Source: Kiritimatiellia bacterium
GTDB lineage: Bacteria > Verrucomicrobiota > Kiritimatiellia > RFP12 > UBA1067
Assembly (NCBI GenBank): GCA_017650345.1
Contig: JAGCFB010000070.1
Span: forward strand, 1-57,111
Length of the DNA: 57,111 bases
Direction: 5' to 3'
In this document: positions 1-57,111 of the stretch, piece after piece
How the letters are laid out: each line of letters begins with the position of its first letter
How positions within the stretch are numbered: position 1 is the stretch's first letter
Translations under genes and position numbers: made by a program
Notes under the pieces: generated by a model
Seen by the model: the letters and a program-made list of their open reading frames with translations, nothing else
Told to the model about the DNA's origin: nothing
The model's database searches: none

Positions 1-335
1 CAGCTTTCCCCACGCGAGTGGGGATGTTCCGTGAGGCCGCGCTTTTCTTCGTCGGTGGGGTTCGCTTTCCCCACGCGAGTGGGGATGTTCCGGACATGAC
101 CTGCCGTGGCTTCCAATACAAGAAGCTTTCCCCACGCGAGTGGGGATGTTCCGGGCGGCGCGAATCATCTGCCTGTTGGCGACGAGCTTTCCCCACGCGA
201 GTGGGGATGTTCCTCGAAGGCGGCGGCGGTGGTGGCGGCATACCCAGCTTTCCCCACGCGAGTGGGGATGTTCCGAGACGCCGCGATCACTCGCGCGAAC
301 AGGACAGCTTTCCCCACGCGAGTGGGACCGCCGTT
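1..335 (+). CRISPR. Leader-distal end of a CRISPR array with a type I-E-like 29-nt repeat: 5 intact repeats, 5 spacers, 1 degenerate terminal repeat
   Basis: GCTTTCCCCACGCGAGTGGGGATGTTCC(G) occurs at 3-31, 64-92, 125-153, 186-214 and 247-275 with a 61-nt period (29 repeat + 32 spacer). Its core is palindromic (CCCCAC GCGA GTGGGG). The sixth copy (307-335) matches only its first 20 nt, as expected for a decayed terminal repeat. Layout and orientation resemble the E. coli I-E repeat GTGTTCCCCGCGCCAGCGGGGATAAACCG, so transcription runs left to right and the leader and cas genes would lie left of the window. Confidence 0.93.
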
Positions 336-390
336 ATTTTTTACTCCCCCGGTTGTGCAGCCGGTCCTTGTTGCGCTGCCGTGCCTTTTG

Positions 391-460
391 TTTTTGCTAT
401 AATGCAGGAGATGGGAATGACCGATGGACAGAATGCCGCAAAGTGCAGAAGGGGTGTGGC
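391..460 (+). promoter_or_regulatory. Promoter + 5'-leader module, copy A (extended -10 TGCTATAAT at 395-403, ATG immediately after at 461)
   Basis: The 70-nt segment aligns without gaps to 2024-2093, with 59/70 identical positions by my hand alignment. It contains TGnTATAAT and a purine-rich GAAGGGG box shortly before an ATG. Confidence 0.55.
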
Positions 461-671
461 ATGTCGGTGCTTTTTGGCGCTGAGAAAAATCAGCACGGGA
501 AATCGGGGGAATGTGGTATCATAGGTCTGCCATTGCAGCCAGGCCACGACGGCGGCTGCGGCAAGGCTGAACAAAACGATGAAAATAGATGGATTGTCTG
601 GGCGCTCGCCCAACCGACAGAACCTTCACCATGGTTCTGCTGGCGCGGCGCCGGCTGAGCCAAAAAACAAG

Positions 672-2060
672 ATGCTGCAGCGCTGCCAGGGCTGGGACTA
701 CAAGGCACCTTGCATCTACTCGATAACGATTGCCATCGCAGAGCGGCGGTCGATGGCTTTAGGGCGGCTTGTCATCGACAACGACGGCGGCGGCGATCCG
801 GCGAAGGTGGCGGCCCATGTAGAGCAGACGGCGGCGGGGCGGGCGGTAGATGCCGAGTGGCGGCGCATGGGCGATTTCACGCCAGCGATAAGGCCGCTCG
901 CGATCCAGATAATGCCAGACCACATCCACATCATCTTGCGCGTGACCGAGCGGCTTGCTCGCCCGCTCGGCCAGATAATCGCCGGCTTCAAGACCGGAAG
1001 CTCCAAGGCCGCGACCGGAAAGCCCGGCTTCTGGAGCGAGGGGTTTCAGGATACGATCCTGTTTCGCGAGGGCCAGCTCGAGAAGATGTTCAGATATGTG
1101 AGAGACAACCCGCGGCGGCTGGCGGTCAAGCGGCTATACCGCAAGTTCTTCACGGTAAGGCGCGACCTGGCGGTAGAGGTTGCGCTTACGCCCGCCCCGG
1201 TCGTCGCCGTTGGCGACGAGGTTGCGCTTACGCGCAACCAACAGAACAATAGCGGTGGTTTTGCTGGCGGTGGTTCTGTTGCCTCGGCGGCAGCCGGGGC
1301 TTGCCCCCGGCGGGGGCCGCTGCTTCACTTTCAGGCGATTGGCAACGAGGCGCTTTTGAAGGCGCCGGCGATCTTCCAGATACAGTGCTCGCGCAGCCAC
1401 CTCGCCTACCGGCGCGTGGCGAAGCCGGGCGGCGGGTTCAAGATCGCGCGCGACGGGAGCGGGCTGCCGATAATCGAGACCGAGACTTGCGAGTTTAGAG
1501 AGAAGCTTGCGGTGCTGCTTGCGATGGCCGCGAAGGGCGCGGTCTTGGTGTCGCCCTGCATCTCAGACGGCGAGCGCGAGATCGCCCGCAGCGCGATGGA
1601 TGCGGGCGCGAAGCTGATAACGCTCTCAAACAAGGGCTTCTCAAAGCTCTTCAAGCCGGGCGGCAAGGCCTTCGAGAGCGCGAGCGAAGGGCGGCTCCTG
1701 ATGCTGGCCCCCGCCGCCTGGCCCTACCAGCCCGGCGAGAAGAGGATGACGCGCCTCGACGCCTGCACGCTCAACCGCATAGCCCAGCTTATCGCGGGCG
1801 ATGGCGCGGCGGAGGTAAACTATCGCGGCATGAAGCCGGTCGATATTGCAGGCCGCGTTGCCGCCGCCTGCAAGGTTGGGCTTATGCCCGCCCCGGTCGT
1901 CGCCGTTGGCGACGAGGTTGCGCTTACGCGCAACCAACAGAACAATAGCGGTGGTTTTGCTGGCGGTGGTTCTGTTGCCTCGGCGGCAGCCGAGGCGGCG
2001 CCTTGCAGCCGCGCAGGAGCGGTTTTTTGCTATAATGTAGGAAATGGGAAAGACCTATAG
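672..2060 (+). CDS. HUH/Y1 transposase-like (IS200/RAYT-type) N-terminal domain fused to a DprA/SLOG-like C-terminal domain; alternative start ATG 579
   Basis: HUH motif MPDHIHIIL lies at 912-938 (His-Ile-His at 921-929). The catalytic-Tyr helix FRYVRDNPRR has its Tyr codon at 1095-1097. The N-terminal WDYKAPCIYSITIAIAERR strand is typical of the COG1943/PF01797 family. The C-terminal part (about 1300-1880) reads GAVLVSPCISDGEREIARSAMDAGAKLITL...GRLLMLAP...LNRIAQLIAG, which resembles the DprA Rossmann core (SGxAxGID..AH..AL..GG..I.VL ... RNRIIAGL). The single open frame ends at TAG 2058-2060. Confidence 0.6.
   Translation: MLQRCQGWDYKAPCIYSITIAIAERRSMALGRLVIDNDGGGDPAKVAAHVEQTAAGRAVDAEWRRMGDFTPAIRPLAIQIMPDHIHIILRVTERLARPLGQIIAGFKTGSSKAATGKPGFWSEGFQDTILFREGQLEKMFRYVRDNPRRLAVKRLYRKFFTVRRDLAVEVALTPAPVVAVGDEVALTRNQQNNSGGFAGGGSVASAAAGACPRRGPLLHFQAIGNEALLKAPAIFQIQCSRSHLAYRRVAKPGGGFKIARDGSGLPIIETETCEFREKLAVLLAMAAKGAVLVSPCISDGEREIARSAMDAGAKLITLSNKGFSKLFKPGGKAFESASEGRLLMLAPAAWPYQPGEKRMTRLDACTLNRIAQLIAGDGAAEVNYRGMKPVDIAGRVAAACKVGLMPAPVVAVGDEVALTRNQQNNSGGFAGGGSVASAAAEAAPCSRAGAVFCYNVGNGKDL
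1177..1296 (+). repeat. Structured ~106-120-nt element, copy A (three consecutive stem-loops), embedded in frame in the Y1/DprA-like ORF
   Basis: 1191-1296 is identical base for base to 1887-1992. Hairpins are TCGTCGCC-gtt-GGCGACGA (1201-1219), GGTTGCGC-ttac-GCGCAACC (1220-1239) and CAACAGAAC...GTTCTGTTG (1239-1281). An extra half-site GGTTGCGCTTACG lies at 1178-1190. Confidence 0.9.
1873..1992 (+). repeat. Structured ~106-120-nt element, copy B, same orientation and same reading frame as copy A
   Basis: 1887-1992 equals 1191-1296 exactly. The offset is 696 nt (a multiple of 3), so both copies encode PAPVVAVGDEVALTRNQQNNSGGFAGGGSVASAAA. The upstream flank GGTTGGGCTTATG is a diverged version of copy A's GGTTGCGCTTACG. 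Confidence 0.9.
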
Positions 2061-2093
2061 ACAGAAGGCCGCAAGGCCTGGAAGGGGTGTGGC
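2024..2093 (+). promoter_or_regulatory. Promoter + 5'-leader module, copy B (extended -10 TGCTATAAT at 2028-2036), driving the gene at 2097
   Basis: Gap-free 70-nt alignment with 391-460. It contains a 5-bp stem AGGCC/GGCCT closed by a GCAA tetraloop (about 2066-2079) and GGAAGGGG about 10 nt before ATG 2097. The stop codon of the upstream ORF (2058-2060) lies inside this module. Confidence 0.6.
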
Positions 2094-2096
2094 GCG

Positions 2097-3548
2097 ATGA
2101 CGGCGGCGGCCATCGTCGCGGCGACGGCGCTCGAGCTCTTCTTCGCGGAGCCCGCTCCGCTGGAGATGCCGTCCGCCGAGGCGTACCTTGTGCGTATGAA
2201 CGGAGTGTCGCGCCTCGAGGACCGCTACGACGCGCTCGACCTGTGGACCTCTCAGTCCGTCATCGGACGCTGGATCGACGACGAGGGGCGCGTCTTCACG
2301 CTCGCTAGCCTGGACTACGCCCCGCCATCGTCCGCCGCGACGCGCCGCACGACGCGCGAGGGGTACGCCGCGACGCGCAAGCGCATCGGACCCAAGGACC
2401 TCGACGCGCGCGACGCCGCCGTGGCGCTGCTCTCCCCGTTCGACATGCCGGACGAGCCGTCCGCCTCCCACGTCGGGCTCAACGGCTGGAAGATACTCTA
2501 CTACCACGGAACCAACACCACCGCCGTCTCGTGCGCGTTCCTCCCGAAGGGCCGCGACACCTGGCACTTCGCGTCCTGGGAGCTCGCCGAGGGCGACGAC
2601 TTCGCCGTCGCGCTGGAGAGGTTCGAGTCGGACTTCCTCGCCGACTGGGACGCGGCGGTCGAGCGACACATCCCGACCGAGCGCGGCGCGGCGCAGGCCG
2701 AGAAGGCGCGCAGGCGCGGCGACGCCGATCCGCCGCTCCCCGGCGAGCGCGAGCTCCTGCGCGCCGACGCGCGCCACAGCGTCGCCAACTATCCGCGCTG
2801 GAACGTGACGGACGGACGCGAGTTCTCCGTCCTCGACGACCTCCGCGACACGAGCGGATTCGTCGTCGCCTTCACCAACGACCTCTCCGCCGTCCGCGCG
2901 CGCTACGCGTCCGTCCTGCCTAGCCCCATCGACGGAACCAACACCCTCTGCGTCGCGCGCATATTCCGCGACCGCGCCGAATACGCCGCCGCGCTCGGCG
3001 TGAACGGACGCGACGACATGGAGTGGAGCGCGGCCTACTGGAACCCGTCGCGCCGCGAGATCGTCGCCTACCTGCCGCCCGAGGGCGAGCGCGAGCTGCT
3101 GCGGACGCTGCGACACGAGGCCTTCCACCAGTACCTCTCCTACGCCTGCTCGATGATCGCGGCGTCCCCGTGGCTGAACGAGGGCTACGCGCAGTACTTC
3201 GAGGACGAGGAGTCCGCGGACTGGGGCCTCGGCGCGTGGCGTCCCGACCCGAAGGCGCTCGCGCCGCTGCTCCCGCTCGTCTTCGCCATGGACTACCGCG
3301 CCTTCTACTCCGGGACGGACGAGGAGCGCGCGCTCAAGTACAGGCTGGCGTGGTCCGTCGCCGTGTTCATAGAGAAGGGCGCGGACAAGGTGAGGGGGCG
3401 TCCGTTCGCCAACCTCAAGCGCGACTACGTCGCCGCGCTGATACGGACGCAGGACATGCTCAAGGCCACCGCCGCGGCGTTCGGGAGCGAGCGGGCGATG
3501 GATGACTTCGTTGACGAATGGGTGAGGTTCTGGACAGAGGGCCGCTAG
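2097..3548 (+). CDS. Putative MA-clan (gluzincin) zinc metallopeptidase, peptidase_MA_2/DUF1570-like
   Basis: HEAFH lies at 3114-3128, followed 18 residues later by WLNEGYAQY (3171-3197). This matches the HEXXH-X18-E / WLNEGFA active-site signature of M1-type gluzincins. The rest of the protein is not recognisable to me. Confidence 0.6.
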   Translation: MTAAAIVAATALELFFAEPAPLEMPSAEAYLVRMNGVSRLEDRYDALDLWTSQSVIGRWIDDEGRVFTLASLDYAPPSSAATRRTTREGYAATRKRIGPKDLDARDAAVALLSPFDMPDEPSASHVGLNGWKILYYHGTNTTAVSCAFLPKGRDTWHFASWELAEGDDFAVALERFESDFLADWDAAVERHIPTERGAAQAEKARRRGDADPPLPGERELLRADARHSVANYPRWNVTDGREFSVLDDLRDTSGFVVAFTNDLSAVRARYASVLPSPIDGTNTLCVARIFRDRAEYAAALGVNGRDDMEWSAAYWNPSRREIVAYLPPEGERELLRTLRHEAFHQYLSYACSMIAASPWLNEGYAQYFEDEESADWGLGAWRPDPKALAPLLPLVFAMDYRAFYSGTDEERALKYRLAWSVAVFIEKGADKVRGRPFANLKRDYVAALIRTQDMLKATAAAFGSERAMDDFVDEWVRFWTEGR

Positions 3549-4528
3549 ACGGCGGGTACGTCGGACGCCTCGCGCCGAGTCCGACGGGCGCTCTCCACCT
3601 CGGGAACGCGCGCACGTTCATGGTCGCATGGCTCCGCGCCCGTTCGCAGGGCGGCAGGGTCGTCATGCGCATGGAGGACCTCGACCATCCGCGCGACAAG
3701 CCCGGGGCGGCGTCCGCCGCGCTGGAGGACCTTCGCTGGCTCGGCTTCGACTGGGACGAGGAGCACGTCCAGTCCGCCCGCAAGGCGATCTATCGCGAGG
3801 CGCTCGGGTTCCTTCACGCGCGCGGACTCGTCTATCCGTGCGTCTGCAGCCGCCGCGACGTGGAGTCCGCCCAGTCCGCCCCCCACGCCGGCGACCAGCT
3901 CCACTACCCCGGGACGTGCCGCGGACGCTTCGCCGGCTGGAAGGAGGCCTTCGACTTCCTCAACCCCGTCCCGGCGGTCCCGCCGCGCCTTCCATGCTGG
4001 CGGTTCCGGGTCGAGCCCGGCGTGCGCGTCGCGTTCGAGGACGCCTTCGCGGGGCGGTTCGAGGCGGACGTGTCGGAGCGGTTGGGGGATTTTCCGCTTG
4101 CGCGCGACGAGGGCGGCGCGGGCTACACGCTCGCCGCCGTGGTTGACGACCTCCTCATGGGCGTCACGGAAGTGGTGCGCGGCGACGATCTCCTTGCCGC
4201 CACACCGGCGCAGATCCTGGTCGCGCGGGCGCTTTTAGACTGGCTTCCGGAGTCCCGCCGACGCCTTCCGACGTACTGCCACGTTCCGCTTGTGGTGGGG
4301 TCCGACGGACGCCGCCTGGCGAAGCGGCACGGGGACACGCGGATCGCCGCGTTCAGGGAGTCAGGCGCGAGCGCGGAGTCCGTCGTCGGACTCCTTGCGG
4401 CGTCCTGCGGCTGGTGCTCCCCCGGCGAGCGCGTCTCCCTTCGCGCGCTCCTTCCCCGCTTCGACCTCTCCACGATCCCCCGGCGTCCGTTCGTCCTCCG
4501 GGACGCACAAAATATTTTTCCCACATAA
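3518..4528 (+). CDS. gluQ: Glutamyl-Q tRNA(Asp) synthetase (GluQRS/YadB family)
   Basis: GRLAPSPTGALHLGN (HIGH-type motif), RMEDLDHPRD, YPCVCSRRD...YPGTCR and AAVVDDLLMGVTEVVRGDDL align well with E. coli YadB as I remember it. The protein is about 336 aa and lacks an anticodon-binding domain. It overlaps the upstream gene by 31 nt, so the start is uncertain. Confidence 0.8.
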   Translation: MGEVLDRGPLDGGYVGRLAPSPTGALHLGNARTFMVAWLRARSQGGRVVMRMEDLDHPRDKPGAASAALEDLRWLGFDWDEEHVQSARKAIYREALGFLHARGLVYPCVCSRRDVESAQSAPHAGDQLHYPGTCRGRFAGWKEAFDFLNPVPAVPPRLPCWRFRVEPGVRVAFEDAFAGRFEADVSERLGDFPLARDEGGAGYTLAAVVDDLLMGVTEVVRGDDLLAATPAQILVARALLDWLPESRRRLPTYCHVPLVVGSDGRRLAKRHGDTRIAAFRESGASAESVVGLLAASCGWCSPGERVSLRALLPRFDLSTIPRRPFVLRDAQNIFPT

Positions 4529-4539
4529 CGCGAACATTA

Positions 4540-4548
4540 TGCTATAAT
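4540..4548 (+). promoter_or_regulatory. Extended -10 promoter element TGCTATAAT upstream of the 21-kb giant-protein operon
   Basis: Exact TGnTATAAT sits in an AT-rich island between gluQ (stop at 4528) and the lipoprotein gene (ATG at 4606/4615). Confidence 0.55.
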
Positions 4549-4605
4549 GCGACAAGTGACTAATAAGCCGACAAGGCGGGAGACTACCCTGAAAACCAGT
4601 GGGGA

Positions 4606-5055
4606 ATGCAAAAAATGCTTGAAAAAGCAGTGAACTGGCACCGGAAACGCCGATGCGAGTGCGTTGTCGCGGCAATCCTAGCGATTGCCGTGTGCGGCTG
4701 CACCGACGACTCGGACGCATCCGCGCAGGCTGCCGCAGAGCCGCGGCAGGAGGTCGTCGTGCCTCCGCGCCACGAGGATCCGGAGTACAACGCCCGCCTC
4801 CAGGAGAGCGTCTCCGAGCGCCGCGCGCTCATGTCGGAGATGGAGAAGGTCCGCGCCGAATACGAGGCCGCCAAGGAGTCTGACCCCGAGGGTGAGCGCG
4901 TCAAGGAGCTGTCCGCGAAGATGGACGAGTGCGACGCGAAGCTCAAGGACCAGCGCGCGCGCGCGACGGCGCTCGTCCGCGGCAGGATCTGGAAGGAGTT
5001 TCACGACAAGGACAAGGCCCGCGAGGCCGCACAAGAAGCGGGAGCCGAGAAATGA
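4606..5055 (+). CDS. Small coiled-coil lipoprotein (module 1); alternative start 4615
   Basis: Signal peptide with lipobox AIAVCGC. The remainder is charged and helical (SERRALMSEMEKVRAEYEAAKESDPEGERVKEL...). It is a paralogue-like match to the 13241 lipoprotein. Its stop overlaps the next start (ATGA at 5052-5055). Confidence 0.7.
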   Translation: MQKMLEKAVNWHRKRRCECVVAAILAIAVCGCTDDSDASAQAAAEPRQEVVVPPRHEDPEYNARLQESVSERRALMSEMEKVRAEYEAAKESDPEGERVKELSAKMDECDAKLKDQRARATALVRGRIWKEFHDKDKAREAAQEAGAEK

Positions 5056-8000
5056 GCTTGATGAAACGCGCATTGGCCGCCCTTGCGGCGGCATTCCTGG
5101 CGACTGCCGCCGAGGCCGCGGCCTTCAGGTACTTCGTTGACCTGGACATCGCCGGATACGAAGGCAAGGAGGAGCTTTCGGGCTTCCCCCTCCTGGTGCG
5201 CGTTTCCGAGGCCGCCGTCCCCGGCTTCAGGTATGCCGACGTTACCGCCCACGGCGGGGCGGGGGCGGTCCGCTTCTTCACGGAGGACGGCGAGCAGCTT
5301 CCCAGCGAGTGCGAGTACTGGAACACGTCCGGCGAGTCGATCTTCTGGGTGCGCCTCCCATCCCTGACCCCGATCGGGACCAAGATCCGCATGAAATGGT
5401 GGTTCTACGGCGGCGGGACGCTCGAGGATTCCGATTCGGCGGGCGTCTGGAGCGACTTCATCGGCGTCTGGCACATGGGCGACAGCGTGGACGCCACGGA
5501 GGCCTTGAACGGCAAGGTGGCCAGGGACTCCACCGCGCACGGACTGGACGCCGTGCCGCAGAGGGGCGCGAACGGCAACCTCTCCCTCATGGTGTCGAAG
5601 GACGGACCTGTCGGCCTCGCGCGCGTCAACCAGAGCAACAACCAGCTCAAGGGCAACCAGTTCGTCGTCCCCTACGACCGCGTCATGGACGTCGGGTCGA
5701 GCTTCACGCTTTCAATGTGGCTTTCCTTCACCGGATACGACACGGCCTCGCCGTGCATCGTGAGCACGAAGAGGAACAAGGCCAGCTCCGAGGTCACTGA
5801 AGAGGACACGCCCGGCTGGGCGGTCTCCCTGCGCAAGAGCAACTACTGGAACCAGCTCCAGCTCCGCGGCAGCGGCGACCTCGCGCCATACGTGACGGTC
5901 AGCGACTCGCCGGTCAGGAACCGCGGCTTCCTGCGCTACGACCTCGTTTACAGCGGCAGCAGGGTCCTCGTGTACGTCAACGGCGAGAAGGCGGGCGAGG
6001 AGACGGTCAACGCCGTCGCGAGCAGCGGCGCGCCCCTCAGGTTCGGCAACAATACCAACGAAACTTGCAGCGTAAACGGCATTTATGACGAAATACGCTA
6101 CAGCAAGGGGGCGATGTCGGCGGACTGGATCGCGGCGGACTACGCCCAGCAGAAGGCCGGCGGCGGGTACGTCTCGTTCGGGACGCTCTGCGCCGGCGAG
6201 AGCCTCTTCTGGTCCGAGGATCCCAGCATCACGCCTTCCGTCTGGCATCCCGGCGAGGCGGCGACCGTGCAGGTCCGCGCGCGCGCGCTGTCCGACGGCG
6301 ACGACGTGCCTTGGCGCCTGAAGTTCACCAACCTCGTCACGGGCGAGACGTCGGACAAGGTGCCGGACGCGATCGGCAGCTACGAGGCGCTGTTCTACGT
6401 GCCGCGCTCTTCGCTCGAAAGGAGCATCCACGTCGATGTCATCAACGAGACGCCGGTCGCCGTGACCGGAAGCGACCGCGTGCTGGTGTTCAGCAGGGAC
6501 GTCGAGACCGTCCCCGAGGCGCCGGTCGAGGACGACCAGACCTGCGGCAACGTCAATCCCGCCAACTCCGTTTACTGGAAGTACCTGAACGACGACGAGC
6601 CCGGCGAGGGCTCGCAGCCGCTCCTCCAGCCCGGAACCGTCTTCGAGCTTTGGACGGGCGAGGCTGCCGGCGAGGACGCCGGAAGGAGGCTCTGGCGCTT
6701 CGAGCAGTGCCGTCTGGGCAACACCTTCAACAACAAGGCGAACACCGGCGCCGTTGACGGGGAGCAGAACTACCTGCCCGTCTCCACCAAGGCGTCGCGC
6801 TTCAACGCGGCGGACAGGACCGCGAGCCAGTACCGCCACGGCGGCACCGTCATGCTGCGGAACACGAAGTCCGCCGGCGTGTACTCCCCCTGCTACGAGG
6901 ACGGCATCGGGACGATCTACTTCGACGCGGTCAACGGCTGGGTCGCCTATCCCAACAACATCGTCGTCGAGGTCTGCACCGGCGTGAAGCCCCTCAACGC
7001 GGAGGGCAACGGCGTCGTGGGCAACATCCCGGAGACGGACGACGATGGCGTCAACCTGCCCCCGACTGACGGAAACTGCGGCTATACGGACGAGGACGGC
7101 ATAGAACATCCGTTCGGACGCTGCATCTGGACGCAGGTCGCCGTCCACCGCTACGTGGTCTCCGGCGGGGCCATCGACACCTACCTGTCCGGCGACATCG
7201 AGGCGGACGACGCGGACGGCATCCCGCTCGACTGCACGGTCGGCGGCGCGACGGACAACTGGTTCCGCATCCGCGCAGGGGCGCTCAACATCCGCGTCCC
7301 CGCCCGCTTCCGCATCCGCAGGCTCGACAGCGGGTCCAACTACTACGACGCGTCCACCGAGGCGTCCGTCCTCGACGGCGAAGGTCTCGTGATCCTCGAC
7401 AACCTGATCTGCACCATGCCCGCCGCGACCATCGGACTCAGCCAGTTCGGCGCGTACAGGAACGACACCGATCCCGGCAAGGACGACCAGTCCAGGCGCG
7501 CGCTCGGACAGGTCGGCGCGTTCAGCGTCGCCTTCCCGAGCTGGAGCGAGACGAACCTCGTCGGACGCGCCAAGGCGACCTACGAAGGGTACACGAACAT
7601 CGTATCCAACGTCGAAGGACTCGACATCGGCGACGGGTCGGGCATGGTCACGACCATGCGCATGGACTGGCGCTGGCGCCGCCTCGACCAGTCCTTCAGC
7701 CAGTGGGAGGCGATCTACATGCGTCCGAAGGAGGGACTGCCGGAGGTCTGGGAGACGCTGAAGCCGCTGAAGATCACGGACGACGACGGCGAGCCGCTCT
7801 ACGGCGAGGGCGACATCGAGTACCGCGTCCAGGCCATCGTTGACGGACCGTTCGGCGTGTTCGCCGACTATACGGACCTCGCCGTCGGCGTCGGCGGGTA
7901 CTCCGAGCGCATCGGCACCGTGGACTGCGAGAACGGCGGATCCTACAACACGCTCGTCGGCACCTGCGGCATCGTCAAGGACTCCACGTTCGTGCGCCTG

Positions 8001-10466
8001 CGCGAGGGAGCGAGCGCCTACGAGGGCATCGACCTCTGGATCCAGGACGGCACGTCCGAGGTCCGCTTCCCGATGGAGCTCGTTGGCGACCGCCAGTGGC
8101 GCGGATTCTACCCGACGACGAACGACACGGAGAAGACCGTCAAGTTCTGGTTCGAGGGACGCGCCAGGCAGGAGGACGGCGCGCTCGTTTACAACGCGGA
8201 CTCCGTCGGGCTCTTCTGCACGAAGGACGTCGAATCCGTCCCCGTGAACCTCACCGTCGAGGAGGAGGGCGGCGTCGAGCGAGAACTCGCGATCCCCGCG
8301 AAGCCCACGGCGAACTACATGGTCTTCCTCCTCAACGAGAAGGTACGCACGCTCTCGATCGCCAACGCGGACAGGCAGAACTTCGACTGCTGGTCCGCCT
8401 CCCGCCGCGAGACCCCGGACAAGTTCTACACCTCCTTCTACGAGACGAACTCCACCGCGACCATCCACTCGCGCATGCCGGAGTCGGAGGACGACAACTG
8501 CATCGAATACTTCACCCTCTCCTCCGCCACGAACAAGAACTGGCGCGAGTCGTTCTCCCTTTCCGGCGGACAGTCCGCCGTCGGCTATCCGATAGGCGAG
8601 AGCTTCCGCACAGAGACGACGCCCGAGAGCGCCTGGACGGCCGAGTTCGGCGCGTGGGCGCCCCAGAAGTACGGCGTCACGAACGCGACGGACTTCGCGC
8701 TCGAGATGAAGGGCCAGACGCTCGGAACGCTGATCTACAGCCGCAACAGCGACCTCGACCACGAGGCGCCGAACGGACTCGAGTCCATCTCCTTCAAGGC
8801 GAGGCTGTCGCAGCTGATGCGCTACCAGGACATCTCGTACAGCAACTACGGACTCGTTGACAACACGACTCTCACCAACTGCACGATCGCCGCGCAGGTG
8901 GCGGTCGATCCGACAGTCGGCCTCGACGGGTTCGACGGCGACGGCTCGATCTCCCTCGTCCTCGGCTACATGCCCGGACAGGGCTGCTACGAATACCGCG
9001 TGACGATCGACAACGTCGTCTCCAACGCCTTCGTCCAGGATTCCACGCAGGCGCTGACGGCCCGCTGCCGCCATGCGATCTACAAGTGGTACTACGACGA
9101 GAACGACGACGAGTACGTCGCCAAGGAGCTGTACTCGACGTTCGGCGACGCGACCTGGGGAACCGGCAACGGCGCGGCCTGGTGCTGGAAGGCGAACGTC
9201 GGCGACGACTCGACCGGAAGGAGCAAGATCGGCAGCCAGCTGCACATGTGCATGGGCGGCGACGGCTACTCCGGCATGTTCTTCTCCATAAGCAACGGCC
9301 TGAACAGGGTTTACCTCACCGGCGGCGTCACGGGCGGATCGGACAACAAGTCCGCCGGCGCCGAGGCGTTCACCTACGAGAACAAGGACTTCTGCATCAT
9401 CGCCGTCGAGGACCACATCGGGGACGACGGCTCGCCGATCTGGAACAAGGGCACGTACGGCTACATAACCAAGAACTGCCCGGCGCAGATCCTCTATCCG
9501 CGCGTCTATGAGCGCACCTCCGTCGCCCCGCTCGACACGGCCAGGGCCGAGGCGGGCGGACTCTACTGGACGACGAACGTTCCGCTCATCGCGGAGAGCG
9601 GCTACCACGCGGCCAGGACGGACGACATGGTGTTCCATCCGCGCCGCCTCGTCCCGTACTCCTACAACGAGCTGTGGGGATATGCCGCGGACACGAACGC
9701 CTACCAGACCGTTGACGTCTATATCCAGCCCATCAACGGCGGCGTCGAGGGCAACTGGTCGCTGGTCACGAAGGAGCTCGTCAGCTCCTTCCGCCTCGCC
9801 CCGTTCAGGCTTGACCTCCAGCTGGCGCAGACCTGCAACGTCAAGTTCCAGACGGGCGACTCCTCCACTGCCATCGTGATCGACGAGGCCACGCTCAGCC
9901 AATGGTGCGGCTCCAGCGGATCGCAGGACGGCTACGGCGAGGCGTACGCGAGGGACCCGGACACCTTCTGCTACTACGTTTCCTGGATATCCAACAAGGT
10001 CGTCCGTTCGCAGTCCGGCACGACGAGGAAGAAGGTGGCCGTGCTCGCGCCGCGCAGGGCGTCGTCCGCAAGGTCGGCCCTCGCCGTCCGCTCGCCCTTC
10101 ATGGAGGGCCTAGGGTCCGTCACGTTCTCCTACGAGGACGCCTACCCCGGCGCGCAGGTCCTCGTCCAGTGGTGCGCCTGCGACTACATGAGCATGGGCG
10201 ACAAGAGCTTCGAGCCGGCGGACTCCCCGGACTGGGAGACGATAGCGAGCTTCACGTTCGACGCCAGCGAGCGGAAGGGCACCCGCACCGTCCACCTCGG
10301 AAAGCGCGCCCCCGTTACGGGAGCCTTCCGCGTCGCGATCCCGCAGGACGTCGTCGCGCAGGCGCTGGAGGACGACACGCTCACGGAGACCCCCGAGTGG
10401 ATGTCCGTCTCCATAACCGACATGTTCTGCATCGACGAGCCGGCGTTCGATTCGCGCTCCTGGTAG
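5052..10466 (+). CDS. Giant secreted protein (1,804 aa) with an N-terminal DUF2341-like domain and a LamG/concanavalin-like domain
   Basis: Signal peptide MSLMKRALAALAAAFLATAAEAAA. DUF2341-like FRYFVDLDIAGY...GFPLLVRV...IFWVRLPSL...KWWFYGG lies at about 5124-5415. A LamG-like region (FIGVWHMGD...FTLSMWLSF...VYVNGEKAG...IYDEIRYS) lies at about 5440-6140. The N-terminal extension from 4929 shown in the track is rejected. The gene ends at TAG 10464-10466, and the next ORF is in the same frame. Confidence 0.8.
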   Translation: MSLMKRALAALAAAFLATAAEAAAFRYFVDLDIAGYEGKEELSGFPLLVRVSEAAVPGFRYADVTAHGGAGAVRFFTEDGEQLPSECEYWNTSGESIFWVRLPSLTPIGTKIRMKWWFYGGGTLEDSDSAGVWSDFIGVWHMGDSVDATEALNGKVARDSTAHGLDAVPQRGANGNLSLMVSKDGPVGLARVNQSNNQLKGNQFVVPYDRVMDVGSSFTLSMWLSFTGYDTASPCIVSTKRNKASSEVTEEDTPGWAVSLRKSNYWNQLQLRGSGDLAPYVTVSDSPVRNRGFLRYDLVYSGSRVLVYVNGEKAGEETVNAVASSGAPLRFGNNTNETCSVNGIYDEIRYSKGAMSADWIAADYAQQKAGGGYVSFGTLCAGESLFWSEDPSITPSVWHPGEAATVQVRARALSDGDDVPWRLKFTNLVTGETSDKVPDAIGSYEALFYVPRSSLERSIHVDVINETPVAVTGSDRVLVFSRDVETVPEAPVEDDQTCGNVNPANSVYWKYLNDDEPGEGSQPLLQPGTVFELWTGEAAGEDAGRRLWRFEQCRLGNTFNNKANTGAVDGEQNYLPVSTKASRFNAADRTASQYRHGGTVMLRNTKSAGVYSPCYEDGIGTIYFDAVNGWVAYPNNIVVEVCTGVKPLNAEGNGVVGNIPETDDDGVNLPPTDGNCGYTDEDGIEHPFGRCIWTQVAVHRYVVSGGAIDTYLSGDIEADDADGIPLDCTVGGATDNWFRIRAGALNIRVPARFRIRRLDSGSNYYDASTEASVLDGEGLVILDNLICTMPAATIGLSQFGAYRNDTDPGKDDQSRRALGQVGAFSVAFPSWSETNLVGRAKATYEGYTNIVSNVEGLDIGDGSGMVTTMRMDWRWRRLDQSFSQWEAIYMRPKEGLPEVWETLKPLKITDDDGEPLYGEGDIEYRVQAIVDGPFGVFADYTDLAVGVGGYSERIGTVDCENGGSYNTLVGTCGIVKDSTFVRLREGASAYEGIDLWIQDGTSEVRFPMELVGDRQWRGFYPTTNDTEKTVKFWFEGRARQEDGALVYNADSVGLFCTKDVESVPVNLTVEEEGGVERELAIPAKPTANYMVFLLNEKVRTLSIANADRQNFDCWSASRRETPDKFYTSFYETNSTATIHSRMPESEDDNCIEYFTLSSATNKNWRESFSLSGGQSAVGYPIGESFRTETTPESAWTAEFGAWAPQKYGVTNATDFALEMKGQTLGTLIYSRNSDLDHEAPNGLESISFKARLSQLMRYQDISYSNYGLVDNTTLTNCTIAAQVAVDPTVGLDGFDGDGSISLVLGYMPGQGCYEYRVTIDNVVSNAFVQDSTQALTARCRHAIYKWYYDENDDEYVAKELYSTFGDATWGTGNGAAWCWKANVGDDSTGRSKIGSQLHMCMGGDGYSGMFFSISNGLNRVYLTGGVTGGSDNKSAGAEAFTYENKDFCIIAVEDHIGDDGSPIWNKGTYGYITKNCPAQILYPRVYERTSVAPLDTARAEAGGLYWTTNVPLIAESGYHAARTDDMVFHPRRLVPYSYNELWGYAADTNAYQTVDVYIQPINGGVEGNWSLVTKELVSSFRLAPFRLDLQLAQTCNVKFQTGDSSTAIVIDEATLSQWCGSSGSQDGYGEAYARDPDTFCYYVSWISNKVVRSQSGTTRKKVAVLAPRRASSARSALAVRSPFMEGLGSVTFSYEDAYPGAQVLVQWCACDYMSMGDKSFEPADSPDWETIASFTFDASERKGTRTVHLGKRAPVTGAFRVAIPQDVVAQALEDDTLTETPEWMSVSITDMFCIDEPAFDSRSW

Positions 10467-10547
10467 GGCTGGAACTTCCTCACGACAGGCTGGAACGCCG
10501 GAAGCTCCGGCGAGTACGGCTCGATCCGCGACGGCGGGCTAGGCGGC

Positions 10548-13241
10548 GTGGGCGTCCTCAACTCGACGGCCCTCGACGAGTCCACCCTCGAAACCGGCAA
10601 CAGCGAGGACTACATCTCAAACAACCCGTTCTTCCAGTCCCCGACGTTCACCACGAACTGGATCGGCGAGATCTCCTTCAGGGCGCGCGCCTACGACGGC
10701 GACGGACCCAGCTGCCTCACGGTCTGGGCGGCGCGCGAGGGCGCGACGACCACAGGCGAGGACTGGATCGCGCTCACGAACATCATCGTGTCCGGCCGCG
10801 AGTACCGCCGCGTCGTGGTGAAGTGCATGGACGACGACCGCTACGCCGCGATCAGGATCGGTGTCGCCAACGCAGAGGGCGTGACAGGCGAGTTCAAGCT
10901 CGATCCCGCCGCCAAGGAGGACATGCCCGACGCCCCGACCCGCGTCGTGATCGACGACGTCGTCGTCACGGAGCGCGGCTTCCCGGAGATCGGCTTCCGC
11001 ATCGACTTCGCGCGTCCGTTCCGACTCGGACTCTCCGACCGCACGGCCGTCGAGGACATCGACACCGGCATGGAGCAGCCGCTCCTCGACGAGCAGTTCG
11101 GCTTCCAGGCCGAGGTCCTCATCGGCGGCGCGAGCGAGGAGATCGACCTCTCCATCACACCGAAGGTCTATGTCAGCTACTACCCGGCCAAGGAGCCTTG
11201 GGGCTACAAGAACTGGAAGGACCTTCCCGAAGCGTTCCTCCGCATAGAGCTTCCGCCGGCCGAGGGGACGAACCTCGTCTATCGCTCGATGCCCGAGAAC
11301 CCCGACACCTACGTCATGCCGCAGCCGATGCTCGACGACGAGAACTACGGACTCGTCCAGTACTTCCTCGAAGTGCGCTACTGGAAGTACGGCGAAACCG
11401 AGTCCGACGCCGGACACTGGGCGTCCATCAACGCGACCCAGTGGCGCATGCCCACATGGGACGAGGGCTTCGAAGACCCCAACGGCGTGGAAGGCGCCGC
11501 GTTCTCGCCGTTCACGCTTCTCGATTCCGTCTCGCCGGGCCGCGCCTGGATCAACGAGGTCAACTACACGGCCATCGGCGACGACTCCTATACGGACCAG
11601 GAGAAGCAGTTCATCGAGGTCTGCTTCCCGGGCGGAAGCGACATGACCGGCTGGCGCGTGTACCGCTACAGGCGCATGTCGAGTGCGACGGACTTCATGA
11701 AGCAGGACTTCATGTTCATGTTCGGCGCGGACGGCGTGCCCGCCACGAAGCAGATCGGCGAGTCCCATCCCGTCTATGCGTTCGTCGCCGTCAAGGATCC
11801 GTCCTCCAGCGTCGATGAGGCGGACGCCGACTGGAACGACGAAGTGTCGAGCTGCGCCCGCACCAAGAGCTACGGCTTCCAGCTCGTGAGGCCCACCGGC
11901 GTCATCGAGCAGCAGATCGTCGTCCAGGGTCTGCACAACCCGAACGACCGCAACTCGAAGTACGAGGCCGGAACCAACGTCGTGAGGGTTCTCAACGAGT
12001 TGTTCGAGGACTATACGGAGAAGAAGTGGGACTACGTCGGCGTGGACACCAACGTCGCCGGAAGGTCCGTCGGCGTTTACCAGAACGCCGGCCAGCTGCT
12101 TGGCGACTGGAACAGCTGGATGCACTTCACGCCAGGCCTCCTCAACGAGGACCAGACCATACCCGACGACTGGTACATCCCCGCCACGGGCATGAACCTC
12201 TGGCTCAGCGTCACGACCGGTCCGAACGTCTGGATCGTCGGCGCGGGCGGGCCCGTCTCCGCCGCGTCCTTCGTGGTCCCCGAGGGACAGAGCACCAACC
12301 TCGTCTTCGAGGTCTCCCCGTGGTACAAGCTCGGCTCGCTCCTCCTCGACGGGACGACGGAGGCCATAGCGGACGCCGTTCGCACTGCGGAGGAGGCGTC
12401 CGTCGCCGGACGCTCCGTCTGGACGTACGAGTACGTCAATCCGGGCGTCAACAAGGGGACCGTGCTAGCCAGCGCCGCGATCGACGATTCCGTCCTCGTG
12501 CGCGGCGACCTCGATCCGGACGATCCCTACACGCCCGCGATCATGGACTGGCTCCTCAAGGGCTCGCTCGACGGCACGTGGGAGGGGACCGAGATCTCGA
12601 CGAACTGCTGGCACTGGGGCATTCACTCCTCGCACGAGAGCGGCACGAACGTCACGCTGAAGGGACGCTACTGGCTCGACATAGACCCGACCTCCGACAG
12701 GTGGGACGTCCGCACCGGATACACCAAGACGGCGATGCCCATCTACCGTCCGGCGTCGGACGGATACTGGCCGGAGTCCGTCACCAACACGCGCATGACG
12801 GTCTTCGTAATGATCTCCAACAAGATCGACAACGCCGAGTCGTATCCGCCGTACCGCCTCCAGGGTCTCGGCGGCGAGAGGAGCGACGAGGTCGGGCCGT
12901 TCGCCTGGACGAGCGTCACGTTCCAGGTCCAGGCAGCGCTCAAGTACAACGGGAGCAGCGGCTACATAGACGTCAGCGGCAACTTCTATCCTCTCAGGCA
13001 GTTCGTCTTCGACAACGACAGCTTCGGCGCGCCCGGCTCGCCGCATCCCTTCCAGGCGAGCATCGAGATCCTCGACAACAGGTCCACAACCTCGCCCGGC
13101 TACGGCTACGGATGGACGCCCGAGCTGACGCCCAAGGGCGGAGAGGACCTCTACTGGAGGTTTAGGATAGACGAGAGGACCTTCAGGCAGTCGCCCGACA
13201 TGCTGAAGATGGTCGATACGTGGGATGGAGGCTGGCAGTGA
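10548..13241 (+). CDS. Large secreted/surface protein segment with a lamin-tail-domain (LTD)-like region; possibly the C-terminal continuation of 5052-10466
   Basis: Same frame as the upstream gene (both start coordinates are divisible by 3). There is no ATG or convincing RBS between TAG 10466 and GTG 10548. The LTD-like motif GRAWINEVNYTAIGDD...QFIEVCFPGGSDMTGWRVY lies at about 11538-11670. Protein-like sequence continues straight through 10467-10547. Confidence 0.65.
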   Translation: MGVLNSTALDESTLETGNSEDYISNNPFFQSPTFTTNWIGEISFRARAYDGDGPSCLTVWAAREGATTTGEDWIALTNIIVSGREYRRVVVKCMDDDRYAAIRIGVANAEGVTGEFKLDPAAKEDMPDAPTRVVIDDVVVTERGFPEIGFRIDFARPFRLGLSDRTAVEDIDTGMEQPLLDEQFGFQAEVLIGGASEEIDLSITPKVYVSYYPAKEPWGYKNWKDLPEAFLRIELPPAEGTNLVYRSMPENPDTYVMPQPMLDDENYGLVQYFLEVRYWKYGETESDAGHWASINATQWRMPTWDEGFEDPNGVEGAAFSPFTLLDSVSPGRAWINEVNYTAIGDDSYTDQEKQFIEVCFPGGSDMTGWRVYRYRRMSSATDFMKQDFMFMFGADGVPATKQIGESHPVYAFVAVKDPSSSVDEADADWNDEVSSCARTKSYGFQLVRPTGVIEQQIVVQGLHNPNDRNSKYEAGTNVVRVLNELFEDYTEKKWDYVGVDTNVAGRSVGVYQNAGQLLGDWNSWMHFTPGLLNEDQTIPDDWYIPATGMNLWLSVTTGPNVWIVGAGGPVSAASFVVPEGQSTNLVFEVSPWYKLGSLLLDGTTEAIADAVRTAEEASVAGRSVWTYEYVNPGVNKGTVLASAAIDDSVLVRGDLDPDDPYTPAIMDWLLKGSLDGTWEGTEISTNCWHWGIHSSHESGTNVTLKGRYWLDIDPTSDRWDVRTGYTKTAMPIYRPASDGYWPESVTNTRMTVFVMISNKIDNAESYPPYRLQGLGGERSDEVGPFAWTSVTFQVQAALKYNGSSGYIDVSGNFYPLRQFVFDNDSFGAPGSPHPFQASIEILDNRSTTSPGYGYGWTPELTPKGGEDLYWRFRIDERTFRQSPDMLKMVDTWDGGWQ

Positions 13242-13612
13242 TGACGAGGCTTGCATACCGCGCCGCCGCCGCGCTCGTGATCGCCGCGCTCCTCGCAGGA
13301 TGCGGCGACGACGCGCAGCAGCCGCAGTCCGCGCCCGCCGCCGCGCCCGCGCCTGTCGCCGCCGCGCCGGAACTCTCGGCGGCGGCGATCGCGAAGCCGA
13401 TGGACGAGCAGGTGGCGCTCGAGAGGCGCGCCGGGGAGCTGGCGGCGAAGCTTGAGTCGATGTCGGAAGACGATCCGTCCCGCGGGGAGGTCCTCGCGGA
13501 GGTGGAGCGTCTAAGGAGGGAAATCGGCAGGGCCAACGCGGCCAGGCTGAAAAGGGACGCCGAAGAGGCGAAACGTTTGATTTTGGAACAAAGAAGAGGT
13601 GGTGCAAAATGA
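13241..13612 (+). CDS. Small coiled-coil lipoprotein (module 2), paralogue-like to 4606-5055
   Basis: MTRLAYRAAAALVIAALLAGCGDD has a lipobox LAGC. It is followed by ALERRAGELAAKLESMSEDDPSRGEVLAEVERLRREI, which shares ERRA...(E/D)DP...E...L with the first lipoprotein. The start overlaps the upstream stop (TGATG, 13239-13243) and the stop overlaps the next start (ATGA, 13609-13612). Confidence 0.7.
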   Translation: MTRLAYRAAAALVIAALLAGCGDDAQQPQSAPAAAPAPVAAAPELSAAAIAKPMDEQVALERRAGELAAKLESMSEDDPSRGEVLAEVERLRREIGRANAARLKRDAEEAKRLILEQRRGGAK

Positions 13613-16600
13613 TGAGGAAACTCGCAAAATCCGCATTGGTTGCAATTGCGCTCGGAGCGGCGACGGCCGCATCCGCCGGAGACATAATCTCCATTGACGC
13701 GTTGCACGGACCCGTCTATGCCGCTTTGAACGGCGGCAAGTCGTATCCCAACCCGGACAATCCGCTCTCCATCGGCGAGACGCTGTCGATCCGCGTGCGT
13801 CTCATCAATGCGGACCGCGGAGAGTCCCAGGACGCCCACCCGTGGGTGTTGACGGGCACGTCCTCCATGATGCCGGAGCTCGGCCTCTCCATCGGAGGCG
13901 TCGTCCGCTGGGCGCAGCTCGTTTCGTGCGAGCCGGCGGCAACGACGACGAAGAACAGCCAGCACTACTTCACGGACCTCATCTTCCAGTACACGGTCAG
14001 GCCGGGCGACCTCGCCCAGCCCGTGGGACTGCTGAACGAGAGCCTTGTCGAGGCGGAGGACGGAACCTCCTACGCCATCAACATGCCCTCGGGCCTGTCG
14101 CTGCTCGGCGAGGACGAGAACCTGACCGAAGGGTACAGGGAGGTAGTCTGGTCCTACTGCAGCAACGGCGAGGTCAACGACATGAAGGCCTACTATCCGC
14201 CCAAGGCCGGCGTTGACGAATCCGGCGTGCCGACGTCGGACAAGCTCCTCCACGGCAAGAGCGTTTACGTGAAGACCATCGACTTCGACTCCAACTACGT
14301 TGACAGCGGCGACGAGACCGATCCCTGGATCTGGCGCACCATCCACAAGGACTCCACCAAGACCACCAGGTGGGGCAACCCCAGCGTGGTCGTTGACGCG
14401 AACGCCGACTACTCCTCGACCGAGACGGGATACGCCACCATGTACGTCTGGTCCGAGAACGAGATGATAATCGTCCCCGTCGGCGAGACCCAGACGCGCG
14501 AGATCGACGGCGTTGACCGCAAGGTCCTTCCCGTCAAGATCACCACAGGCGACAAGTCCGTTCCGTTCACGCTCCGCGCCGTCGGTGCGGTCGGCGAGGG
14601 CTGCTGGGTATTCATGAGCTCGGCTCCCCAGAGGGAGTACAGCGCCACCAACGGCGAGCTCAAGAAGAACACAGTCTCCCGCTACGTCAAGGTCGGCGAG
14701 AAGCTGCGTCCGAACATCTCCCTCACGTTCGGCGACAACCAGTGGGCCGACGCCGTCGCGAGCAGCGACTACTCCAACCCCGTCGAGATGTACGTCACGC
14801 TGTCCGACGTGTTCGAGTCGGACGTCACCGTCACGGTCAAGCCGGTCCTCCTGGACGGCGACGGCAACGAGATCGACGTTTACGCCAAGCACGTCATCGG
14901 CACGGACGCCACGGGCGACTCCGGCAACGGATGGCTCAAGAGCGTGACGACGCTCACGTTCTCCGGCGGCGTCGAGACCGAGAAGTCCCTCTTCATCTTC
15001 CCGCTCGGCGCGACGGCCCTCTCGCCCCGCGACAAGGGCGGCATCGAGTTCCGCGTCGAGTCCGTCACCCCGGCCGCCGCGAGCGACTACTTCGTTGACA
15101 GGCCCGTCGCGACGCTCGGCGTCACCGCGCAGAAGCCCGAGGGAACCGCCGCGGAGGATCCATACTCCTTCATCGCCAACAAGGCCCGCGACGTCGAGAT
15201 CGAGGTCGCGGACGGCTTCCGCAACATCCAGCACACGGCCGACGCCGCCGACGTCGCGGCCGCGGGCGACCAGCTCTGGAAGGTTGTCTGGAACTGCAAC
15301 GACGACGACGATCCCGACGCCTGCACGAAGTACACCTGGGAGGGGCTCGTGCCGCAGGAGTCCGTCGCCGATCCCGAGAAGATGGTCCTCGCGCTCACCG
15401 GAGTAAAGTATCCCGACGTCGGCGAGTACGAGTCGGTCGTGACCGTCATCAACCCCGACGGCAAGCAGACGCAGGTCGCGGTAAGCGCCGAGGTCAGCCT
15501 TCCGCGCACCGTCGTCGGCACGCCCGACAGGGAGGACTTCACCTACACCGAAGGCGAAAAGGCGCAGATCACGGTCGAGATCACCAAGAAGGACAACATC
15601 GACGTCTATGCCTACTTCGATCCGATCAACGACGACGCTAAGGACGGACTTAGCTGCGCCAACCTCGCCAAGGTCGGAAACTCCGGCATCGAGATCCCGC
15701 GCGGCAAGACCGTCGCCGTCACCCCGATGACCGTCTCCGTCCTCGACGGAACGAAGACGCCCTCCTTCCGCGTCGTCCTGTCCGACAAGGCCGTCTGGGA
15801 GGCTGACGCGGTTGACGAGACCTCCGTCAGGGAAGGCTACGAGTTCTCCAAGATCACGCTCATCGTGAACAACCGCGAGCCGGAAGGCAAGTCCATGGAG
15901 GTCGGCGGCGGCGCTGTCGCCAACGGCGGAGTCCTCGGCTACTCGCTCCCGATCGACAACAGGGTCACGATCAAGGCCTCCGTCAACGACGTCAAGGCCG
16001 ACCTCAAGCTCTCCAGCACCGTTTCCGACGAGGCGTTCAAGAAGTGGCTTGAGGGCGGACACGACGCCGAGGCCGACGTCGCGGCGATCAACGAGGCCGG
16101 AATATTCCTCACCAAGTTCGTCTTCAAGAACCCGGCCGGACGCCTCCTCGAGGCGGACACGATCGTGGTGCCCGGCGTCAACAAGTCCGGCGTCGTCTCC
16201 GTCCAGCACGAGTTCAACGCGCTCGGCACGAACATAGTCGAGGTCCAGATGCTCGACAAGGACATGTTCCAGGCCCTTATCGACGAGGGCTACACCCGCT
16301 CCGAGATCGTTGACTGGGTCGAGGAGGACGGCGAAGGCCGCTGGGTCGTCGGCATCCAGGACGACCAGTGGGGTCCGAAGTACGTCGTCGGCGTGCCGAT
16401 CTCCGACAAGCCGCACGTCCAGATCGTCCCGCGCAACATCTACACCTCGCCCAACGGACAGAACGGATGGAACGAGGACAGGGCCGGCGCGGACTACGGC
16501 TTCAACATCACGCTCTCCGACCCCGCGCCCCGGCGCCTCCAGGTCAAGGTGACGCTCGAGCGCACGGCGAACACGGCCGTCACGGACATCAAGAAGCTCG

Positions 16601-19600
16601 GCTCCTTCTCCATGAAGAACACGTACGGCGAGGTCGTCCTCACCGAGGACAACGAGGACCCGGACGCCCGCTGCATGTACGTGACGATCAACGCTAGCCG
16701 CGACAAGCCCGACACCTCCATGTTCCTCGAGCTCTGCAACATCGACGGCACGCAGTTCTCGTCCTACAGGCTCAAGGCCGAGGTCGTAACCACGACGCTG
16801 ACCGACGACCTCATCCCGCTCAACGAGTACTTCGAGCCCGACTACTGCACGTTCAGCGTATTCAACCTCGACCCCGAGCTCACGTTCGTCGGCGCGAACA
16901 TCGGCATGCAGTACTCCGTCAGGGACGGCGCCTCCACGAACGTCGTCTCCGTCTCCCGCAACGAGGACATCAACATCGACTGGACGGTCAAGGACTTCGT
17001 GACGTTCGACCAGGGCGACGGCTCCGACCTCACGGTCACGTGGAACTCCTCCGAGCCCGGCTCCAGGAAGGTCTTCACCGACCAGACCGAGGGAACCGTC
17101 ACGATGAGCTTCTCGTCCTCGGGCGACAAGCGCATCATCTGCACCGTCACCGACAAGGACGGCGGCTCCAACTCCTACGAGTGGTTCTTCTACGTCGAGG
17201 CGTCCAAGCGCATGTACGTCTATCCGCTCGGACCGAGGCGCAGCTCGCTCACTGACGCGCTGTCCAGGTACGCGACGGCCGACGGCCTCGGCGTCGGCAT
17301 CGTCGAGGGCAGCGGCAGCATAGGCGGAATCGAGAACTTCCGCCAGGGCTGGGACTACCCGGTCAACGACTCCTCCGCGTTCGCATGGGCGCGCGGACTC
17401 AGGGCCGGCGAGTCCGACCAGTCGCTGCGCGCGGGCCGCGCGCGCACCTGGTGGGTAGGACAGGACGGATCCGGCGTCAACAGCGCCGACCAGGCGTACG
17501 TCAACCCCGACGAGACGTTCGACAGCTTCTTCTACGCCGCGTTCAGCCAGATGCCCGACGAGTCCGGCCGCTTCGAGACCGCGCTCCTCAAGTTCGAGCC
17601 TCACATGGCGCAGGATTCCCGCAGCGACGAGCTTGCGGACGCGACCATCGCGCTCCCGAAGGCCGAGAAGGACGCCGTCGCCTACGACGACCGCCACGTC
17701 GAGATGATCTTCTCGAAGGAATGGCGCGAGCTCGACAACTGCGGCGACATCAACCAGGACGGCGTTCCGGACTTCATCATCAAGAACTACGGACTCGGCG
17801 TTTACGACAAGGCGTCCGTGAGCCTCGCCGACGACCTCCTCAGCGCCGCCGGCTACAACGACGACGAGGACTACCTGCCGCAGAACGCCTCCTCCGGCAT
17901 CACGATCGTCCCCAACACCCAGGACAAGTGGCAGGACAACGGCGGCGCGTTCAACGCCAAGCTCGAGGTCCGCGGCTGGGGCGAGGGACTCAACCGCGGC
18001 TATCTCGACGCCCAGGGCAATCCGCCGGCGCCGGACTACACGACGAACGAAAAGCGCGCCTGGCTGCTCTGGAGGGGACTCGCCACCAAGGACGAGCTCG
18101 CCGCCAAGTCCGCCGACGCCGTTGACGCGCTCTTCAACGACAACATCGCGGACGCCACCGACGACCTCGCGCTCGCGAACAGGACGAACGGCGCCGAGGG
18201 CTGGAGTCCCGAGCGTCCGACCGATCCGACGGTTGCGGACACCGACGAGGACGGACTCCCCGACGGCTACGAGTACTGGTTCTGGTACGGAGCCAGGGTC
18301 GGATACGACAAGGACGGCACGTGGCAGGGTCCGATGACCGGACGCTTCCTCAACCTCGACGACCTTGAGGAGCCCACCATCATCCAGTCCGACGCCATCT
18401 GCGAGGCGTTCGATCCGCTCGCGGTCAACAACTACACGACCGCCCGCGACTTCGACGGCGACGGACTCACCGACGCCGAGGAGCTTGCGATCGGCACCAA
18501 CCCCGTTGACTGCGACACCGACGGCGACGGCTGCTCCGACGGCTACGAAGTCATGTGGGGCATGAACCCGATCGACGCCGCCGACGGCACCGGCAACCCG
18601 TCCAACCCCGACGGCGACTGCATGGCCTACACGCCCGCCTCCTCGTCCAGGATCGTCACCTTTGAGATGGAGGGCCCCGTACCCGGCACGAGCTTCAACT
18701 ACATGTACCTCGTCTCTTACATCGACGACGACACCCAGACCTTCGAGGGCTCGCTCCTCAGGACCTCCGCCAACGAGATCGACGTCGCCGACGTGACTCG
18801 CACGTTCCGCGGCGAGCAGATACCCGTCTCGCTCGGCAACTTCACCGTCAAGAGCTACAAGAACGCGTTGAACTTCACCGTGTCCGAAACGGGTCTCGCG
18901 CTCTACCACGACCAGGTTTACAAGGTGTTCGGATTCGATCCGCGCACTGCCTGGACAGGCGGCTGCATCCACGGCAACATCCCGCGCTGGTGCCATTCCT
19001 GCCACCCGAAGGACGACAAGCGCCAGGGCTCTCTCAACGTCGACACCGGAAAGGTAATCAACACCCGCGGACTCACCCAGCTCGACGAGTACCTGTGGGG
19101 CAAGTATCACGGCATCGTCAGGCTTGCCACGGACAAGACCGTCCTCGACATCCTCCGCAACAGCTGCACGAACCCGAACGCAACGTTCGACAAGACGTAC
19201 GGCGACTGGAGCGCCAACGTCGCCGACACCCAGCACGGCGCGGATACCGACGGCGACGCCTGCCCGGACGGCTGGACGATGTATGTCGGCGGCGACCCCA
19301 TCACGCCGCAGCCCGGCGCGACGCACTTCGGCGCGCTGAACAACGACGGCGACCTGCTCCAGAACTCGGGCGAGTTCGCGGGACTCGACTCCTCCGAGAA
19401 GTACTCGGCTTGCGAGAGCCTCGCGAAGGGCAAGCCCGAGCAGTGGCTCAACAAGTTCTGGCCGACGGATCCGAGCGACGAGGACACCGACGCCGACGGA
19501 CTTTCCGACAGCGCGGAGTCCGGCGTCTGGGACGACGCCTACCCCGACACCTCGTCCGATACCACCCCCTGGTCGTTCTCCTTCTGCTACACGACTGCGA

Positions 19601-22600
19601 CGGACGACGGCGTCACGCTCTGCTACCGCGGCGGCGGCCTCAACCCCTGCACGGCGGATACGGACTTCGACAACCTCCCCGACGCGTGGGAGATGTTCTA
19701 CGCCGGCATCGTTGTGGACGGTCCCGGCTACCAAAGCCAGTACGAGGCGTGCGACGGCGTCGGCCTCTCCAGCTACAGCCCGACGGGACCGTACGTCACC
19801 GGCGGCATGGACGCGACGGACTCGAACGACGCCTACACGACTTCGGAGGGCATCGATGATGTGACCGGAACCGTCCGCGACTACGACTGGGACGGCGACG
19901 GACTCGAGAACTACCAGGAGTACCTGATCCAGTCCGTCCGCTGCTGGCGCTACGACGACACGCTCACGCCTCTCATGGGCCGCGGCATCATCTGGGGCGA
20001 GGCCGGCGTCGAGGACACGCCGCCCAGGCTGTCCGAGCCCGTCGAGGGCGGAATGATCCCGATGAACATACTCAGCGGCGTCAACTTCTTCCAGACCGTG
20101 AAGACCTCCCCGCTCTGGGCCGCCTACTGCGAGGGCAACCCGGCGTTCGAGGACATGACGTCGTTCGACTACGTCAAGCTCGGCTACATGGCGCCGTGCT
20201 CGAAGCGCTGGGACATGATGCGCATGAAGGCTGCCTACGCCGACACCGACGAGCTCGTCGTCGAGATCGGCGAGGGCGAGGAAGGCGAGACCGTCATCGG
20301 CGAGGTCTATAACGCCTCCAGCTTCGGCGTCAAGGTCGCTCCCGGCATCTGCTGGATGCGCAAGCCGCACGCGCTCGTCGATGTGCTGACCGGAGCCGCC
20401 GGCTCGACCACGCTGAGGTGGAAGGAGGGCTTCAAGTACGTCTCCTGCGATCCGCGCAAGTGGGACACGGACGCCGACGGACTCGACGACTTCTGGGAGG
20501 TTTACCACGGCCTCAACCCGCTCTACGGTAAGATCGACGTCGTCGGCAATACGTTCAACGTCATCAGGGCGACGGACAACATCTGGACGCAGGCCGCCGG
20601 AGGATTCGCGCTCGATCCCGCGACCCAGCCGTGGACTATCGGACATCCCGACGCCGACCCCGACGGCGACGGACTCCGCAACCGCGACGAGGGCATCACG
20701 GGCAACCTGACCGATCCGACCACCTACCACACCGACCCGACTCCGCTGTGGATGACGGATTCCACGACGCCCGCCAGCTACACGGTGCAGTACTACCGCT
20801 CCGACGTGGATGGCGTTATCGGCATGTACGACGAGGCCAACGAGATCGAGGAGGTCACTTCGTTCAACAGGTACGGCTGGCAGTACACAATCGACGAGGT
20901 GGCCGGCAGCATGCCCGGAACGCGCAGCACCGCAGACTCGCAGGCCGACTCCGAGATTGCGCCACACGACTACATCTTCTCCTTCGAGAGGAACGAGGGC
21001 TACGACACCGACGGCGACTGGCGCGGCGACGGACACGAGGTCGCGCGCCTCGCGATGAGCACGAGCGATCCGCTCGACATGACCGATCCCGACCGCCGCG
21101 CGGCGCTCTACCTGCCCGGCCAGGACGCCTGCGCCTACTCGTTCAACGAGAGCAGGCAGTCCCTCGCCGCCTACGACACGTTCCGCCAGTTCACGGTCGA
21201 GTGCTGGGTAAAGCCCGAGGCGACCGGACGCGAGCAGACGATCCTCGAGCGCGGCTTCTCCTATCCGATGTCCAACCTCGCCAACAGCGAGACGGTCTGG
21301 CGCGTCAACTTCCGCCTGGCCCTGGACGCCTCCGGCCACGTGATCGGCATGTTCGACAACGACAACGCCGTTCCGAGCGGAACCGAGGGCAACGGATCCG
21401 TGTTCGTCGATGGCGGCGAGCTGGCCCTCAACGACTGGACGCACGTCGCGCTGACCTTCGACGGCAGCACGCTGTCCATCTACGTTGACGGACTCCGCCG
21501 CGACGTGGCGACTACGGCGCTCATCCCCGCGAACGGCGTCTATGTGTTCCTGCAGGAGCCGACGAAGGGCTTCTATCCGGCCTACCAGTACGCCAGCTAC
21601 GAGGGCGCGAACGTCGTCGGCGCGCACCGCACCGTCACCTCGTTCGCGTGGCACGGAGAGGACGCGACGTTCGAACAGTTCGACCAGTTCTTCAAGGGGT
21701 GGGTCGCGGAGGTCCGCTTCTGGGACGGCGCCCGCACCGCCGCCGAGATCAGGTCCGCCTACAGGAAGCGCATGAGCGAGGAGGACATCGAGGAGAACCG
21801 CCAGGAGGTCTATGCCGCCTGGAAGGAGGGCAAGACCCGCAACAACAACGACGGCAACGAGAACCTTCCGGCCATGCTGAAGGTCCTCTACAACTTCGCG
21901 CAGCTCCCGGCCGCCGCGAAGGCCAGCGACGTGTCGCAGCTTCCGAGCGGTTTCGAGAGCGTGATCGAGAACAGCGGACTTCCCGCCGAAGACACCGAGA
22001 TCGGCTGGTGGAAGGATTCGCCGCTGCGCTCGACGGTTTACACCGACGCGCACGTCGTGCCGCAGGCCAAGAACGTGTTCAACACGCTGCCGATCATGAG
22101 CGGCACCTTCATGGACTCCATGTACTGGTCGCAGCTCTTCGCCGGATACGTCTCGGCGTCGTCGAACGGCGTCAGCAACCACAACATCCCCGACGGCGGC
22201 TTCCCGTACGGCGACAGCTTCTACCTCAACGAGCTGGAGGTCGGCTACTGGAGGCTCCTGAGGAAGGGCTTCTACCTCTACGGCGTCGATCTCAGCGACG
22301 ATGAGGCGGAGGCCGAGCTCGAGTCCACCGACACATCCGTCGAATATCCGCACCGCAAGTACAGGTTCGACCTGATCAACCGCTTCTTGGGGATGGATTC
22401 GCTCGTACCGCTCGGCGGCGCGTACGCCAGGGTCGATAAGACGTACTGGGACGACATGGGTCCGTCCTCCGCCTGGACCGAGACGCGCGAGGACGCGGAC
22501 GGCGATGATCTCCCCGACTGGTGGGAGGCCGTGGCGGCCTCGAAGTACGGGGCGCCCGACGCGGAGACGCTGACGGCCAGGACGACCGTCAACTACAACG

Positions 22601-25600
22601 GCGTCGAGATGTTCGCGTACGAGGCCTACCTCCGCGACCTCGCGGCCGGCATGCAGCCCGGCGGCTCCGTCAACTCCGGATACGCGAGCACGGCGGACGC
22701 GGACGGCGACGGACTCGTCGACTGGTGGCAGGACATCTACGACGTCAAGGGCGGCGCCGCCGGAGACGACGATGCCGACGGCCTCGCCAACTTCGTCGAG
22801 TACGTCCTCACCGAGTACTTCAAGGTCGGAACGTTCAGCCCGATCAATCCGTTCAGCGTGAGCAAGTACGCCAGCGACTACTTCTACCGCGTCGGAGAGT
22901 CCTACGTCGGCGAGATCTTCACCGACTTCGACCGCACGAGCGACCAGTGGGAGGACAAGTACGACGGCGTGTCGCGCTACATCTACGACGCGAATGCGGA
23001 CGCCGACAACGACGGCTGGTCCAACCAGTCCGAGTTCCAGGCCGGAACCAACCCGACCAAGACCGGCTCGCTCTCGATCGACGAGGAGTGGATCAACGAG
23101 TATCCCGTGCCTGTCGTCGAGACGCACATCACCTACGAGGGAACGCAGTCCATCGCGGGCAAGCCGTTCGTCGTCCAGGCGTGGCATGACATGCCGCTCG
23201 GCGTGGCCGAGTCGGATCCGATCCCGGACGCCGTCTGGACCATCGGCGGCTCCTCCGACAGCACCAGCACCAGCACGAGCTCCAGCAGCTCCTCGAGCTC
23301 GGTCGATGAGGGCAACGGCTCCAAGTACGTCGGCATCAACCCCGGCAAGCAGATGCGCATCCATCTCTCGCCCGGCAGCGTCGTGGCCGGATCCGTCAAC
23401 GTCCAGGTCAAGGATCTCAACTGGGTCCTCTGGGACATGAACTCCGACATGACCTACGCGACCGATCCCGACGTCGCGATCTGGATTCCCGTCCTCACGG
23501 ACAGGCAGCGCATCGCCGAAACCGGAAAGGGCGACATCATCCGCAAGAACAACGAGCAGATCCTGGGCGAGATCGACTACGAGACCGGCGTCGCCACCAT
23601 CGACTTCTCGAAGCTCGACGGCTGGTACGGCATTGTCGGACAGCTGAGCTCGCAGGGCGTGACGCAGACCTCCGGCATGTATTCGATGTACCAGCTTGCC
23701 CAGAGCTACGTCAAGGTGACGTGGACGTCGATGCCCGTCGTGACCGGCGCCTCGGCCACCTACTACCTCGGCGAGCCCGACGCCCGCACGGCGGAGAACA
23801 ACTCCTTCGGACACCTCAAGGAGGGCTTGAACAAGTTCGTCGCGTTCTGCGACCTCGACGAGGACGGCAAGTACACGGCCGGCGAGCCCTACGGCGTCGC
23901 GCCCGACGTGAACGTCTCCTGGAGCAGCACGGCGTTCAGCATCGAGCTGACGGACACCACGCCCATCGTGACGCGCTTCGCCGTCGCGGCCGGCACGGCG
24001 AACGACCGCGAGGTCCTCTGGGGAACCGAGAACGGCGACGTCGCCAAGGAGATGATCACGGCTGGAGCCCTCTCCGGCGGACGCTACGAGCGTGTGAGGA
24101 TCGTCCGCACGTTCATCAACGGGCGTCCATGCGTCGAGCTCGGCGTCCAGGACCGCACGGTCCTCGACAAGGTGCTCGACCTCCAGAACGACGCGTACGT
24201 GACCGAGGCGGACTTCCTCGGCGACGGCAGCCTCGACCTCGATTGGGAGTACCTTGCCAGCGACATCAGGAACGGCAACATCAACGCGTCGAACCTCTCC
24301 ATCTCCAACGTGACGTACCGCGTCGTGCTCGGAAACGGAACGGTCGCGTTCGACGAGGAGAACAACCTCCTGTCGCTCGCGTTCAACAAGAGGTTCGACT
24401 CCAGGACCGTCTATCACAACGAGGCGACCCCGGTCCACCTCGGACCGTCCATCGTGACGACCCCGTCGCCCACGTTCGTCTGGACGATCCCGAACTCGCT
24501 CAACAGCTACACCGCGTTCGAGGTAGTCGTCCAGGACGAGTCCGGCAAGGAGATCTGGAGCTCCGGCCAGCGCCGCATGCCGGCCAGGATCCGCGACACC
24601 GACACCACCTGGCGCTACGAGTGGACCGCTCCGATCTTCGCGGACTCCTACCTGCCCGACGGCTCGAAGGTGTTCGAGAACAACAAGACGTACAAGTGGA
24701 ACGTCTCGGTGTTCAACTCGCTCTACAAGGACGACGACAACTTCGCGTCCGTCTCCACGCCGTTCCGCATGAACGTCGTCACCAACTCCGTTGACGCCGG
24801 CGTCATCAACGTCGCGGCCAGGTACTTCGGACAGTCCGCAGTGAAGAACAGCGGCAAGATCCGCGTCCAGGCGTTCAAGTCGCCCGACTTCAACGGCGTC
24901 CCCGTCGGCGAGGCCTGCGTCGCGAGCACGGCGGCCCTGGCGAACGGCGACAGCGAGCCTGTCGCGAACGCGAGGATCGTCGGGCTTCCGGCCGGCACCT
25001 ACTACGTGCGCGCCTTCATCGACACCCAGGCCGACGGCGAGTGCGCCGCATGGGAGTCGCAGGGCTTCGCGTGCGACCGCGACGTGCCGGGCGGCGTGAT
25101 CTACACGCCCGAGGCGGTCGTGATCGGACCCAAGTTCGGCGAGGGCGACCTCGTGAAGGTGTTCATCGAGGACGTCGATACGGACTGCGACAACCTGCCC
25201 GACGCGTGGGAATGGACGCAGAAGGGCAACCTCACGTCGCTGAGCGTCACGGCGCTCGACCAGACGCTGACGGGCTTCGTCGCGGTGAAGAAGTCGCTCA
25301 GCCAGACGTTCACCGGAACTGGCACGCTGACGTCCGGCCTCTCCGCGCGCCTCATGGGAGCGCTCGCGAGCCCGTACTCCGCGGCCATGGTCCTCGGCGT
25401 TGACGTCTCCGAGGCGGAGTCCGCCGACGATGCCGCGACCGCCATCGGCGCGGCCGTAGCCGAGGAGCTCGAGCCCAAGACCGTCCGCTTCACCTCCATC
25501 GCGCTCGACGTCGCCGGCAGGAAGGTGACGCTCGGAATCGAGACGGAGACGACGGACGTCGCAGACGCCGCGGTCGCCTCGCTCTACGAGTTCGACACGA

Positions 25601-25785
25601 CGGGCGCGCTCACGGTGACGATGCGCCTCTGGAGGAAGGAGACGCTCGACGGCGAGTGGTCCGAGATCGCAGCCGCCGCGCGCGACGTCACGATCGGCGC
25701 GGACGACGGCGACATCGAGCTTCCGCTCGGCGACGCCGACCTCGGCACGGGCGGATTCTTCAAGGTGACGCTCGAGAGGAAGTGA
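13609..25785 (+). CDS. Giant secreted protein (4,058 aa) with many thrombospondin type-3-like Ca-binding repeats and one LamG domain
   Basis: Signal peptide MMRKLAKSALVAIALGAATAASA. There are numerous DxDxDGxxDxxE motifs (DTDEDGLPDGYE, DFDGDGLTDAEE, DTDGDGCSDGYE, DWDGDGLENYQE, DPDGDGLRNRDE, DADGDGLVDWWQ). The LamG region lies at about 21100-21780 (FTVECWVKPEA...WTHVALTFDGSTLSIYVDG...WVAEVRFWDG). A Ser/Thr run lies at about 23250-23310. The C-terminus is ...GGFFKVTLERK. Confidence 0.85.
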   Translation: MMRKLAKSALVAIALGAATAASAGDIISIDALHGPVYAALNGGKSYPNPDNPLSIGETLSIRVRLINADRGESQDAHPWVLTGTSSMMPELGLSIGGVVRWAQLVSCEPAATTTKNSQHYFTDLIFQYTVRPGDLAQPVGLLNESLVEAEDGTSYAINMPSGLSLLGEDENLTEGYREVVWSYCSNGEVNDMKAYYPPKAGVDESGVPTSDKLLHGKSVYVKTIDFDSNYVDSGDETDPWIWRTIHKDSTKTTRWGNPSVVVDANADYSSTETGYATMYVWSENEMIIVPVGETQTREIDGVDRKVLPVKITTGDKSVPFTLRAVGAVGEGCWVFMSSAPQREYSATNGELKKNTVSRYVKVGEKLRPNISLTFGDNQWADAVASSDYSNPVEMYVTLSDVFESDVTVTVKPVLLDGDGNEIDVYAKHVIGTDATGDSGNGWLKSVTTLTFSGGVETEKSLFIFPLGATALSPRDKGGIEFRVESVTPAAASDYFVDRPVATLGVTAQKPEGTAAEDPYSFIANKARDVEIEVADGFRNIQHTADAADVAAAGDQLWKVVWNCNDDDDPDACTKYTWEGLVPQESVADPEKMVLALTGVKYPDVGEYESVVTVINPDGKQTQVAVSAEVSLPRTVVGTPDREDFTYTEGEKAQITVEITKKDNIDVYAYFDPINDDAKDGLSCANLAKVGNSGIEIPRGKTVAVTPMTVSVLDGTKTPSFRVVLSDKAVWEADAVDETSVREGYEFSKITLIVNNREPEGKSMEVGGGAVANGGVLGYSLPIDNRVTIKASVNDVKADLKLSSTVSDEAFKKWLEGGHDAEADVAAINEAGIFLTKFVFKNPAGRLLEADTIVVPGVNKSGVVSVQHEFNALGTNIVEVQMLDKDMFQALIDEGYTRSEIVDWVEEDGEGRWVVGIQDDQWGPKYVVGVPISDKPHVQIVPRNIYTSPNGQNGWNEDRAGADYGFNITLSDPAPRRLQVKVTLERTANTAVTDIKKLGSFSMKNTYGEVVLTEDNEDPDARCMYVTINASRDKPDTSMFLELCNIDGTQFSSYRLKAEVVTTTLTDDLIPLNEYFEPDYCTFSVFNLDPELTFVGANIGMQYSVRDGASTNVVSVSRNEDINIDWTVKDFVTFDQGDGSDLTVTWNSSEPGSRKVFTDQTEGTVTMSFSSSGDKRIICTVTDKDGGSNSYEWFFYVEASKRMYVYPLGPRRSSLTDALSRYATADGLGVGIVEGSGSIGGIENFRQGWDYPVNDSSAFAWARGLRAGESDQSLRAGRARTWWVGQDGSGVNSADQAYVNPDETFDSFFYAAFSQMPDESGRFETALLKFEPHMAQDSRSDELADATIALPKAEKDAVAYDDRHVEMIFSKEWRELDNCGDINQDGVPDFIIKNYGLGVYDKASVSLADDLLSAAGYNDDEDYLPQNASSGITIVPNTQDKWQDNGGAFNAKLEVRGWGEGLNRGYLDAQGNPPAPDYTTNEKRAWLLWRGLATKDELAAKSADAVDALFNDNIADATDDLALANRTNGAEGWSPERPTDPTVADTDEDGLPDGYEYWFWYGARVGYDKDGTWQGPMTGRFLNLDDLEEPTIIQSDAICEAFDPLAVNNYTTARDFDGDGLTDAEELAIGTNPVDCDTDGDGCSDGYEVMWGMNPIDAADGTGNPSNPDGDCMAYTPASSSRIVTFEMEGPVPGTSFNYMYLVSYIDDDTQTFEGSLLRTSANEIDVADVTRTFRGEQIPVSLGNFTVKSYKNALNFTVSETGLALYHDQVYKVFGFDPRTAWTGGCIHGNIPRWCHSCHPKDDKRQGSLNVDTGKVINTRGLTQLDEYLWGKYHGIVRLATDKTVLDILRNSCTNPNATFDKTYGDWSANVADTQHGADTDGDACPDGWTMYVGGDPITPQPGATHFGALNNDGDLLQNSGEFAGLDSSEKYSACESLAKGKPEQWLNKFWPTDPSDEDTDADGLSDSAESGVWDDAYPDTSSDTTPWSFSFCYTTATDDGVTLCYRGGGLNPCTADTDFDNLPDAWEMFYAGIVVDGPGYQSQYEACDGVGLSSYSPTGPYVTGGMDATDSNDAYTTSEGIDDVTGTVRDYDWDGDGLENYQEYLIQSVRCWRYDDTLTPLMGRGIIWGEAGVEDTPPRLSEPVEGGMIPMNILSGVNFFQTVKTSPLWAAYCEGNPAFEDMTSFDYVKLGYMAPCSKRWDMMRMKAAYADTDELVVEIGEGEEGETVIGEVYNASSFGVKVAPGICWMRKPHALVDVLTGAAGSTTLRWKEGFKYVSCDPRKWDTDADGLDDFWEVYHGLNPLYGKIDVVGNTFNVIRATDNIWTQAAGGFALDPATQPWTIGHPDADPDGDGLRNRDEGITGNLTDPTTYHTDPTPLWMTDSTTPASYTVQYYRSDVDGVIGMYDEANEIEEVTSFNRYGWQYTIDEVAGSMPGTRSTADSQADSEIAPHDYIFSFERNEGYDTDGDWRGDGHEVARLAMSTSDPLDMTDPDRRAALYLPGQDACAYSFNESRQSLAAYDTFRQFTVECWVKPEATGREQTILERGFSYPMSNLANSETVWRVNFRLALDASGHVIGMFDNDNAVPSGTEGNGSVFVDGGELALNDWTHVALTFDGSTLSIYVDGLRRDVATTALIPANGVYVFLQEPTKGFYPAYQYASYEGANVVGAHRTVTSFAWHGEDATFEQFDQFFKGWVAEVRFWDGARTAAEIRSAYRKRMSEEDIEENRQEVYAAWKEGKTRNNNDGNENLPAMLKVLYNFAQLPAAAKASDVSQLPSGFESVIENSGLPAEDTEIGWWKDSPLRSTVYTDAHVVPQAKNVFNTLPIMSGTFMDSMYWSQLFAGYVSASSNGVSNHNIPDGGFPYGDSFYLNELEVGYWRLLRKGFYLYGVDLSDDEAEAELESTDTSVEYPHRKYRFDLINRFLGMDSLVPLGGAYARVDKTYWDDMGPSSAWTETREDADGDDLPDWWEAVAASKYGAPDAETLTARTTVNYNGVEMFAYEAYLRDLAAGMQPGGSVNSGYASTADADGDGLVDWWQDIYDVKGGAAGDDDADGLANFVEYVLTEYFKVGTFSPINPFSVSKYASDYFYRVGESYVGEIFTDFDRTSDQWEDKYDGVSRYIYDANADADNDGWSNQSEFQAGTNPTKTGSLSIDEEWINEYPVPVVETHITYEGTQSIAGKPFVVQAWHDMPLGVAESDPIPDAVWTIGGSSDSTSTSTSSSSSSSSVDEGNGSKYVGINPGKQMRIHLSPGSVVAGSVNVQVKDLNWVLWDMNSDMTYATDPDVAIWIPVLTDRQRIAETGKGDIIRKNNEQILGEIDYETGVATIDFSKLDGWYGIVGQLSSQGVTQTSGMYSMYQLAQSYVKVTWTSMPVVTGASATYYLGEPDARTAENNSFGHLKEGLNKFVAFCDLDEDGKYTAGEPYGVAPDVNVSWSSTAFSIELTDTTPIVTRFAVAAGTANDREVLWGTENGDVAKEMITAGALSGGRYERVRIVRTFINGRPCVELGVQDRTVLDKVLDLQNDAYVTEADFLGDGSLDLDWEYLASDIRNGNINASNLSISNVTYRVVLGNGTVAFDEENNLLSLAFNKRFDSRTVYHNEATPVHLGPSIVTTPSPTFVWTIPNSLNSYTAFEVVVQDESGKEIWSSGQRRMPARIRDTDTTWRYEWTAPIFADSYLPDGSKVFENNKTYKWNVSVFNSLYKDDDNFASVSTPFRMNVVTNSVDAGVINVAARYFGQSAVKNSGKIRVQAFKSPDFNGVPVGEACVASTAALANGDSEPVANARIVGLPAGTYYVRAFIDTQADGECAAWESQGFACDRDVPGGVIYTPEAVVIGPKFGEGDLVKVFIEDVDTDCDNLPDAWEWTQKGNLTSLSVTALDQTLTGFVAVKKSLSQTFTGTGTLTSGLSARLMGALASPYSAAMVLGVDVSEAESADDAATAIGAAVAEELEPKTVRFTSIALDVAGRKVTLGIETETTDVADAAVASLYEFDTTGALTVTMRLWRKETLDGEWSEIAAAARDVTIGADDGDIELPLGDADLGTGGFFKVTLERK

Positions 25786-25793
25786 GCCGCAGT

Positions 25794-25825
25794 GCGGGGC
25801 CTCGCGCGAGGGCGCGGGGTCCCGC
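25794..25825 (+). terminator. GC-rich imperfect hairpin after the giant gene (possible operon terminator, no U-tract)
   Basis: GCGGGGCCTCGCGC-gag-GGCGCGGGGTCCCGC pairs at 12 of 14 arm positions. It starts 9 nt after the stop codon. No T-run follows. Confidence 0.3.
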
Positions 25826-25864
25826 CGGCATCCCAACAGGACGTTTAAACAAACAGGAGTCAAA

Positions 25865-26995
25865 ATGAAAAAGGCAGTACGCAAGGTTCTGGTCATCAAT
25901 TCCGGTTCGAGCTCGCTCAAGTACCAGCTCTTCGACATGAAGAGCGGAGAGCGTCTCGCAAAGGGGCTCGTCGAGCGCATCGGGTGCGGCGGACCCAAGG
26001 ACCACACCGAGGCCCTCAAGCAGGTCGTCGCCGACCTCGGCGCGCCGAAGGACATCGACGCTATCGGACACCGCGTCCTCCACGGCGCGGAGGTCTTCAA
26101 GGATTCGGTGAAGGTTGACAAGGCGGTCCTCGCAAAGCTCGACAAGCTGGTCAAGTTCGGTCCGCTCCACATGCCGGCGAACATCGGCGGCATCCGCGCG
26201 TGCGAGAAGATCTTCAAGGGCGTCCCGAACGTCGCGGTCTTCGACACGGCCTTCCACCAGACGATGCCCGACTGCGCGGCGATGTACGCCATCGATCCGA
26301 AGTACTACAAGAAGATGGGCATCCGCAAGTACGGCTTCCACGGAACCTCCCACAAGTTCATCACGGAGGAGGCCGCGAAGCTTCTCAAGAAGCCGGTCGG
26401 CAAGGTGAACCTGGTCACGTGCCACATGGGCAACGGCTCCTCGCTCGCCGCCGTCAAGAACGGCGAGTGCGTCGATACGACGATGGGCCTCACGCCGCTC
26501 GCCGGACTCGTCATGGGCACTCGCTGCGGCGACATCGACGCGGCGGCCGTGCTGGCGATCATGGAGGCGGAGAAGAAGACGCCCGCCGAGATGGACACGC
26601 TGCTCAACAAGAAGTCCGGACTCCTCGCCCTCACGGGCTCCAGCGACTGCCGCGACATCTGCACGAAGGCGGAGCAGGGCGACAAGGCCGCCGAGCTCGC
26701 GCTCGAGATGCTCGCGTACAGGACGGCGCTCTACATCGGCGCGTACAACACGGTCGTCGGCGGCGCGGACGCGATCATCATGACCGGCGGCATCGGCGAG
26801 AACTCGACCGAGGTCCGCGAGAGGATCATAAACCGCCTCGGCGCGCTCGGCATCAAGCTCGACAAGAAGGCGAACAAGGTCCGCGGCAAGGTCGCCGTCC
26901 TGTCCGCCAAGGGATCCAAGATCCCCGTCATCGCGCTTCCGACGAACGAGGAGCTCGCCATCGCGCGCGACACGGTTAAAGTATTGGAGAAATAG
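25865..26995 (+). CDS. ackA: Acetate kinase
   Basis: N-terminal KVLVINSGSSSLKYQLFDM, HRVLHGAE, GFHGTSH and the C-terminal IALPTNEELAIARDT are classic AckA motifs. AGGAG lies at 25855-25859, 6 nt before the ATG. Confidence 0.93.
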   Translation: MKKAVRKVLVINSGSSSLKYQLFDMKSGERLAKGLVERIGCGGPKDHTEALKQVVADLGAPKDIDAIGHRVLHGAEVFKDSVKVDKAVLAKLDKLVKFGPLHMPANIGGIRACEKIFKGVPNVAVFDTAFHQTMPDCAAMYAIDPKYYKKMGIRKYGFHGTSHKFITEEAAKLLKKPVGKVNLVTCHMGNGSSLAAVKNGECVDTTMGLTPLAGLVMGTRCGDIDAAAVLAIMEAEKKTPAEMDTLLNKKSGLLALTGSSDCRDICTKAEQGDKAAELALEMLAYRTALYIGAYNTVVGGADAIIMTGGIGENSTEVRERIINRLGALGIKLDKKANKVRGKVAVLSAKGSKIPVIALPTNEELAIARDTVKVLEK

Positions 26996-27005
26996 AAAAG
27001 GAACC

Positions 27006-27058
27006 GGCGCGAGACGCGAGACGCGAGACGCGACATCCCGTCTCTCGTCTGGCGTCTC
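27006..27058 (+). repeat. GCGAGAC-repeat palindromic element in the ackA-pta spacer
   Basis: GCGAGAC is repeated three times in tandem, followed by the imperfect complement CGTCTCTCGTCTGGCGTCTC, giving a hairpin of roughly 20 bp. Its reverse complement matches 45127-45183 inside uvrA (49/53 aligned positions plus one 4-nt indel by my hand alignment). Confidence 0.85.
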
Positions 27059-27081
27059 CCGTCCAAAGGAGAATCAAGATC

Positions 27082-28119
27082 ATGACAGCAATTGAATCTA
27101 TCATAGCGAAGGCTTCGGCCCTCAACGGCACGGTCGTCCTTCCCGAGGGAATGGACGCGCGCGTCATCACTGCGGCGTGCGCATGCGTCGATCGCAAGAT
27201 CTGCACGCCGGTCGTGCTCGGAACGCCCGAGGAGATCGCCATCGCCGAGGCTTCGGCCGGCCTTAGCCTCGCGGCTCGCGGTATCAAGACCATCGACTAC
27301 ACGCAGGGCGACGCGGAGCTCGAGGCGGCGTACCTCGAGGCGTGGAACGCGAAGGAGTCGAGGAAGCCGACCGAGAAGCAGAAGATCATCGACCTTGCGG
27401 CGGCGGAGAAGACGCTCCGCACGAAGAGGATCTACTTCGGCGGAATGATGGTCAAGCTCGGCAGGGTCAACGGACTCGTCGCGGGCTCCATCGCATCGAC
27501 GGGCGACATGCTCCGCGCGGCGTTCCACACGCTCGGCACGCAGAAGGGCGTGAAGACGGCGAGCTCGTGCTTCATCATGGACCTCAAGACCCCGACTCCG
27601 TCCGGCGACTCGGTCCTCGCCTTCGGCGACTGCGCCGTCATCCCCAACCCGACGGCCGAGCAGCTCGTCGATATCGGACTCGCCACCGCGCAGACGTACC
27701 GCGACCTCACCGGCAACGAGCCGCGCGTCGCGTACCTCAGCTTCTCCACCAAGGGGTCCGCCGCTGGCGACCTCGTCGAGAAGGTCCAGAAGGCCGTCGA
27801 GCTCGCGAAGCCGCGCTTCGCCGAGGCGGGAATCAAGATGGACGGCGAGCTCCAGTTCGACGCGGCCATCGCGCCGTCCGTCGGACAGCTCAAGAACCCG
27901 AACGGCGAGATCCAGGGCAACGCGAACGTCTTCATCTTCCCGGACCTCCAGGCGGGCAACATCGGCTACAAGATCGCGCAGCGAATCGGCGGCGCGACGG
28001 CGATCGGCCCGAACCTCCAGGGTCTCGCCAAGGCGATGAACGACCTTTCGCGCGGATGCTCCGCCGAGGACATCGTCGGAACGATCTGCGTGACGCTTCT
28101 TCAGAGCCAGACCAAGTGA
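27082..28119 (+). CDS. pta: Phosphate acetyltransferase (short PTA_PTB type)
   Basis: The 345-aa product contains GMDARVITAA...TPVVLG, GLVAGSIASTGDMLRAA, VFIFPDLQAGNIGYKIAQR and NDLSRGCS. It lies directly after ackA. AAGGAG lies at about 27066-27071. Confidence 0.88.
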   Translation: MTAIESIIAKASALNGTVVLPEGMDARVITAACACVDRKICTPVVLGTPEEIAIAEASAGLSLAARGIKTIDYTQGDAELEAAYLEAWNAKESRKPTEKQKIIDLAAAEKTLRTKRIYFGGMMVKLGRVNGLVAGSIASTGDMLRAAFHTLGTQKGVKTASSCFIMDLKTPTPSGDSVLAFGDCAVIPNPTAEQLVDIGLATAQTYRDLTGNEPRVAYLSFSTKGSAAGDLVEKVQKAVELAKPRFAEAGIKMDGELQFDAAIAPSVGQLKNPNGEIQGNANVFIFPDLQAGNIGYKIAQRIGGATAIGPNLQGLAKAMNDLSRGCSAEDIVGTICVTLLQSQTK

Positions 28120-28133
28120 GGAGGGGCCTCTCC

Positions 28134-29129
28134 ATGACGCCGGAGGACATGCTGAAGCGCGCGCGCGAAGTCTTCGACATCGAGGTCGAGGGGCTTCGCC
28201 GCACCCGCGACTCGCTCGGCGAGAGCTTCACGAAGGCGATCGAGCTGATGCTCGCGTGCGTGAGGAGCGAGGGCATCATCGTCGTCACGGGCGTCGGGAA
28301 GAACCTCGCCATAGCCGAGAAGATGAGCGCGATCTTCGCATCGACGGGGACGCGCTCCATCGTGCTCAACCCCGTGCAGGCGATGCACGGCGACCTCGGC
28401 ATGGTCGCGCCGCGCGACGTCCTTATCGCGCTCAGCTTCTCCGGCGAGTCGGACGAGATACTCCGCCTCATACCGGCGATCCGCCGCCACGGGCTGAAGG
28501 TCGTCTCGATGACCGGCAAGCCGAACTCCACGCTCGCGCAGATGGGCGACATCCACATAGAGATCCCGTGCGGCAAGGAGGCTTGCCCCTTCGGCATGGC
28601 GCCCACCAACTCCACGACTGCGACGATGGCCATGGGCGACGCGCTCGCGATGGTCATGATCGACGCGATGAAGTTCGACCTCTCCAGCTACGCCATGAAC
28701 CATCCGGCGGGCGCGATCGGGCGCGCGCTGGTCCTGAAGGCCGCGGACATCATGCGCACGGGCGACAGGCTCGCCGTGGTCGCGCCGGAGGCGACGGTCA
28801 TGGAGGCGCTGATGGCGATGACCAAGGCGCAGGGCGGCTCCGCCCTCGTCGCCGACGCCGGCGGCAGGCTCCTCGGCATATTCACGGACGGCGACTTCCG
28901 CCGCATAATGGCGGGCGGCGGCAGGAATGACGGCCAGGCCGTGCTTGGCCAGCCCATCTCCCGCTACATGACGCCCTCGCCTATGTTCGTGAGGAGCGAC
29001 GCGTACGCGGCGGAGCTGCTGAAGGTCTTCGAGCGCAAGCGCATAGACGACCTTCCGGTGTGCGACGCGGAGGGACGCGTCGTGGGCCTTGTCGATATCC
29101 AGGACCTTCCGAAGATGAAAGTTCTCTGA
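28134..29129 (+). CDS. kpsF: KpsF/GutQ-family arabinose-5-phosphate isomerase (SIS domain + two CBS domains)
   Basis: SIS motifs are VVTGVGKNLAIAEKM and ALSFSGESDE. The tandem CBS-like C-terminus reads ...GIFTDGDFRR...GLVDIQDL. GAGGAGG lies at 28118-28124 before ATG 28134. The longer track ORF from 27342 overlaps pta and is rejected. Confidence 0.85.
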   Translation: MTPEDMLKRAREVFDIEVEGLRRTRDSLGESFTKAIELMLACVRSEGIIVVTGVGKNLAIAEKMSAIFASTGTRSIVLNPVQAMHGDLGMVAPRDVLIALSFSGESDEILRLIPAIRRHGLKVVSMTGKPNSTLAQMGDIHIEIPCGKEACPFGMAPTNSTTATMAMGDALAMVMIDAMKFDLSSYAMNHPAGAIGRALVLKAADIMRTGDRLAVVAPEATVMEALMAMTKAQGGSALVADAGGRLLGIFTDGDFRRIMAGGGRNDGQAVLGQPISRYMTPSPMFVRSDAYAAELLKVFERKRIDDLPVCDAEGRVVGLVDIQDLPKMKVL

Positions 29130-29137
29130 AAATAGTG

Positions 29138-29143
29138 TATAAT
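29138..29143 (+). promoter_or_regulatory. -10 element TATAAT upstream of the secretin cluster
   Basis: An AT-rich island (29125-29175) follows kpsF. TATAAT lies at 29138-29143 and the purine-rich AAAGGGGAAAG precedes ATG 29176. Confidence 0.45.
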
Positions 29144-29175
29144 ATACCGTTGTAAAAAAGAAAGGGGAAAGCAGA

Positions 29176-29907
29176 ATGAAGAAGATGATTGCTCTGGCGC
29201 TTGCCGCATGCGCGGCCGCGCAGGTTGTGGCCGCCGTCCCGGCGAGGGGCGGGAAGCGCGCCGCCGCGAACGCCGCGCCCGCCGCCGCCGCCAAGGAGGC
29301 CGAGGACGAGCGCCTTTCCATCGAACAGTTTCCCACCATCGGGCGTCAGGCGACGCTCGCCGCGCCGAACGTGCCCGGCACGTCCAACATCCGCGGCAAG
29401 TGCGCCACGAACCAGCGCCGCTGGATAGTGCTCGAGGCGAAGTACCAGACGATGGCGAAGTGGCACGACCGCCTCACCTTCACGTGGCACGTCCTTCTCG
29501 ACTCCAAGACGGCGACGGAGAACAAGAACAACAAGGACGGGCTTCCCCCGTACTCGTACTTCACGACGAGCACGACGTACGCGAACATCCCGCGCGGACG
29601 CCACGCCGCGTCCGTCTGCCTCCATCCCTCCTACTACGAACGCTTCGGCGAGCCGGCCGCGGTCGGCCTCGTCATCACCAACGACAAGGGCGAGGTGCTC
29701 GCGGGCGACTGCGAGAGCCAGGTCAAGGGGATCGAATCGCATCCGAAGTCCGTCGAAGAGGCGTTCTGGAACAAGTCGGACATCATGGAGGCCAAGGTCG
29801 GCAACACGGACGATCCGATGATCGAGCGCCGCGAGGGGCTTCTCGACCGCTCCAAGACGATCTGGGCCCTCGTGAACCCGGACGATTACGAGCTCGTCGC
29901 TCAGTGA
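29176..29907 (+). CDS. Secreted protein of unknown function, first gene of the secretin cluster (positional equivalent of Amuc_1102)
   Basis: Signal peptide MKKMIALALAACAAAQVVAA. No family is recognised by eye. It is followed after a 10-nt gap by the PilM-like gene. Confidence 0.6.
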   Translation: MKKMIALALAACAAAQVVAAVPARGGKRAAANAAPAAAAKEAEDERLSIEQFPTIGRQATLAAPNVPGTSNIRGKCATNQRRWIVLEAKYQTMAKWHDRLTFTWHVLLDSKTATENKNNKDGLPPYSYFTTSTTYANIPRGRHAASVCLHPSYYERFGEPAAVGLVITNDKGEVLAGDCESQVKGIESHPKSVEEAFWNKSDIMEAKVGNTDDPMIERREGLLDRSKTIWALVNPDDYELVAQ

Positions 29908-29917
29908 GGCTGAAAAG

Positions 29918-31534
29918 ATGTCCAAGAAATTCCTGACGCTAGACATAGGCGCGTCGTCTATCACCCTCGCGGAGTACGAGGCGAGCGGCGCGCAGCTCAC
30001 GCTCCTCAACTACGGAACGGCCGCGCTCGCGGCGCCGATCGACTCTGGCGACGCGGACACGATCCTCTCGCCTGCGATCCTCGAGATCGTGCGCGAGAAG
30101 GGTATCAAGCCCGGCAAGGTCGCGGTCTCGCTCTCGGGGCAGATGGTGTTCCCGCGCTTCGCGGCGATCCCGTTCGTCGGCTCCGACGAGCAGAAGTTCG
30201 ACCAGATGGTCCGCTACGAGATCGAGCAGAACATCCCGTTCCCGATCGACGAGATGGTGTGCGACCGCCAGATCCTCGGCGAGACCGAGAACGGCGACAA
30301 GGCCGTCCTCATTGTCGCGGCGAAGGTTGACCAGGTCGAGGCGATAACGAACGCGCTTGTTGCGACGGGCTTCAGTCCGGAGATCGTGGACGTCGCGTCC
30401 CTCTCCGTGATGAACGCGATCCGCGCCGCGGCGCCGGACGACGGCTCGTGCGTCGTCGCGCTCGACATCGGCGCGAAGACGACGTCGCTCGTCATCTCCG
30501 AGGGCGAGAAGCTCTACAACCGCTCCATCCCGGTGGCGGGCAACACGATCACGAAGGAGATCGCGCAGGCGCTCGGCTGCACGCTGGAGGAGGCGGACCG
30601 CATCAAGCGCGAGGAGGCGTACGTCTCCCTGGGCGGCGTCACCGAGGACGAGGACCCGATGCGCGACAAGGTCGCTAAGGTCTGCCGCGCCGTCATGACG
30701 AGGCTCCACGCCGAGCTTTCCCGCTCCATCAACTTCTACCGCAGCCAGCAGGGCGGCGGCACGCCGGTCAAGCTCTACCTCACCGGCGGCACGGCCCTCC
30801 TGCCGCACATCGGCACGTTCTTCGGCGACTCGCTCCAGATCGACGTCGAGCTCTTCAATCCGTTCGAGACGATCGCCGTCGCGCCGTCCATCGACGCCTC
30901 CGCGCTCGAGACGGGCGCCGCGCTCCTCGCGCCGACGGCCGGCCTCGCGCTGCACTGCGCAGGCGCCGCGCGCTACGGCATCAACCTGCTTCCGCAGTCC
31001 ATCCTCGACGCCCGCGCCGAGGTCAAGCGCATCCCGTTCGTCGCCGCAGCGGGCGTCATGTTCGTCGCGGCGGCGGTGTGCGCGCTGCTCGCCGTCGGAC
31101 ACGGCAAGGACGTCGTTGAGAGCAGGCTCGATGCGGCCGAGGCGAAGGCGCGCGAGTTGCAGGACTGGAAGTCGCGCGTTGACAAGGCGCAGAAGTCCGC
31201 CAAGGAAGCCGAGGCCGACGCCGAGGCGCTGCGCGCGCTAGTCATGAAGCGCGCGGCGGCGGGCTTCCGCCTCAACGCGGTCAGGATGGCCATAGGCGAG
31301 GATCTCTGGATCGAGCGCTGGCAGGGCGACAGCGTCACCTTCCGCGGATGGAAGGACCGCGTCGCAGCGTTCGCCGAGCGCGCCGGCAAGGGCCAGACGG
31401 CCCCCGAGATCGTGGTTTCGCGCCTGAAGTCGAATCCGGCGGTGGACCCCGATTCCGTCAAGGTCGTTGACATGACCGCATTCGGCAAGGACGGATGCCT
31501 CGAACAATTCACAGTGGAGCTGAAGTTCAAATGA
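29918..31534 (+). CDS. pilM: PilM-PilN fusion protein (actin-like ATPase fold + PilN-type TM/coiled-coil tail)
   Basis: LTLDIGASSITLAEY and VALDIGAKTTSLVI are actin-fold phosphate motifs as in PilM/FtsA. GINLLPQS is followed by the TM helix IPFVAAAGVMFVAAAVCALLAV and a coiled coil, which is the canonical PilN N-terminus. The stop overlaps the next start (ATGA at 31531-31534). Confidence 0.75.
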   Translation: MSKKFLTLDIGASSITLAEYEASGAQLTLLNYGTAALAAPIDSGDADTILSPAILEIVREKGIKPGKVAVSLSGQMVFPRFAAIPFVGSDEQKFDQMVRYEIEQNIPFPIDEMVCDRQILGETENGDKAVLIVAAKVDQVEAITNALVATGFSPEIVDVASLSVMNAIRAAAPDDGSCVVALDIGAKTTSLVISEGEKLYNRSIPVAGNTITKEIAQALGCTLEEADRIKREEAYVSLGGVTEDEDPMRDKVAKVCRAVMTRLHAELSRSINFYRSQQGGGTPVKLYLTGGTALLPHIGTFFGDSLQIDVELFNPFETIAVAPSIDASALETGAALLAPTAGLALHCAGAARYGINLLPQSILDARAEVKRIPFVAAAGVMFVAAAVCALLAVGHGKDVVESRLDAAEAKARELQDWKSRVDKAQKSAKEAEADAEALRALVMKRAAAGFRLNAVRMAIGEDLWIERWQGDSVTFRGWKDRVAAFAERAGKGQTAPEIVVSRLKSNPAVDPDSVKVVDMTAFGKDGCLEQFTVELKFK

Positions 31535-32574
31535 ACAAGAACCAGATTACAATGGCGGCAATCGGAGGCGTCGCGCTCGTAGCGGCGCTGGCCGTGGGCT
31601 ACCTCGCGTTCAGCGCCAGCGGCGAGAGCGGCGAGAAGTTCGACGAGCTCGAGGGCAAGCGCGCCGAGATATCCAACCTGAAGGGGGCCGCCGTCGCGCC
31701 GTGCGCGGAGTCCGTCAAGAAGATCGACGAGAACAAGGCGGTCCTGGCGTCCTGGCGCGAGCAGGCGTTCGCGCTTGCGGCGAAGGGCGACGCGGCGCCT
31801 GCGGGCGAGACTTCACCGGCTGCGTTCAAGCAGCGCATGGTCGAGGACGCGCGCGAGCTTTCGAGGCTGCCTGGCGGCGTTGACGGCGCGATCGTCAAGC
31901 CCGGCTTCGGCTTCGGGTTTCCCAGCTTCATCAACGAGGGCGCGATGCCCAAGGCCGAGGAGCTCGCGACGCTCGACCGCCAGTGGTCCGAGACGTGCCT
32001 CCTCGTGAAGACGCTCGCCGGGTGCGGAGTGTCCGAGCTCGTCTCCATCGAGCCGGCGCAGGCGAAGCAGGAGGAGGCCGCGCCGAAGGAGAAGCGCGGC
32101 GGACGCGGACGCAAGGCGCCGGAGAAGCCGAAGGAGATCGCGTCCGCCCAGTCGTACTCCATCAAGATGAACGCGAGGCCCGCGGCCTTCGTCAAGGTCA
32201 TGAACGCCATCGCAGAGGGCGACCGCTTCATATGCATCGACAACTTCTCCTTCACGCGCGAGGACGCGCTCGGACGCATCCTCGGCGAGGGCAAGGGCAA
32301 GGCCGGCGCCGAGGAGGCGGCCGCCCCGAAGGAGTCGCGCCGCGGCAGGGGCCGCCGCGGGGCGCAGCAGGCGGACGAGCAGTCCGAGGAGAAGGCGGAG
32401 GTCGCCATGAAGGGGCTCGTCACCGACCCCTCGACCGCCACACTCGCCATCACGCTTGACGTTACGACATTCGACTTCGGCAGCAGGCCCGTCGCGGCGG
32501 CCGAATCCGCGGAAGGCGAAAAGCCGGAGGCGGCAGCGCAGGCCGCGGGGACAGACGACGATGAGGAGGACTAG
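31531..32574 (+). CDS. PilO-like membrane protein, probable homologue of Akkermansia Amuc_1100
   Basis: N-terminal TM helix MAAIGGVALVAALAVGYLAF, then a coiled coil. The blocks SPAAFKQRMVEDARELS, LVKTLAGCGVSELVSIEP, YSIKMNARPAAFVKVMNAIAEGDRFICIDNFSF and LAITLDVTTFDF line up with the Amuc_1100 sequence as I recall it (TPTAFQNELKTFRDSL, LVNKLAECGLSKFIKV, LEIAFQGDRESVLKAMNAITGMQDYLFTVNSI, VFVQVSLNLVHFN). The track start at 31495 is rejected in favour of the ATGA-coupled ATG at 31531. Confidence 0.6.
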   Translation: MNKNQITMAAIGGVALVAALAVGYLAFSASGESGEKFDELEGKRAEISNLKGAAVAPCAESVKKIDENKAVLASWREQAFALAAKGDAAPAGETSPAAFKQRMVEDARELSRLPGGVDGAIVKPGFGFGFPSFINEGAMPKAEELATLDRQWSETCLLVKTLAGCGVSELVSIEPAQAKQEEAAPKEKRGGRGRKAPEKPKEIASAQSYSIKMNARPAAFVKVMNAIAEGDRFICIDNFSFTREDALGRILGEGKGKAGAEEAAAPKESRRGRGRRGAQQADEQSEEKAEVAMKGLVTDPSTATLAITLDVTTFDFGSRPVAAAESAEGEKPEAAAQAAGTDDDEED

Positions 32575-32577
32575 GCA

Positions 32578-33693
32578 ATGATCGGCAAGGAAAGCAAGGG
32601 CTTCTTCGCGGCGCACTGGGACTGGCTTATCGCCGGCCTCGGCGCCCTCGCGCTCGCGGGAGGGGCCGTGTGGATGGTGGTCGAGTCCGGCGCGGACCCC
32701 GACGAGGCGGCGCGCGACGAGGCGGCGTCTCTCGGCTCGTCCGGCGGAAGCGGGGCGAAGAAGATCGACGACGTCGAGATCCTCCCCTACGCGGCGGCCC
32801 TCAAGCTGCTCGAAAGCCCGACCAAGGTCGTGGAGCCAGCCGAGAAGCAGGGGAGCTTCCTCGCGTCCGCGAGGCGCGTGTTCTGCGAGCAGGGCGACGC
32901 GTCGGCGGAGAAGCCGGCGTGCGGACAGCCGATCCCGTTCGGACTCAAGACCTGCCCGCTCTGCGGCGCGAAGCAGCCCGAGGAGGCCAAGGTCTCGCTC
33001 GACTCCGACGGCGACGGCATCCCGGACGAGGTCGAGGTCGCTCTCGGAATGAACCCGAACGACCCGACGGACATCGACGGCGACCTCGACGGCGACGGCT
33101 TCACGAACGCCGAGGAGTTCGCCGCGAAGACGGATCCCAAGGATCCCGCCTCGCATCCCGACTACCTCGATTCGCTCCGCGTCGATCCGAACCTCAAGGC
33201 CGAGCGCCTCGCGTTCTACTTCGAGGCCGTCATGCAGACGCCGGGCGGCGCGAAGTTCTCCTTCAGGGATCCGAAGGCGCGCAACGACAACGGAGGCGTC
33301 GGCAGGACCTACCGCGTGCTCGCCGGCGAGGAGATCGGAACGTCCGGTTTCGTCGTGAAGAGCTACGAGCAGAAGTCCCAGCGCGAGTCGATCAAGGGCA
33401 CCAGCGTCAAGCGCGAGCGCGACACCTCGACCGTGGAGCTCGAGCGCAAGTCCGACGGCAAGCGCGTGACGCTCACGATAGGCGAAAAGCGCTTTGCGGA
33501 CGTGGACATACAGGTCCGGCTCGTCTATGAGCGCGGGGCCGGCAAGGAGTTCACGGTCGTCAAGGGCGACACGATCGAACTCAACGGCGAGAGCTATCTC
33601 GTCAAGTCGATAGCGCGCGACGGAAAGAGCGTGAAGGTCACGTTCGAGAATGCCAAGACGGGAACAAAAACCGTCGAAGCACTTGAACAGTGA
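32578..33693 (+). CDS. Membrane-anchored protein with a Cys4 zinc-ribbon-like motif and TSP3-like Ca-binding repeats (positional equivalent of PilP/Amuc_1099)
   Basis: TM helix WDWLIAGLGALALAGGAVWMVV. Cys pattern CEQGDASAEKPAC...CPLC. Ca-binding repeats DSDGDGIPDEVE and DIDGDLDGDGFTNAEE. The C-terminal domain is beta-rich. Confidence 0.6.
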   Translation: MIGKESKGFFAAHWDWLIAGLGALALAGGAVWMVVESGADPDEAARDEAASLGSSGGSGAKKIDDVEILPYAAALKLLESPTKVVEPAEKQGSFLASARRVFCEQGDASAEKPACGQPIPFGLKTCPLCGAKQPEEAKVSLDSDGDGIPDEVEVALGMNPNDPTDIDGDLDGDGFTNAEEFAAKTDPKDPASHPDYLDSLRVDPNLKAERLAFYFEAVMQTPGGAKFSFRDPKARNDNGGVGRTYRVLAGEEIGTSGFVVKSYEQKSQRESIKGTSVKRERDTSTVELERKSDGKRVTLTIGEKRFADVDIQVRLVYERGAGKEFTVVKGDTIELNGESYLVKSIARDGKSVKVTFENAKTGTKTVEALEQ

Positions 33694-33705
33694 AGAGAAA
33701 TTAGA

Positions 33706-33711
33706 TATAAT
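33706..33711 (+). promoter_or_regulatory. Internal promoter for the secretin gene (TTGAAC-17 nt-TATAAT)
   Basis: TTGAAC lies at 33683-33688, followed by a 17-nt spacer and TATAAT at 33706-33711. AAGGAG lies at 33729-33734 and the ATG at 33745. Confidence 0.55.
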
Positions 33712-33744
33712 TATTTTCAGTAAATCCTAAGGAGCAGCGTTCCA

Positions 33745-36700
33745 ATGATGAACTTCAGGAAACTGGTTGCGGCAAGCGCGGCGATGGCACTGGTGGCCGT
33801 CGGCCACAACGTTATCGCCCAAGACGATCTCGACGACCTTCTTGCGGCACTTGAATCGGACTCGTCAGGCGGCGCGTCCGCAGAGGCGGCCACCCCCGCA
33901 GAGCCGGCCGAGACTCCCGAAGTCGCGGCACGGGACGAGGAGCCTGCACCTGCGGCGGAAGCGGAGGAGCCGGCCGCGGCCGAAGCCGACGAGCCGGAGC
34001 CGTCCGAAGAGCCAGCCGACGAGCCGGAGGAGGAGCCTGCAGCCGAGGAGCCTGCGGCGGAAGCCGAGGAGGAGCCTGCGGCCGAGGAGCCAGCCGACGA
34101 GCCGGAGGAGCCCGCTCCCGCTGAAGAGGGACCTGCCGTCGCCGCCGTGCCGGCCGCTCCCGCAGCGGCGGAAGCGGAACCCGAGGCGGGGTCCGAGGCT
34201 GAGGAGCCTGCCGTCGAGGTTGCCGCCGAGCTTTCCGGAGACGACGCCGAGCTGCTCGCGAACGTCGCCGCCGCACAGCGTCTCGGCCGCCAGGCCTACG
34301 ACCTCCAGGCCAAGCGCGAGATCCAGATTGCGCGCAGCTGCATGCGCTCCGAGGAATATCTTGAGGCCGCCAAGCACTACCGCCTCGCGCAGAAGTACCT
34401 GAACGACAGCCCCGCGACCGCCACGCTGCGCAGGGAGTGCGGGCAGGGCATCGCCGAGGGACTGTACCGCGCCGCCCTGCAGGAGGACGGCATCGGCCGC
34501 CGCGACCGCGCGATCAAGCTCATGAAGAAGGCCATGGAGTTCCGCCACCCCAAGGCCCGCCGCCAGCTTGAGCAGTGGAAGGACGGAGTCGATCCCAGCT
34601 CGCTCCAGGCCGACGTCTCCGAGGTCCGCGGACGCATCTCCGAGCCCGAGTACGCCGCCAAGCGCGCCGAGATCCTCAAGCACCTGCGCAGGTCGCGCCA
34701 GCTTCTCGGAACGAAGGAGCTCGACGCCGCCCTCGACGAGTGCGAGATCGTCCTCGTCCTCGATCCGACCAACCAGGAGGCGATCCGCCTCCGCGGCAAG
34801 ATCGAGCGCAAGATGTACACGATCGGCGAGCAGGAGCGCGAGGCCGCCCGCGAAGGCATGATCGCCGACGTCAACAGGGCCTGGCGCCCGGCGTACGCGG
34901 TCAACGCCCGCGACAGCGTGAAGAAGACCGGCGGCACGGTCAAGACGGAGACGGCCGACGACACCGAGCGCACCCAGGAGCAGAACGTCATCGCCCGCAT
35001 GAAGGCGATGAAGCTCCCGCAGGTCACCTTCAAGCCGCCGGCGACGATCTCCGACGCGGTTGACTTCTTCCAGACCGCCTCCATCGACTACGACGACCCG
35101 AGGCTCCCCCGCGAGGAGCGCGGCTTCGGCTTCATCATCCGCAACAACGACAATGCGCCCGTTCCCATGTCCGCCGCGTCCTCCGAGGTCGAGGAGGGAT
35201 TCGGCGTCGGCGGCGACGAGGACATGCCGATGCCCACGGGCCCCGGCGTCTTCACGACGATGCTCTCGCTCCCCAACCCGACGTTCTACGAGGCCCTCAC
35301 CGAGGTCTGCTCGCAGGTCGGCTACAAGTTCAAGGTCAAGGGCCGCAACATCTACATCATGCCCAAGAACATGACGGCGGAGGAGATGACGACCCGCAGC
35401 TACCCGGTCCTCTCCACGTTCATGGAGCGCATGAACACCGCTTCGGCCGAGCTTAAGGAAGCCAATCCCGGAAGCGGATTCGGCGGCGGCGGACGCCGCA
35501 ACGACGACAACACGGGAGAGGGGAACGAGGAGGAGGACCTCAAGGACTACTTCCGCATGATGGGCCTCGAGTTCCCCACCGGATCCAGGATCATGTACCT
35601 GCCATCCCTCGGCAAGCTGCGCGTCAGGAACACGTACGAGAACCTCGCCGAGTTCGAGAAGGCCCTCGTCGAGCTCAACGCCGACCCCAGACTCATCGAG
35701 ATCGAGGCCCGCTTCGTCGAAGTCTGCCAGGAGGACCTGAACTCCCTCGGCTTCGAGTGGATCCTCAACAGCGACTACACGCTCAACCTTCCTAAGCACC
35801 TCGCGCGCGCCCTCAACGTGAAGAACGGCGCATGGGGCAAGAGCGACAGCACCGTGACGTACACGGACGGCACGAGCTACTCGACCGTCGGCGGCGGCAT
35901 CTCCACGGCAGGCGGCACGACCGTCAAGAACACAGCGTCCGAGATGACCTCCTCCAGCTCCAGGACATTCTACGCGAACTCCAACGGAGCCAGCTGGATC
36001 AAGGACAAGGGCAGCCAGGTCAACAGCCACCGCAACGCCGGCATCAACGGCTTCGGCGGCGATTCCGAGTACGGCACCGGCCAGCGCTACCTCTCCACGC
36101 TCTCCAACCACATCTCCGGCGAGAGCAAGTCCACCAACGACCAGTTCATGCGCGTGAACGCCTTCCTCGGCGGCGCGGACCTCTCGATGATCCTGCACAT
36201 GCTCTCGCAGCGCAGCGACACGGACCTCCTCTCCGCCCCGAAGGTGCTGACCAAGACCGGCCAGCCCGCCACGATGAAGGTCGTCACCGAGTTCATCTAC
36301 CCGGAGTCCTACAACGTCCAGCTGCAGTCCTCCAGCTCCTCCAGCTCGAGCTACGGCGGCAGCCAGAGCGCGATTCTCGCGGTCGTCGAGCCCGAGTCCT
36401 TCAAGATGAGGGAAGTCGGCGTCATCCTCGAGACGACGCCCACGCTCACGGACGACGGCAACATCATCGACATCGTCATCGACGCCCGCGTGGTTGACGA
36501 GCCGACGTGGAAGAACTACGGCATGAAGATTCCGTTCACCGGCAACTCTTCGTCCCTCCAGAACTTCCAGGGCATCGGTGACATTCTCGGCGGCCTGTCG
36601 GACGTCCTCGCCACGATCGGCACCGGACTTACCGACGCCGTGAAGCAGACGTTCGCGGAATCCACCGTCAACGCCGCGACGAGCGCCCTCGACAGCCTCA

Positions 36701-37053
36701 CGACGAAGTCCAACGAGACGATGACGTACTACGACGCCCCGATGGAGCAGCCGTTCTTCCACGTCCGCCAGATCCAGTCCAACCTCTCGCTCGCGCCCGG
36801 TGCGACGATCGTGATGGGCGGACTCATCACCGAGGCCCGCAAGGCCATGGACGACAAGATTCCGTTCCTCGGCGACCTGCCGTTCATCGGAAGGCTCTTC
36901 CGCAGCCACTCCGAGCAGACGAAGAAGCGCAACCTGCTCATCTTCCTCACCGCCCGTCTCGTCACGATCAGCGGCAAGGAGGTCGTGGTTGACTCCACGG
37001 GCGAGCTGAAGGCCGAGAATCCGGTCATACCTTCGCCGTCCGTCGGCGATTGA
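33745..37053 (+). CDS. Outer-membrane secretin (type II/III secretion system / PilQ family) with a long acidic N-terminal repeat region
   Basis: Signal peptide MMNFRKLVAASAAMALVAVGHNVIA. The C-terminal secretin signature reads ...VVMGGLITEARKAMDDKIPFLGDLPFIGRLFRSHSEQTKKRNLLIFLTARLV. An E/P/A-rich region lies at about 33886-34215. Confidence 0.85.
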   Translation: MMNFRKLVAASAAMALVAVGHNVIAQDDLDDLLAALESDSSGGASAEAATPAEPAETPEVAARDEEPAPAAEAEEPAAAEADEPEPSEEPADEPEEEPAAEEPAAEAEEEPAAEEPADEPEEPAPAEEGPAVAAVPAAPAAAEAEPEAGSEAEEPAVEVAAELSGDDAELLANVAAAQRLGRQAYDLQAKREIQIARSCMRSEEYLEAAKHYRLAQKYLNDSPATATLRRECGQGIAEGLYRAALQEDGIGRRDRAIKLMKKAMEFRHPKARRQLEQWKDGVDPSSLQADVSEVRGRISEPEYAAKRAEILKHLRRSRQLLGTKELDAALDECEIVLVLDPTNQEAIRLRGKIERKMYTIGEQEREAAREGMIADVNRAWRPAYAVNARDSVKKTGGTVKTETADDTERTQEQNVIARMKAMKLPQVTFKPPATISDAVDFFQTASIDYDDPRLPREERGFGFIIRNNDNAPVPMSAASSEVEEGFGVGGDEDMPMPTGPGVFTTMLSLPNPTFYEALTEVCSQVGYKFKVKGRNIYIMPKNMTAEEMTTRSYPVLSTFMERMNTASAELKEANPGSGFGGGGRRNDDNTGEGNEEEDLKDYFRMMGLEFPTGSRIMYLPSLGKLRVRNTYENLAEFEKALVELNADPRLIEIEARFVEVCQEDLNSLGFEWILNSDYTLNLPKHLARALNVKNGAWGKSDSTVTYTDGTSYSTVGGGISTAGGTTVKNTASEMTSSSSRTFYANSNGASWIKDKGSQVNSHRNAGINGFGGDSEYGTGQRYLSTLSNHISGESKSTNDQFMRVNAFLGGADLSMILHMLSQRSDTDLLSAPKVLTKTGQPATMKVVTEFIYPESYNVQLQSSSSSSSSYGGSQSAILAVVEPESFKMREVGVILETTPTLTDDGNIIDIVIDARVVDEPTWKNYGMKIPFTGNSSSLQNFQGIGDILGGLSDVLATIGTGLTDAVKQTFAESTVNAATSALDSLTTKSNETMTYYDAPMEQPFFHVRQIQSNLSLAPGATIVMGGLITEARKAMDDKIPFLGDLPFIGRLFRSHSEQTKKRNLLIFLTARLVTISGKEVVVDSTGELKAENPVIPSPSVGD
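33886..34215 (+). repeat. Degenerate tandem repeats encoding an acidic (E-E-P-A)n low-complexity region of the secretin
   Basis: Recurrent GAGCCAGCCGACGAGCCGGAGGAGGAGCC units (for example near 34008 and 34087) encode EEPADEPEEEPAAEEPAAEAEEEPAAEEPADEPEEP. Confidence 0.7.
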
Positions 37054-37061
37054 GGCGACAG

Positions 37062-37631
37062 ATGAAAATCTGCCTGACGGGAGGGATTGCCTGCGGCAAA
37101 TCCCTCCTTTCAAGTTTTCTGAACGGACTCGGCGTCGAAACACTCGACGCCGACGACGTCGTCCATGAGCTGGTCCCCGAGGACGAGCGCAGGCGCCTCG
37201 CGAAGGTCGTCTTCCGCGACCCCGCCGCGCGCAAGGCGCTCGAAGCGCGGCTCCATCCGCTCGTCCGCAAGCGCTTCGCCGATTGGCTCGAACGGCGGGA
37301 TTCCAAGGGAGCGGACGCCGCGCCATCCGCCGGGCCGGAAGTTCCTCCGCTGCGCGTTGCCGTGATTCCTCTCCTCTTTGAGGTGCATTGGGAGCGGGAT
37401 TATGATATAATACTATGCATCACATCATCGCGCGAGAGGCAGATCGAGCGCATGGTGGAGACAAGGGGCTACACCCTTGAAGAGGCGGAGGCCAGGCTCG
37501 CGGCGCAGATGGATGTGTCGGAGAAGGCCGCCAGGTCACATTACGTTATCCGTAACGACGGATCAAGCGAGCAACTCAAGGAAGGCGCCACGCGACTTGT
37601 CGCGTGGCTAAAGGAACAGGTGACGAGATGA
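37062..37631 (+). CDS. coaE: Dephospho-CoA kinase
   Basis: [14 protein letters not shown] (P-loop) and [10 protein letters not shown]. The product is 189 aa, typical for CoaE. The TTG start at 37050 in the track is less likely than ATG 37062. Confidence 0.85.
37403..37411 (+). promoter_or_regulatory. Extended -10 (TGATATAAT) embedded in coaE, candidate rho promoter
   Basis: This is the only AT-rich island inside coaE (37398-37425). It is read as the rare codons TAT GAT ATA ATA CTA ... TCA and lies about 215 nt upstream of the rho ATG. Confidence 0.4.
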
Positions 37632-39202
37632 GCGAAACACTCGACGTATTTGCGCAGAGCATCAAGGACGCGCCTCAGCGTCCGCAGGGCGCGCCCGCAC
37701 AGGGCCAGGGCGGCGGACAGCAGTCGCCGCAGCAGGGCGCGCCGAAGCCGCAGAAGAAGCAGTTCCACGGCGGACGCAAGCCGTTCAATCGCGGCGGGAA
37801 GCAGAACGCGTCCCCGATCCGCGGCGCGAACGGTACGGAGTCCGTCAACCCGCTCCTCAACGCCCCGCTTCCCACCGAGCAGGCGGGCGGACACGACGAG
37901 GCTCCCGCCAACCCGAACCGCGACGCGTCCCTTCCCGAGTACCGGCTTGCGGACATCCAGACCTGGCCTGCGCCGCAGATCGTGGAGCGCATGATGCCCG
38001 GTGCGGACCCGGAGGAGCTGGGCTCCTACCGCAAGCACGAGCTGATTTTCGCGGCGATCCGCGCGTACCTCGCGAAGGGCGGCGCCGTGCTGGCGTCCGG
38101 CTGCCTCGAGATCATGCGCGAGGGCCACGGCTTCCTCCGCTCCGCCAAGAACAACTTCCTTGCGTTCCCCGAGGACGTTTTCGTCACGCAGCAGCAGATC
38201 CGCCGCCACGCGCTCCGCACGGGCGACATCATCGAGGGCCCCATCCGCGATCCGCGCGACCGCGACCGCTTCTTCTGCCTCGGCAACGTCAACACGGTCA
38301 ACGGCAAGGAGCCGTCCGTCGCCGCCCGCGTCGTCCACTTCGAGAACCTCACGGCGACCTTCCCGACGCGTCGCATCGTCCTTGAGACTTCCGCTACGGA
38401 ATACTCGACGCGCGTCATCGACATGTTCACGCCGATCGGGTTCGGACAGCGCGGACTCATCATCGCGCCGCCTCGCGTCGGCAAGACGGTCCTTCTCCAG
38501 AAGATGGCCAACGCCATCACGACGAACCACCCGGACGCGATGCTCATCATCCTGCTCATCGACGAGCGTCCCGAGGAGGTGACGGACATGCAGCGCAACA
38601 CGAAGGCGATGGTCCTCTCCTCGACGTTCGACGAGGAGCCGCAGCACCACGTCAACGTCGCCGAGATGGTGATCGAGATGTCCAAGCGCCAGGTCGAGAA
38701 CGGACGCGACGTCGTCATCCTCCTCGACTCGATAACGCGCATGGCCCGCGCGTACAACACCGTCCAGCCGCATTCCGGCAAGATCCTCACCGGCGGCGTC
38801 GATGCGCTCGCCATGCACCGTCCGAAGCGCTTCTTCGGCGCGGCGCGCAACATCGAGGGCGGCGGCTCGCTCACGATCATCGCGACAGGCCTCGTCGATA
38901 CAGGCTCGCGCATGGACGAGGTGATCTTCGAGGAGTTCAAGGGCACCGGCAACATGGAGATCGTCCTCGACCGCGGACTCGCCGACAAGCGCATCTTCCC
39001 GGCGATCGACATCGAGAAGTCCGGCACGCGCAAGGAGGACCTCCTCCTCGAGCCGCTCGAGCTGGAGAAGACGTGGGGACTCAGGCGCATCCTCGCGCCG
39101 GCCGGACCCGAGTCCGCCATGAAATCCGTCCTCACCTCCCTCAAGAAGACCAAGTCGAACCCCGAGTTCCTTCTCGCGCTCGATCTGGAAAAGCTGGGGT
39201 GA
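37628..39202 (+). CDS. rho: Transcription termination factor Rho with a ~105-aa Q/G/P-rich N-terminal extension
   Basis: [21 protein letters not shown] (Walker A), [16 protein letters not shown], and [36 protein letters not shown]. The start is ATGA-coupled to the coaE stop (37628-37631). An alternative upstream start lies at 37604. Confidence 0.92.
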
Positions 39203-39206
39203 CGCC

Positions 39207-42200
39207 ATGAATACAGGTTCCCGCATTCGCCTTCTCGCAGCATCCGCGCTTCTGTCGCTGGCAATGCCGGTGGCGAACGCGGCGACCATAGTTTACGCCA
39301 ACTGGGGCGCCTTCACCAACAACGCGACGTACGCTGCGGCCACGGTGTCGCCCCAGACTGCCACGCTCACCACAGACGACACCGTCTTCACGGCGACGCC
39401 GCCGACGGGCATGGGGATCGACGCATGGTACGTGGTCTCCCACGCGCCGTCGGCGCCGGACATCGCGGAAGGAACCAACTCGATGGCGGCGTCGTCATTC
39501 TCGACGACGTTCGCCCCGTCCTACACCCTGACGCTCAACACCAAGATGCTGGTCGTCTCCAGCGGCGGAAACTACTGGCTCATTCCGGCGTACTCCTGGT
39601 ACGGCTACACCCTCGCGTACAACGCGAACGGCGCGTCGGGCTCGGCGCCCGCGTCCGCGTCCCACAAGTACCCCGACGCGTTCACCCTTGCGTCCGCGAG
39701 CGGACTCACCCTCGCGGGCCACAGCTTCGGCGGATGGTACAGGAACGCCGCCTGCACGGGGACCCGCTACACCGCCGGGCAGTCCGTCTCCGGCTCGACG
39801 TTCTCCGCGACGGAGAACGGAACCGTGACGCTCTACGCGAAGTGGACCGCGATATCCTCGACCGTGACGCTCGACGCGCAAAGCGGAAGCGGCGGAACGT
39901 CGTCCGTCACCGCGACGTACGGATCGGCGATGCCGTCCATAACCAAGCCGACGCGCACTGGCTACACGTTCGGCGGATACTGGACGGAGGCGAACGGCAA
40001 GGGGACGCAGTACTACTACGCTTCGGGCGCGAGCGCGCGGACCTGGGACAAGACCTCCGCCACGACGCTCTACGCGAAGTGGACCGCAAAAACCTCTACC
40101 GTGACGCTCGACGCGCAAGGCGGAAGCGGCGGAACCTCGTCCGTCACCGCCACTTACGATTCCGCGCTCCCGACTGTGGTCAAGCCGACGCGCACGGGCT
40201 ACACGTTCGGCGGCTACTGGACGGAGCCCGGCGCCAAGGGAACGAAGTACTACTACTCGACAGGCAAGAGCGCGCGGACCTGGGACAAGACGTCCGCAAC
40301 GACGCTCTATGCCCAGTGGACTGCGAAGACTTACGAATTTACCGTCGATCCGAACGGCGGCGTTTACAACAGCTCGTCCGATCCGACGGTCAAGGATCCT
40401 GATTTGATGTACGGAACCTCGCGGTGGTGGTCGGTCTCCCCGGCCACGCGCACGGGCTATTCCTTCACCGGATGGTACTCCTCGGCGAGCGGCGGATCGC
40501 AGGTGTGGGACGCGAGCGGCAAAGCCGTGAAGGGGACGTACTGGAGCGACACGCACGACAACGGCGGACTCTGGCAGTACGACGCGGCGGACGGCACATT
40601 CACGACGTACGCGCACTGGACTGCGAAGCAGTACACAGTCACGTTCGACCTTCAGGGCGGAAGCGGCGGATCGTCGTCGGTGACGGCAACCTACGATTCG
40701 GCGCTGCCGTCGATCGGCAGGCCGACGCGCACGGGCTACACGTTCGGCGGATACTACACCGAGCCGGACGGCGGCGGCGTGCAGTACTACAACTCCAGCG
40801 GCAACGGCGCGCGCACCTGGGACGTCGCCTCGGCGACCACGCTCTACGCCAAATGGAATCCCAAGGTGTACACGTTCTACGTCGATCCCAACGGCGGAAC
40901 CTACTCCGGCTCGACCGAGCCCACCCAGAAGTCGCCGAACCTGATGTACGGAAGCTCACGGTGGTGGTCGGTCTCCCCCGCAACGCGCACGGGCTACTCG
41001 TTCACCGGATGGTACTCCTCGTCGAGCGGCGGGTCGCAGGTGTGGGACGCGAGCGGAAACGCCGTGAAGGGCGGCTACTGGAGCGACACGCACGACAACG
41101 GCGGAGTCTGGATTCACGACGCCTCCAGCGGCTCGTTCACGACTTACGCGCAGTGGACGCCGGCGACGTACGGCCTGATGTTCGACGCGCAGGGAGGAAG
41201 CGGCGGAACCTCGTCCGTCACGGCCACCTACGGATCGAACCTCCCGTCCGTCACCGTGCCGACGCGCACGGGCCATACGTTCGCTGGCTACTGGTCCGCG
41301 CCGGACGGCGGCGGCACGCAGTACTACAACGCGTACGGAAACGGCGTCAAGAAGTGGGACGTCGCGTCCGCCGCGACGCTGTACGCGAAGTGGACGCAGA
41401 ACACCTACACCGTTACGTTCAGGTACAAGAAGGGCAACGGCGCGAACGCGTCCAGCCAGGTCGAGACGCCCGGAACCGAGGCGGCGGTCGCGCCGGACGA
41501 ATCGGAGGTCAACACGTACCTCGCCCACTGGTTCGTCGAATGGGATGCGGACTTCTCGTGCGTCGTGAGCAACATGACGGTGAACGCGATCTACACGCAG
41601 AGCTACTTCAGGATCGGCTACGCGCCTGGCGTCGGCGCGAGCGGCGAGATGGAGGAGCAGACGATCCACGGCGGAGTCCCGACGGCGCTGACGGCGAACG
41701 CGTTCGTCCGCAGCGGCTACTCGTTCACGGAGTGGCTGTCGCAGATCGACGGGACGCCGCGCACGTTCGCGGACGAGGAGGTCGTCCAGGACCTCGTCGG
41801 CGGAACGAACGTCCTTCTCACCTTCACCGCACAGTGGTCTCCGATATCGTACACAGTCGCGTACGAGCCGGAGGGCGGCGACGGACTCATGCCGCCGACG
41901 GCGCACCAGTACGACGTCCCGTTCCAGGTCGCGGCGAACGCCTACGACCGCACGGGCTACACGTTCGCGTCGTGGACGAACGCGGCGGGCCAGGTTTACC
42001 TCGGCGGCGAGACAGTCTCCAACCTGACGGCGACGGCCGGGGGCGTAGTTTCGTTCTGGGCGGTGTGGACCGCGAACGAATACAGCGTGCACTACGACCC
42101 CAACGGCGCGCAGATCGACGCGATGCACAACATGGGCGACACGTCGGCGACGTACGACGTCCCGTTCGACCTGCCTGAGAACCTGTTCGTCCGCAACGGC

Positions 42201-43300
42201 TACACATTCAGCTCGTGGAACACGGCGTCCGACGGCACCGGCGCCGGCTTCGCCGACCGCGCGACCGTCTCCAACCTCGCGACGAACCAGGGCGAGGTCG
42301 CCACGCTCTATGCGCAGTGGTCTGCGAACGGCTATAAGATCGCGTTCGACGGCAACGGCGGCGGCGGGTCCATAACCAACACCGTCATGGATTGCGTTTA
42401 CGACGAGACCTGCACCTTGCCGCAGAGCGACCTCGTCAAGGACGGATGCGTGTTCAGCGGATGGGGATACGGCGCGAACGGGTTCCTTGCGGACGGCGCG
42501 ACGTTCAGCAACCTCACGAACGAGGCGGGCGTCGTCGTCACGCTCCGCGCGGTCTGGGAGACGATCGGCGGCGACATAAAGGAGGCGCTCGACGTCCCCG
42601 CCGCGCAGCGCGAATCGATGATACTGTGGAAGTCCGGCGGCGAATGGACGGTCAGGGAATACGACCAGGCGACGGACGAGGTGTCGCCGCAGAAGGGGAC
42701 CTCGTACATGATGGCGTCCTCGGCGGACGGCGTCAGCGACCTTTCCATGGTCGTCACGAACGCCGGCACGCTGTCCTTCTGGTGGACGACGACGGACAAG
42801 CGCAGTCCGCGTCCGCTCCAGTTCGAATTCCTGTACTGCTACCTGGACAACGACTCGCCGCTCGCCACGACCTACGGCGACGACGGCGAATGGCACCGCG
42901 TCGAGCTGGACCTGACGGACCTCGAAGGCGAGCACACTATAGTCTGGAGGCTCAACACCGGCAGCGACAACTACACGGACCAGGTCGCGTACCTCGACCA
43001 CCTGACGTGGACGCCCGTCGGCTCCGAGCCCGAGGCCGAGGAGCCTACCGAGGCGGACAGGCCGATCATTGCGACGGCGGAAATGGAGTCCGGCGACTTC
43101 GCGATCTCCCTTGAGGCGACCGGCGCATTCCGCTACGTCCTCCAGGCGAGCGACACGATCGATCCGCCCGACTGGTCCGGCGTCGATTCCTTCGACGCGT
43201 CCGCCGCCGGCGAGACGGTATCGTTCGACGGACTCTTCGACCCCGACAGGCCGCGGCGCTTCTTCAGGGTGCTTGTCGAGGCGCTGGACGGGACGGGCAA

Positions 43301-43304
<4 letters not shown>
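39207..43304 (+). CDS. Secreted surface protein (1,365 aa) built from Listeria-Bacteroides (InlB B-type / Flg_new) repeats
   Basis: Signal peptide [25 protein letters not shown]. There are more than 12 units of the pattern P(T/V)R(T/N)GY(T/S)F.GW(Y/W)......G..Y......V......TLYA.W. The C-terminal domain ends ...[19 protein letters not shown]. Confidence 0.85.
39834..41400 (+). repeat. Near-identical tandem DNA repeats (237-nt A units, ~300-nt B units) inside the L-B-repeat gene
   Basis: 39834-40070 and 40071-40307 are the same length and very similar. About 40380-40600 and 40920-41140 are also highly similar (GATGTACGGAA.CTC.CGGTGGTGGTCGGTCTCCCC...). Confidence 0.8.
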
Positions 43305-46174
<2,870 letters not shown>

Positions 46175-46185
46175 AAAAGAGAATT

Positions 46186-46194
46186 TGGTATAAT
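46186..46194 (+). promoter_or_regulatory. Extended -10 promoter TGGTATAAT for tRNA-Leu (and probably the downstream hydrolase gene)
   Basis: TGGTATAAT lies at 46186-46194. The mature tRNA 5' end is at 46206, 12 nt downstream. Confidence 0.6.
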
Positions 46195-46205
46195 TGTTGA
46201 CCTTG

Positions 46206-46294
46206 GCCGGAGTGGTGAAATGGCAGACACAGCGGACTTAAAATCCGCAGCGCGGTAATCGCGTGTAGGGGTTCGAGTCCCCTCTCCGGCACCA
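46206..46294 (+). tRNA. tRNA-Leu (anticodon UAA), class II with long variable arm, CCA encoded
   Basis: Acceptor stem GCCGGAG/CTCCGGC with 7 of 7 positions paired. Anticodon stem GCGGA/TCCGC with loop CTTAAAA (anticodon TAA). Long variable arm GCGCGGTAATCGCGTG. T-arm AGGGG-TTCGAGT-CCCCT. Discriminator A followed by CCA. Confidence 0.9.
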
Positions 46295-46300
46295 ACGAGA

Positions 46301-47713
46301 ATGAAGATGCGGAAGACAATTGCGCTCGTCGCGCTGCTCGCCTCCTCCGCCGCGCTCGCGGACGGCGGATGGGCTTCGCGCTCGCTCGGCATCGAGCCGG
46401 AGCGGTTCGCAGGCGGACGCGCCGGACGCCGCGCGCTCGACTGGTATCGCCACGCCGCCGATCCGGCTTGGGGCGGGACGACGGACGCGACGGACCGCTT
46501 CTCGGTTGCGCATCCCGTTGACGGACCCGCCGCCGGACGTCCCCTGCTCGTCGTCCTGCACTGGCGCGGCGCGGGCTGGCCCGGGAAGGGCGTGGACATG
46601 CAGACGGCGCTCGCGGACGAGAAGGGCAGCGTATTCTCCGCGCCGGACGGCTTCTTCATCCTCACGCTCGACGACATCAGGAACTACCACGTCCTCTTCA
46701 ACCGCACCCACGACGACTACTGGTGGGGCGCAACGCCGTCCTACGCCGGCCCCACGCGCGAGGACGTCCCGCGCCTCCTCAACCGCGCCACCCCGTGCGA
46801 GCGCCGCGTCATGGACTGCGTGGAATGGACGATCCGCCGCTATGCCATCGACCGCGCGCGCGTTTACCTCTGCGGAAACTCCATGGGCGGACAGGCCGCG
46901 TACGCGATCGGACTCGCCCACGGCGACGTGTTCGCCGCGATCAACGCGAACGTCCCGGCGACGGTGTGGTATGCGGCGGCCCGGCTCGGCTTCGTGGATG
47001 CCGAAGGACGCGACGAGCTGGACTGGAGCGTCGCCGGACTCGCCGATCCGCCAGTCTGCGTAGAGTGGAGCGGAGTCGATGACGTATGGAGCCGCGAGCG
47101 CGATGTCATCGTGCGGAACCTTGTCCGCCGCAAATGGCCGCACATAATCCTTTGGGGCGACTTCGGACATTGCGGGTCCGTCGAAGCCGCGCGCAGGCGC
47201 AACGACCTGGTCGAGCGCTTCGACTGGCTCTCCGTCCGCCTCGACGAGGCGTACCCCGTCTTCACGTCCGCATCTTGCGACGACAGGCTTCCCTGGCCGT
47301 TCAAGGTGTGGCGGCCGCGCCGCCGCAGCTTCAGCGGCTGGCGTGGCGACATCTACGAAGCGGACATGCAGATTGCCGACGGCGCGCCGACGTCCGGGCA
47401 GGTCAACGCCTTTTTCCGCTGGCGCGTCGTCCGCGACGACGCGGAAGGATTCGGGATGGAACTGCGCATCGCGTCCGCCGACGAACTCGGCACGCGCCAG
47501 TTCACGCCGCCGGAGTCCGCGATTGCGGACGTCACGGTGCGCCGCATACAGACGCCGGAACTGGCGCGCGCGCGCCGCGTCGCGTGGGAGTTCGGCGGAG
47601 CGAGCGGAATCGCCGAGCGCGACGCCCACGGCGCGCTTACCATCCGCGACCTCGGGATCATGCGCAAGCCCCAGATCCTTCGGCTGTGCCCGGCCGCGGC
47701 ATCAACTCCCTGA
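46301..47713 (+). CDS. Secreted alpha/beta-hydrolase-fold esterase/peptidase-like protein
   Basis: Signal peptide MKMRKTIALVALLASSAALA. Nucleophile elbow GNSMGG (VYLCGNSMGGQAAYAIG). The start is only 6 nt after the tRNA 3' end. Confidence 0.65.
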   Translation: MKMRKTIALVALLASSAALADGGWASRSLGIEPERFAGGRAGRRALDWYRHAADPAWGGTTDATDRFSVAHPVDGPAAGRPLLVVLHWRGAGWPGKGVDMQTALADEKGSVFSAPDGFFILTLDDIRNYHVLFNRTHDDYWWGATPSYAGPTREDVPRLLNRATPCERRVMDCVEWTIRRYAIDRARVYLCGNSMGGQAAYAIGLAHGDVFAAINANVPATVWYAAARLGFVDAEGRDELDWSVAGLADPPVCVEWSGVDDVWSRERDVIVRNLVRRKWPHIILWGDFGHCGSVEAARRRNDLVERFDWLSVRLDEAYPVFTSASCDDRLPWPFKVWRPRRRSFSGWRGDIYEADMQIADGAPTSGQVNAFFRWRVVRDDAEGFGMELRIASADELGTRQFTPPESAIADVTVRRIQTPELARARRVAWEFGGASGIAERDAHGALTIRDLGIMRKPQILRLCPAAASTP

Positions 47714-47819
47714 AACCGTAAGATTTCGTTTTTGCCTTGAAATAGGTAGCTCGATTGGAGTTCAGGAACTCCGATCCGAGTGGCTCCCCGCCGCCGCAAG
47801 TGACATTCGGGCGGAAAGA

Positions 47820-47828
47820 TGGTATAAT
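47820..47828 (+). promoter_or_regulatory. Promoter GTGACA-17 nt-TATAAT with extended TG, placed for a (near) leaderless transcript
   Basis: GTGACA lies at 47800-47805 and TGGTATAAT at 47820-47828. ATG 47837 is 8 nt after the -10 hexamer, and there is no SD. Confidence 0.5.
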
Positions 47829-47836
47829 TCTAGTCA

Positions 47837-48646
47837 ATGGAAAACGACAACATTCTGGAAGTACGCGACCTTAAGGTCTGGTTCCCCATCAAGAAGGGCG
47901 TCTTCGGCCGCACCGTCGGCCACGTCAAGGCCGTTGACGGCGTCAGCTTCGACCTGCGTCGCGGCGAGACGCTCGGCGTCGTCGGCGAGTCCGGCTGCGG
48001 AAAATCGACGACGAGCCGCGCGGTCCTCCTCCTCAACAAGCCTTGCGGCGGATCGATAAAGGTCAACGGCGTTGACATAACGAAGCTCAGGCCCGGCAAG
48101 GAGATGATGGAGTACCGCCGCAGGGTGCAGGTCGTGTTCCAGGATCCGCAGGCCTCGCTCAATCCGCGCCACACGATCCAGGAGATCCTCACCGAGGGCA
48201 TGGTGGTCCACGGACTCTGCACGCCCGAGGAGCGCCGCGAGAAGGCGAAGGAGCTGCTGGCGAGCGTCGGAATGCCCGAGAGCGTCCTCGACCGCTATCC
48301 GCACGAGTTCTCCGGCGGACAGCGCCAGCGCATCTGCATCGCGCGCGCGATATCCCTCAAGCCCGAGCTCCTCATCTGCGACGAGGCGGTCTCCGCCCTC
48401 GACCTCTCCATCCGCGCGCAGGTCCTCGACCTCCTCGGCGACCTCAAGAAGAAGCTGGGCCTCAGCTTCCTCTTCATCACGCACGACATCGGCGTCGTCC
48501 AGCACATCGCGGACCGCATCATCGTCATGAACAAGGGGCGCATCGTTGAGTCCGGAACCTGCGACGAGGTGCTGAAGCATCCCAAGGAGGAGTACACGAA
48601 GTACCTCATGGCCGCAGTCCCGAGGATCGGCAAGCCGCTTTCGTAA
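47837..48646 (+). CDS. ABC transporter ATP-binding protein, OppF/DppF (peptide/nickel) type, with no permease or binding protein nearby
   Basis: GETLGVVGESGCGKST (Walker A), VFQDPQASLNPR, LSGGQRQRICIARA (signature) and LLICDEAVSALD (Walker B). Confidence 0.85.
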   Translation: MENDNILEVRDLKVWFPIKKGVFGRTVGHVKAVDGVSFDLRRGETLGVVGESGCGKSTTSRAVLLLNKPCGGSIKVNGVDITKLRPGKEMMEYRRRVQVVFQDPQASLNPRHTIQEILTEGMVVHGLCTPEERREKAKELLASVGMPESVLDRYPHEFSGGQRQRICIARAISLKPELLICDEAVSALDLSIRAQVLDLLGDLKKKLGLSFLFITHDIGVVQHIADRIIVMNKGRIVESGTCDEVLKHPKEEYTKYLMAAVPRIGKPLS

Positions 48647-48662
48647 GGCGAAGGAGAACACG

Positions 48663-49787
48663 ATGGAAGACTGCTGCAACGGACAGGAGCGCGCCCCTGC
48701 GCGCAAGACGAGCTTTTTCGGCGGATGCTTCACCGGCTGCCTGCTGGCGCTGATCATAATGGTCGGACTCCCCGTGGTCATGATGTCCTGCGCCGTCACC
48801 AAGGTGGCCGGCGTGATGGGCGGCGGAATGTCCGCGCTGACGGAAGGCTCCGGCCGCGACGGCGCGGCGTACACCTACGTGTGGCGCTGGGGCAACGGCG
48901 GCGACAAGTGCGCCAAGGTCGCGCGCCTCGCCCTCGAAGGCGTCATCATGAAGGAGACGCCGTCTAAGTCCCTGTTCCTCCTTGAGGAGGACAAGGAGAA
49001 CGAGCTCCTGTCCCAGATCGAGTTCGTGACGGACGACGACGAGATATCCGGAATCTGGATCGACATCGACTCGCCCGGCGGCGAGGTGACGCTGTCGGAC
49101 GACATACGCCACGCGCTGGAGGTCTTCCGCACCTCGCGCAGGGGACGCTTCGTGTTCGCGCGCTTCTGCGGACTCGCCTGCAGCGGCGGCTACTACGTCG
49201 CGACGGCGGCGGACTACATCATGGCCGAGCCGACGACGATCACCGGCTCCATCGGCGTGATCATGCCAGGCTTCAACGCGGCCGGCCTCGCCGAGAAGCT
49301 CGGCATCCGCAGCGTCAACATCGCCTCCTCCGAGAACAAGGCGATCCTCGATCCCCTCGAGCCCGTCAACCCCGAGCACGTCGCGCTTTTGAAGTCCGTG
49401 GTCGATGAGGAGTACGAGCGCTTCCTCTCCCTCGTCTCCGAAAGCCGCAGGATCCCGAAGGACGAGCTGCGCCCCGTCGCGGACGGACGCGTCCTCACCG
49501 CGAGGCAGGCGCTCGCCGCGAAGCTCATCGACGACATCGGCTACGAGGAGGACGCGATGATGGTCGTCGAGAAGCTGGCCGCCGAGGTCGCCCCCGATTC
49601 CGACGGCGTGCGCATCTACAGGCTCAAGGGCGAAGACGGACTCTTCAGGTTCCCCTCCTCGCTGAAGCTCTCCTCCGGCATCCCCGCGATCGCGGACGCC
49701 CTGTCCGCGCTCGGCGTCGCTGGAGGCGACGCGCCCGCCGCGCTCTCGCCGGCGTCGCGTCCGGAGTACCGGCACACTTCGCGCTGA
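48663..49787 (+). CDS. sppA: Signal peptide peptidase SppA (S49, 36K type)
   Basis: N-terminal TM helix. IWIDIDSPGGEV and GLACSGGYYVATAADYIMAEPTTITGSIGV (catalytic Ser region). AAGGAG lies at 48651-48656. Confidence 0.85.
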   Translation: MEDCCNGQERAPARKTSFFGGCFTGCLLALIIMVGLPVVMMSCAVTKVAGVMGGGMSALTEGSGRDGAAYTYVWRWGNGGDKCAKVARLALEGVIMKETPSKSLFLLEEDKENELLSQIEFVTDDDEISGIWIDIDSPGGEVTLSDDIRHALEVFRTSRRGRFVFARFCGLACSGGYYVATAADYIMAEPTTITGSIGVIMPGFNAAGLAEKLGIRSVNIASSENKAILDPLEPVNPEHVALLKSVVDEEYERFLSLVSESRRIPKDELRPVADGRVLTARQALAAKLIDDIGYEEDAMMVVEKLAAEVAPDSDGVRIYRLKGEDGLFRFPSSLKLSSGIPAIADALSALGVAGGDAPAALSPASRPEYRHTSR

Positions 49788-49807
49788 CGGACGGCGCCGA
49801 TTCCGCG

Positions 49808-50701
49808 ATGGGTGGGAAGACAGACGTTTCCGAGCTGATGGCCAAGGTGGGGAGGATCCGGATCCTCACCAACAGGCTCATAGACGACCAGCTCAGCGGC
49901 GACTACCACTCAACCTTCAAGGGGCAGGGCGTCGAGTTCGACGAGGTCCGTCCCTACGAGGCCGGCGACGACGTCCGCTCCATCGACTGGAACGTCACCG
50001 CGCGCACAGGCGTCCCGTTCATCAAGCGATACAGCGAGGAGCGCGAGCTCACCGTCCTCTTCATGGTCGATGTCTCCGGCTCACAGAGCTACGGCAGCTC
50101 AGGACGCACCAAGGCGGACCTCGCGGCCGAGGTCACCGCGCTGCTCGCGCTCACAGCGATCCGCAACCAGGACAAGGTGGGGCTCGTCCTCTTCTCCGAC
50201 CGCATCGTCAAGTACATCCCGCCCAGGAAGGGACGCGACTCCGTCATGCGCCTCGCGCGCGAGGTTCTCGCCGCGAGCGACGGCGCCGAGGGCGGAACGG
50301 ACGTCCCGGGCGCGCTCAAGTTCCTGAACGGCGTCCAGAAGCGCCGCGCCGTCGTGTTCCTCGTCTCGGACTTCCTTGCGCGCGGCGACTGCGAAAGGCT
50401 ACTTCGCGCCGCCGCGCGCCGCCACGATTTCGTCTGCGTCACCGTCGAGGACCCGGCCGAGCGCGAGCTGCCGGACGTCGGACTCGTCGAGCTGGAGGAC
50501 CCCGAGACCGGCGAGCTGGTCCTTGCGGACACCTCGAGCGCGTCCGTCCGCCGCGCCTTCGCGTCCGTCGCCGCCGCCGAGCGCGACGAGCTGCGCAGGT
50601 TCCTCGCGAAGACCGGCATCGACACGCTAGACCTCGCGACGGACCGTCCGTACATCGACGAGGTGAAGGCGCTTTTCAAGAGGAGGGCGAGGAAGAGATG
50701 A
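49808..50701 (+). CDS. DUF58 domain protein (MoxR/Bat-operon associated)
   Basis: GDYHSTFKGQGVEFDEVRPYEAGDDVRSIDWNVTAR...ERELTVLFMVDVSGS is the DUF58 signature. Confidence 0.8.
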   Translation: MGGKTDVSELMAKVGRIRILTNRLIDDQLSGDYHSTFKGQGVEFDEVRPYEAGDDVRSIDWNVTARTGVPFIKRYSEERELTVLFMVDVSGSQSYGSSGRTKADLAAEVTALLALTAIRNQDKVGLVLFSDRIVKYIPPRKGRDSVMRLAREVLAASDGAEGGTDVPGALKFLNGVQKRRAVVFLVSDFLARGDCERLLRAAARRHDFVCVTVEDPAERELPDVGLVELEDPETGELVLADTSSASVRRAFASVAAAERDELRRFLAKTGIDTLDLATDRPYIDEVKALFKRRARKR

Positions 50702-51588
50702 CGGTCGCGGCGATTCTTGCGGCAGCGCTCCTCTCCATGGAGAAGGGCGGCGTGGCGATAGACGTGGAGTCCGAGACGACCGCCATCGACCCCGGACGCA
50801 GCGTGCTGCTCACCGTCTCCGTCCGGCATCCGCGCGCGCGCCCGGTCGAGCCGCCGGACCTCCGTTCGCGAGTGAGGGGATTCTCGCTCGCCGAGGACTT
50901 CGAGGACGAGCCCGTGGAGGGCGCGGACGGGACCGTGACGCGCACGGTCAACTGGAAGCTGGTCCCCGAGCCTTGCGCAAAGACGTACAAGATCGCGCCG
51001 TTCGCCGTCGGCGGGTTCGTGGCGGGTCCGATCTACTTCGATCCGCCCGCCCCGCGCGAGCCCGCGCCCGGCGGGATGGAGGTAGATCCGAGCCGCGACC
51101 TTCCGCCGCTCAGCTGGCGGCTCGTCGGCATGCTAGCCATGTGGCTCGCCGCCGCCGCGGCCATCGCCGCGTCCGTCTGGTTCGCGCTCCGCTACCTCGC
51201 CCGCCGCGTCAAGGAGCACAGGATGAGTCCGATCGAGCGCGCGTGGGCCGAGCTGGACAGGCTCGTCAGGCGCGGACTCCCCGCGCGCGGCAGGTACAAG
51301 GACTTCTACGTCGAGCTCACGATGGTCGTCAGGCGCTACGTCCAGCGCAAGTACGGCGTCCGCGCGCCACACCTCACCACCGAGGAGTTCTTCGCGGAGC
51401 TTGGCGCCGGCGAGCGCACGCGCGACCTCGCCGCGAGCGAGGAGCTGCGCGAGTTCCTGTCCAGCGCGGACATGGTGAAGTTCGCCGGCGTGGAGGCGAC
51501 GCCTGCGATGGCGGACGACGCGACGAAGGCCGCGCGCGGATGCCTCGAGGGCGACGCCAGGCGCGCAGAGGAGGAGCGCGGAAGATGA
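50698..51588 (+). CDS. Membrane protein, DUF4381/BatD-like member of the Bat-type operon
   Basis: One central TM helix (LVGMLAMWLAAAAAIAASVWFAL) is followed by SPIERAWAELDRL...FYVELTMVVRRYVQRKYG...TTEEF, a pattern I associate with DUF4381. It is ATGA-coupled at both ends. Confidence 0.5.
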   Translation: MTVAAILAAALLSMEKGGVAIDVESETTAIDPGRSVLLTVSVRHPRARPVEPPDLRSRVRGFSLAEDFEDEPVEGADGTVTRTVNWKLVPEPCAKTYKIAPFAVGGFVAGPIYFDPPAPREPAPGGMEVDPSRDLPPLSWRLVGMLAMWLAAAAAIAASVWFALRYLARRVKEHRMSPIERAWAELDRLVRRGLPARGRYKDFYVELTMVVRRYVQRKYGVRAPHLTTEEFFAELGAGERTRDLAASEELREFLSSADMVKFAGVEATPAMADDATKAARGCLEGDARRAEEERGR

Positions 51589-52631
51589 GCTTCGCGAATC
51601 CGTGGATGTTCCTTCTCGCGCTTCCGCTCGGCTTCGCCGCGTGGCGGCTCATCCGCCGCGCGCGCCGGTCGGGCGTCCGCTTCTCCGCCGTCTCGCGCCT
51701 TCCCGCCCGCGCGGCAGGCTGGCGCGCGAAGGCCGCGGCCCTCTCGCCGTTCGTCCTCCTCGCCGGACTCGCCGCGCTCGTCGTTGCGTCCGCCCGTCCG
51801 CGCACCCCGCTCGCCCACGAAAGGCGCAGCGTGGACGCGATCGCCATCGCCATGACGGTTGACGTGTCGGGGTCCATGGAGGCGCTCGACCTTACGCCGC
51901 CCGGCGAGAAGTTCTCCCTCGAGACGACGCGCCTCGCCGTCGTGAAGAAGCTGTTCGCGGAATTCGTCGAGAAGCGTCCGGACGACCTGATCGGACTCGT
52001 CACGTTCGGCGGCTACGCATCGACGCGCTCTCCTTTGACGGCCGACCATGCCGCGCTCCTGAACGTCCTCAAGGGCGTGACCATCCCGCCCGTCTCGCTG
52101 GACGAGATGGGACGCCAGATCGCGCCGGACGAGCAGATGACGGCGATTGGCGACGGACTCGCCACGGCGGTCGCGAGGCTGAAGGACGCGAAGCCGAAGT
52201 CGAAGGTGGCGATCCTGCTGTCGGACGGCGTGAGCAACACCGGCGCGGTGGAGCCTGACGCGGCGGCCGAGGCGGCGGCGAAGCTCGGCATAAAGGTGTA
52301 TTCCATAGGCGTCGGGACGAAGGCGCGGCGCACGCCGATATTCGGACGAGACTTCTTCGGACGCACCGTGATACAGTACGCCGACATGACCTTCGACGAG
52401 CGCCAGCTGAAGTCCATCGCCGAGAAGACCGGCGGCAGGTACTTCCCGGTCAACGACCGCGACTCGCTGGAGGAGGCGCTCGAGGAGATCGACAAGCTGG
52501 AGAAGACGGAGCTGGAGGCGGACGCCTGGGACCGCTGGGACGAGCATTTCGCGGCGTTCCTGCTCGCGGGCGCGTTCCTCGTCTTCGCCGCGGTCTCCAT
52601 CTCCATGTCCGCCGCCCGCCGCATCGCCTAG
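51585..52631 (+). CDS. BatA-like von Willebrand factor A domain membrane protein
   Basis: [15 protein letters not shown], a TM helix, the MIDAS-type DVSGSM, a VWA core ([11 protein letters not shown]) and a C-terminal TM helix. The long 5' extension from 50973 in the track is rejected. Confidence 0.8.
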
Positions 52632-52635
52632 CGCG

Positions 52636-52647
52636 CCCCCCCCCCCC
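52636..52647. repeat. C12 homopolymer tract between the batA-like stop and the next promoter
   Basis: Twelve consecutive C at 52636-52647 by direct count, ending 9 nt upstream of the -35 hexamer. Confidence 0.9.
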
Positions 52648-52656
52648 GGTTGGAGG

Positions 52657-52685
52657 TTGACAATCTGGTTGGCATGCGCTACAAT
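52657..52685 (+). promoter_or_regulatory. Near-consensus sigma70 promoter TTGACA-17 nt-TACAAT
   Basis: TTGACA lies at 52657-52662, followed by a 17-nt spacer and TACAAT at 52680-52685. AAGGAGG lies at 52724-52730 and the ATG at 52735. Confidence 0.7.
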
Positions 52686-52734
52686 AGGGGTGTTCAGGCA
52701 AAGCGAATATAGTCGAACCGGAAAAGGAGGTGCC

Positions 52735-55700
52735 ATGAACTTCTCGGACTTCAGCAGGAAGGCCGCATGGATCGTTTCATGCGTGGCCATGGTTTTCGCC
52801 GCGGCGCCGTCGCGCGGCGCGAGCGTAGTCGATGTGGCGTCTTTCGGCGCTGAGCCGGGCTCCTCCGACTCCGCCGCCACGCGCATCGCGTTCCAGTCCG
52901 CCCTCGACGTCGCCAAGACCAACGGCACCGCCCTGGTCGTCCGCGTCGGACCCGGCACGTACCTCCTCGACCGCACGCTGCACATCTACTCGAACACCAA
53001 GCTCTCGCTCGACGAGAACGCCGTCCTCGTCCGCCGCGACTCCATCGACAAGACCATGCTCATGGGCATGCACCTCGCGTCCGACGGCTCGAAGTGCCTC
53101 AGGGAGGCGTCCTGCTCCCACGGCGGCTACAGCCAGGTCCGCAACGTCACGATCGAGGGCGGCGTGTGGGACGCCGCCGCGTCCGCCGGCGAGAACGTCG
53201 GCATCCTCCACCTCTGCCACGGAAGCAACATCGTCGTTCGTGCAGGAGTCTTCAAGCACGCGACCAACCACGCGATCAACATGAGCGCGACGTGCGACTC
53301 GCTCGTCTCGAGCTGCACGTTCTCGGATCAGGTCCGCTACACTGGTACGGACCCCGACTTCTGGGGCGACATCCCCGTCGGCGACGACTCGCGCTTCCCT
53401 GCGATCGAGACGATCCACCTCGACTCCGCGACCCACGTGGGCGAGACCGGCAACTACCCCGAGGACGGCACGCCGTGCGTCGGCGCCGTCGTGAAGGACT
53501 GCGTCTTCGCGAACGTGTTCGCCGGAGCCGGCAACCACCACGAGTACTCCGCCGCCGCCAGCAGGCCGCGCGGACTGGACGTCACCGGGTGCAGGTTCTC
53601 GGGACTCCTCGGAGCCGCCGTCATGGCGTTCGGCTTCGACGGCGTGAACGTCGCGGACAACCAGTTCTACGCCGGCGCGAGGCTCGTGCAGGGCGACGGA
53701 TCGACCGGCGTGGACATCCTGCGCAACTCGGCGTCCAGCGCCGCAAACCAGGCGATCGCGCTGCGCCGCTGCGAGGGTTCGCGCATCTTCTCCAACGATC
53801 TCGAATACACGAAGGAGCACGCCGTCGCGATCGACGGCGGAAGCGCCAAGGTGGCGGACAACGACATCGACGAGACCGGGCAGTTCGGCATCTACGCCTA
53901 CGGCGGCGCCACGCTCTCGGCGTCCGGCAACACCATCCGCTCCGCCGGCAGCAACGGCATCGCGGCAGAGTCGTCCGTCCTCGTTGCGCAGGACAACCTC
54001 ATCGACGGCGCAAAGGGGGCCGGAATCTACCTTGCGGACGCGCCCGGCTCGTCCGTCACGATCTGCACGGTCGTCGGCCCCGCCTCGCACGGAATCGTGG
54101 CGCAGCGCTCCAACGCCGTGCGCCTGACCGGAAACTCGGTCCAGAACAGCGTCGGGAACGGAATCCTCTTCATGGAGTGCGACCGCGCCGAGGCGTCGGA
54201 CAACTGGGTCCAGGGCTCGGGCGGACACGCCTTCTGCTGCTCGGGCGGATCCGCCACGCTGACGGACAACATCGCGTACGAAACGGAGCAGAACGGAGTG
54301 TACGTCGCAGGCGGAGCCGCAGTGACCGCGACGAGGACGATCGTCAGCGATGCGAAGATGCACGGCATGTGCCTCCTCGGCGCCGGAACGACGGAGATTG
54401 CGGACGGAAGCATCTACTCGGCAGCTAAGTGCGGCGTGTGCATAGTCGAGACCTCGGATGCGAAGGTCTGCGGCATGCAGATCCGCGACCCCGGGGAGAA
54501 CGGCGTCAAGATCGACAAGAGCTCGTCCGTCTCCGTCGCATGCAGCCTTCTTGTCGGAACGTCGGATCACGCGTTCCTGGTGACGGACTCCGAAGGCTGC
54601 ATCTTCGACGGCAACCTGGTGGAGGCCGCCGGAAAGTGCGGACTCTACGCCAAGTCCTCCGCTTCGCAGACGATCGCGCGCAACCGCATCTTGGAGCCTG
54701 ACCAGAACGCCCTCGTCCTCGACGGATGCACCGGCTCCGCGGTTTTGACCAACGAGCTCGTCTCCAGCGGCGCGTACGGAATCGCCGTGTCCGGCGGCGA
54801 CGCGTCGCTCGTCGGCAACGCGATCGTCGATCCGGAGACGTTCGGCGTGTTCGCGAAGGAGGCCGAAGGGCTCCGCATCGTCGGCAACAAGGTCGGCGGA
54901 TCCGGCAGCACGGGCCTCGCCCTGATGTCCTGCACCTCGGCTGAGGTCGCGTACAATGTTGTGACGAACGCCGGCGCGCACGGCATCACCTGCAACGGCG
55001 GATCCGCGACGCTTGCCGGCAACACGGTGTCCGGCACGGCTAAGGACGGCTTCTACGTCGAGAACGGGGCGGAGGTCCGCATCGAGGACAACACACTATA
55101 CGAGCTGGGGCAGCGCGGCATATGCATCAACTCGGCCCGTGCGGACGTCCTGTGGAACATGATGTGGGACGTCGCGACGATGGGCGTGTTGCTCGACACG
55201 GCGGACGGCTCGACGGTCCAGGGCAACCAGATGTCGTCCGTCTCCGGGCCGGGCGTGCAGGTCAGCTCCACGAAGGACGCCGTGATCGCCGAGAACGTCG
55301 TCTCCTCCGACAAGAAGGGAATCTTCGTCAACGGCAAGACGGGTGGAATCCCCGCGTCCGCGACCGTGGTGAGCAACGTCGTGGAGTCCGCCACCGACTA
55401 CGACATCTACTTCGGTCCGGCCTGCGACGCCGGGGAGATGAACTGCAACGTCAGCCTCGGCAAGACGGGCTGCGGCGTCTCGTCGGCTTCGTCCAACTAC
55501 ATCACCGTCGGCAATCCGATTCCGCTCGACTCGTCCGCCACGCTGCTGAAGTGCGGCGGCACGGGCGGCGACGACTGGATCGATCCGGACGGTCCGGCGG
55601 CCCTCGGACAGATCGCCGTCCCGACGCGCGACGGATGCGTCTTCGAGGGATATTGCATGAAGCCATGCGGCGCCGGCGAGATGATCGTCGCGGCGGACGG

Positions 55701-57111
55701 CACGTATCTCGGGGACCGCACAAGCCTCGAGCAGGTGCGCTTCCTGTTCGCCGTGTGGAGTCCGTCCGACGGCGCGGCGCGGACGCAGGAGGACTTCATC
55801 TGCCTCGTCCCCTGGGGCGGATCCGGCGGATCGGAGACCATCGACGCGACCGGCGGACGAGTCACGCCGCCCGCGCGTTACGGGTGCTCCTTCGACGGGT
55901 ACTTCACGAAGCCCAACGGCGGCGGCGAGAAGATAATCGACGCCAACGGCGCCGTCACAGTGTCCGCGCCGCCTTTCGACGAGACGCGCTTCCTCTATGC
56001 ATCCTGGACGCGGACCCTGCCTCCGGTCGCGGTGACGCTCGATCCGAACGGCGGAACCCTCGCCGGCGGCGACGGCGCGGCGTCGTCCGTCGTGACCGTG
56101 GAGCTCGGCACGCCCCTGCGCTTCCCGCCGGTGGCGACGCGGACCGGATACGTCTTCGCCGGATGGTGGACCGCCGAGGAGGGCGGCAGCGAGGCGGACG
56201 CATACTATTCCATAAACAGTCCGAGGACGCTCTACGCGGCATGGACGCCGGAGACGTACGCAATCACATACGCCCTTGACGGCGGAACGAACGCGGAGGG
56301 CAATCCGGCGAAGTACGAGTACGGCGATCTCGTCGCGCTCGATCCGCCGGTCCGCACCGGATACGAATTCCTCGGCTGGCAGGAGGGCGTACGCATCCGC
56401 CGCGGAGAGACCGGCGCCAGGAGCTTCACCGCCCAGTGGATCGCCATTCCCGAGCTGCCTGATCCGGGGACAGACCCCGAGCCGGAGCCGGAACCCGAGC
56501 CTGAGCCTGAACCTGAACCGGAGCCTGAGCCCGAGCCGGAACCAGAGCCGGTTACGCCGACGCCGATCTCTCCGACGCCGACGCCGGAGCCTGAGCCGGA
56601 ACCCACGCCAGGTCCGGGGACAGACCCCACGCCGGAGCCGGAACCGGAGCCTGTGGAGACGTATGAACTTGTCTCCGAGGTTGCGGGCACGGCGCCTGGG
56701 GCTATGAGCGAGTACAACGGATACCTGGTCGATGCGGCGGGGAACGTTAAGGGAACGATCCAGGTAAAGGTCGGAAAGCCTAACGCGAAGACGGGCATTG
56801 CGTCCGTGAAGGGGACCGTCGTCCCGGTCGGCGGAAAGAAGACGACCATAAAGGCGAACGGAAACGGCAAGGCGAAGATCGAGACGACCGGACCCACCAC
56901 GCTTCCTTTCGCCGGAGGCGAGGCGTGCAGCGTCACGCTCGGCGCGAAGGGGATGTCCGGCAGCTACGGCGCATGGACGATCGACGGCGTGAGGAATCTG
57001 CTCGCTTCCAAGGACAAGGCGGAGAAGGCGTCCGCCGAGGCGGCGTTCGCTCCGCTGAAGACGACGCTGAACATCGTCTGGGACGGCGGAGTCGCGGCGC
57101 TGACCGTCGCG
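52735..57111 (+). CDS. Secreted right-handed parallel beta-helix repeat protein with C-terminal Listeria-Bacteroides repeats and an (EP)n linker; 3'-truncated by the window end
   Basis: This ORF is absent from the supplied track because it has no stop. I translated frame 1 from ATG 52735 to 57111 by hand and found no stop (1,459 codons). Signal peptide [29 protein letters not shown]. There are many PbH1-like turns (GNxIxxAGxNGI, NGIxxxxS). L-B repeats [11 protein letters not shown] and [11 protein letters not shown] are present. The EP run lies at 56476-56550. Confidence 0.85.

What the first reader, a model, noticed from the sequence alone, without database searches (positions are those of the whole stretch)
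672..2060. HUH/Y1 transposase-like domain fused to a DprA/SLOG-like domain, immediately downstream of the CRISPR terminal repeat
The N-terminal ~170 aa carry the complete IS200/RAYT-type catalytic set: HUH at 921-929 and the Tyr helix at 1095-1097. The ORF does not stop there. It continues for ~290 more residues whose core resembles the Rossmann-like ssDNA-binding fold of DprA/Smf: VLVSPCISDGEREIARSAMDAGAKLITL...GRLLMLAP...LNRIAQLIAG.

A single polypeptide combining an ssDNA hairpin nickase/transferase with an ssDNA-binding, RecA-loader-like module is not an architecture I know. It sits about 340 nt after the last CRISPR repeat. It could be a domesticated REP-type transposase, a new single-strand mobile element, or an accessory factor of the array.
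Basis: partly seen in the sequence, partly recalled or inferred. Interest (0 to 1): 0.72.

Follow-up and report, generated by a model that had tools for sequence, protein, structure and literature searches.

The report
RAYT-like nuclease fused to DprA-like domain
The gene is real and encodes a REP-associated (RAYT-type) single-strand DNA nuclease fused to a shortened DprA-like DNA-binding domain, a widespread but unannotated gut-bacterial family whose own hairpin repeats sit inside and around the gene; its position next to the CRISPR array is a coincidence.

Summary
An independent assembly (L056) carries the same sequence.

Both domain calls are supported. The N half folds like IS200/IS605 TnpA and E. 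coli RAYT and matches NCBIfam REP_Tyr_transpos (E 6e-9, below its cutoff). The C half folds like DprA/ShosA, and its sequence profile ranks H. pylori DprA first in the PDB (E 0.08).

The fusion is a large family, not a one-off: about 1,600 clusters at 50% identity in gut and rumen Kiritimatiellae, Lentisphaerae and Bacteroidales. Of 80 representatives picked by the C domain alone, 75 carry the RAYT-like N domain.

The DprA-like part is truncated. It lacks the dimerisation/RecA-contact third, so "RecA loader" is not supported.

The 124-nt repeat at 1177-1300 and 1873-1996 (98% identical) is a REPIN-like hairpin doublet with core CAACAGAAC. One copy encodes the interdomain linker. The other overwrote the normal stop and lengthens the ORF by about 60 codons.

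Relatives are flanked by hairpin repeats. Close relatives sit inside type I restriction-modification operons. CRISPR adjacency is not a family trait.

Verdict: a new variant of a known kind (RAYT/TnpA-Y1 class 2).

The parts
1..333 (+). End of a CRISPR array. The repeat is CAGCTTTCCCCACGCGAGTGGGGATGTTCC with a 61-nt period. The last repeat (305-326) is degenerate at its 3' end.
   Evidence: The array continues for at least 42 repeats in L056. It is a neighbour, not part of the system.
391..460 (+). D4a, the upstream copy of a 70-nt direct repeat that brackets the gene. It begins TTTTTGCTATAATG (extended -10-like, my reading) and is followed directly by ATG 461.
   Evidence: 84% identical to 2024-2093 and only two copies in 57 kb. 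It is not structured.
598..665 (+). Degenerate third copy of the hairpin-repeat module: TGGGC-GCTC-GCCCA, then CGACAGAAC, an 8-nt spacer and GGTTCTGCTG. It is homologous to the hsdM|X junction element of relatives, but the SD and ATG that sit in the spacer there are lost here.
   Evidence: Alignment A4, and fold z = -2.3.
672..2060 (+). ORF of the RAYT-like/DprA-like fusion protein, 462 aa from ATG 672. An in-frame ATG at 579 would add 31 aa.
   Evidence: (1,650+ homologues covering both halves).
672..1166 (+). N-terminal Y1/HUH domain (residues 1-165), IS200/IS605-RAYT fold.
   Evidence: AF2 model pLDDT 87. Foldseek hits are TnpA of IS200/ISDra2/IS608 and RAYT 4er8, with TMq 0.53 and rmsd 3.0. 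NCBIfam REP_Tyr_transpos E 6e-9. Profile against PDB gives E 9e-4.
921..929 (+). HUH motif H84-I85-H86, within MPDHIH.
   Evidence: Invariant. It aligns to MPDHIH of 2ec2 and ISDra2 TnpA.
1095..1112 (+). Catalytic-Tyr motif Y142-V-R-D-N146-P147. This is the Y---NP signature of TnpA-Y1 class 2.
   Evidence: Invariant. The class signature is from PMC6006769.
1177..1300 (+). D2a, a REPIN-like hairpin module that encodes the interdomain linker in frame. Its parts are a TTAC hairpin remnant (1178-1196); hairpin GTCGTCGCC-GTT-GGCGACGA (1200-1219); REP unit A, GTTGCGC-TTAC-GCGCAAC (1221-1238) plus CAACAGAAC (1239-1247); a 25-nt spacer; and inverted unit B, GTTCTGTTG (1273-1281) plus hairpin CGGC-GGCA-GCCG (1285-1296).
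   Evidence: (dG -41 kcal/mol, z -4.8 on both strands). Third-codon-position GC is 0.61, against 0.81-0.94 in flanking coding DNA.
1323..1871 (+). C-terminal conserved domain (residues 218-400), a truncated DprA-like Rossmann domain. Conserved motifs are G224-N225..LL; C239-S240-R241 (nt 1386-1394), aligned to DprA G-T-R with R241 at the position of HpDprA Arg52; S294-P-C-I-S-D-G-E301 (nt 1551-1574); K328-P329; and N368 (nt 1773-1775).
   Evidence: AF2 pLDDT 89, pTM 0.86. The top 12 Foldseek hits are DprA and ShosA. With profile A7 the top 3 PDB sequence hits are HpDprA, E 0.08, in register. Pfam, NCBIfam and PADLOC give no hit.
1873..1996 (+). D2b, a second copy of the REPIN-like module, 98% identical to D2a and 696 nt (232 codons) downstream. 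It replaces the family's usual C-terminal tail and stop, and extends the ORF to 2060.
   Evidence: It is present in the independent assembly L056.
2007..2024 (+). Terminator-like hairpin followed by a T run, just before D4b.
   Evidence: This is a consensus match only.
2024..2093 (+). D4b, the downstream copy of the 70-nt bracket repeat. It serves as the promoter-like region and 5' leader of the next gene (ATG 2097, DUF1570-like).

Best explanation
The gene encodes a domesticated REP-associated tyrosine transposase (RAYT, TnpA-Y1 class 2) that carries an extra C-terminal domain. That domain is homologous to the first two thirds of the DprA Rossmann fold.

**Proposed mechanism.**
1. The HUH domain binds a short GC-rich tetraloop hairpin in single-stranded DNA. 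The hairpin is followed within 0-3 nt by CAACAGAAC. This is its REP unit; two inverted units form the REPIN-like module D2.
2. It nicks the DNA with Tyr142 and the His84/His86-bound metal, forming a 5'-phosphotyrosine intermediate.
3. It rejoins the strand, and in doing so copies or moves these elements.
4. The DprA-like module adds a grip on single-stranded DNA, through the retained Arg of the G-S/T-R motif. It does not provide DprA's dimer or RecA interface.

**In this window.** One module sits in frame in the interdomain linker. A near-identical second copy has recently landed on the 3' end of the gene, removing the normal stop. A decayed third copy lies in the 5' leader.

**Origin.** The lineage descends from copies that live as a guest gene between hsdM and hsdS of type I restriction-modification operons. 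The CRISPR array is only a neighbour.

**Shown:** fold, motifs, family size, repeat anatomy, stem covariation, repeat enrichment and genomic contexts.
**Inferred:** catalysis, which sequence is cleaved, single-stranded DNA binding by the C domain, and that the protein made the D2b copy.
For: **Fold and sequence**
- The N domain matches IS200/IS605 TnpA and RAYT 4er8, REP_Tyr_transpos at E 6e-9, and TnpA sequences by profile at E 9e-4 across MPDHIH.
- Its Y---NP, DHxH and WE motifs fit class 2 of PMC6006769.
- The C domain gives DprA and ShosA as the top 12 Foldseek hits, probability 1.0, TMq 0.45-0.50.
- HpDprA is the top sequence hit in the PDB, with GN..LL/vqvSR aligned to GD..LL/iiGTR. The Arg at HpDprA Arg52 is at least 90% conserved. 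[quoted passage not shown]

**Family**
- 1,650+ and 2,067+ 90%-identity clusters were found in two searches, and 1,603 clusters at 50% identity.
- 75 of 80 representatives chosen by the C domain alone carry the RAYT-like N domain.
- GTDB genomes mostly hold one locus each: 44 loci, with two genomes holding two.

**Repeats**
- D2 is strongly structured, z -4.8.
- All four exact CAMCAGAAC sites in the 57-kb window lie in D2a/D2b, against 0.47 expected.
- The same unit sits at the hsdM|X junction, in the linker and inside hsdR of relatives.
- Across 13 distinct units, 5 of 7 stem pairs change on both sides; 0 of 500 shuffles reach the observed score.
- Short repeats are 5 times denser in the gene +/-200 nt than in the rest of the loci, higher in 23 of 29 loci.
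- Upstream/downstream repeat pairs occur in 11 of 46 gene copies against 2 of 95 control ORFs, p = 8e-5.
- Clear REP arrays flank Bacteroidales and other Kiritimatiellae copies.
- The L040/L041-type unit (hairpin plus GCACAGAAC...) lies on several contigs of the same MAGs, with compensatory stem changes.
- REP insertions inside tnpA-REP genes have precedent in subclass 2.4 (PMC6006769).
Against: - The D2-type unit is not dispersed. There are no further copies in the other 55 kb of the window. The exact 24-mer occurs only once in JGI metagenomes, again in a homologue's linker. Classical REPs number in the hundreds per genome.
- The NCBIfam RAYT score (36 bits) is far below the equivalog cutoff of 80, and Pfam Y1_Tnp is below its gathering score.
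- No DprA sequence model reaches significance. By my own alignment, the DprA motif F-x-x-R-N keeps only the Asn.
- Embedding in type I R-M operons with overlapping stop and start codons is not a known RAYT habit.
- The bracket repeat D4 and the 89-nt repeat of L057 are unstructured and not REP-like.
- The D2a/D2b duplication could equally come from homology-driven gene conversion. The junction shares GGTTG with the native tail.
- In the covariation test, the inner four stem pairs were selected by construction.
Confidence: 0.6

Rival explanations
1. The protein is an accessory factor of type I restriction-modification, or more broadly of defence. It would act on single-stranded DNA of invaders or of incoming transforming or conjugative DNA, either nicking hairpins or shielding DNA from restriction. 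The window copy would be an orphan left after loss of the R-M genes.
For: - In the clade at least 72% identical to the window protein, the gene sits between hsdM and hsdS with overlapping stop and start codons.
- A 55% clade has hsdM-hsdS-X-hsdR.
- The same slot holds other guest genes: YhcG-like in L058, whose hsdM is 96% identical, and RhuM-like in L062.
- The fold matches ShosA, the DprA-like antitoxin of the ShosTA defence system (PMC11961720).
- H. pylori DprA modulates restriction and methylation (PMC3597690).
- The window copy lies next to a CRISPR array.
Against: - Most family members, including the large Bacteroidales branch and many Kiritimatiellae, stand alone in housekeeping neighbourhoods without R-M genes.
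- The gene outlives decay of its R-M operon (L030, L312).
- PADLOC has no model that hits it.
- The window holds no R-M gene.
- This reading does not explain the hairpin repeats that follow the gene in all contexts.
Confidence: 0.2
2. The gene is the transposase of an autonomous single-strand mobile element, IS200/IS605-like or a new kind, that moves itself. D2 or D4 would be its ends.
For: - Within the clade at least 80% identical, the gene occurs in unrelated contexts: after a CRISPR array here, between tRNA genes in L312, in R-M operons, and in L057.
- The window unit is bracketed by a 70-nt direct repeat, and L057 by an 89-nt one at 95.5%.
- Many contigs carrying it are short.
Against: - Usually one copy per genome and one in this window.
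- There are no conserved left and right ends. The sequence between the bracket repeats and the gene differs between the window and L057.
- In operons there is no room for ends.
- L030 and L312 keep hsdM/hsdS stumps, which points to in-situ decay or passive carriage rather than precise transposition.
- No tnpB partner was seen.
- The same protein sits in the same place in dozens of samples.
Confidence: 0.1
3. The fusion is an artefact or a dead gene. It would be two genes joined by an assembly error or by read-through of GC-rich sequence, or a pseudogene.
For: - High-GC DNA yields long spurious ORFs.
- The linker and the 3' tail are repeat-encoded with atypical codon-position GC.
- The 3' extension is unique to this lineage.
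Against: - Both halves are joined in frame in thousands of proteins with linkers of many lengths, and with no linker at all in Bacteroidales.
- All catalytic and family-invariant residues are intact.
- A second assembly has the identical structure.
- Third-codon-position GC of both domains is coding-like.
Confidence: 0.03
4. The protein is an accessory factor of the adjacent CRISPR array, for example in spacer acquisition from single-stranded DNA.
For: It lies about 340 nt downstream of the terminal repeat. L034 also has an array about 4 kb away.
Against: - Only 2 of about 43 non-redundant loci have an array within 6 kb.
- The gene is at the leader-distal end of the array.
- No cas gene lies in the 57-kb window near it.
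Confidence: 0.02

Closest known systems
RAYT / TnpA-REP (E. coli YafM, PDB 4ER8; TnpA-Y1 class 2 of Quentin et al. 2018, PMC6006769)
   Same: - Y1/HUH fold; 4ER8 gives the best TM-score among the hits.
- DHxH, WE and Y---NP motifs.
- Mostly one gene per genome.
- The gene is flanked by hairpin repeats, some as inverted doublets.
- Repeat insertions inside the gene occur, as in subclass 2.4.
   Different: - It carries a 130-190-residue DprA-like C-terminal domain. None of the twelve described subclasses has one; their extensions are Bac_DnaA_C/HTH or subclass-specific.
- The conserved motif lies 3' of the hairpin (CAACAGAAC / ACAGAAC), rather than being a 5' GT[AG]G foot.
- In this lineage the repeats stay in and next to the gene instead of spreading through the genome.
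- Some members are operon guests in type I R-M systems.
IS200/IS605 TnpA (IS608, ISDra2)
   Same: Same catalytic fold and the same HUH plus single-Tyr chemistry acting on hairpins in single-stranded DNA.
   Different: - The Y-motif is Y---NP, not Y----Q.
- There are no IS ends and no tnpB.
- It is single copy.
- It is roughly two to three times longer.
DprA/Smf (PF02481; H. pylori 4LJR, S. pneumoniae 3UQZ)
   Same: - Rossmann-like core with matching order of elements.
- GN..LL lead-in.
- The (G/C)-S/T-R loop with the ssDNA-binding Arg.
- The S-x-x-x-x-G-E/D helix start.
- It is the top structural and top sequence match.
   Different: - No Pfam hit.
- It ends after the helix I align with DprA's RNRII helix, so the last ~60 residues, which include the dimer interface, are missing.
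- There is no SAM domain and no C-terminal winged helix.
- The F-x-x-R-N motif keeps only the Asn (my alignment).
- Kiritimatiellae members have a 27-residue beta-hairpin insert.
ShosA (DprA-like antitoxin of ShosTA, PDB 8ZVA)
   Same: It is the second-best structural match (TMq 0.50), a DprA-like domain outside natural transformation and in a defence setting.
   Different: There is no ShosT-like partner, no PADLOC hit, and a different architecture.

Membership tests
RAYT / TnpA-Y1 class 2 | IS200-like Y1/HUH fold with an HUH motif and a single catalytic Tyr in a Y---NP motif | tested here: met
   Foldseek. The profile aligns across MPDHIH. H84, H86, Y142, N146 and P147 are invariant or at least 90% conserved. 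The signature is from PMC6006769.
RAYT / TnpA-Y1 class 2 | Scores above the curated family model (NCBIfam NF047646 equivalog, 80 bits; Pfam PF01797, 23 bits) | tested here: not met
   36 bits, E 6e-9, for NF047646. 14-17 bits for PF01797. The match is significant but below both cutoffs, so this is a divergent branch and not an equivalog.
RAYT / TnpA-Y1 class 2 | About one gene copy per genome, not multicopy like an IS | tested here: met
   44 loci in GTDB species genomes, with only two genomes holding two loci. One copy in the 57-kb window. The scan used two peptide patterns, so it is a lower bound.
RAYT / TnpA-Y1 class 2 | Gene flanked by its cognate hairpin repeats (REPtron arrangement) | tested here: met
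   Window: modules at 598-665, 1177-1300 and 1873-1996. Family: flank pairs in 11 of 46 copies against 2 of 95 controls. Arrays are seen in L050, L055, L040, L041, L261 and L263.
RAYT / TnpA-Y1 class 2 | Cognate REPs dispersed in many copies through the genome | tested here: inconclusive
   For the window's D2 type this is not met in the data held: none elsewhere in 57 kb and one metagenome hit, also in a linker. For the L040/L041 type, exact copies lie on 3 and 7 contigs of two MAGs. No complete genome was available.
RAYT / TnpA-Y1 class 2 | Protein cleaves and rejoins its REP in single-stranded DNA | not testable with these tools
   This needs biochemistry.
DprA/Smf (PF02481) | Match to the family sequence model | tested here: not met
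   No Pfam or NCBIfam hit at E up to 1 for the C half, in the window protein or in four divergent members.
DprA/Smf (PF02481) | Rossmann-like DprA fold | tested here: met
   The top 12 Foldseek PDB hits are DprA or ShosA, probability 0.99-1.0, TMq 0.45-0.50, 154-166 aligned columns. The fold is partial: TMt is 0.32-0.42.
DprA/Smf (PF02481) | ssDNA-binding motifs G-S/T/A-R and F/L/Y-x-x-R-N/D (PMC3950713) | tested here: inconclusive
   Motif 1 appears as C-S-R, with the Arg aligned to Arg52 by HMMER and at least 90% conserved. Motif 2 is represented by A-C-T-L-N with only the Asn invariant. That alignment is mine and was not computed.
DprA/Smf (PF02481) | Dimerisation and RecA-interaction region in the C-terminal part of the Rossmann domain | tested here: not met
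   Bacteroidales members end about 10 residues after the LN.LA helix. The model has four core strands only. In HpDprA the dimer residues are 183-205.
IS200/IS605 insertion sequence | Multicopy element with distinct subterminal hairpin ends, often with tnpB | tested here: not met
   It is single copy, no conserved ends are shared between the window and L057, and no tnpB-sized neighbour was seen.
CRISPR-associated accessory gene | Recurrent linkage to CRISPR arrays or cas genes | tested here: not met
   An array lies within 6 kb in the window/L056 and in L034 only.

The most novel reading that the evidence does not exclude
The DprA-like domain makes this a new functional class of HUH enzyme that works on single-stranded DNA arriving in or exposed within the cell. 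As a guest in type I restriction-modification operons it would cover the single-stranded entry routes (conjugation, transformation, ssDNA phage) that restriction cannot see, or gate them for the host. The gene-resident REPIN modules would be its regulatory or recognition sites rather than passengers: in the operon form, the SD and start codon sit inside the REPIN spacer. The gene would then be kept after the operon decays because it is addictive or independently useful.
Probability: 0.15. Interest if true: 0.8.

Novelty: new variant of a known kind. Interest (0 to 1): 0.55.

Why it matters
RAYTs are the textbook case of a transposase domesticated by its host, yet what they do for the cell is still unsettled.

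- **A large unannotated branch.** This branch has about 1,600 clusters at 50% identity and is common in rumen and gut Bacteroidales and Kiritimatiellae. Its second domain is homologous to the ssDNA-handling core of DprA and is not recognised by Pfam, NCBIfam or PADLOC.
- **A testable hypothesis.** The fusion ties REP/REPIN biology to a defined ssDNA-binding module.
- **A candidate recognition site.** It provides compact candidate sites for biochemistry: a tetraloop hairpin followed by CAACAGAAC.
- **Repeats that become coding sequence.** The elements are translated as linker, loop and tail sequence of the enzyme that presumably moves them, and of neighbouring genes.
- **A new guest gene in type I R-M operons.** The gene joins the known set of genes that occupy the hsdM-hsdS slot.

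For annotation, the practical result is a new domain family and a caution. Low-complexity 'linkers' in high-GC genomes can be mobile hairpin elements.

Tried and rejected
- **Profile of the full-length alignment against PDB sequences.** It returned only a chance hit. Domain-wise and more diverse profiles were needed.
- **Genome-collection scan with CAACAGAACN{8,38}GTTCTGTTG.** The pattern was too unspecific.
- **Rfam and ARAGORN on 300-2400.** D2 is not a known RNA family or a tRNA-like gene.
- **PADLOC.** No defence model matched.
- **hsdM/hsdS/hsdR remnants around the window gene.** None is credible. The only weak match is the REPIN-encoded tail.
- **D4 as a REP.** Rejected because it does not fold better than shuffles.
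- **A DprA gene in the held sequences, to run a profile-profile comparison.** None was found, so no hhalign against DprA was done.
I solved this by first retrieving them through a protein search.
- **Literature searches for HUH/RAYT plus DprA fusions.** Nothing was found in the library searched, which does not prove absence.
Full report
**1. What is at 672-2060**

The + strand carries one open frame from ATG 579, or ATG 672, to a stop at 2058-2060. Upstream, six repeats of CAGCTTTCCCCACGCGAGTGGGGATGTTCC at 61-nt spacing end at about 330, and the last one is degenerate. HUH (H84-I-H86) is at 921-929 and Tyr142 at 1095-1097, in the motif YVRDNP.

A separately assembled 5.1-kb contig (L056) is 99.96% identical over 2,690 nt. 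It carries the same ORF and shows that the array has at least 42 repeats. A chimeric assembly is therefore unlikely.

**2. The fusion is a real and large family**

- A protein search found more than 1,650 clusters at 90% identity. Typical members are about 400 aa and cover both halves. They come from Kiritimatiellae MAGs and are named only 'hypothetical protein'.
- A genome scan added Lentisphaerae and, at 26-37% identity, Bacteroidales: Prevotellaceae, Muribaculaceae and Paludibacteraceae.
- A profile of the Bacteroidales members found more than 2,067 further clusters of 310-346 aa. JGI names some 'REP element-mobilizing transposase RayT' and NCBI names some 'transposase'.
- An exhaustive search with a profile of the C domain alone found 1,603 representatives at 50% identity (1,178 at E up to 1e-10). 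The domain is C-terminal throughout the listed hits.
- Of 80 full-length representatives picked this way, 75 match NCBIfam REP_Tyr_transpos in their N half.

In Bacteroidales the two domains abut directly. In Kiritimatiellae they are separated by a variable, low-complexity linker.

**3. Domain identities**

*N domain*
- The AlphaFold model has pLDDT 87.
- Foldseek against the PDB returns only IS200/IS605 transposases and the E. coli RAYT at the top. 4er8 scores TMq 0.53, rmsd 3.0 Å.
- A profile of diverse N domains hits the TnpA of Sulfolobus and ISDra2 at E about 1e-3, aligned across MPDHIH.
- NCBIfam REP_Tyr_transpos scores E 6e-9 but 36 bits against a cutoff of 80. Pfam Y1_Tnp is below its gathering score.
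- The motifs DHxH, W-E and Y---NP place it in class 2 (TnpA-REP-like) of the TnpA-Y1 classification of Quentin et al. 2018 (PMC6006769). None of that paper's subclasses has this length or this C domain.

*C domain*
- The model has pLDDT 89 and pTM 0.86.
- The twelve best PDB matches are H. pylori and S. pneumoniae DprA and E. coli ShosA, a DprA-like antitoxin. Probability is 0.99-1.0 and TMq 0.45-0.50.
- Pfam, NCBIfam and PADLOC give nothing.
- With a diverse profile, the three top-scoring of 177,635 PDB sequences are H. pylori DprA (E 0.08). 'aiGNqfLLdaPllvavqvsR' aligns to 'cvGDtkLLdtPlkvaiigtR'.
- That alignment puts the family's conserved Arg (R241 here) on HpDprA Arg52, the switch residue of the ssDNA pocket (PMC3950713).
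- The domain ends shortly after the helix I align with DprA's RNRII helix. It therefore lacks the last ~60 residues, which form the DprA dimer interface. According to that paper this interface partly overlaps the RecA contacts in S. pneumoniae.

So 'DprA-like ssDNA-binding fold' is supported, but 'RecA loader' is not.

**4.

*D2, the hairpin module*
- A 124-nt sequence occurs twice in the ORF, at 1177-1300 and 1873-1996. The copies are 98% identical and 696 nt apart, so they are in the same frame.
- It folds far better than shuffles on both strands (-41 kcal/mol, z -4.8).
- Its third-codon-position GC is 0.61, against 0.81-0.94 for the surrounding coding DNA.
- Dissection shows a recurring unit: a 4-7-bp stem ending ..GGC, a TNAC-type tetraloop, the return stem, then CAACAGAAC within 0-3 nt. 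D2 holds two such units in inverted orientation around a 25-nt spacer, which is the anatomy of a REPIN. It also holds two further hairpins.
- All four exact CAMCAGAAC sites in the 57-kb window lie in D2a/D2b, against 0.47 expected.
- A decayed third module lies at 598-665, just upstream of ATG 672.
- Across 13 distinct units from the window and relatives, five of seven stem pairs show changes on both sides. The covariation score exceeds all 500 shuffles and all slid controls. The caveat is that the inner four pairs were required by my selection.

*What the two copies do to the protein*
- D2a encodes the interdomain linker.
- D2b has replaced the tail and stop that homologues have, adding about 60 residues.

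*D4, the bracket repeat*
- A separate, unstructured 70-nt direct repeat (391-460 and 2024-2093, 84% identical) brackets the whole unit.
- Its downstream copy is the promoter-like leader of the next gene.
- The closest standalone homologue (L057) shows the same geometry with an unrelated 89-nt repeat. I could not explain this.

**5. Repeats follow the gene across the family**

- In relatives' type I R-M operons, the same module forms the hsdM|X junction. There it encodes a 25-residue extension of HsdM that X-less operons lack, and it holds the SD and ATG of X in the REPIN spacer. It also forms the X linker and occurs inside hsdR.
- Other lineages have their own units next to the gene:
  - CCCGRGGC-TGAA-GCCYCGG followed by GCACAGAACC... 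in L040/L041. Exact copies lie on 3 and 7 contigs of two MAGs, with compensatory stem changes.
  - GGTTAGATT-TTCC-AATCTAACC arrays in Paludibacteraceae and related Bacteroidales.
  - GCCGCCGC-GGA-GCGGCGGC+ATAG in L261.
- Over 43 non-redundant loci, short dispersed repeats cover 7.5% of the gene +/-200 nt against 1.5% elsewhere. The density is higher in 23 of the 29 loci that have any such repeat.
- Upstream/downstream repeat pairs at E below 1e-6 occur in 11 of 46 gene copies against 2 of 95 control ORFs, Fisher p = 8e-5.
- The peptide oddities of the Kiritimatiellae linkers and loops (GLTPAQQN, LPRQAQDR, GSVPGASAPG) are translations of these elements.
- Quentin et al. report REP insertions inside tnpA-REP genes for their subclass 2.4, so this has precedent.

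*Limit.* The D2 type itself seems confined to the gene and its operon neighbours. I found none elsewhere in the window, and one exact match in JGI metagenomes, again in a homologue's linker.

**6. Context**

| Group | Arrangement |
|---|---|
| Clade at least 72% identical to the window protein | hsdM-X-hsdS-hsdR, with overlapping stop and start codons |
| 55% clade | hsdM-hsdS-X-hsdR |
| Operon whose HsdM is 96% identical (L058) | A YhcG/DUF1016-like gene in the same slot |
| L062 | A RhuM-like gene in the slot |
| L064 | Nothing in the slot |
| L030 | Intact X beside stumps of hsdM and hsdS |
| L312 | Intact X followed by an hsdS stump |
| Other Kiritimatiellae and all sampled Bacteroidales | Standalone in housekeeping neighbourhoods |

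X is therefore one of several guests in the hsdM-hsdS slot. In L030 and L312 the gene has outlived its operon. The window has no R-M gene. Its neighbours are a DUF1570-like protein, GluQ-tRNA synthetase and giant LamG proteins. CRISPR arrays lie within 6 kb in only two locus types.

**7. Interpretation**

The best reading (0.6) is a RAYT-class domesticated HUH enzyme with an added DprA-type ssDNA-binding module. Its cognate hairpin elements cluster at the gene and have been absorbed into its own reading frame.

The near-identical D2a/D2b pair is either a recent product of that activity or a gene-conversion event. The junction shares GGTTG with the native tail, so I cannot tell which.

The rivals are:
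- a restriction or defence accessory acting on ssDNA (0.2);
- a self-mobile element (0.1);
- an artefact (0.03);
- a CRISPR accessory (0.02).

Fold, motifs, family, repeat anatomy and contexts are shown. Catalysis, the site of cleavage, ssDNA binding by the C domain and the origin of D2b are inferred.

**8. Novelty and score**

RAYTs, REPINs and REP insertions into RAYT genes are known. A DprA-like C-terminal domain on a RAYT does not appear in the 2018 classification. It also did not appear in the literature I could search, which does not prove it is undescribed. No domain library tested recognises it.

I rate this a new variant of a known kind, interest 0.55. The family is widespread and unannotated, has a clear biochemical hypothesis and an unexpected operon association, but it is not a new category.

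Noticed in passing
window 1-333, and L056 163-2743: A type I-E-like CRISPR array runs off the left end of the window. The same locus in L056 shows at least 42 repeats. No cas gene was seen downstream of it in the window.
   Followed up: partly
window 391-460 and 2024-2093; L057 140-228 and 1799-1887: Long unstructured direct repeats (70 nt at 84%; 89 nt at 95.5%) bracket the gene in the two closest standalone loci. In both, the downstream copy is the leader of the next gene. The repeat sequences are unrelated between the two loci. The origin is unexplained; it could be a long target duplication or a promoter duplication.
   Followed up: partly
window 461-658 (+) and 341-613 (-): Two small ORFs lie between D4a and the gene. 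One is 65 aa and starts right after D4a. The other is 90 aa on the opposite strand and has a hydrophobic stretch. Neither has a Pfam hit.
   Followed up: partly
window 27006-27038 and 45151-45183: An inverted pair of runs of the heptamer GCGAGAC, 33 nt long and 94% complementary, lies 18 kb apart.
   Followed up: no
window 39700-42240, 55620-56190 and 56446-56669: Coding repeats with a 240-280-nt period occur in large surface-protein genes, together with a Pro/Glu-rich tract of 6-nt periodicity.
   Followed up: no
L058 6048-7139; L062 2607-3623; L064 about 6054-6066: The hsdM-hsdS junction is a slot for different guest genes: a YhcG/DUF1016-like protein in an operon whose HsdM is 96% identical to that of an X-bearing operon, a RhuM-like protein, or nothing. 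The names for L058 and L062 come from my reading of motifs.
   Followed up: partly
L004 about 12100-12165; L009 about 12185-12245; L012 about 10210-10270: REPIN-like modules of the D2 type are inserted inside hsdR coding sequence in the R-M operons that carry X.
   Followed up: partly
L030 5810-7220; L312 4800-6420: Intact X sits beside stumps of its former type I R-M neighbours. In L030 these are the first ~20 codons of hsdM and 23 codons of hsdS. In L312 an hsdS 5' stump follows X, and X lies between two tRNA genes.
   Followed up: partly
L029 2174-3521 and L051 6001-7597: These copies of the gene are heavily loaded with internal repeats (36-39% of the gene region) and may be disrupted.
   Followed up: no
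alignment A10 (one of P0244-P0369): One of the 80 representatives that carry the C domain also matches the RecD2 helicase model (TIGR01448, E 1e-30). This may be a different fusion partner or a merged gene call.
   Followed up: no
L018 7284-10829: The HsdR-like protein downstream of X in the hsdM-hsdS-X-hsdR arrangement is 1,181 aa and ends in an S24/LexA-peptidase-like segment (my reading of the 'GDSMEP' motif).
   Followed up: no

Follow-up and report, generated by a model that had tools for sequence, protein, structure and literature searches.

The window analysed here, a 57,111-nt stretch of DNA from a Kiritimatiellia bacterium, carries at 672..2060 on the plus strand a gene whose product we describe, from the ORF list, homologues, their alignment, an AF2 model and Foldseek searches, as a fusion of a RAYT-like Y1 HUH domain with a DprA-like domain. 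The reading frame is open from 525 and has its first ATG at 579, and the start at 672 (MLQRC) is the one called in an identical public protein (P0001). More than 2000 homologues exist without annotation, mainly in rumen and gut Kiritimatiellae. In an alignment of 45 sequences, H84 is invariant and H86 is found in at least 90% (DH[IV]H), and Y142, N146 and P147 of the motif Y142-V-R-D-N146-P147 are invariant; the HuH-to-Y distance of 58 aa falls inside the RAYT range of 58–67 aa (PMC6006769). The AF2 model contains two folded domains (pLDDT ~90). Foldseek matched the N-terminal one to IS608 TnpA, ISDra2 TnpA and the RAYT 4er8 (rmsd 2.6 Å for the latter), and the C-terminal one to H. pylori DprA (4ljr, E = 6e-4, ~188 aligned columns) and to 8zva (E = 9e-3). 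The fold search supports both halves of the predicted fusion, in which the Y1 domain is intact, with its catalytic motifs kept, and the original prediction, which had already named the ORF a Y1/DprA-like fusion, is backed by these matches and by a sub-threshold match to NCBIfam NF047646 REP_Tyr_transpos (E = 6e-9, 35.9 bits against a cut-off of 80). Pfam Y1_Tnp reached 13.8 bits against a cut-off of 23, and by these scores the protein appears to be a distant RAYT relative that is not a member by curated thresholds. The DprA-like assignment is one of fold-level similarity of the model only; no DprA sequence profile matched in Pfam, in NCBIfam or in the PDB sequence-profile search, which returned nothing for the protein, as did a PADLOC profile search. 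Phage records gave no match to the gene, and plasmid records a single remote and partial one, in a Leptolinea plasmid. The genomic context of the gene differs among close relatives, and the gene frequently lies within type I restriction-modification operons.

Within the ORF of 579-2060, the segments 1191-1296 and 1887-1992 are identical at 106 of 106 bases. Probes of 49 nt and 57 nt from this core each found two sites without mismatch in the 57-kb window, with 0 expected in shuffles, and the probe search revealed no copy of the element beyond this pair. The wider repeat comprises copy A (1177..1300) and copy B (1873..1996), both on the plus strand, and extends over 124 nt with 98% identity; its three differences, at 1183, 1189 and 1297, all lie beyond the identical core. 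The spacing from start to start is 696 nt, and both copies are in frame and share the 35-residue product PAPVVAVGDEVALTRNQQNNSGGFAGGGSVASAAA, so that the probes and the ORF translation bear out what had been noticed from the sequence alone, including that the copies bracket the DprA-like part. Copy A codes for the interdomain linker and is orthologous to the linker elements of three homologue loci (L304, L305 and L312), whereas copy B lies at the 3' end of the ORF, where it was aligned with the same loci and L002. The peptides encoded by the repeats are predicted to be disordered, with pLDDT values below 50 at residues 174-212 (linker) and 404-462 (3' copy), between and beyond the domains at ~90.

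The three stem-loops that had been described for the core all exist: TCGTCGCC-GTT-GGCGACGA, GGTTGCGC-TTAC-GCGCAACC, and the 9-bp stem CAACAGAAC...GTTCTGTTG with a 25-nt loop, in which 1239-1247 pairs with 1273-1281. A fourth hairpin, GCCTCGGC-GGCA-GCCGAGGC, had been missed; it crosses the 3' boundary of the identical core, and its stem is perfect in copy B only. The underlying unit consists of a hairpin with a perfect 8-bp stem and a 4-nt loop, followed by one spacer base and the conserved tail ACAG[A/G]AC, which on the other strand reads as a CTGTYCTGT tag and then the palindrome. In copy A, the unit scanners found a plus-orientation unit at 1220..1247 (GGTTGCGC-TTAC-GCGCAACC-A-ACAGAAC), and the relaxed scanner together with tail pairing found a minus-strand unit at 1273..1300, whose reverse complement is GCCCCGGC-TGCC-GCCGAGGC-A-ACAGAAC with 7/8 stem pairs. 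In copy B, both were detected by the unit scanners: the plus-orientation unit at 1916..1943 has the same sequence as its counterpart in copy A, and the minus-strand unit at 1969..1996 has a perfect 8-bp stem (reverse complement GCCTCGGC-TGCC-GCCGAGGC-A-ACAGAAC). The two units of the doublet thus carry different stems, and the 9-bp "third hairpin" is the pairing of the tails of two inverted units. Instead of a triple hairpin, it is preferable to speak of an accessory hairpin and two units that form an inverted dimer. The accessory hairpin (1199..1217, plus strand) folds without having a tail; comparison with the linkers of L304 and L312 showed that the simpler one, of L312, lacks it. The 124-nt element folds better than its shuffles both as RNA (−68.8 kcal/mol, z = −4.5) and as DNA (−41.3 kcal/mol, z = −5.3); none of 200 shuffles equalled it in either case.

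Two further features lie next to the element-bearing part of the gene. Upstream, at 599..660 on the plus strand, a unit scanner and a direct-repeat family (D5) pointed to a degenerate doublet, composed of TGGGC-GCTC-GCCCA, ACCG and ACAGAAC, a 9-nt spacer, GGTTCTGCTGG and a GC-rich remnant; nhmmer matched it weakly at 598-647, and it corresponds to a well-preserved upstream doublet in close homologues. Right after copy B, within the last codons of the ORF, a terminator-like hairpin with a T-run is found at 2002..2030 (plus strand; a consensus match only).

Across 54 related loci, units of this kind recur upstream of the start codon, within Y1-domain loops, in the linker joining the two domains, and at the gene's 3' end. 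The tail occurs 175 times in 475 kb. In 70 of these cases a hairpin with a perfect 8-bp stem and a 4-nt loop stands before it at exactly the same offset, and in a further 26 the hairpin has 7/8 stem pairs, while a control window 60 nt upstream of the tails contained 0 hairpins. The 70 perfect units have 30 distinct stems. In the tail-anchored alignment, 81% of the cells pair, compared with 60% in shuffles (0 of 500 reached 81%) and 20–41% in slid registers, and all 8 stem pairs show changes on both sides, which is strong covariation that preserves the stems. The perfect units are concentrated at the gene, with 63 in the gene ± 300 nt (95 kb) versus 7 in 380 kb of flanks (0.018 per kb), a 36-fold higher density. 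Projected on the protein, they lie in frame throughout: at q~32-76, between HuH and Y at q~112-121, in the linker and C-terminally. Upstream doublets of inverted units, and units at or after the 3' end, are present both in the window and at numerous homologue loci. Homologues keep units at the same sites with different stems and in both orientations, and the upstream ones stand in differing reading frames; one upstream DNA motif is read as RAYARPTEQ at one locus and as GLTPAQQN at a second, and opposite orientations encode unrelated peptides (ALPxRAQDR versus CSVPGAEAPG). Because the stems vary at the same sites, both orientations occur and the upstream copies are independent of the frame, these comparisons support the view that the nucleic acid and not the protein is under constraint, one of the possibilities that had been raised from the identity of the copies. 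Across the family, the conserved bracket consists of the upstream and linker units and encloses the Y1 domain, the 3' end being a third site; it is not specifically one around the DprA segment. The bracketing of the DprA-like part is real in the window, but it is not the family pattern.

Every protein clade has its own hairpin type, and this holds for paralogues within one MAG (L029 versus L039; L006 versus L038), exemplified by CCCGGCAC-TTCC versus CCTCGCCA-AAAA in the MAG UBA6982. MAGs hold at most two paralogues, which are 41–58% identical to the query, and Bacteroidales homologues have hairpin arrays of their own. The tail, located 3' of the hairpin, is [C/A]ACAG[A/G]AC, with the variants CACGGGACA and CACGGAAC in other clades, and the linkers of homologues vary by tandem 42-nt (14-aa) repeats. 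Dispersed units were found at no fewer than 11 loci without the gene within ~8 kb, all in Kiritimatiellae or 'Verrucomicrobia' MAGs and often in frame inside long ORFs in either orientation; the pattern of this genome-wide scan is biased to one hairpin type, and the numbers of dispersed loci are lower bounds. The relaxed scanner detected no unit outside the gene in the 57 kb of the window, and the gene flanks of the close clade (L002-L005, L025) contained none either, so that in this lineage the units do not resemble abundant dispersed REPs. Two other search patterns were discarded: a genome-wide tail scan with CAACAGAAC-N(5-35)-GTTCTGTTG lacked specificity, giving at least 120 chance matches across all phyla, and the degenerate unit pattern GCTKCCGCNNNNNGCACAGRACAG also matched a conserved Firmicutes coding sequence without hairpin, and those matches were dropped.

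Relatives at 80–87% identity have the linker element but lack its 3' copy, which supports a lineage-specific and recent origin of the identical copy B, in agreement with the recent insertion or conversion proposed originally. Most likely, a degenerate unit already present at the 3' end received a copy of the linker element or was converted by it. In the 3'-end alignment with L304, L305, L312 and L002, positions 1873-1893 resemble a remnant of such a degenerate ancestral unit, and the tract is bounded by the flanking mismatches at 1183, 1189 and 1297. There is microhomology at the left edge of copy B, which fits ordinary template switching or gene conversion and does not demand Y1 catalysis. 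An interpretation of the L304 3' end as a precise deletion of a 24-nt unit was abandoned, as the alignment shows a degenerate unit there.

We consider it reasonably probable, if well short of assured, that the element is a compound of REP-like units that serve as ssDNA recognition sites of the Y1 HUH domain encoded by the very same gene, at a REPtron-like locus. In the mechanism that we propose, the units that flank the gene and sit inside it would form a REPtron-like arrangement, and the Y1 domain would bind the unit hairpins on single-stranded DNA and cut or join them, while the DprA-like domain might hold the single strand or recruit RecA. The Y1-DprA activity, acting mostly in cis, could keep seeding and homogenising units at its own locus, and selection would spare only in-frame copies in disordered loops, linker or tail, which would explain why both copies are translated. 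The association of the Y1 domain with the hairpins is, as far as it can be read from sequence, purely genomic. A bolder version, in which the Y1-DprA protein is an active ssDNA editor that writes in-frame units into its own and other genes and could excise DNA between direct copies, seems improbable to us. If it were true, the DprA-like module of the window would be removed in frame or circularised in a programmed manner, with the junction 1190|1993, and this could serve defence or phase variation, given the frequent embedding of the gene in restriction-modification operons.

Other explanations have to be weighed against the recognition-site model. The hairpins could act in the mRNA, as autoregulatory binding sites, RNase barriers or attenuators that set the ratio of Y1-only to full-length product, in which case the 3' copy would represent a duplicated module for stabilisation or termination. 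The strong RNA fold of the element and the terminator-like hairpin directly after copy B agree with this, REPs are known to affect mRNA stability and translation (PMC3733652), and the spacer enclosed by the paired tails of the upstream doublet contains the Shine-Dalgarno sequence and the start codon in close homologues (e.g., AACAGGAGGCGGCGATG in L025). However, no in-frame start is enclosed by the upstream doublet of the window, units of either orientation are found within one and the same gene and in other genes, and Rfam gave no family match, all its matches being far below the gathering scores. Sense-strand stem mismatches show no G.U-compatible excess (G.T 16 versus A.C 13), which is no signal either way. 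A role in mRNA alone would also leave the clade-specific hairpin types and the units in unrelated ORFs unexplained, and we regard it as unlikely. We are more doubtful still about the analogy to IS200/IS605 ends, in which Y1 would excise or move the 696-nt segment with the DprA part and thereby produce a Y1-only gene and a circular single-stranded intermediate. The identical direct copies around the DprA-like coding part, a frame-keeping spacing by which precise deletion would leave an open Y1-only ORF, the N-domain fold shared with IS608 and ISDra2 TnpA, and the variable genomic context among close relatives are all compatible with it. Yet the identical 3' copy is limited to the species of the window and the family pattern brackets the Y1 domain as well, the tyrosine motif is of the RAYT type (Y-x-x-D-N-P) and not Y-x-x-x-Q (PMC6006769, Table 1), no multicopy, near-identical whole element was seen, and the left and right ends of IS200/IS605 elements are not known to take the form of identical 124-nt direct repeats. 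A search of metagenome contigs with the exact 24-nt unit led to one other contig, with an ordinary full-length gene and no deletion or circle junction. The comparison with IS200/IS605 ends made in the original prediction is thus not the best fit, and the units, arranged as inverted dimers, show the tag-plus-palindrome structure of REPs.

An ordinary duplication at the protein level, with a low-complexity linker peptide being repeated and the palindromes incidental to GC-rich Ala/Gly/Pro coding, would be in line with the translation of both copies into low-complexity peptides of predicted disorder and with the tandem 14-aa variation of homologue linkers. Such a duplication would not be expected to produce perfect 8-bp stems that keep a constant register to a conserved tail, 30 variants of the stem or compensatory changes, nor to place the same DNA motif upstream of the start in different frames or to leave units in both orientations with unrelated peptides. 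Covariation and frame-independent conservation already contradict an ordinary protein repeat, which we hold to be very improbable. Hardly any credence is due to an assembly artefact, by which a repeat of 106–124 nt was mis-resolved in the de Bruijn graph or strains were mixed, even though the length is near the usual upper limit for k-mers and the sequences come from a metagenome. Both copies are also present in a second assembly of this species (L001, ENA ERZ28653429), in a 5.1-kb contig with 99.96% identity over 2690 nt; the two contigs from different assemblies, one SNP apart, have the same arrangement, and the duplication is therefore not a one-off assembly error. The flank differences at 1183, 1189 and 1297 also tell the copies apart. 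Moreover, both flank junctions of copy B, from the DprA C-terminus to the element and from the element to the terminator/promoter, must exist in reads, and the element must thus lie downstream of the DprA part in some molecule. Two other candidates were dismissed. A link to the adjacent CRISPR array was suggested by 15 nt with one mismatch (175-189 versus 1209-1223), which is probably chance, and it is further disfavoured by the fact that homologues do not generally lie beside CRISPR arrays. Integron attC sites, which have the motif RYYYAAC / GTTRRRY, were considered for the AAC...GTT pairing; this motif did not fit, and the enzyme class is wrong.

Taken together, the two copies look like a compound short hairpin repeat that is probably recognised by the gene's own ssDNA-cutting domain, and thus like a variant of the REP/RAYT theme. 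REPs in frame inside RAYT genes have already been published, whereas the Y1-DprA fusion gene is undescribed. As the working of RAYT-type HUH enzymes and their REPs is largely unsettled, the fusion family is an unusually clean natural experiment, with thousands of gut and rumen members. Its clade-specific hairpins and the differing types of paralogues within one genome make cognate recognition testable with short oligonucleotides. The DprA-like fusion suggests a link between HUH cleavage and RecA recombination, and the type I restriction-modification setting raises the possibility of a defence-related role. In addition, a large unannotated protein family can now be named RAYT-like / DprA-like, and its hypervariable linker is seen to be repeat DNA and not a protein motif.

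With IS200/IS605 elements, the locus shares the catalytic fold and hairpins on one strand that flank a coding sequence, and the distance from upstream to linker units (~700 nt) is similar to IS200. It differs by having Y-x-x-x-N-P instead of Y-x-x-x-Q, hairpins inside the ORF, ends that are long-tagged inverted dimers, and no multicopy element with conserved ends. The recombination mediator DprA/Smf and DprA-like defence proteins such as ShosA share the C-terminal DprA Rossmann-like fold found by Foldseek, but here this domain is fused to an HUH nuclease. The likeness to REP/RAYT systems (REPtrons; Bertels and Rainey, 2011, PMC3116915; Ton-Hoang et al., 2012, PMC3333891) is closer: the fusion enzyme is a single-Tyr HUH protein with Y-x-x-x-N-P, its gene is flanked by short tagged palindromes as inverted dimers, the hairpin type tracks the protein clade, and units lie within the enzyme's own gene, in loops and linkers with the frame intact, with some copies dispersed. 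The differences are the fusion with a DprA-like domain (~400 aa, compared with published subclass medians of 148–325 aa), a tag of ~10 nt (CTGTYCTGT-G on the tag-first strand) that is neither GTAG nor CGTC, the perfect 8-bp stem with a 4-nt loop, the 36-fold concentration of units at the fusion gene and their rarity or absence elsewhere in the window's lineage, and the frequent location in type I restriction-modification operons; unlike in classical REPINs, the two units of the dimer have different stems. In TnpA_REP subclass 2.4 (RAYT group 4), the tnpAREP gene likewise contains in-frame REPs (Quentin et al., 2018, PMC6006769), but its motifs NH[IFV]H and YIxNNP are unmatched in the fusion protein, and the in-frame intragenic units may be regarded as an analogous behaviour in a different protein family. 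Intragenic REP dimers are also known, including those of Opitutus terrae (Di Nocera et al., 2013, PMC3733652), which belongs to the PVC superphylum, as does the window's organism. Like Rickettsia palindromic elements (RPE) and the intragenic GTAG/CGTC REPs, the units described here are short palindromic repeats, often dimers, that lie in frame within protein-coding genes and add 20–40 residues at tolerant sites, sometimes twice in one ORF. They differ from these in unit sequence and tag, in that they recur at the same sites throughout an entire protein family, and in that the host gene is that of the presumed cognate enzyme itself.

Direct comparison bore out that positions 1191–1296 and 1887–1992 agree at every base, and each half of the element has just two occurrences across the 57-kb window, both free of mismatches, where none is expected by chance. 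The similarity spans 124 nt (1177–1300, copy A, versus 1873–1996, copy B) with three differences, all beyond the identical core; the copies are spaced by 696 nt, both are in frame within the ORF 579–2060, and both encode the peptide PAPVVAVGDEVALTRNQQNNSGGFAGGGSVASAAA. The 124-nt element folds with −68.8 kcal/mol as RNA (z = −4.5 versus shuffled sequence) and with −41.3 kcal/mol as DNA (z = −5.3). Because a second assembly carries both copies too, on the 5.1-kb contig L001 (99.96% identity across 2690 nt), a single-assembly error is unlikely to lie behind the pair. The three hairpins of the original prediction are all present, but a more informative structure is an inverted dimer of hairpin-plus-tail units. 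The plus-strand unit of copy A (1220–1247) reads GGTTGCGC-TTAC-GCGCAACC-A-ACAGAAC and the minus-strand unit of copy B (1969–1996) GCCTCGGC-TGCC-GCCGAGGC-A-ACAGAAC, which copy A matches on its minus strand save for one stem mismatch. As the units of both strands share one layout, the element holds a single unit type twice, in opposite orientations: an 8-bp hairpin with a 4-nt loop, one base and ACAGAAC. The gap between the two is 25 nt. The 9-bp pairing described as a third hairpin exists, but it is made by the two unit tails pairing with each other. On the 5′ side of the dimer there are a partial unit (1177–1191) and an accessory hairpin that has no tail, TCGTCGCC-GTT-GGCGACGA, and a third, degenerate doublet (about 599–660) lies directly upstream of the MLQRC start of the Y1-DprA gene at 672.

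The units could be recognized when the analysis was anchored on the 8-nt tail alone, with no hairpin required. Across 475 kb, a perfect 8-bp hairpin with a 4-nt loop stood in exact register before 70 of 175 tails and one with 7/8 pairs before another 26, and a control window 60 nt upstream of the tails held no perfect hairpins. The 70 perfect units comprise 30 different stems, and when 62 distinct sequences were aligned on the tail to assess covariation, 81% of the cells were pairing, versus 60% in shuffles (0 of 500 as high) and 20–41% in slid registers; changes on both sides were seen at all eight stem pairs, with 106 double-change cells versus 33 expected. Unit density was 36 times higher in the gene ±300 nt (63 in 95 kb) than in the flanks (7 in 380 kb). 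The core intuition of DNA-level hairpins tied to the Y1 enzyme is supported, whereas the focus on the DprA segment was not the best fit: the recurrent sites lie 5′ of the start, in two Y1-domain loops (one lies between HuH and Y), in the linker, and at the 3′ end or just downstream.

For the Y1-DprA protein, Pfam gave a weak Y1_Tnp match and nothing else, and NCBIfam gave the REP-associated tyrosine transposase (RAYT) with E = 6e-9, under the model cut-off. In an AlphaFold model from an alignment of 45 homologues, two domains are modelled with confidence (pLDDT about 90). By Foldseek, the predicted N-domain resembles ISDra2 TnpA, IS608 TnpA and the E. coli RAYT–REP complex 4er8, and the predicted C-domain resembles H. 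pylori DprA and, to a lesser degree, ShosA. H84, Y142, N146 and P147 never vary, H86 is kept in at least 90% of sequences, and the tyrosine motif is of the RAYT type. The sole long low-confidence stretches, residues 174–212 and 404–462, are encoded by the two repeat copies and are predicted to form a linker and a tail, both disordered. There are more than 2000 homologues of about 400 aa, nearly all without annotation, and those bearing names are from Kiritimatiellae; the 62 loci retrieved from species-representative genomes stem from rumen and gut MAGs of Kiritimatiellae, 'Verrucomicrobia' and Lentisphaerae, with remote relatives in Bacteroidales. In the protein alignment, the linker is hypervariable with 'GLTPAQQN...GSV..A.A'-type peptides, some in tandem, similar peptides occur in N-terminal extensions, and at the DNA level these repeats are hairpin-plus-tail units. 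As the upstream motif is conserved in differing reading frames (RAYARPTEQ in one locus, GLTPAQQN in another), the nucleic acid is what is constrained. L262 (7161–7631) encodes a distant relative with 28% identity to residues 3–166 that comprises the Y1 domain only and lacks a DprA-like part; a dispersed unit lies some 2.8 kb away, and the MAG has the complete fusion gene as well.

Each protein clade has a particular stem and loop type, such as CCCGGCAC-T[T/G]CC, CTTGGCGC-TGCC, CCGAGAGC-TTGC, CCTCGCCA-A[A/G]AA, CTCCGGGC-TGAA, CCATGCCG-CACG, or AT-containing stems of 9–10 bp with 3-nt loops, and the tail is conserved or slightly variable (CACGGGACA, CACGGAAC). In MAGs with two paralogues, the type differs per gene (L029 versus L039; L006 versus L038). 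Units are more alike within one locus than at the equivalent site across clades, which implies ongoing copying or homogenization. The Kiritimatiellae locus L042 is an extreme in-frame expansion, with tandem 30-nt units CCTCGCCA-AGAA-TGGCGAGG-CACGGGACAACCTC within coding sequence at 4150–4556 (two at 4150–4199, four at 4447–4556). Bacteroidales homologue loci have quite different hairpin arrays; remote Bacteroidales/Paludibacteraceae homologues are flanked by their own tandem arrays (L060, 3609–3845; L057, 5018–5139; L063, 4907–5242), such as five 44-nt repeats of CCCGCAT-GCG-ATGCGGG+GGAGTTTGACAC in L060, or GGTTAGATT-TTCC-AATCTAACC repeats preceded by ACAATGTC. With regard to copy B, three relatives of 80–87% identity (L304, L305, L312) carry the orthologous linker element, and at their 3′ end an in-frame unit of another, older kind, GCCGAGCG-TA-CGCTCGGC-CAACTGGACA, or its degenerate remnant. 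Positions 1873–1893 resemble both this remnant and the start of the linker element, and the identical core begins directly after. Our inference is a recent transfer of the linker element to the 3′ end, either as a copy placed into the old unit there or by conversion of that unit, which would have lengthened the ORF by about 50 residues; the Y1 enzyme may have carried it out, or else homology-driven repair of the ordinary kind.

When a degenerate unit pattern was scanned across 185,579 species genomes, true hairpin units were, among the matches listed, confined to Kiritimatiellae and 'Verrucomicrobia' MAGs, and at least 11 unit loci lacked the gene to a distance of about 8 kb. At such loci, many units fall within long ORFs, in one orientation or the other, and are read as ALPxRAQDR or CSVPGAEAPG peptides, and some dispersed loci show tail-only tandem expansions (encoding VPGAVCS three times or AAGTGQ four times). 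Units lie inside other long ORFs in L191 (~4769), L268 (~4949), L285 (6894–7141), L293 (~3641) and L298 (~7517), and one dispersed unit directly follows a signal-peptide-like N-terminus shared by two MAGs (…SCPVPGAEAPGFLDVV…). No units away from the gene were found in the window's 57 kb or in the closest clade's flanks, and the exact 24-nt unit occurred in one other metagenome contig only, an ordinary full-length homologue. Firmicutes matches to the degenerate pattern (L189, L190, L193 and about 40 more loci) have no hairpin and are unrelated; the sequence behind them, TACAT[C/G]ACGCTGCCGCAGTC[C/T]GCACAGAACAGTATG, is highly conserved, common to many gut Firmicutes, and probably belongs to a conserved gene carried by a widespread mobile element.

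The window opens within a plus-strand CRISPR array (1–333; 29-nt type I-E-like repeat GCTTTCCCCACGCGAGTGGGGATGTTCCG, 61-nt period) that ends in a degenerate terminal repeat (305–326), about 250–350 nt before the Y1-DprA gene start; in L001, CRISPR-repeat similarity reaches back upstream for another 2.3 kb or so. A spacer–repeat junction (175–189, GTTGGCGACGAGCTT) and the accessory hairpin (1209–1223 and 1905–1919, GTTGGCGACGAGGTT) agree at all but one of 15 nt, probably by chance. The whole gene is flanked by a 70-nt direct repeat, 84% identical (391–460 and 2024–2093), which opens with the promoter −10-like TTTTTGCTATAATG and closes with GGGGTGTGGC immediately ahead of a start codon. The second repeat copy forms the leader of the following gene (2097–3548, weak DUF1570 match), the window has no further full copies, and the repeat may be a relic of the gene's arrival. 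At several homologue loci, type I restriction-modification operons house the gene (X) with overlapping start and stop codons, in the order hsdM-X-hsdS-hsdR or hsdM-hsdS-X (L307, 6409–13437; L309, 4825–10428; L002–L004), which suggests a defence-island or restriction-modification-linked role. Just the first codons of an hsdS are left downstream in L025 and L305, and in L305 the gene and truncated hsdS appear, by eye, between two tRNA-like sequences (9800–9895 and ~11320–11400), an arrangement that would point to a small tRNA-site island.

Our literature search found no paper on the Y1-DprA fusion or these repeats. For tnpAREP genes of subclass 2.4, REPs that lie within the gene and keep its frame have been described (Quentin et al., 2018; PMC6006769). 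In-frame intragenic REP dimers are known from several species, including Opitutus terrae, as are Rickettsia RPEs (Di Nocera et al., 2013; PMC3733652). The IS200/IS605 frame of the original prediction is not the best fit, and we prefer a REP/RAYT-like layout. Most likely, a new protein architecture here hosts a REP/RAYT-like system, and the identical pair most likely arose when a compound REP dimer was recently copied, the copy being tolerated because the encoded peptide is disordered; catalytic action on the hairpins, a function of the DprA-like domain and any excision are putative. Like the REP/RAYT 'REPtrons', the system combines a tag with a palindrome, inverted dimers and a single-Tyr HUH enzyme with Y-x-x-x-N-P, and its own repeats flank the Y1-DprA gene. 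Unlike in REP/RAYT, the enzyme is fused to a DprA-like domain, the tag is about 10 nt long and neither GTAG nor CGTC, the units have perfect 8-bp stems, non-identical dimer partners and a strongly gene-centred distribution, and the gene frequently resides inside type I restriction-modification operons.

Follow-up and report, generated by a model that had tools for sequence, protein, structure and literature searches.

REPs lie downstream of open reading frames, form dimers and also occur inside genes, many of them repair genes (Di Nocera et al. 2013, PMC3733652). Opitutus terrae, a verrucomicrobium, has REPs in both of its uvrA genes, and Thioalkalivibrio has them in uvrA (PMC3733652). GTAG-tagged REPs and REPINs go together with RAYT (PMC3733652; Bertels and Rainey 2011, PMC3116915), and the CGTC-tagged REP superfamily has no known transposase; its members have an unpaired 5′ CGTC, an 8-9-bp stem that starts with A-T pairs, a 4-5-nt loop and a CCA tail (PMC3733652). 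Rickettsia palindromic elements (RPE) sit within protein genes, in frame (Ogata et al. 2000, as reported in PMC3733652), and two short types, RPE-4 and RPE-6, correspond to REPs with a CGTC tag (PMC3733652). Among long simple-sequence repeats, heptamers are the most abundant class in most of the bacterial genomes surveyed (PMC4679880, PMC4692102). Genome-specific dispersed heptamers, whose means of spread is left unexplained, have been described in Xanthomonas (unit GGGAATC), Nostoc and Beggiatoaceae (unit TAACTGA) (PMC4692102, PMC4679880).

Here we describe a palindromic element with heptamer arms in a 57,111-nt stretch of DNA from a Kiritimatiellia bacterium (contig JAGCFB010000070.1; the window). 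The window has 66% G+C and carries nearly all genes on the plus strand, and AckA and UvrA proteins identical to those encoded in it are annotated in NCBI from a Kiritimatiellae MAG.

A heptamer palindrome between ackA and pta

The element lies in the 86-nt spacer between the genes for acetate kinase (ackA, 25865-26995, plus strand) and phosphate acetyltransferase (pta, 27082-28119, plus strand). Both identities, proposed in a sequence-only reading of the window, are supported by Pfam (PF00871, E 2e-134, and PF01515, E 5e-98), and the identical AckA protein bears this name in the Kiritimatiellae MAG. The first copy (copy 1) occupies 58 nt (27006-27063, plus strand) and begins 10 nt past the ackA stop codon (TAG, 26993-26995). 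It consists of a left arm (27006-27030, GGCG C GAGACGC G AGACG C GAGACG), a loop (27031-27038, CGACATCC) and a right arm (27039-27063, CGTCTC T CGTCT G GCGTCTC C CGTC). A pattern search and a tandem-repeat finder both recovered three perfect GCGAGAC units (27009-27029), and TRF reported 3.7, 4.0 and 4.0 copies of period 7 across the loci of copy 1 and of the second copy, which is described below. Both loci thus contain at least three tandem 7-nt units, and the unit is shared between them, as in dispersed heptanucleotide repeats.

As RNA, copy 1 folds at -39.3 kcal/mol (z -3.94), and 0 of 200 shuffled sequences were as stable; as DNA, the two strands give z values of -3.3 and -4.3. The stem comprises 22 pairs in four helices with a single mismatch each 6-7 nt. 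Copy 1 is, as REPs are, an imperfect palindrome that folds as a single-stranded hairpin. The original description of three GCGAGAC heptamers followed by their imperfect complement, together forming a hairpin of about 20 bp, agrees well with the three perfect units and the 22-bp hairpin found here. Since copy 1 is identical, with three units, in five other independent assemblies of the same species, it is real and no assembly artefact, and the observation itself is confirmed.

No unpaired GTAG (or GTGG) tetranucleotide is found at the element ends, which are paired GC clamps (GGCGC-GAGAC and GTCTC-CCGTCC). An unpaired 5′ CGTC tag is absent as well; CGTC occurs within the paired arms only, the base of the stem is GC-rich and the loop measures 8-12 nt. 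One end of each copy has a CCA-like tail. The hexamer AAAGGA stands on both sides of copy 1, which may be due to chance; no such repeat flanks copy 2. When searched against Rfam at the gathering score, the window yields one tRNA alone and nothing at the element, and a permissive threshold adds only spurious microRNA-precursor matches with E above 1. A literature search for the exact sequence GAGACGCGAGAC gave no match.

A terminator scan called no terminator-like site at 27006-27070. The stem is followed by CAAAGGAGAAT, which contains no T-run, and copy 1 does not belong to the T-run type of intrinsic terminator. The ribosome-binding site of pta (AAAGGAG, 27065-27071, plus strand) starts two bases past the hairpin, position 27064 being an unpaired C, and the ATG start codon follows at 27082. 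A promoter scan called no promoter-like site in the ackA-pta spacer.

Several other features of the window deserve mention. TATAAT -10 boxes, most of them preceded by TG, stand in other spacers that apparently start transcription units (4540-4560, 29137-29150, 33704-33715, 46187-46197 and 47824-47832). One of them lies ahead of tRNA-Leu(TAA) (46206-46294), and the promoter scan likewise picked out the box at 29138-29143, marking no TG ahead of it. A run of 12 C (CGCGCCCCCCCCCCCCGG) in a 25-nt spacer (52632-52656) precedes a large ORF that begins at 52657, and this homopolymer could slip. A giant ORF of 4058 aa (13609-25785) has a Laminin_G_3 match and weak matches to bacterial TSP3 repeats in precomputed gene calls of same-species contigs; the 4369-aa ORF antisense to it (13183-26292, minus strand) is, by GC3, a stop-free shadow typical of high-GC coding DNA. 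Finally, a cluster at 29176-37053 resembles the pilus-like locus Amuc_1098-1102 of Akkermansia, with an Amuc_1102-like protein, PilM, a member of the Amuc_1100 family, a TSP3-repeat protein and a secretin.

A second, inverted copy within uvrA

The sequence-only reading had placed an inverted second copy in uvrA at 45127-45183. This copy (copy 2) is indeed present, its extent being corrected to 45122-45183 (minus strand). It resides inside uvrA (43301-46174, plus strand) between the conserved UvrA motifs LTGRK and FLTISGC, in the fifth of the hot spots of length variation described below (aa 605-632), and is translated in frame as part of a hypervariable linker. Copy 2 lies wholly in a conserved ORF, keeps the reading frame and is free of stop codons, and the same site lacks the element in the sister species.

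An alignment of the two copies revealed 52 identical bases in 58 aligned positions and a 4-nt loop indel; the strong likeness noted before thus holds, the earlier figure having been about 92% (49/53). The inverted orientation is unambiguous, with an alignment score of 41 vs 22 for the direct one. Copy 1 matches its own reverse complement at 47/58 positions and is therefore closer to copy 2, from which it follows that the copies share derived asymmetric features. These comprise the loop, a variant CAGAC unit in one arm and the homogenisation of the other arm to (GCGAGAC)n. The mismatch positions are shared as well. Four of the six substitutions are accounted for by two dinucleotide swaps (GC to AT and CC to AT) at the free NN positions of the heptamer, so that, judging from the alignment, the difference looks like an exchange of unit types rather than point mutation. 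The excess of hairpin stability is gone in copy 2 (z -0.1 to -1.0 as RNA, about 0 as DNA), as would be expected if the element has decayed or if strong hairpins are selected against within coding sequence.

In a GC-rich window, the likeness of the copies might be a mere chance similarity of low-complexity sequence, and two tandem GCGAGAC units with up to two mismatches indeed occur at only about twice the shuffled frequency (11 observed vs 5.3 expected). However, every match with 0 or 1 mismatch falls in the two elements, and a profile built from the two copies scores E values of 1e-19 and 3e-16 at the copies and 1.5 at the next match in the 57 kb. As the loop and the mismatch positions are also common to both copies, we reject this explanation, to which we assign next to no probability, in line with the earlier judgement that chance GC low-complexity sequence was unlikely.

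Empty and occupied sites in relatives

The closest relative (the sister species) shares 97% identity in AckA and 84% nucleotide identity over 21 kb. Its ackA-pta spacer measures 29 nt (GGTGCCAGGTTCAGTAAGGAGAATTGAAA), lacks a hairpin and keeps the ribosome-binding motif AAGGAGAAT. The spacer difference of about 60 nt is the sole sizeable non-coding indel in the 21-kb alignment. Because the spacer of the nearest relative is empty, copy 1 is dispensable, not essential. The 38 kb available from the sister species contain no heptamer arrays at all.

More distant sequences show other occupants. The ackA-pta spacer holds a GAGAC-type palindrome in L138 (AckA 91%), a GGGAC/GAGAC-like variant in L137 (AckA 94%), a different heptamer hairpin in L131 (AckA 95%), where a (GTTGAAA)n hairpin occupies the next spacer, and tandem CTAGAAA-type units without a hairpin in L132 (AckA 92%). 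The UvrA linker that holds copy 2 contains a GAGAC-type palindrome in L136 (UvrA 79%). When the L138 and L136 elements are compared with the window copies, 46-48 of 56-59 aligned bases are identical. The window copies (52/58) are therefore closer to each other than to these elements at orthologous sites, which argues for recent copying within the source genome. We considered and dropped the view that the elements of L138 and L136 are inverted with respect to those of the window, as both orientations score alike (46/56 vs 48/58); orientation cannot be called across species because these palindromes match their own reverse complements at about 81% identity.

Two histories would fit this distribution, namely the loss of an old element in the sister lineage and the repeated colonisation of the same site. 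Under either history, the ackA-pta spacer and the UvrA linker are permissive sites with fast turnover.

A second repeat family, with CTAGAA(N) units that are tandem and not palindromic, was encountered in L138 (5282-5399), L132 (11129-11231) and L133 (14850-14903), and recurs in different operon spacers of different Kiritimatiellae species. Furthermore, 3.4 units of GAGGGAA in L131 (13164-13187) stand just ahead of the point at which an SIS-CBS gene is split into two ORFs (12384-13223 and 13220-13381). One uninterrupted ORF represents this gene in the window and in other relatives, and the split is probably due to a heptamer-induced frameshift or an assembly error.

As to its effect on the host operon, copy 1 would fold in the ackA-pta transcript into a very stable stem-loop two bases 5′ of the pta ribosome-binding site. 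The likeliest consequence, as for classical REPs, would be a barrier to 3′-5′ exonucleases and/or a partial block of read-through, either of which could shift the ackA:pta ratio. We infer such a regulatory effect, which would be incidental and not required.

A dedicated regulatory RNA of ackA-pta, i.e. an attenuator, processing site or mRNA stabiliser kept by selection, would explain why so stable a stem-loop stands exactly between two co-transcribed genes and so near to the ribosome-binding site, and why the same spacer harbours some structured or repeated sequence in several relatives. Yet this is very unlikely, given that the spacer of the closest relative is empty, that the occupants in L131 and L132 are unrelated and the latter forms no hairpin, that the sequence of the element is also found within the coding region of an unrelated gene, and that Rfam offers no match. 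The RNA folding energies of the two strands showed no consistent bias in 67 element rows and lend no support to selection at the RNA level. With the T-run missing, the sister spacer empty, the asymmetry of the copies shared and family members present in relatives, the proposal of a repeated-element family rather than a local terminator is sustained as far as terminators of the T-run type are concerned.

A wider family of GAGAC palindromes

Scanning one genome per species for GAGACGCGAG-N5-35-GTCTCNCGTCT gave at least 117 loci. Since the unit was fixed in the query, GAGAC is not thereby shown to be special, and relatives carry other units. In many of the matches listed, the 7-nt period continues far beyond the bases that the query required. 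According to their MAG labels, the matches listed come from Kiritimatiellae, Lentisphaerae, Verrucomicrobia, Planctomycetota, Chloroflexia, Gemmatimonadaceae, Acidobacteriota, Bacteroidota, Gammaproteobacteria and Acidimicrobiia.

From the matches listed we compiled 41 GAGAC/GTCTC clusters, which represent the window and 39 loci taken as Kiritimatiellae or related PVC MAGs, some of them titled only 'uncultured bacterium'. Among the matches listed, the Kiritimatiellae/PVC clusters commonly end in GGGCRT-GAGAC...GTCTC-RCGCCC, often followed by A, and many of the elements are nested composites of about 110 nt. REPs are typically located 3′ of ORFs, in spacers of unidirectional or convergent genes, and the same holds here: copy 1 starts 10 nt past the ackA stop codon, and 51% of the elements of PVC relatives among the matches listed start within 50 nt past the stop of a long ORF, vs 9% for random positions. 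In several PVC elements among the matches listed, the TGA stop codon itself comes from the element.

We also scanned JGI metagenomes for the exact core GCGAGACGCGASATCC...CGTCTC and obtained five matches. Their flanks lack heptamer periodicity, and we rejected them as family copies, considering them chance matches. In L041 (6160-7600), a composite GAGAC palindrome is present in each of about five tandem units of 260-300 nt, which alternate with 36-nt sub-repeats whose minus strand would encode Cys-rich 12-residue repeats.

UvrA hot spots filled by translated repeats

The site of copy 2 was examined in 120 UvrA homologues of 67-90% identity (mostly about 80%), which range from 927 to 1055 aa in length. 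All length variation resides in five hot spots (window aa ~140-144, 211-213, 240-249, 444-457 and 605-632), the flanks of which are conserved. In a comparison of the sister and window proteins, homology stops exactly after LTGRK and resumes at FL(T/S)ISGC, and the 27-aa linker of the window is replaced by an unrelated linker of 25 aa. The sister linker is apparently hairpin-capable, too, as the surrounding 120 nt have a raw folding energy of -53.6 kcal/mol; no further copy of this hairpin was found in the 38 kb of the sister species. Three members of the UvrA cluster possess window-type linkers of equal length with one residue different.

In 25 of the 120 UvrA homologues we found stretches of at least 9 aa that agree with a translated pure heptamer DNA repeat, for which a chance match is negligible. 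Each of the 62 positions of such stretches falls inside a hot spot (62/62), and the same analysis gave none in 120 AckA and none in 120 Y1-like proteins. Single UvrA proteins carry one repeat peptide at several hot spots, at up to four sites in P0003 (PPNPNTQTP). L133 has the heptamer CACGARC in hot spots 1 and 5 of UvrA and, inverted, in one intergenic spacer. Its hot spot 5 is composed of a 4-unit arm, a loop and a 24-unit arm, all in frame.

The Y1 gene and the question of RAYT mobilisation

A fusion gene of a Y1-HUH and a DprA-like domain (579-2060, plus strand) is the candidate mobilising enzyme of the window, and no link between it and the element was found. The sequence-only reading had called it Y1/RAYT-like. 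Its Y1 nature is substantiated by the HUH (MPDHIHIIL) and Tyr (FRYVRDNPRR) motifs, and its likeness to RAYT only in part, as the match to NCBIfam REP_Tyr_transpos (E 7e-9, 35.7 bits) stays below the curated cut-off of 80; Pfam Y1_Tnp gives E 0.064. In an AlphaFold model of a 401-aa homologue (pLDDT 80.8), the predicted N-domain superposes on IS200/IS605 transposases and on the RAYT 4er8 (rmsd 2.7 Å, 140 columns), and the predicted C-domain matches DprA and the defence protein ShosA in the PDB. The homologues listed are 51-83% identical across Kiritimatiellae, and most of the contigs that carry them are very short. In L134 (10001-11206) and L135 (10001-11212) the gene forms part of a type I R-M operon; it stands between hsdM and hsdS, and the stop and start codons of adjacent genes overlap. 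A CRISPR array adjoins it in the window. The Y1-DprA protein is a possible defence accessory.

The CRISPR array end (1-333), inside which the contig begins, shows five full repeats with a 61-nt period and the core CTTTCCCCACGCGAGTGGGGATGTTCC, and a degenerate sixth at 306-328. Within the Y1-DprA gene, a 124-nt direct repeat (1177-1300 and 1873-1996, 98% identical) provides, at the C-terminus, a second copy of the variable peptide that links the domains (PAPVVAVGDEVALTRNQQNNSGGFAGGGSVASAAA); this duplication is also seen in assembly P0249 and is absent from the homologues of about 400 aa. Another heptamer array, 4.6 units of GAGTTGA, lies inside the hsdS specificity gene of the type I R-M system of L134 (11783-11814), where slippage could alter or switch specificity.

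If the element were a REP or REPIN mobilised by this enzyme, the protein encoded at 579-2060 would bind the single-stranded hairpin, cut it and paste it elsewhere. In favour of such a route are the HUH and Tyr motifs together with the sub-threshold RAYT match, the predicted superposition of the N-domain on 4er8 and on IS200/IS605 transposases, and the composite, REPIN-like doublets in many relatives. The degree of conservation in Kiritimatiellae would also be compatible with a domesticated, vertically inherited gene like those of RAYTs. However, no palindrome flanks the gene on either side in the window, L134 or L135, and its placement between hsdM and hsdS as well as the DprA/ShosA-like domain point to a defence role. 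A single-query tblastn search with the Y1 protein found no homologue in ~930 kb around 78 GAGAC-palindrome detections among the matches listed, some of which overlap or are near-duplicates; such a search could miss distant Y1 genes. In addition, the element has no unpaired GTAG tag, and the copies are oppositely oriented in host genes of the same strand, which is a misfit with strand-specific insertion into single-stranded DNA. Mobilisation by this gene is thus unlikely, and the claim that the Y1/RAYT class mobilises the element is not borne out by its unflanked, defence-like setting, its distance from the palindromes and the missing tag.

Origin and spread of the element

Considering the shared asymmetry of the copies and the conserved architecture in relatives, we think on balance that the element belongs to a REP-like selfish family of small non-coding palindromic repeats in Kiritimatiellae, with arms of heptamer microsatellites. 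The arms would be short GAGAC-NN heptamer arrays closed by a GC clamp, with a consensus of about TGGACGnGAGACGnCAGACGnGAGACG - loop - complement - GCGCCCA. Such elements would persist where they do little harm, i.e. right past stop codons in short co-directional spacers or, in frame, in flexible protein linkers. The window copies would be recent products of copying within the source genome, with one as the origin of the other or a third copy as the origin of both. This copying, to which the shared derived asymmetry attests, would have proceeded by transposition or gene conversion. Slippage of heptamers and exchange of whole units would then remodel the arms, as the differences in unit type and the very unequal arms in relatives suggest. 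It is important to note that the 57-kb window contains only two copies, that no transposase is linked to the element, and that the two copies reveal neither defined termini nor a convincing target-site duplication.

The presence of different heptamers at one spacer in close relatives could instead mean that the palindromes are generated in place. In that case the element would not be mobile: heptamer microsatellites would expand by polymerase slippage and become palindromes through strand switching, and the likeness of the window copies would be due to gene conversion or sequence bias. A number of observations are in keeping with this. In most of the bacterial genomes surveyed, heptamers are commoner than any other long simple-sequence repeat, with slippage as the proposed cause; arms can be very unequal, as with 4 vs 24 units in uvrA of L133; the ackA-pta spacers of L131, L132 and L137 hold unrelated heptamers; the window copies differ by swaps of whole unit types; and the 38 kb of the sister species are without any heptamer array. 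On the other hand, the loop, the variant CAGAC unit and the mismatch positions are common to both copies, unit order and GC-clamp ends are conserved across species, and the CACGARC unit of L133 recurs at three separate sites within 13 kb. That identical 58-nt structures arose independently is very unlikely, and gene conversion needs a pre-existing homologous target. Generation in place therefore seems rather unlikely, and we prefer a dispersing, REP-like selfish family.

A more far-reaching interpretation, which we consider improbable, is that heptamer-periodic palindromes constitute, in about ten phyla, a class of their own that has gone unrecognised, made up of small DNA that is mobile or expands by itself. 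They would be copied by machinery other than classical RAYT, possibly the Y1-HUH + DprA-like enzyme or a replication/repair route. The five UvrA linkers would then serve as slippage-prone off/on switches of nucleotide-excision repair, in which only multiples of three units keep the frame, and thus form a mutator contingency locus. Should unit number in uvrA slip within populations, this would open a new route to reversible mutator states; the five assemblies of copy 1 and the three window-type UvrA linkers described above show no change in length.

Comparison with known systems

Kiritimatiellae of gut and rumen, which are poorly studied and lack genetic tools, carry palindromic repeat families with fast turnover. 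In these families, REP-like hairpins and heptamer microsatellites, which are usually treated apart, are combined. The elements remodel operon spacers and add peptide segments at five recurrent sites of UvrA, by which the earlier unexplained preference of REPs for repair genes (PMC3733652) is extended to a whole clade with many independent examples. From a practical perspective, the hairpins break assemblies and mislead predictions of terminators and small RNAs, and they could be used as strain markers.

With REP, BIME and REPIN sequences the element has in common that it is a short, dispersed, imperfect palindrome, dispensable, and situated past stop codons between co-directional genes. Further similarities to REPs are the dimer and composite forms of relatives, the copies within genes including uvrA of a PVC bacterium, and the CCA-like 3′ tail on many copies. 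In contrast to REPs, the element has no unpaired GTAG or CGTC tag, a stem of about 22 pairs vs 5-13, arms made of 7-nt units with one mismatch per unit, a loop of 8-12 nt and no flanking RAYT gene that we could find. It measures 58 nt vs 20-40 nt for a classical REP, and the copies known here are two in 57 kb vs tens to thousands per genome.

The RPEs are resembled by copy 2, which is translated in frame in a protein that is conserved and presumably functional, lengthens a permissive linker by about 20 residues, and belongs to a family that can hit several sites of one protein. There is, however, no sequence relationship, and the host of the element is a free-living gut anaerobe, unlike the obligate intracellular host of RPEs. 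RPE-1, the first-described RPEs, are about 100-150 bp long and not heptamer-periodic.

Dispersed heptanucleotide repeats, which in cyanobacteria are known as STRR, share with the element the 7-nt unit, the recurrence at many intergenic sites of one genome, the rapid turnover between close relatives and occasional inverted pairs. They are mainly direct tandem arrays, often 5′ of start codons, whereas the arrays of the element are inverted pairs that form one long hairpin with conserved GC-clamp ends, mostly just past stop codons.

Like MITEs (Correia/NEMIS, Nezha), which can be co-transcribed and fold as RNA, the element is small, non-coding and dispersed and shows terminal inverted symmetry. 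Unlike in MITEs, the whole element is a hairpin, with no core between inverted repeats, and neither a parent insertion sequence nor a convincing target-site duplication was found. The resemblance to intrinsic terminators is confined to a GC-rich stem-loop past a stop codon; the element differs from them in that a T-run is missing, the ribosome-binding site of the next gene follows at once, and its sequence is also present in a coding region. Taken together, the elements are a new family and a structural variant of the broadly known REP-like elements, in which a REP-like palindrome is joined with heptamer-array arms.

Follow-up and report, generated by a model that had tools for sequence, protein, structure and literature searches.

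A Kiritimatiellae locus predicted to be orthologous to the Akkermansia muciniphila MUL2 genes, and its conserved order across PVC bacteria

Five densely packed genes on the + strand (29176-37053) of a contig from a ruminant-gut Kiritimatiellae MAG are, judged from their sequences, the Kiritimatiellae orthologue of Akkermansia muciniphila Amuc_1102-1098 (MUL2), and hence belong to a known system rather than a new machine. The window analysed is the complete contig (57,111 bp, 65% G+C). The identity and order proposed in the preliminary description are right for all five genes, as indicated by NCBIfam, Pfam, structure-profile and Foldseek matches. HMM comparison with Amuc_1098-1102 gave E-values of 4e-114, 6e-18, 4e-24 and 7e-113 for 1101, 1100, 1099 and 1098, respectively. 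The function of the locus had been described as unresolved, and this statement requires correction: the system has been named MUL2, is described as conserved in the Akkermansiaceae and Verrucomicrobiales, and is reported to be important for mucin acquisition by Akkermansia (PMC13174399; bioRxiv 10.64898/2025.12.30.696933). In the MUL2 nomenclature Amuc_1102 is MUL2A, Amuc_1101 is MUL2B and Amuc_1100 is the 'PAS' protein, and the parts of MUL2 have already been modelled in Pfam and NCBIfam. What the present analysis adds is the breadth of gene-order conservation, as the order 1102-1101-1100-1099-secretin-coaE-rho is collinear in 58/58 further PVC loci (Kiritimatiellia, Lentisphaerae/Victivallales-labelled and Verrucomicrobia).

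The five encoded proteins

ORF analysis returned the five genes at exactly the positions first noted, with spacings of -4 to 51 nt that point to an operon. Pfam matches and topology predictions agree with the earlier assignment of a secreted protein, a PilM-PilN fusion, a Zn-ribbon/TSP3 membrane protein and a secretin. Transmembrane (TM) anchors are predicted for proteins 2, 3 and 4, and signal peptides for proteins 1 and 5.

Gene 1 (29176-29907, + strand, 243 aa) encodes an Amuc_1102-family (MUL2A-like) protein, predicted to be secreted through a Sec-type signal peptide and to combine a beta-sandwich with a disordered linker rich in Ala and Lys. Homologues sharing 58-61% identity with protein 1 carry PF28178 'Amuc_1102', and the family profile matches 7DSZ, a crystal structure of Amuc_1102, at E 6e-18. 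Furthermore, 7DSZ is the sole Foldseek match below 1e-3 for the AF2 model of this protein (E 1.8e-7, TM 0.60). The structure-based sequence identity to Amuc_1102 is ~18%, a point of difference from Akkermansia, and the C-terminal motif GLLDRSKTIWALVNPDDYE is kept throughout the Amuc_1102 family. No class III signal peptide was found in protein 1, and no archaeal or bacterial pilin was matched by its AF2 model in the Foldseek search. By mechanism, the Amuc_1102-type protein does not qualify as a type IV pilin; it is most likely an accessory subunit of the complex, located in the periplasm or at the surface.

Gene 2 (29918-31534, + strand, 538 aa) is, by its sequence features, a true PilM-PilN fusion of the Amuc_1101 type. 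The PilM part (29918..30979), predicted to be cytoplasmic with an actin-like ATPase fold, matches PilM_2 (E 4.7e-42), passes the cut-off of the TIGR01175 pilM model (173 bits, cut-off 133) and matches Myxococcus xanthus PilM in the PDB entry 3JC8 (E 2.5e-33); GspL is absent from the PDB matches of this domain. The PilN part (30980..31534) contains INLLP at aa 355-359, a TM helix at aa 375-393, a coiled coil and a periplasmic domain. The INL-P residues are invariant among 30 homologues, and a profile of the PilN-like region matches PilN 3JC8_Na (E 5e-7) in an alignment that begins at INLLP. The Amuc_1101_fam score is 382 bits, under the cut-off of 650, and the match covers positions 4-468 of the 608 in the model. 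The last 70 aa of protein 2 lie outside this alignment, which represents another difference from the Akkermansia protein.

Gene callers place the start of gene 3 (+ strand) at 31531 (31531-32574, 347 aa), which gives a 4-nt overlap with the stop of gene 2; an alternative start at 31495 would give 359 aa. Protein 3 is predicted to be bitopic with an N-terminal TM anchor, contains a Glu/Lys/Ala-rich insert, and occupies the PilO position. Its assignment to the Amuc_1100 family is supported by the NCBIfam model (E 5.7e-18, 65 bits, under the cut-off of 180), by the annotation of PF28028 Amuc_1100 on an identical 347-aa protein, and by matches of the family profile to 6KNY, 6LAD and 6LAF (E 7e-9). 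Akkermansia Amuc_1100 itself structurally resembles PilO/PilN (bioRxiv 10.64898/2025.12.30.696933; PMC13174399). At the sequence level, Pfam PilO matched 0/28 members of the protein 3 family, and comparison of this family with the PilN-like part by hhalign gave a probability of only 6.5%. Gene 3 had no tblastn match in 13 of the comparison loci, and an HMM search identified an Amuc_1100-like ORF in all 13.

Gene 4 (32578-33693, + strand, 371 aa) encodes an Amuc_1099-family protein (85.8 bits, passing the curated cut-off of 50) with one predicted TM helix and a beta-rich C-terminal half. Two TSP3_bac repeats of the calcium-binding type were identified by Pfam (E 3.4e-13). Four invariant cysteines (C103, C115, C126 and C129) form a zinc-ribbon-like motif, for which the Zn_ribbon_3 match is weak. 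A structural search with the AF2 model of protein 4 gave no significant match, and neither fold nor profile comparison revealed likeness to PilP/GspC.

Gene 5 (33745-37053, + strand, 1102 aa) encodes an Amuc_1098-family secretin, matching Pfam Secretin (E 2.4e-31) and Amuc_1098_fam over aa 158-1080 (E 6.6e-113, 378 bits, under the cut-off of 750). After the signal peptide come a ~145-aa acidic Ala/Glu/Pro-rich spacer and a TPR-like helical region; periplasmic domains follow, and then a secretin core that includes a Ser/Gly/Thr-rich insert. The acidic segment and the insert are both additional to the Akkermansia protein. Matches to PilQ and GspD structures in the PDB are limited to the C-terminal core, and no AMIN domain was found by Pfam.

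Taken side by side, the present locus and Akkermansia MUL2 share five homologous proteins in identical order, whereas the present host belongs to another class, its genome being that of a ruminant-gut Kiritimatiellae with 65% G+C. Three of the four NCBIfam scores fall under their equivalog cut-offs, and the same function as in Akkermansia is therefore not guaranteed.

A proposed envelope-spanning scaffold

The locus probably encodes, as a MUL2 orthologue, an envelope-spanning scaffold of the type IVa-pilus kind that acts in glycan acquisition together with pilins and an ATPase encoded elsewhere. The part of this model that is directly supported consists of the homologies, the gene order, the PVC-wide conservation and the predicted topologies. 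In the proposed arrangement, cytoplasmic PilM would be fused to PilN in the inner membrane, the inner-membrane-anchored Amuc_1100-type protein would take the position of PilO, and the membrane-anchored Amuc_1099-type protein, with its calcium-binding region, would take that of PilP/GspC. The secretin, with its long periplasmic extension, would lie in the outer membrane, and the Amuc_1102-type protein would be a family-specific secreted addition. By analogy with pilMNOPQ operons, genes elsewhere in the genome may supply the scaffold with an assembly ATPase, pilin-like subunits and a platform protein. Threaded through the secretin, the resulting fibre or pseudofibre could help the cell to attach to complex glycans and acquire them, as suggested by the function that MUL2 is reported to have in Akkermansia.

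Similar to the PilMNOPQ systems of P. aeruginosa, M. xanthus and T. thermophilus, the locus combines a PilM fold, a PilN INLLP motif with its TM helix, a bitopic protein in the PilO position and a secretin, in an operon set apart from pilins and ATPases. In contrast to those systems, PilM and PilN form one polypeptide, no PilO sequence similarity is detectable in the protein at the PilO position, the protein in the PilP position is a TM-anchored Zn-ribbon/TSP3 protein without PilP similarity, an Amuc_1102-type gene is added upstream, and the secretin has no detected AMIN domain. Some observations run against a type IVa scaffold: the contig is without pilin and related genes, proteins 3 and 4 have no PilO or PilP/GspC similarity, and protein 1 is not pilin-like.

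The earlier statement that the window holds no pilin, prepilin peptidase, ATPase or platform gene was borne out, as none was detected in the 29 kb on the 5' side of the cluster or the 20 kb on its 3' side, nor was a T4P/T2SS gene set adjacent to it on this contig. A motif scan of the 57-kb window detected neither a prepilin-type N-terminus in any of six frames, nor a Walker A motif of the T2SSE type, nor a motif resembling PilD, and Pfam detected no pilus or T2SS family in the other large ORFs. In organisms with type IVa pili the pilMNOPQ-type operon normally lies apart from the pilins and ATPases, an example being P. aeruginosa PA5040-5044, which is separate from pilABCD and pilTU. Consequently, the absence of these genes here is not in itself unusual. 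The pilins of Akkermansia are likewise encoded apart from MUL2 (bioRxiv 10.64898/2025.12.30.696933; PMC13174399). In favour of the scaffold reading, pilin-type substrates do occur in carriers of the locus: L028 (Kiritimatiellia), L049, L056 and L060 have prepilin-type ORFs at a distance of a few kb, and L045 contains a GspE/PilB-type ATPase.

The same architecture could be read as a T2SS-like exporter, in which PilM-PilN corresponds to GspL, the Amuc_1100-type protein to GspM, the Amuc_1099-type protein to GspC and the secretin to GspD, and a pseudopilus encoded elsewhere expels glycan-degrading enzymes or surface proteins. The mucin-growth defect of Akkermansia would then reflect missing exoenzymes. 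As in T2SS GspC/L/M and GspD, a secretin is accompanied by bitopic partners, and protein 2 resembles GspL in that its actin-like cytoplasmic domain is joined in a single chain to a TM helix and a periplasmic domain; weak T2SSL Pfam matches occur in 2/30 of its homologues (E 9e-4). Protein 4 is bitopic like GspC rather than a lipoprotein like PilP, and the secretin reaches 117.8 bits with the GspD model, slightly more than the 104.3 bits it obtains with PilQ. However, the GspD score is far under the cut-off of 351, the sequence affinity of protein 2 is to PilM (TIGR01175, 3JC8) and, through its INLLP signature, to PilN rather than to GspL, and gspE-K are neither in the window nor consistently near the 58 loci. 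These results make a T2SS-like exporter unlikely.

An equally doubtful alternative is a PVC-specific conduit for glycan import that operates without a fibre. The secretin would be a gated outer-membrane port bringing large glycans into the periplasm ('selfish' uptake), the PilMN/1100/1099 inner-membrane scaffold would hold and gate it, and the Amuc_1102-type protein would be a periplasmic plug or glycan-binding adaptor. The accumulation of mucin inside Akkermansia, which needs MUL genes, and the uptake of fucoidan by marine relatives (PMC13174399) are consistent with such a port, as are the high reported abundance of the secretin (PMC5332112) and the periplasmic proteins that plug the pilus secretin of P. 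aeruginosa (PMC13392014). Furthermore, an Amuc_1102-family gene, not a pilin gene, lies immediately 5' of the PilM-N gene in 58/58 loci, and no linkage to ATPases or pilins is seen across ~0.93 Mb of these loci. Against this conduit, import through a secretin is not known to occur in the absence of a pilus, PilQ depends on the pilus for DNA uptake, and PilM is normally coupled to an ATPase and a platform protein.

Conserved neighbours and candidate promoters

The secretin gene is followed on the + strand by coaE, encoding dephospho-CoA kinase (37050..37631; CoaE E 5e-34), which abuts the secretin stop, and by the transcription terminator gene rho (37604..39202; Rho_RNA_bind, ATP-synt_ab), which overlaps the end of coaE. 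The same 3' succession of secretin, dephospho-CoA kinase and rho is found at Akkermansia MUL2, and dephospho-CoA kinase is listed as a neighbour of the cluster in the Akkermansiaceae (PMC13174399, Fig. 2 legend). Among the comparison loci with enough DNA, gene 4 is present in 43/43, the secretin in 33/33, and coaE 3' of the secretin in 25/28.

Another reading takes the cluster to be a machine devoted to exporting or anchoring the giant surface proteins of nearby genes (4058 aa, 1845 aa and 1365 aa), a cargo link raised in the preliminary description. These genes are close by on the same contig, TSP3 repeats are common to the 4058-aa protein and protein 4, and a related contig encodes a 4005-aa LamG protein at the equivalent position. 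However, three housekeeping genes (ackA, pta and a kpsF-like gene) intervene between the upstream giant and the cluster, and the Flg_new protein encoded downstream is absent between rho and uvrA in the Kiritimatiellae relatives L002 and L003. The 58 more distant loci are without these neighbours and conserve only coaE and rho. A cargo role of the giant proteins is not supported; synteny already largely refutes the link, which is very improbable.

By consensus match, a candidate sigma-70-like promoter (ATGAAA-17-TATAAT, 29115..29143, + strand; 10/12 consensus positions) lies in the AT-rich spacer 5' of gene 1, and a second candidate (TTGAAC-17-TATAAT, 33683..33711, + strand) lies directly 5' of the secretin gene. 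In the region, a consensus scan counted 7 such sites vs 0.8 expected.

The five-gene block and its flanks

The five plus-strand open reading frames that the preliminary description placed at 29176–37053 are all found at exactly those positions. Gene 1 (29176–29907; 243 aa) is separated by 10 nt from gene 2 (29918–31534; 538 aa), which overlaps gene 3 (31531–32574; 347 aa, or 359 aa with an upstream ATG) by 4 nt, and a gap of 3 nt lies between gene 3 and gene 4 (32578–33693; 371 aa). The secretin gene, gene 5 (33745–37053; 1102 aa), is preceded by an AT-rich spacer of 51 nt. The spacing within the block is operon-like. On the 5′ side the cluster is flanked in the window by ackA, pta, and a kpsF-like SIS/CBS gene, and on the 3′ side by coaE, rho, a gene for a 1365-aa protein with Flg_new repeats, and uvrA. 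The coaE gene abuts the secretin stop and is overlapped by rho (the two together span 37050–39202), an arrangement in the window that suggests coaE and rho may be co-transcribed with the envelope cluster.

Genes 3 and 4 (Amuc_1100-like and Amuc_1099-like) lie in the same frame, separated by a stop, one codon, and a start (32572–32580 in the window; a layout found in 24 of 56 loci). The junction reads TAG-NNN-ATG in the window and TAA-CCN-GTG in most other such loci, and is most simply read as tight translational coupling. A fusion of the two genes, considered for seven loci, was rejected, as an in-frame stop parts them.

The G+C content of the window is ~65% throughout. Sigma-70-like promoter matches are strongly enriched between 25500 and 39600 (7 observed versus 0.8 expected) and sit in the few AT-rich intergenic islands of this 65% G+C genome, while terminator-like hairpins in the same region show no enrichment (9 observed versus 9.6 expected). 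Two putative promoters, identified as consensus matches, occupy the only AT-rich spacers, 5′ of gene 1 and 5′ of the secretin gene. The window proteins recur in ruminant gastrointestinal metagenomes, and protein 4 is 100% identical to NCBI J6U17_04695 from a Kiritimatiellae bacterium metagenome-assembled genome (MAG).

Relationship of the five proteins to known families

The window locus is almost certainly a divergent member of the already named Amuc/MUL2 system, the Amuc_1102–1098 cluster of Akkermansia muciniphila. Protein 2 contains a PilM part that matches PF11104 (E = 4.7e-42) and TIGR01175 (173 bits, above the cut-off of 133), with PDB matches to 3JC8 (Myxococcus xanthus PilM, E = 2.5e-33), 2YCH, and 5EOU. 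The PilM part is followed by an INLLP motif (residues 355–359), one transmembrane helix (residues 375–393), a coiled coil, and a C-terminal domain; INL-P is invariant across 30 homologues. The Pfam PilN model matched no family member, and a profile of the C-terminal part matches M. xanthus PilN (3JC8_Na, E = 5e-7) in an alignment that starts at the INLLP motif. Since the PilM matches, the INLLP motif with its transmembrane helix, and the PilN profile match all occur in protein 2, the proposed PilM-PilN fusion is demonstrated, and the PilM and PilN components of the type IVa pilus PilMNOPQ set are both present in this one protein. Judged by its sequence, protein 2 is clearly homologous to Amuc_1101 (NF045709, E = 4.2e-114, model positions 4–468 of 608), with a score of 382.6 bits that falls below the NCBI equivalog cut-off of 650.

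Protein 5 is a secretin (PF00263, E = 2.4e-31), as expected for this position in a PilMNOPQ set, and matches the Amuc_1098 model NF042912 over positions 9–803 of 805 (E = 6.6e-113; 378 bits, below the cut-off of 750). It has two additional stretches: an acidic Ala/Glu/Pro-rich segment of ~145 aa that follows the signal peptide, and an insert rich in Ser, Gly, and Thr. PilQ and GspD structures in the PDB match the C-terminal core only, and the score against the GspD model TIGR02517 is 117.8 bits (cut-off 351). Because the NCBIfam scores for PilQ and GspD both lie below their cut-offs, they do not assign protein 5 to either subtype. The cluster could instead be a T2SS-like exporter, a reading we consider unlikely. 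T2SSL Pfam matches are weak and confined to 2 of the 30 protein 2 homologues, no gspE–K genes occur in the window, and the cluster differs from a T2SS in that it does not combine GspD and GspL/M/C with gspE–K.

Protein 3 has an N-terminal transmembrane anchor and bitopic topology, and is of the Amuc_1100 type expected at this place in MUL2. It matches NF038287 (Amuc_1100) at E = 5.7e-18 (65 bits, below the cut-off of 180), an identical 347-aa database protein carries PF28028, and the family profile matches the Amuc_1100 structures 6KNY, 6LAD, and 6LAF at E = 7e-9. The preliminary description called this protein PilO-like. Position and bitopic topology fit that label, while similarity to PilO at the level of sequence was not found: Pfam PilO matched none of 28 family members, and hhalign detected no similarity between the PilN-like region and the Amuc_1100-like family. 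What supports the label is where the gene lies, the topology of its product, and the resemblance in structure between Amuc_1100 and PilO/PilN that the literature reports (bioRxiv 10.64898/2025.12.30.696933).

Protein 4 scores 85.8 bits against NF042425 (Amuc_1099; cut-off 50), identifying it as an Amuc_1099-type protein. Its sequence combines a transmembrane anchor with four invariant cysteines and two calcium-binding TSP3 repeats, and the C-terminal half is rich in beta structure. With this anchor and no lipobox, it does not resemble a PilP lipoprotein with a secretin-binding beta-sandwich. Comparison of its profile with solved structures returned EF-hand-like noise on the TSP3 repeats alone and no PilP/GspC. 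Foldseek of the AlphaFold model likewise gave no significant match and no PilP/GspC (best E = 0.02); this search may have overlooked matches of single domains, the model being multi-domain (pTM 0.42). A PilP/GspC role would be assigned to protein 4 solely from its gene position, as neither model nor profile matches a solved structure.

Protein 1 consists of a Sec-type signal peptide, a disordered Ala/Lys-rich linker, and a beta-sandwich. It has no match in the Pfam and NCBIfam copies searched, the Pfam copy being one without the PF28178 model; PF28178 (Amuc_1102) is present on homologues of 58–61% identity, so that protein 1 corresponds to the PF28178 secreted beta-sandwich protein encoded by the first gene of MUL2. 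A profile of 69 diverse family members matches the Amuc_1102 crystal structure 7DSZ across the whole domain (E = 6e-18). In the AlphaFold model the core has pLDDT ~90, and in Foldseek 7DSZ is the sole match below 1e-3 (E = 1.8e-7, TM 0.60, 18% identity). Among sequence searches of the PDB, single-sequence phmmer with protein 1 or protein 3 and a profile of close protein 1 homologues gave no match; 7DSZ and the Amuc_1100 structures were reached only by profiles from diverse family members. With 237 clusters (50% identity) in a set of 1.84 billion representatives, the Amuc_1102 family is a small one, and its best-conserved element is the C-terminal motif G-L-L-D-R-S-K-T-x-x-A-L-x-N-x-D-D-Y-E. 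Assignment of protein 1 as a lipoprotein on the basis of an LAAC motif was rejected because the Cys is not conserved.

Proteins of the Amuc_1102 type carry the label "archaeal type IV pilin-like" in the literature. Protein 1 lacks a class III signal peptide with a hydrophobic N-terminal helix, and a charged, disordered linker follows the Sec signal instead. No prepilin motif is found in the protein, and no pilin appears among the best 50 Foldseek matches of its model. The Amuc_1102-type protein is thus without pilin features. A fibre-less, gated glycan entry port, in which such a protein serves as plug or adaptor, would accommodate this finding, and we give that alternative a low probability.

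Conservation of the block and its proposed function

The block has been described before in Akkermansia. Ottman et al. described Amuc_1098–1102 as an envelope cluster of high abundance whose products may form pili-like structures (PMC5332112). The cluster has since been named MUL2 and is reported to be important for mucin acquisition in A. muciniphila (bioRxiv 10.64898/2025.12.30.696933), the only species for which this role is known. Wilkie et al. found MUL2 synteny throughout Akkermansiaceae; it was frequent in the remaining Verrucomicrobiales, less so in Chthoniobacterales, and absent from Methylacidiphilales (PMC13174399). The MUL2 neighbours in Akkermansiaceae, a secretion channel protein, dephospho-CoA kinase, and rho (PMC13174399, Fig. 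2 legend), are the same as those of the window cluster. Within the limited library searched, no literature was found that links the cluster to Kiritimatiellae.

Three Kiritimatiellae metagenome contigs share the order kpsF-[five genes]-coaE-rho, and two of these also have a giant LamG protein, ackA, and pta on the 5′ side and uvrA directly 3′ of rho. A family motif search in one genome per GTDB species yielded 58 further loci, in MAGs labelled Kiritimatiellia, Lentisphaeraceae, Lentisphaerales, Victivallales, Verrucomicrobia, and "PVC group"; these labels are automatic, include three "uncultured Akkermansia sp." records, and call for caution. The 58 loci are a sample rather than a census, as the motif leaves out close Kiritimatiellae and Akkermansia variants of the C-terminal motif. 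In tblastn comparisons queried with the window proteins, the genes of each of the 58 loci run collinearly on a single strand and gene 2 is always present; gene 4 and the secretin are present wherever there is enough DNA (43 of 43 and 33 of 33 loci, respectively). The 13 loci without a tblastn match for gene 3 all have an Amuc_1100-like ORF by HMM (E = 1e-60 to 1e-90). Median identities to the window proteins across loci are 34% (protein 1), 38% (protein 2), 25% (protein 3), 33% (protein 4), and 38% (protein 5). Downstream, coaE follows the secretin in 25 of 28 loci with enough DNA, and rho is usually next. Together with the HMM, profile, and structure matches, comparison with 61 other PVC loci upholds the proposed homology and gene order (1102-1101-1100-1099-1098) and adds coaE and rho as the next genes in line. 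Extension of the block, with its coaE-rho flank, to Kiritimatiellia and Lentisphaerae-labelled lineages is an incremental new finding. In Pseudomonas, coaE also adjoins pilBCD, so the linkage of coaE to pilus genes may be ancient.

The three "uncultured Akkermansia sp." GTDB representatives (loci L004, L040, and L047) encode Amuc_1102-family proteins that are far closer to the Kiritimatiellia/Lentisphaerae-type query than to 7DSZ, and their C-terminal motif is LxNxDDYE versus FWYDRYP in 7DSZ. Their names are probably unreliable.

The 5′ neighbours of the cluster show no conservation across the 58 loci. This synteny argues against the suggestion in the preliminary description that the neighbouring giant proteins are exported by the cluster as cargo, and we regard the idea as very improbable.

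Searches in all frames of the 57-kb window found no prepilin motif, GspE/PilB Walker A, or PilD-like motif, and the other large window ORFs contain no pilus or T2SS Pfam families, in agreement with the earlier observation that pilin, ATPase, platform, and prepilin peptidase genes are absent from the window. Among the related loci (~0.93 Mb examined), just five have prepilin-type ORFs or a secretion ATPase gene close to the cluster. In model organisms, pilMNOPQ operons without pilins or ATPases are the rule, and since such operons normally stand apart, the missing genes are not anomalous. The pilin genes needed for colonisation are encoded elsewhere in the Akkermansia genome (bioRxiv 10.64898/2025.12.30.696933).

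The predicted topology of protein 2 is a cytoplasmic PilM, one transmembrane helix, and a periplasmic PilN-like domain. The rest of the co-oriented, tightly spaced, conserved block comprises two more bitopic proteins of the inner membrane, the beta-sandwich protein that is secreted, and the secretin. Together, the five proteins would make up a scaffold across the cell envelope of the sort found in type IVa pili. Its partners, namely pilin-like subunits, an ATPase, and a platform protein, would be encoded elsewhere, and its output would be attachment to and uptake of complex glycans. This proposal fits the polysaccharide-degrading lifestyle of these bacteria. For the pilus-dependent glycan-acquisition mechanism in itself, we hold the case to be evenly poised; the combined reading, a MUL2 system that acts through such a mechanism, appears moderately probable.

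The cluster occurs in rumen Kiritimatiellae and many environmental PVC lineages with the same order and housekeeping neighbours, suggesting a general envelope function as its primary role. Given this breadth, an ancestral PVC envelope function is favoured over a mucin-specific adaptation, and the general role is most plausibly attachment to and uptake of complex glycans, which would predate gut mucin specialisation. A more radical alternative, which we think improbable, is that this ancestral machine assembles no pilus. Large glycans would instead enter through a port built on the secretin and working without an ATPase. The Amuc_1102-type protein would act as the gate or adaptor of this port, and the Amuc_1100-type protein would be the counterpart of PilO in the inner membrane, not a pilus protein that signals at the surface.

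Amuc_1100 is among the most studied "probiotic effector" proteins. Accounts of it usually place it in the outer membrane of a mucin specialist, associated with pili and signalling to the host. The PilO position and inner-membrane anchor of the Amuc_1100-type protein challenge the usual description, as does the lack of pilin features in the Amuc_1102-type protein, and both points bear on how localisation and mechanism are interpreted in the Akkermansia literature. In addition, five "hypothetical" genes in Kiritimatiellae MAGs can now be named.

Other features of the window

For five large ORFs (385–897 aa), the Pfam scan at E ≤ 1e-3 yielded no family (579–2060, 2097–3548, 10548–13241, 52777–54981 on the minus strand, and 55122–56279). 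A 4058-aa ORF with LamG and TSP3 domains (13609–25785, plus strand) is mirrored by a 4369-aa antisense ORF (13183–26292, minus strand), which is probably an artefact of high G+C content; the related Kiritimatiellae contig L002 encodes a 4005-aa LamG homologue in the same position 5′ of ackA. The 1365-aa protein between rho and uvrA (39207–43304) contains nine Listeria-Bacteroides (Flg_new) repeats, and since uvrA directly follows rho in L002 and a second related contig, L003, its gene is a local or lineage-specific insertion. Finally, a Bat/aerotolerance-like set at 49808–52631 comprises a DUF58 gene (49808–50701), an unannotated 296-aa ORF (50698–51588), and a protein with BatA-N and VWA domains. 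In the ORF that starts at 50973, the BatA domain is reached at about residue 205, and the true start of the BatA-N/VWA protein is therefore probably near 51585.
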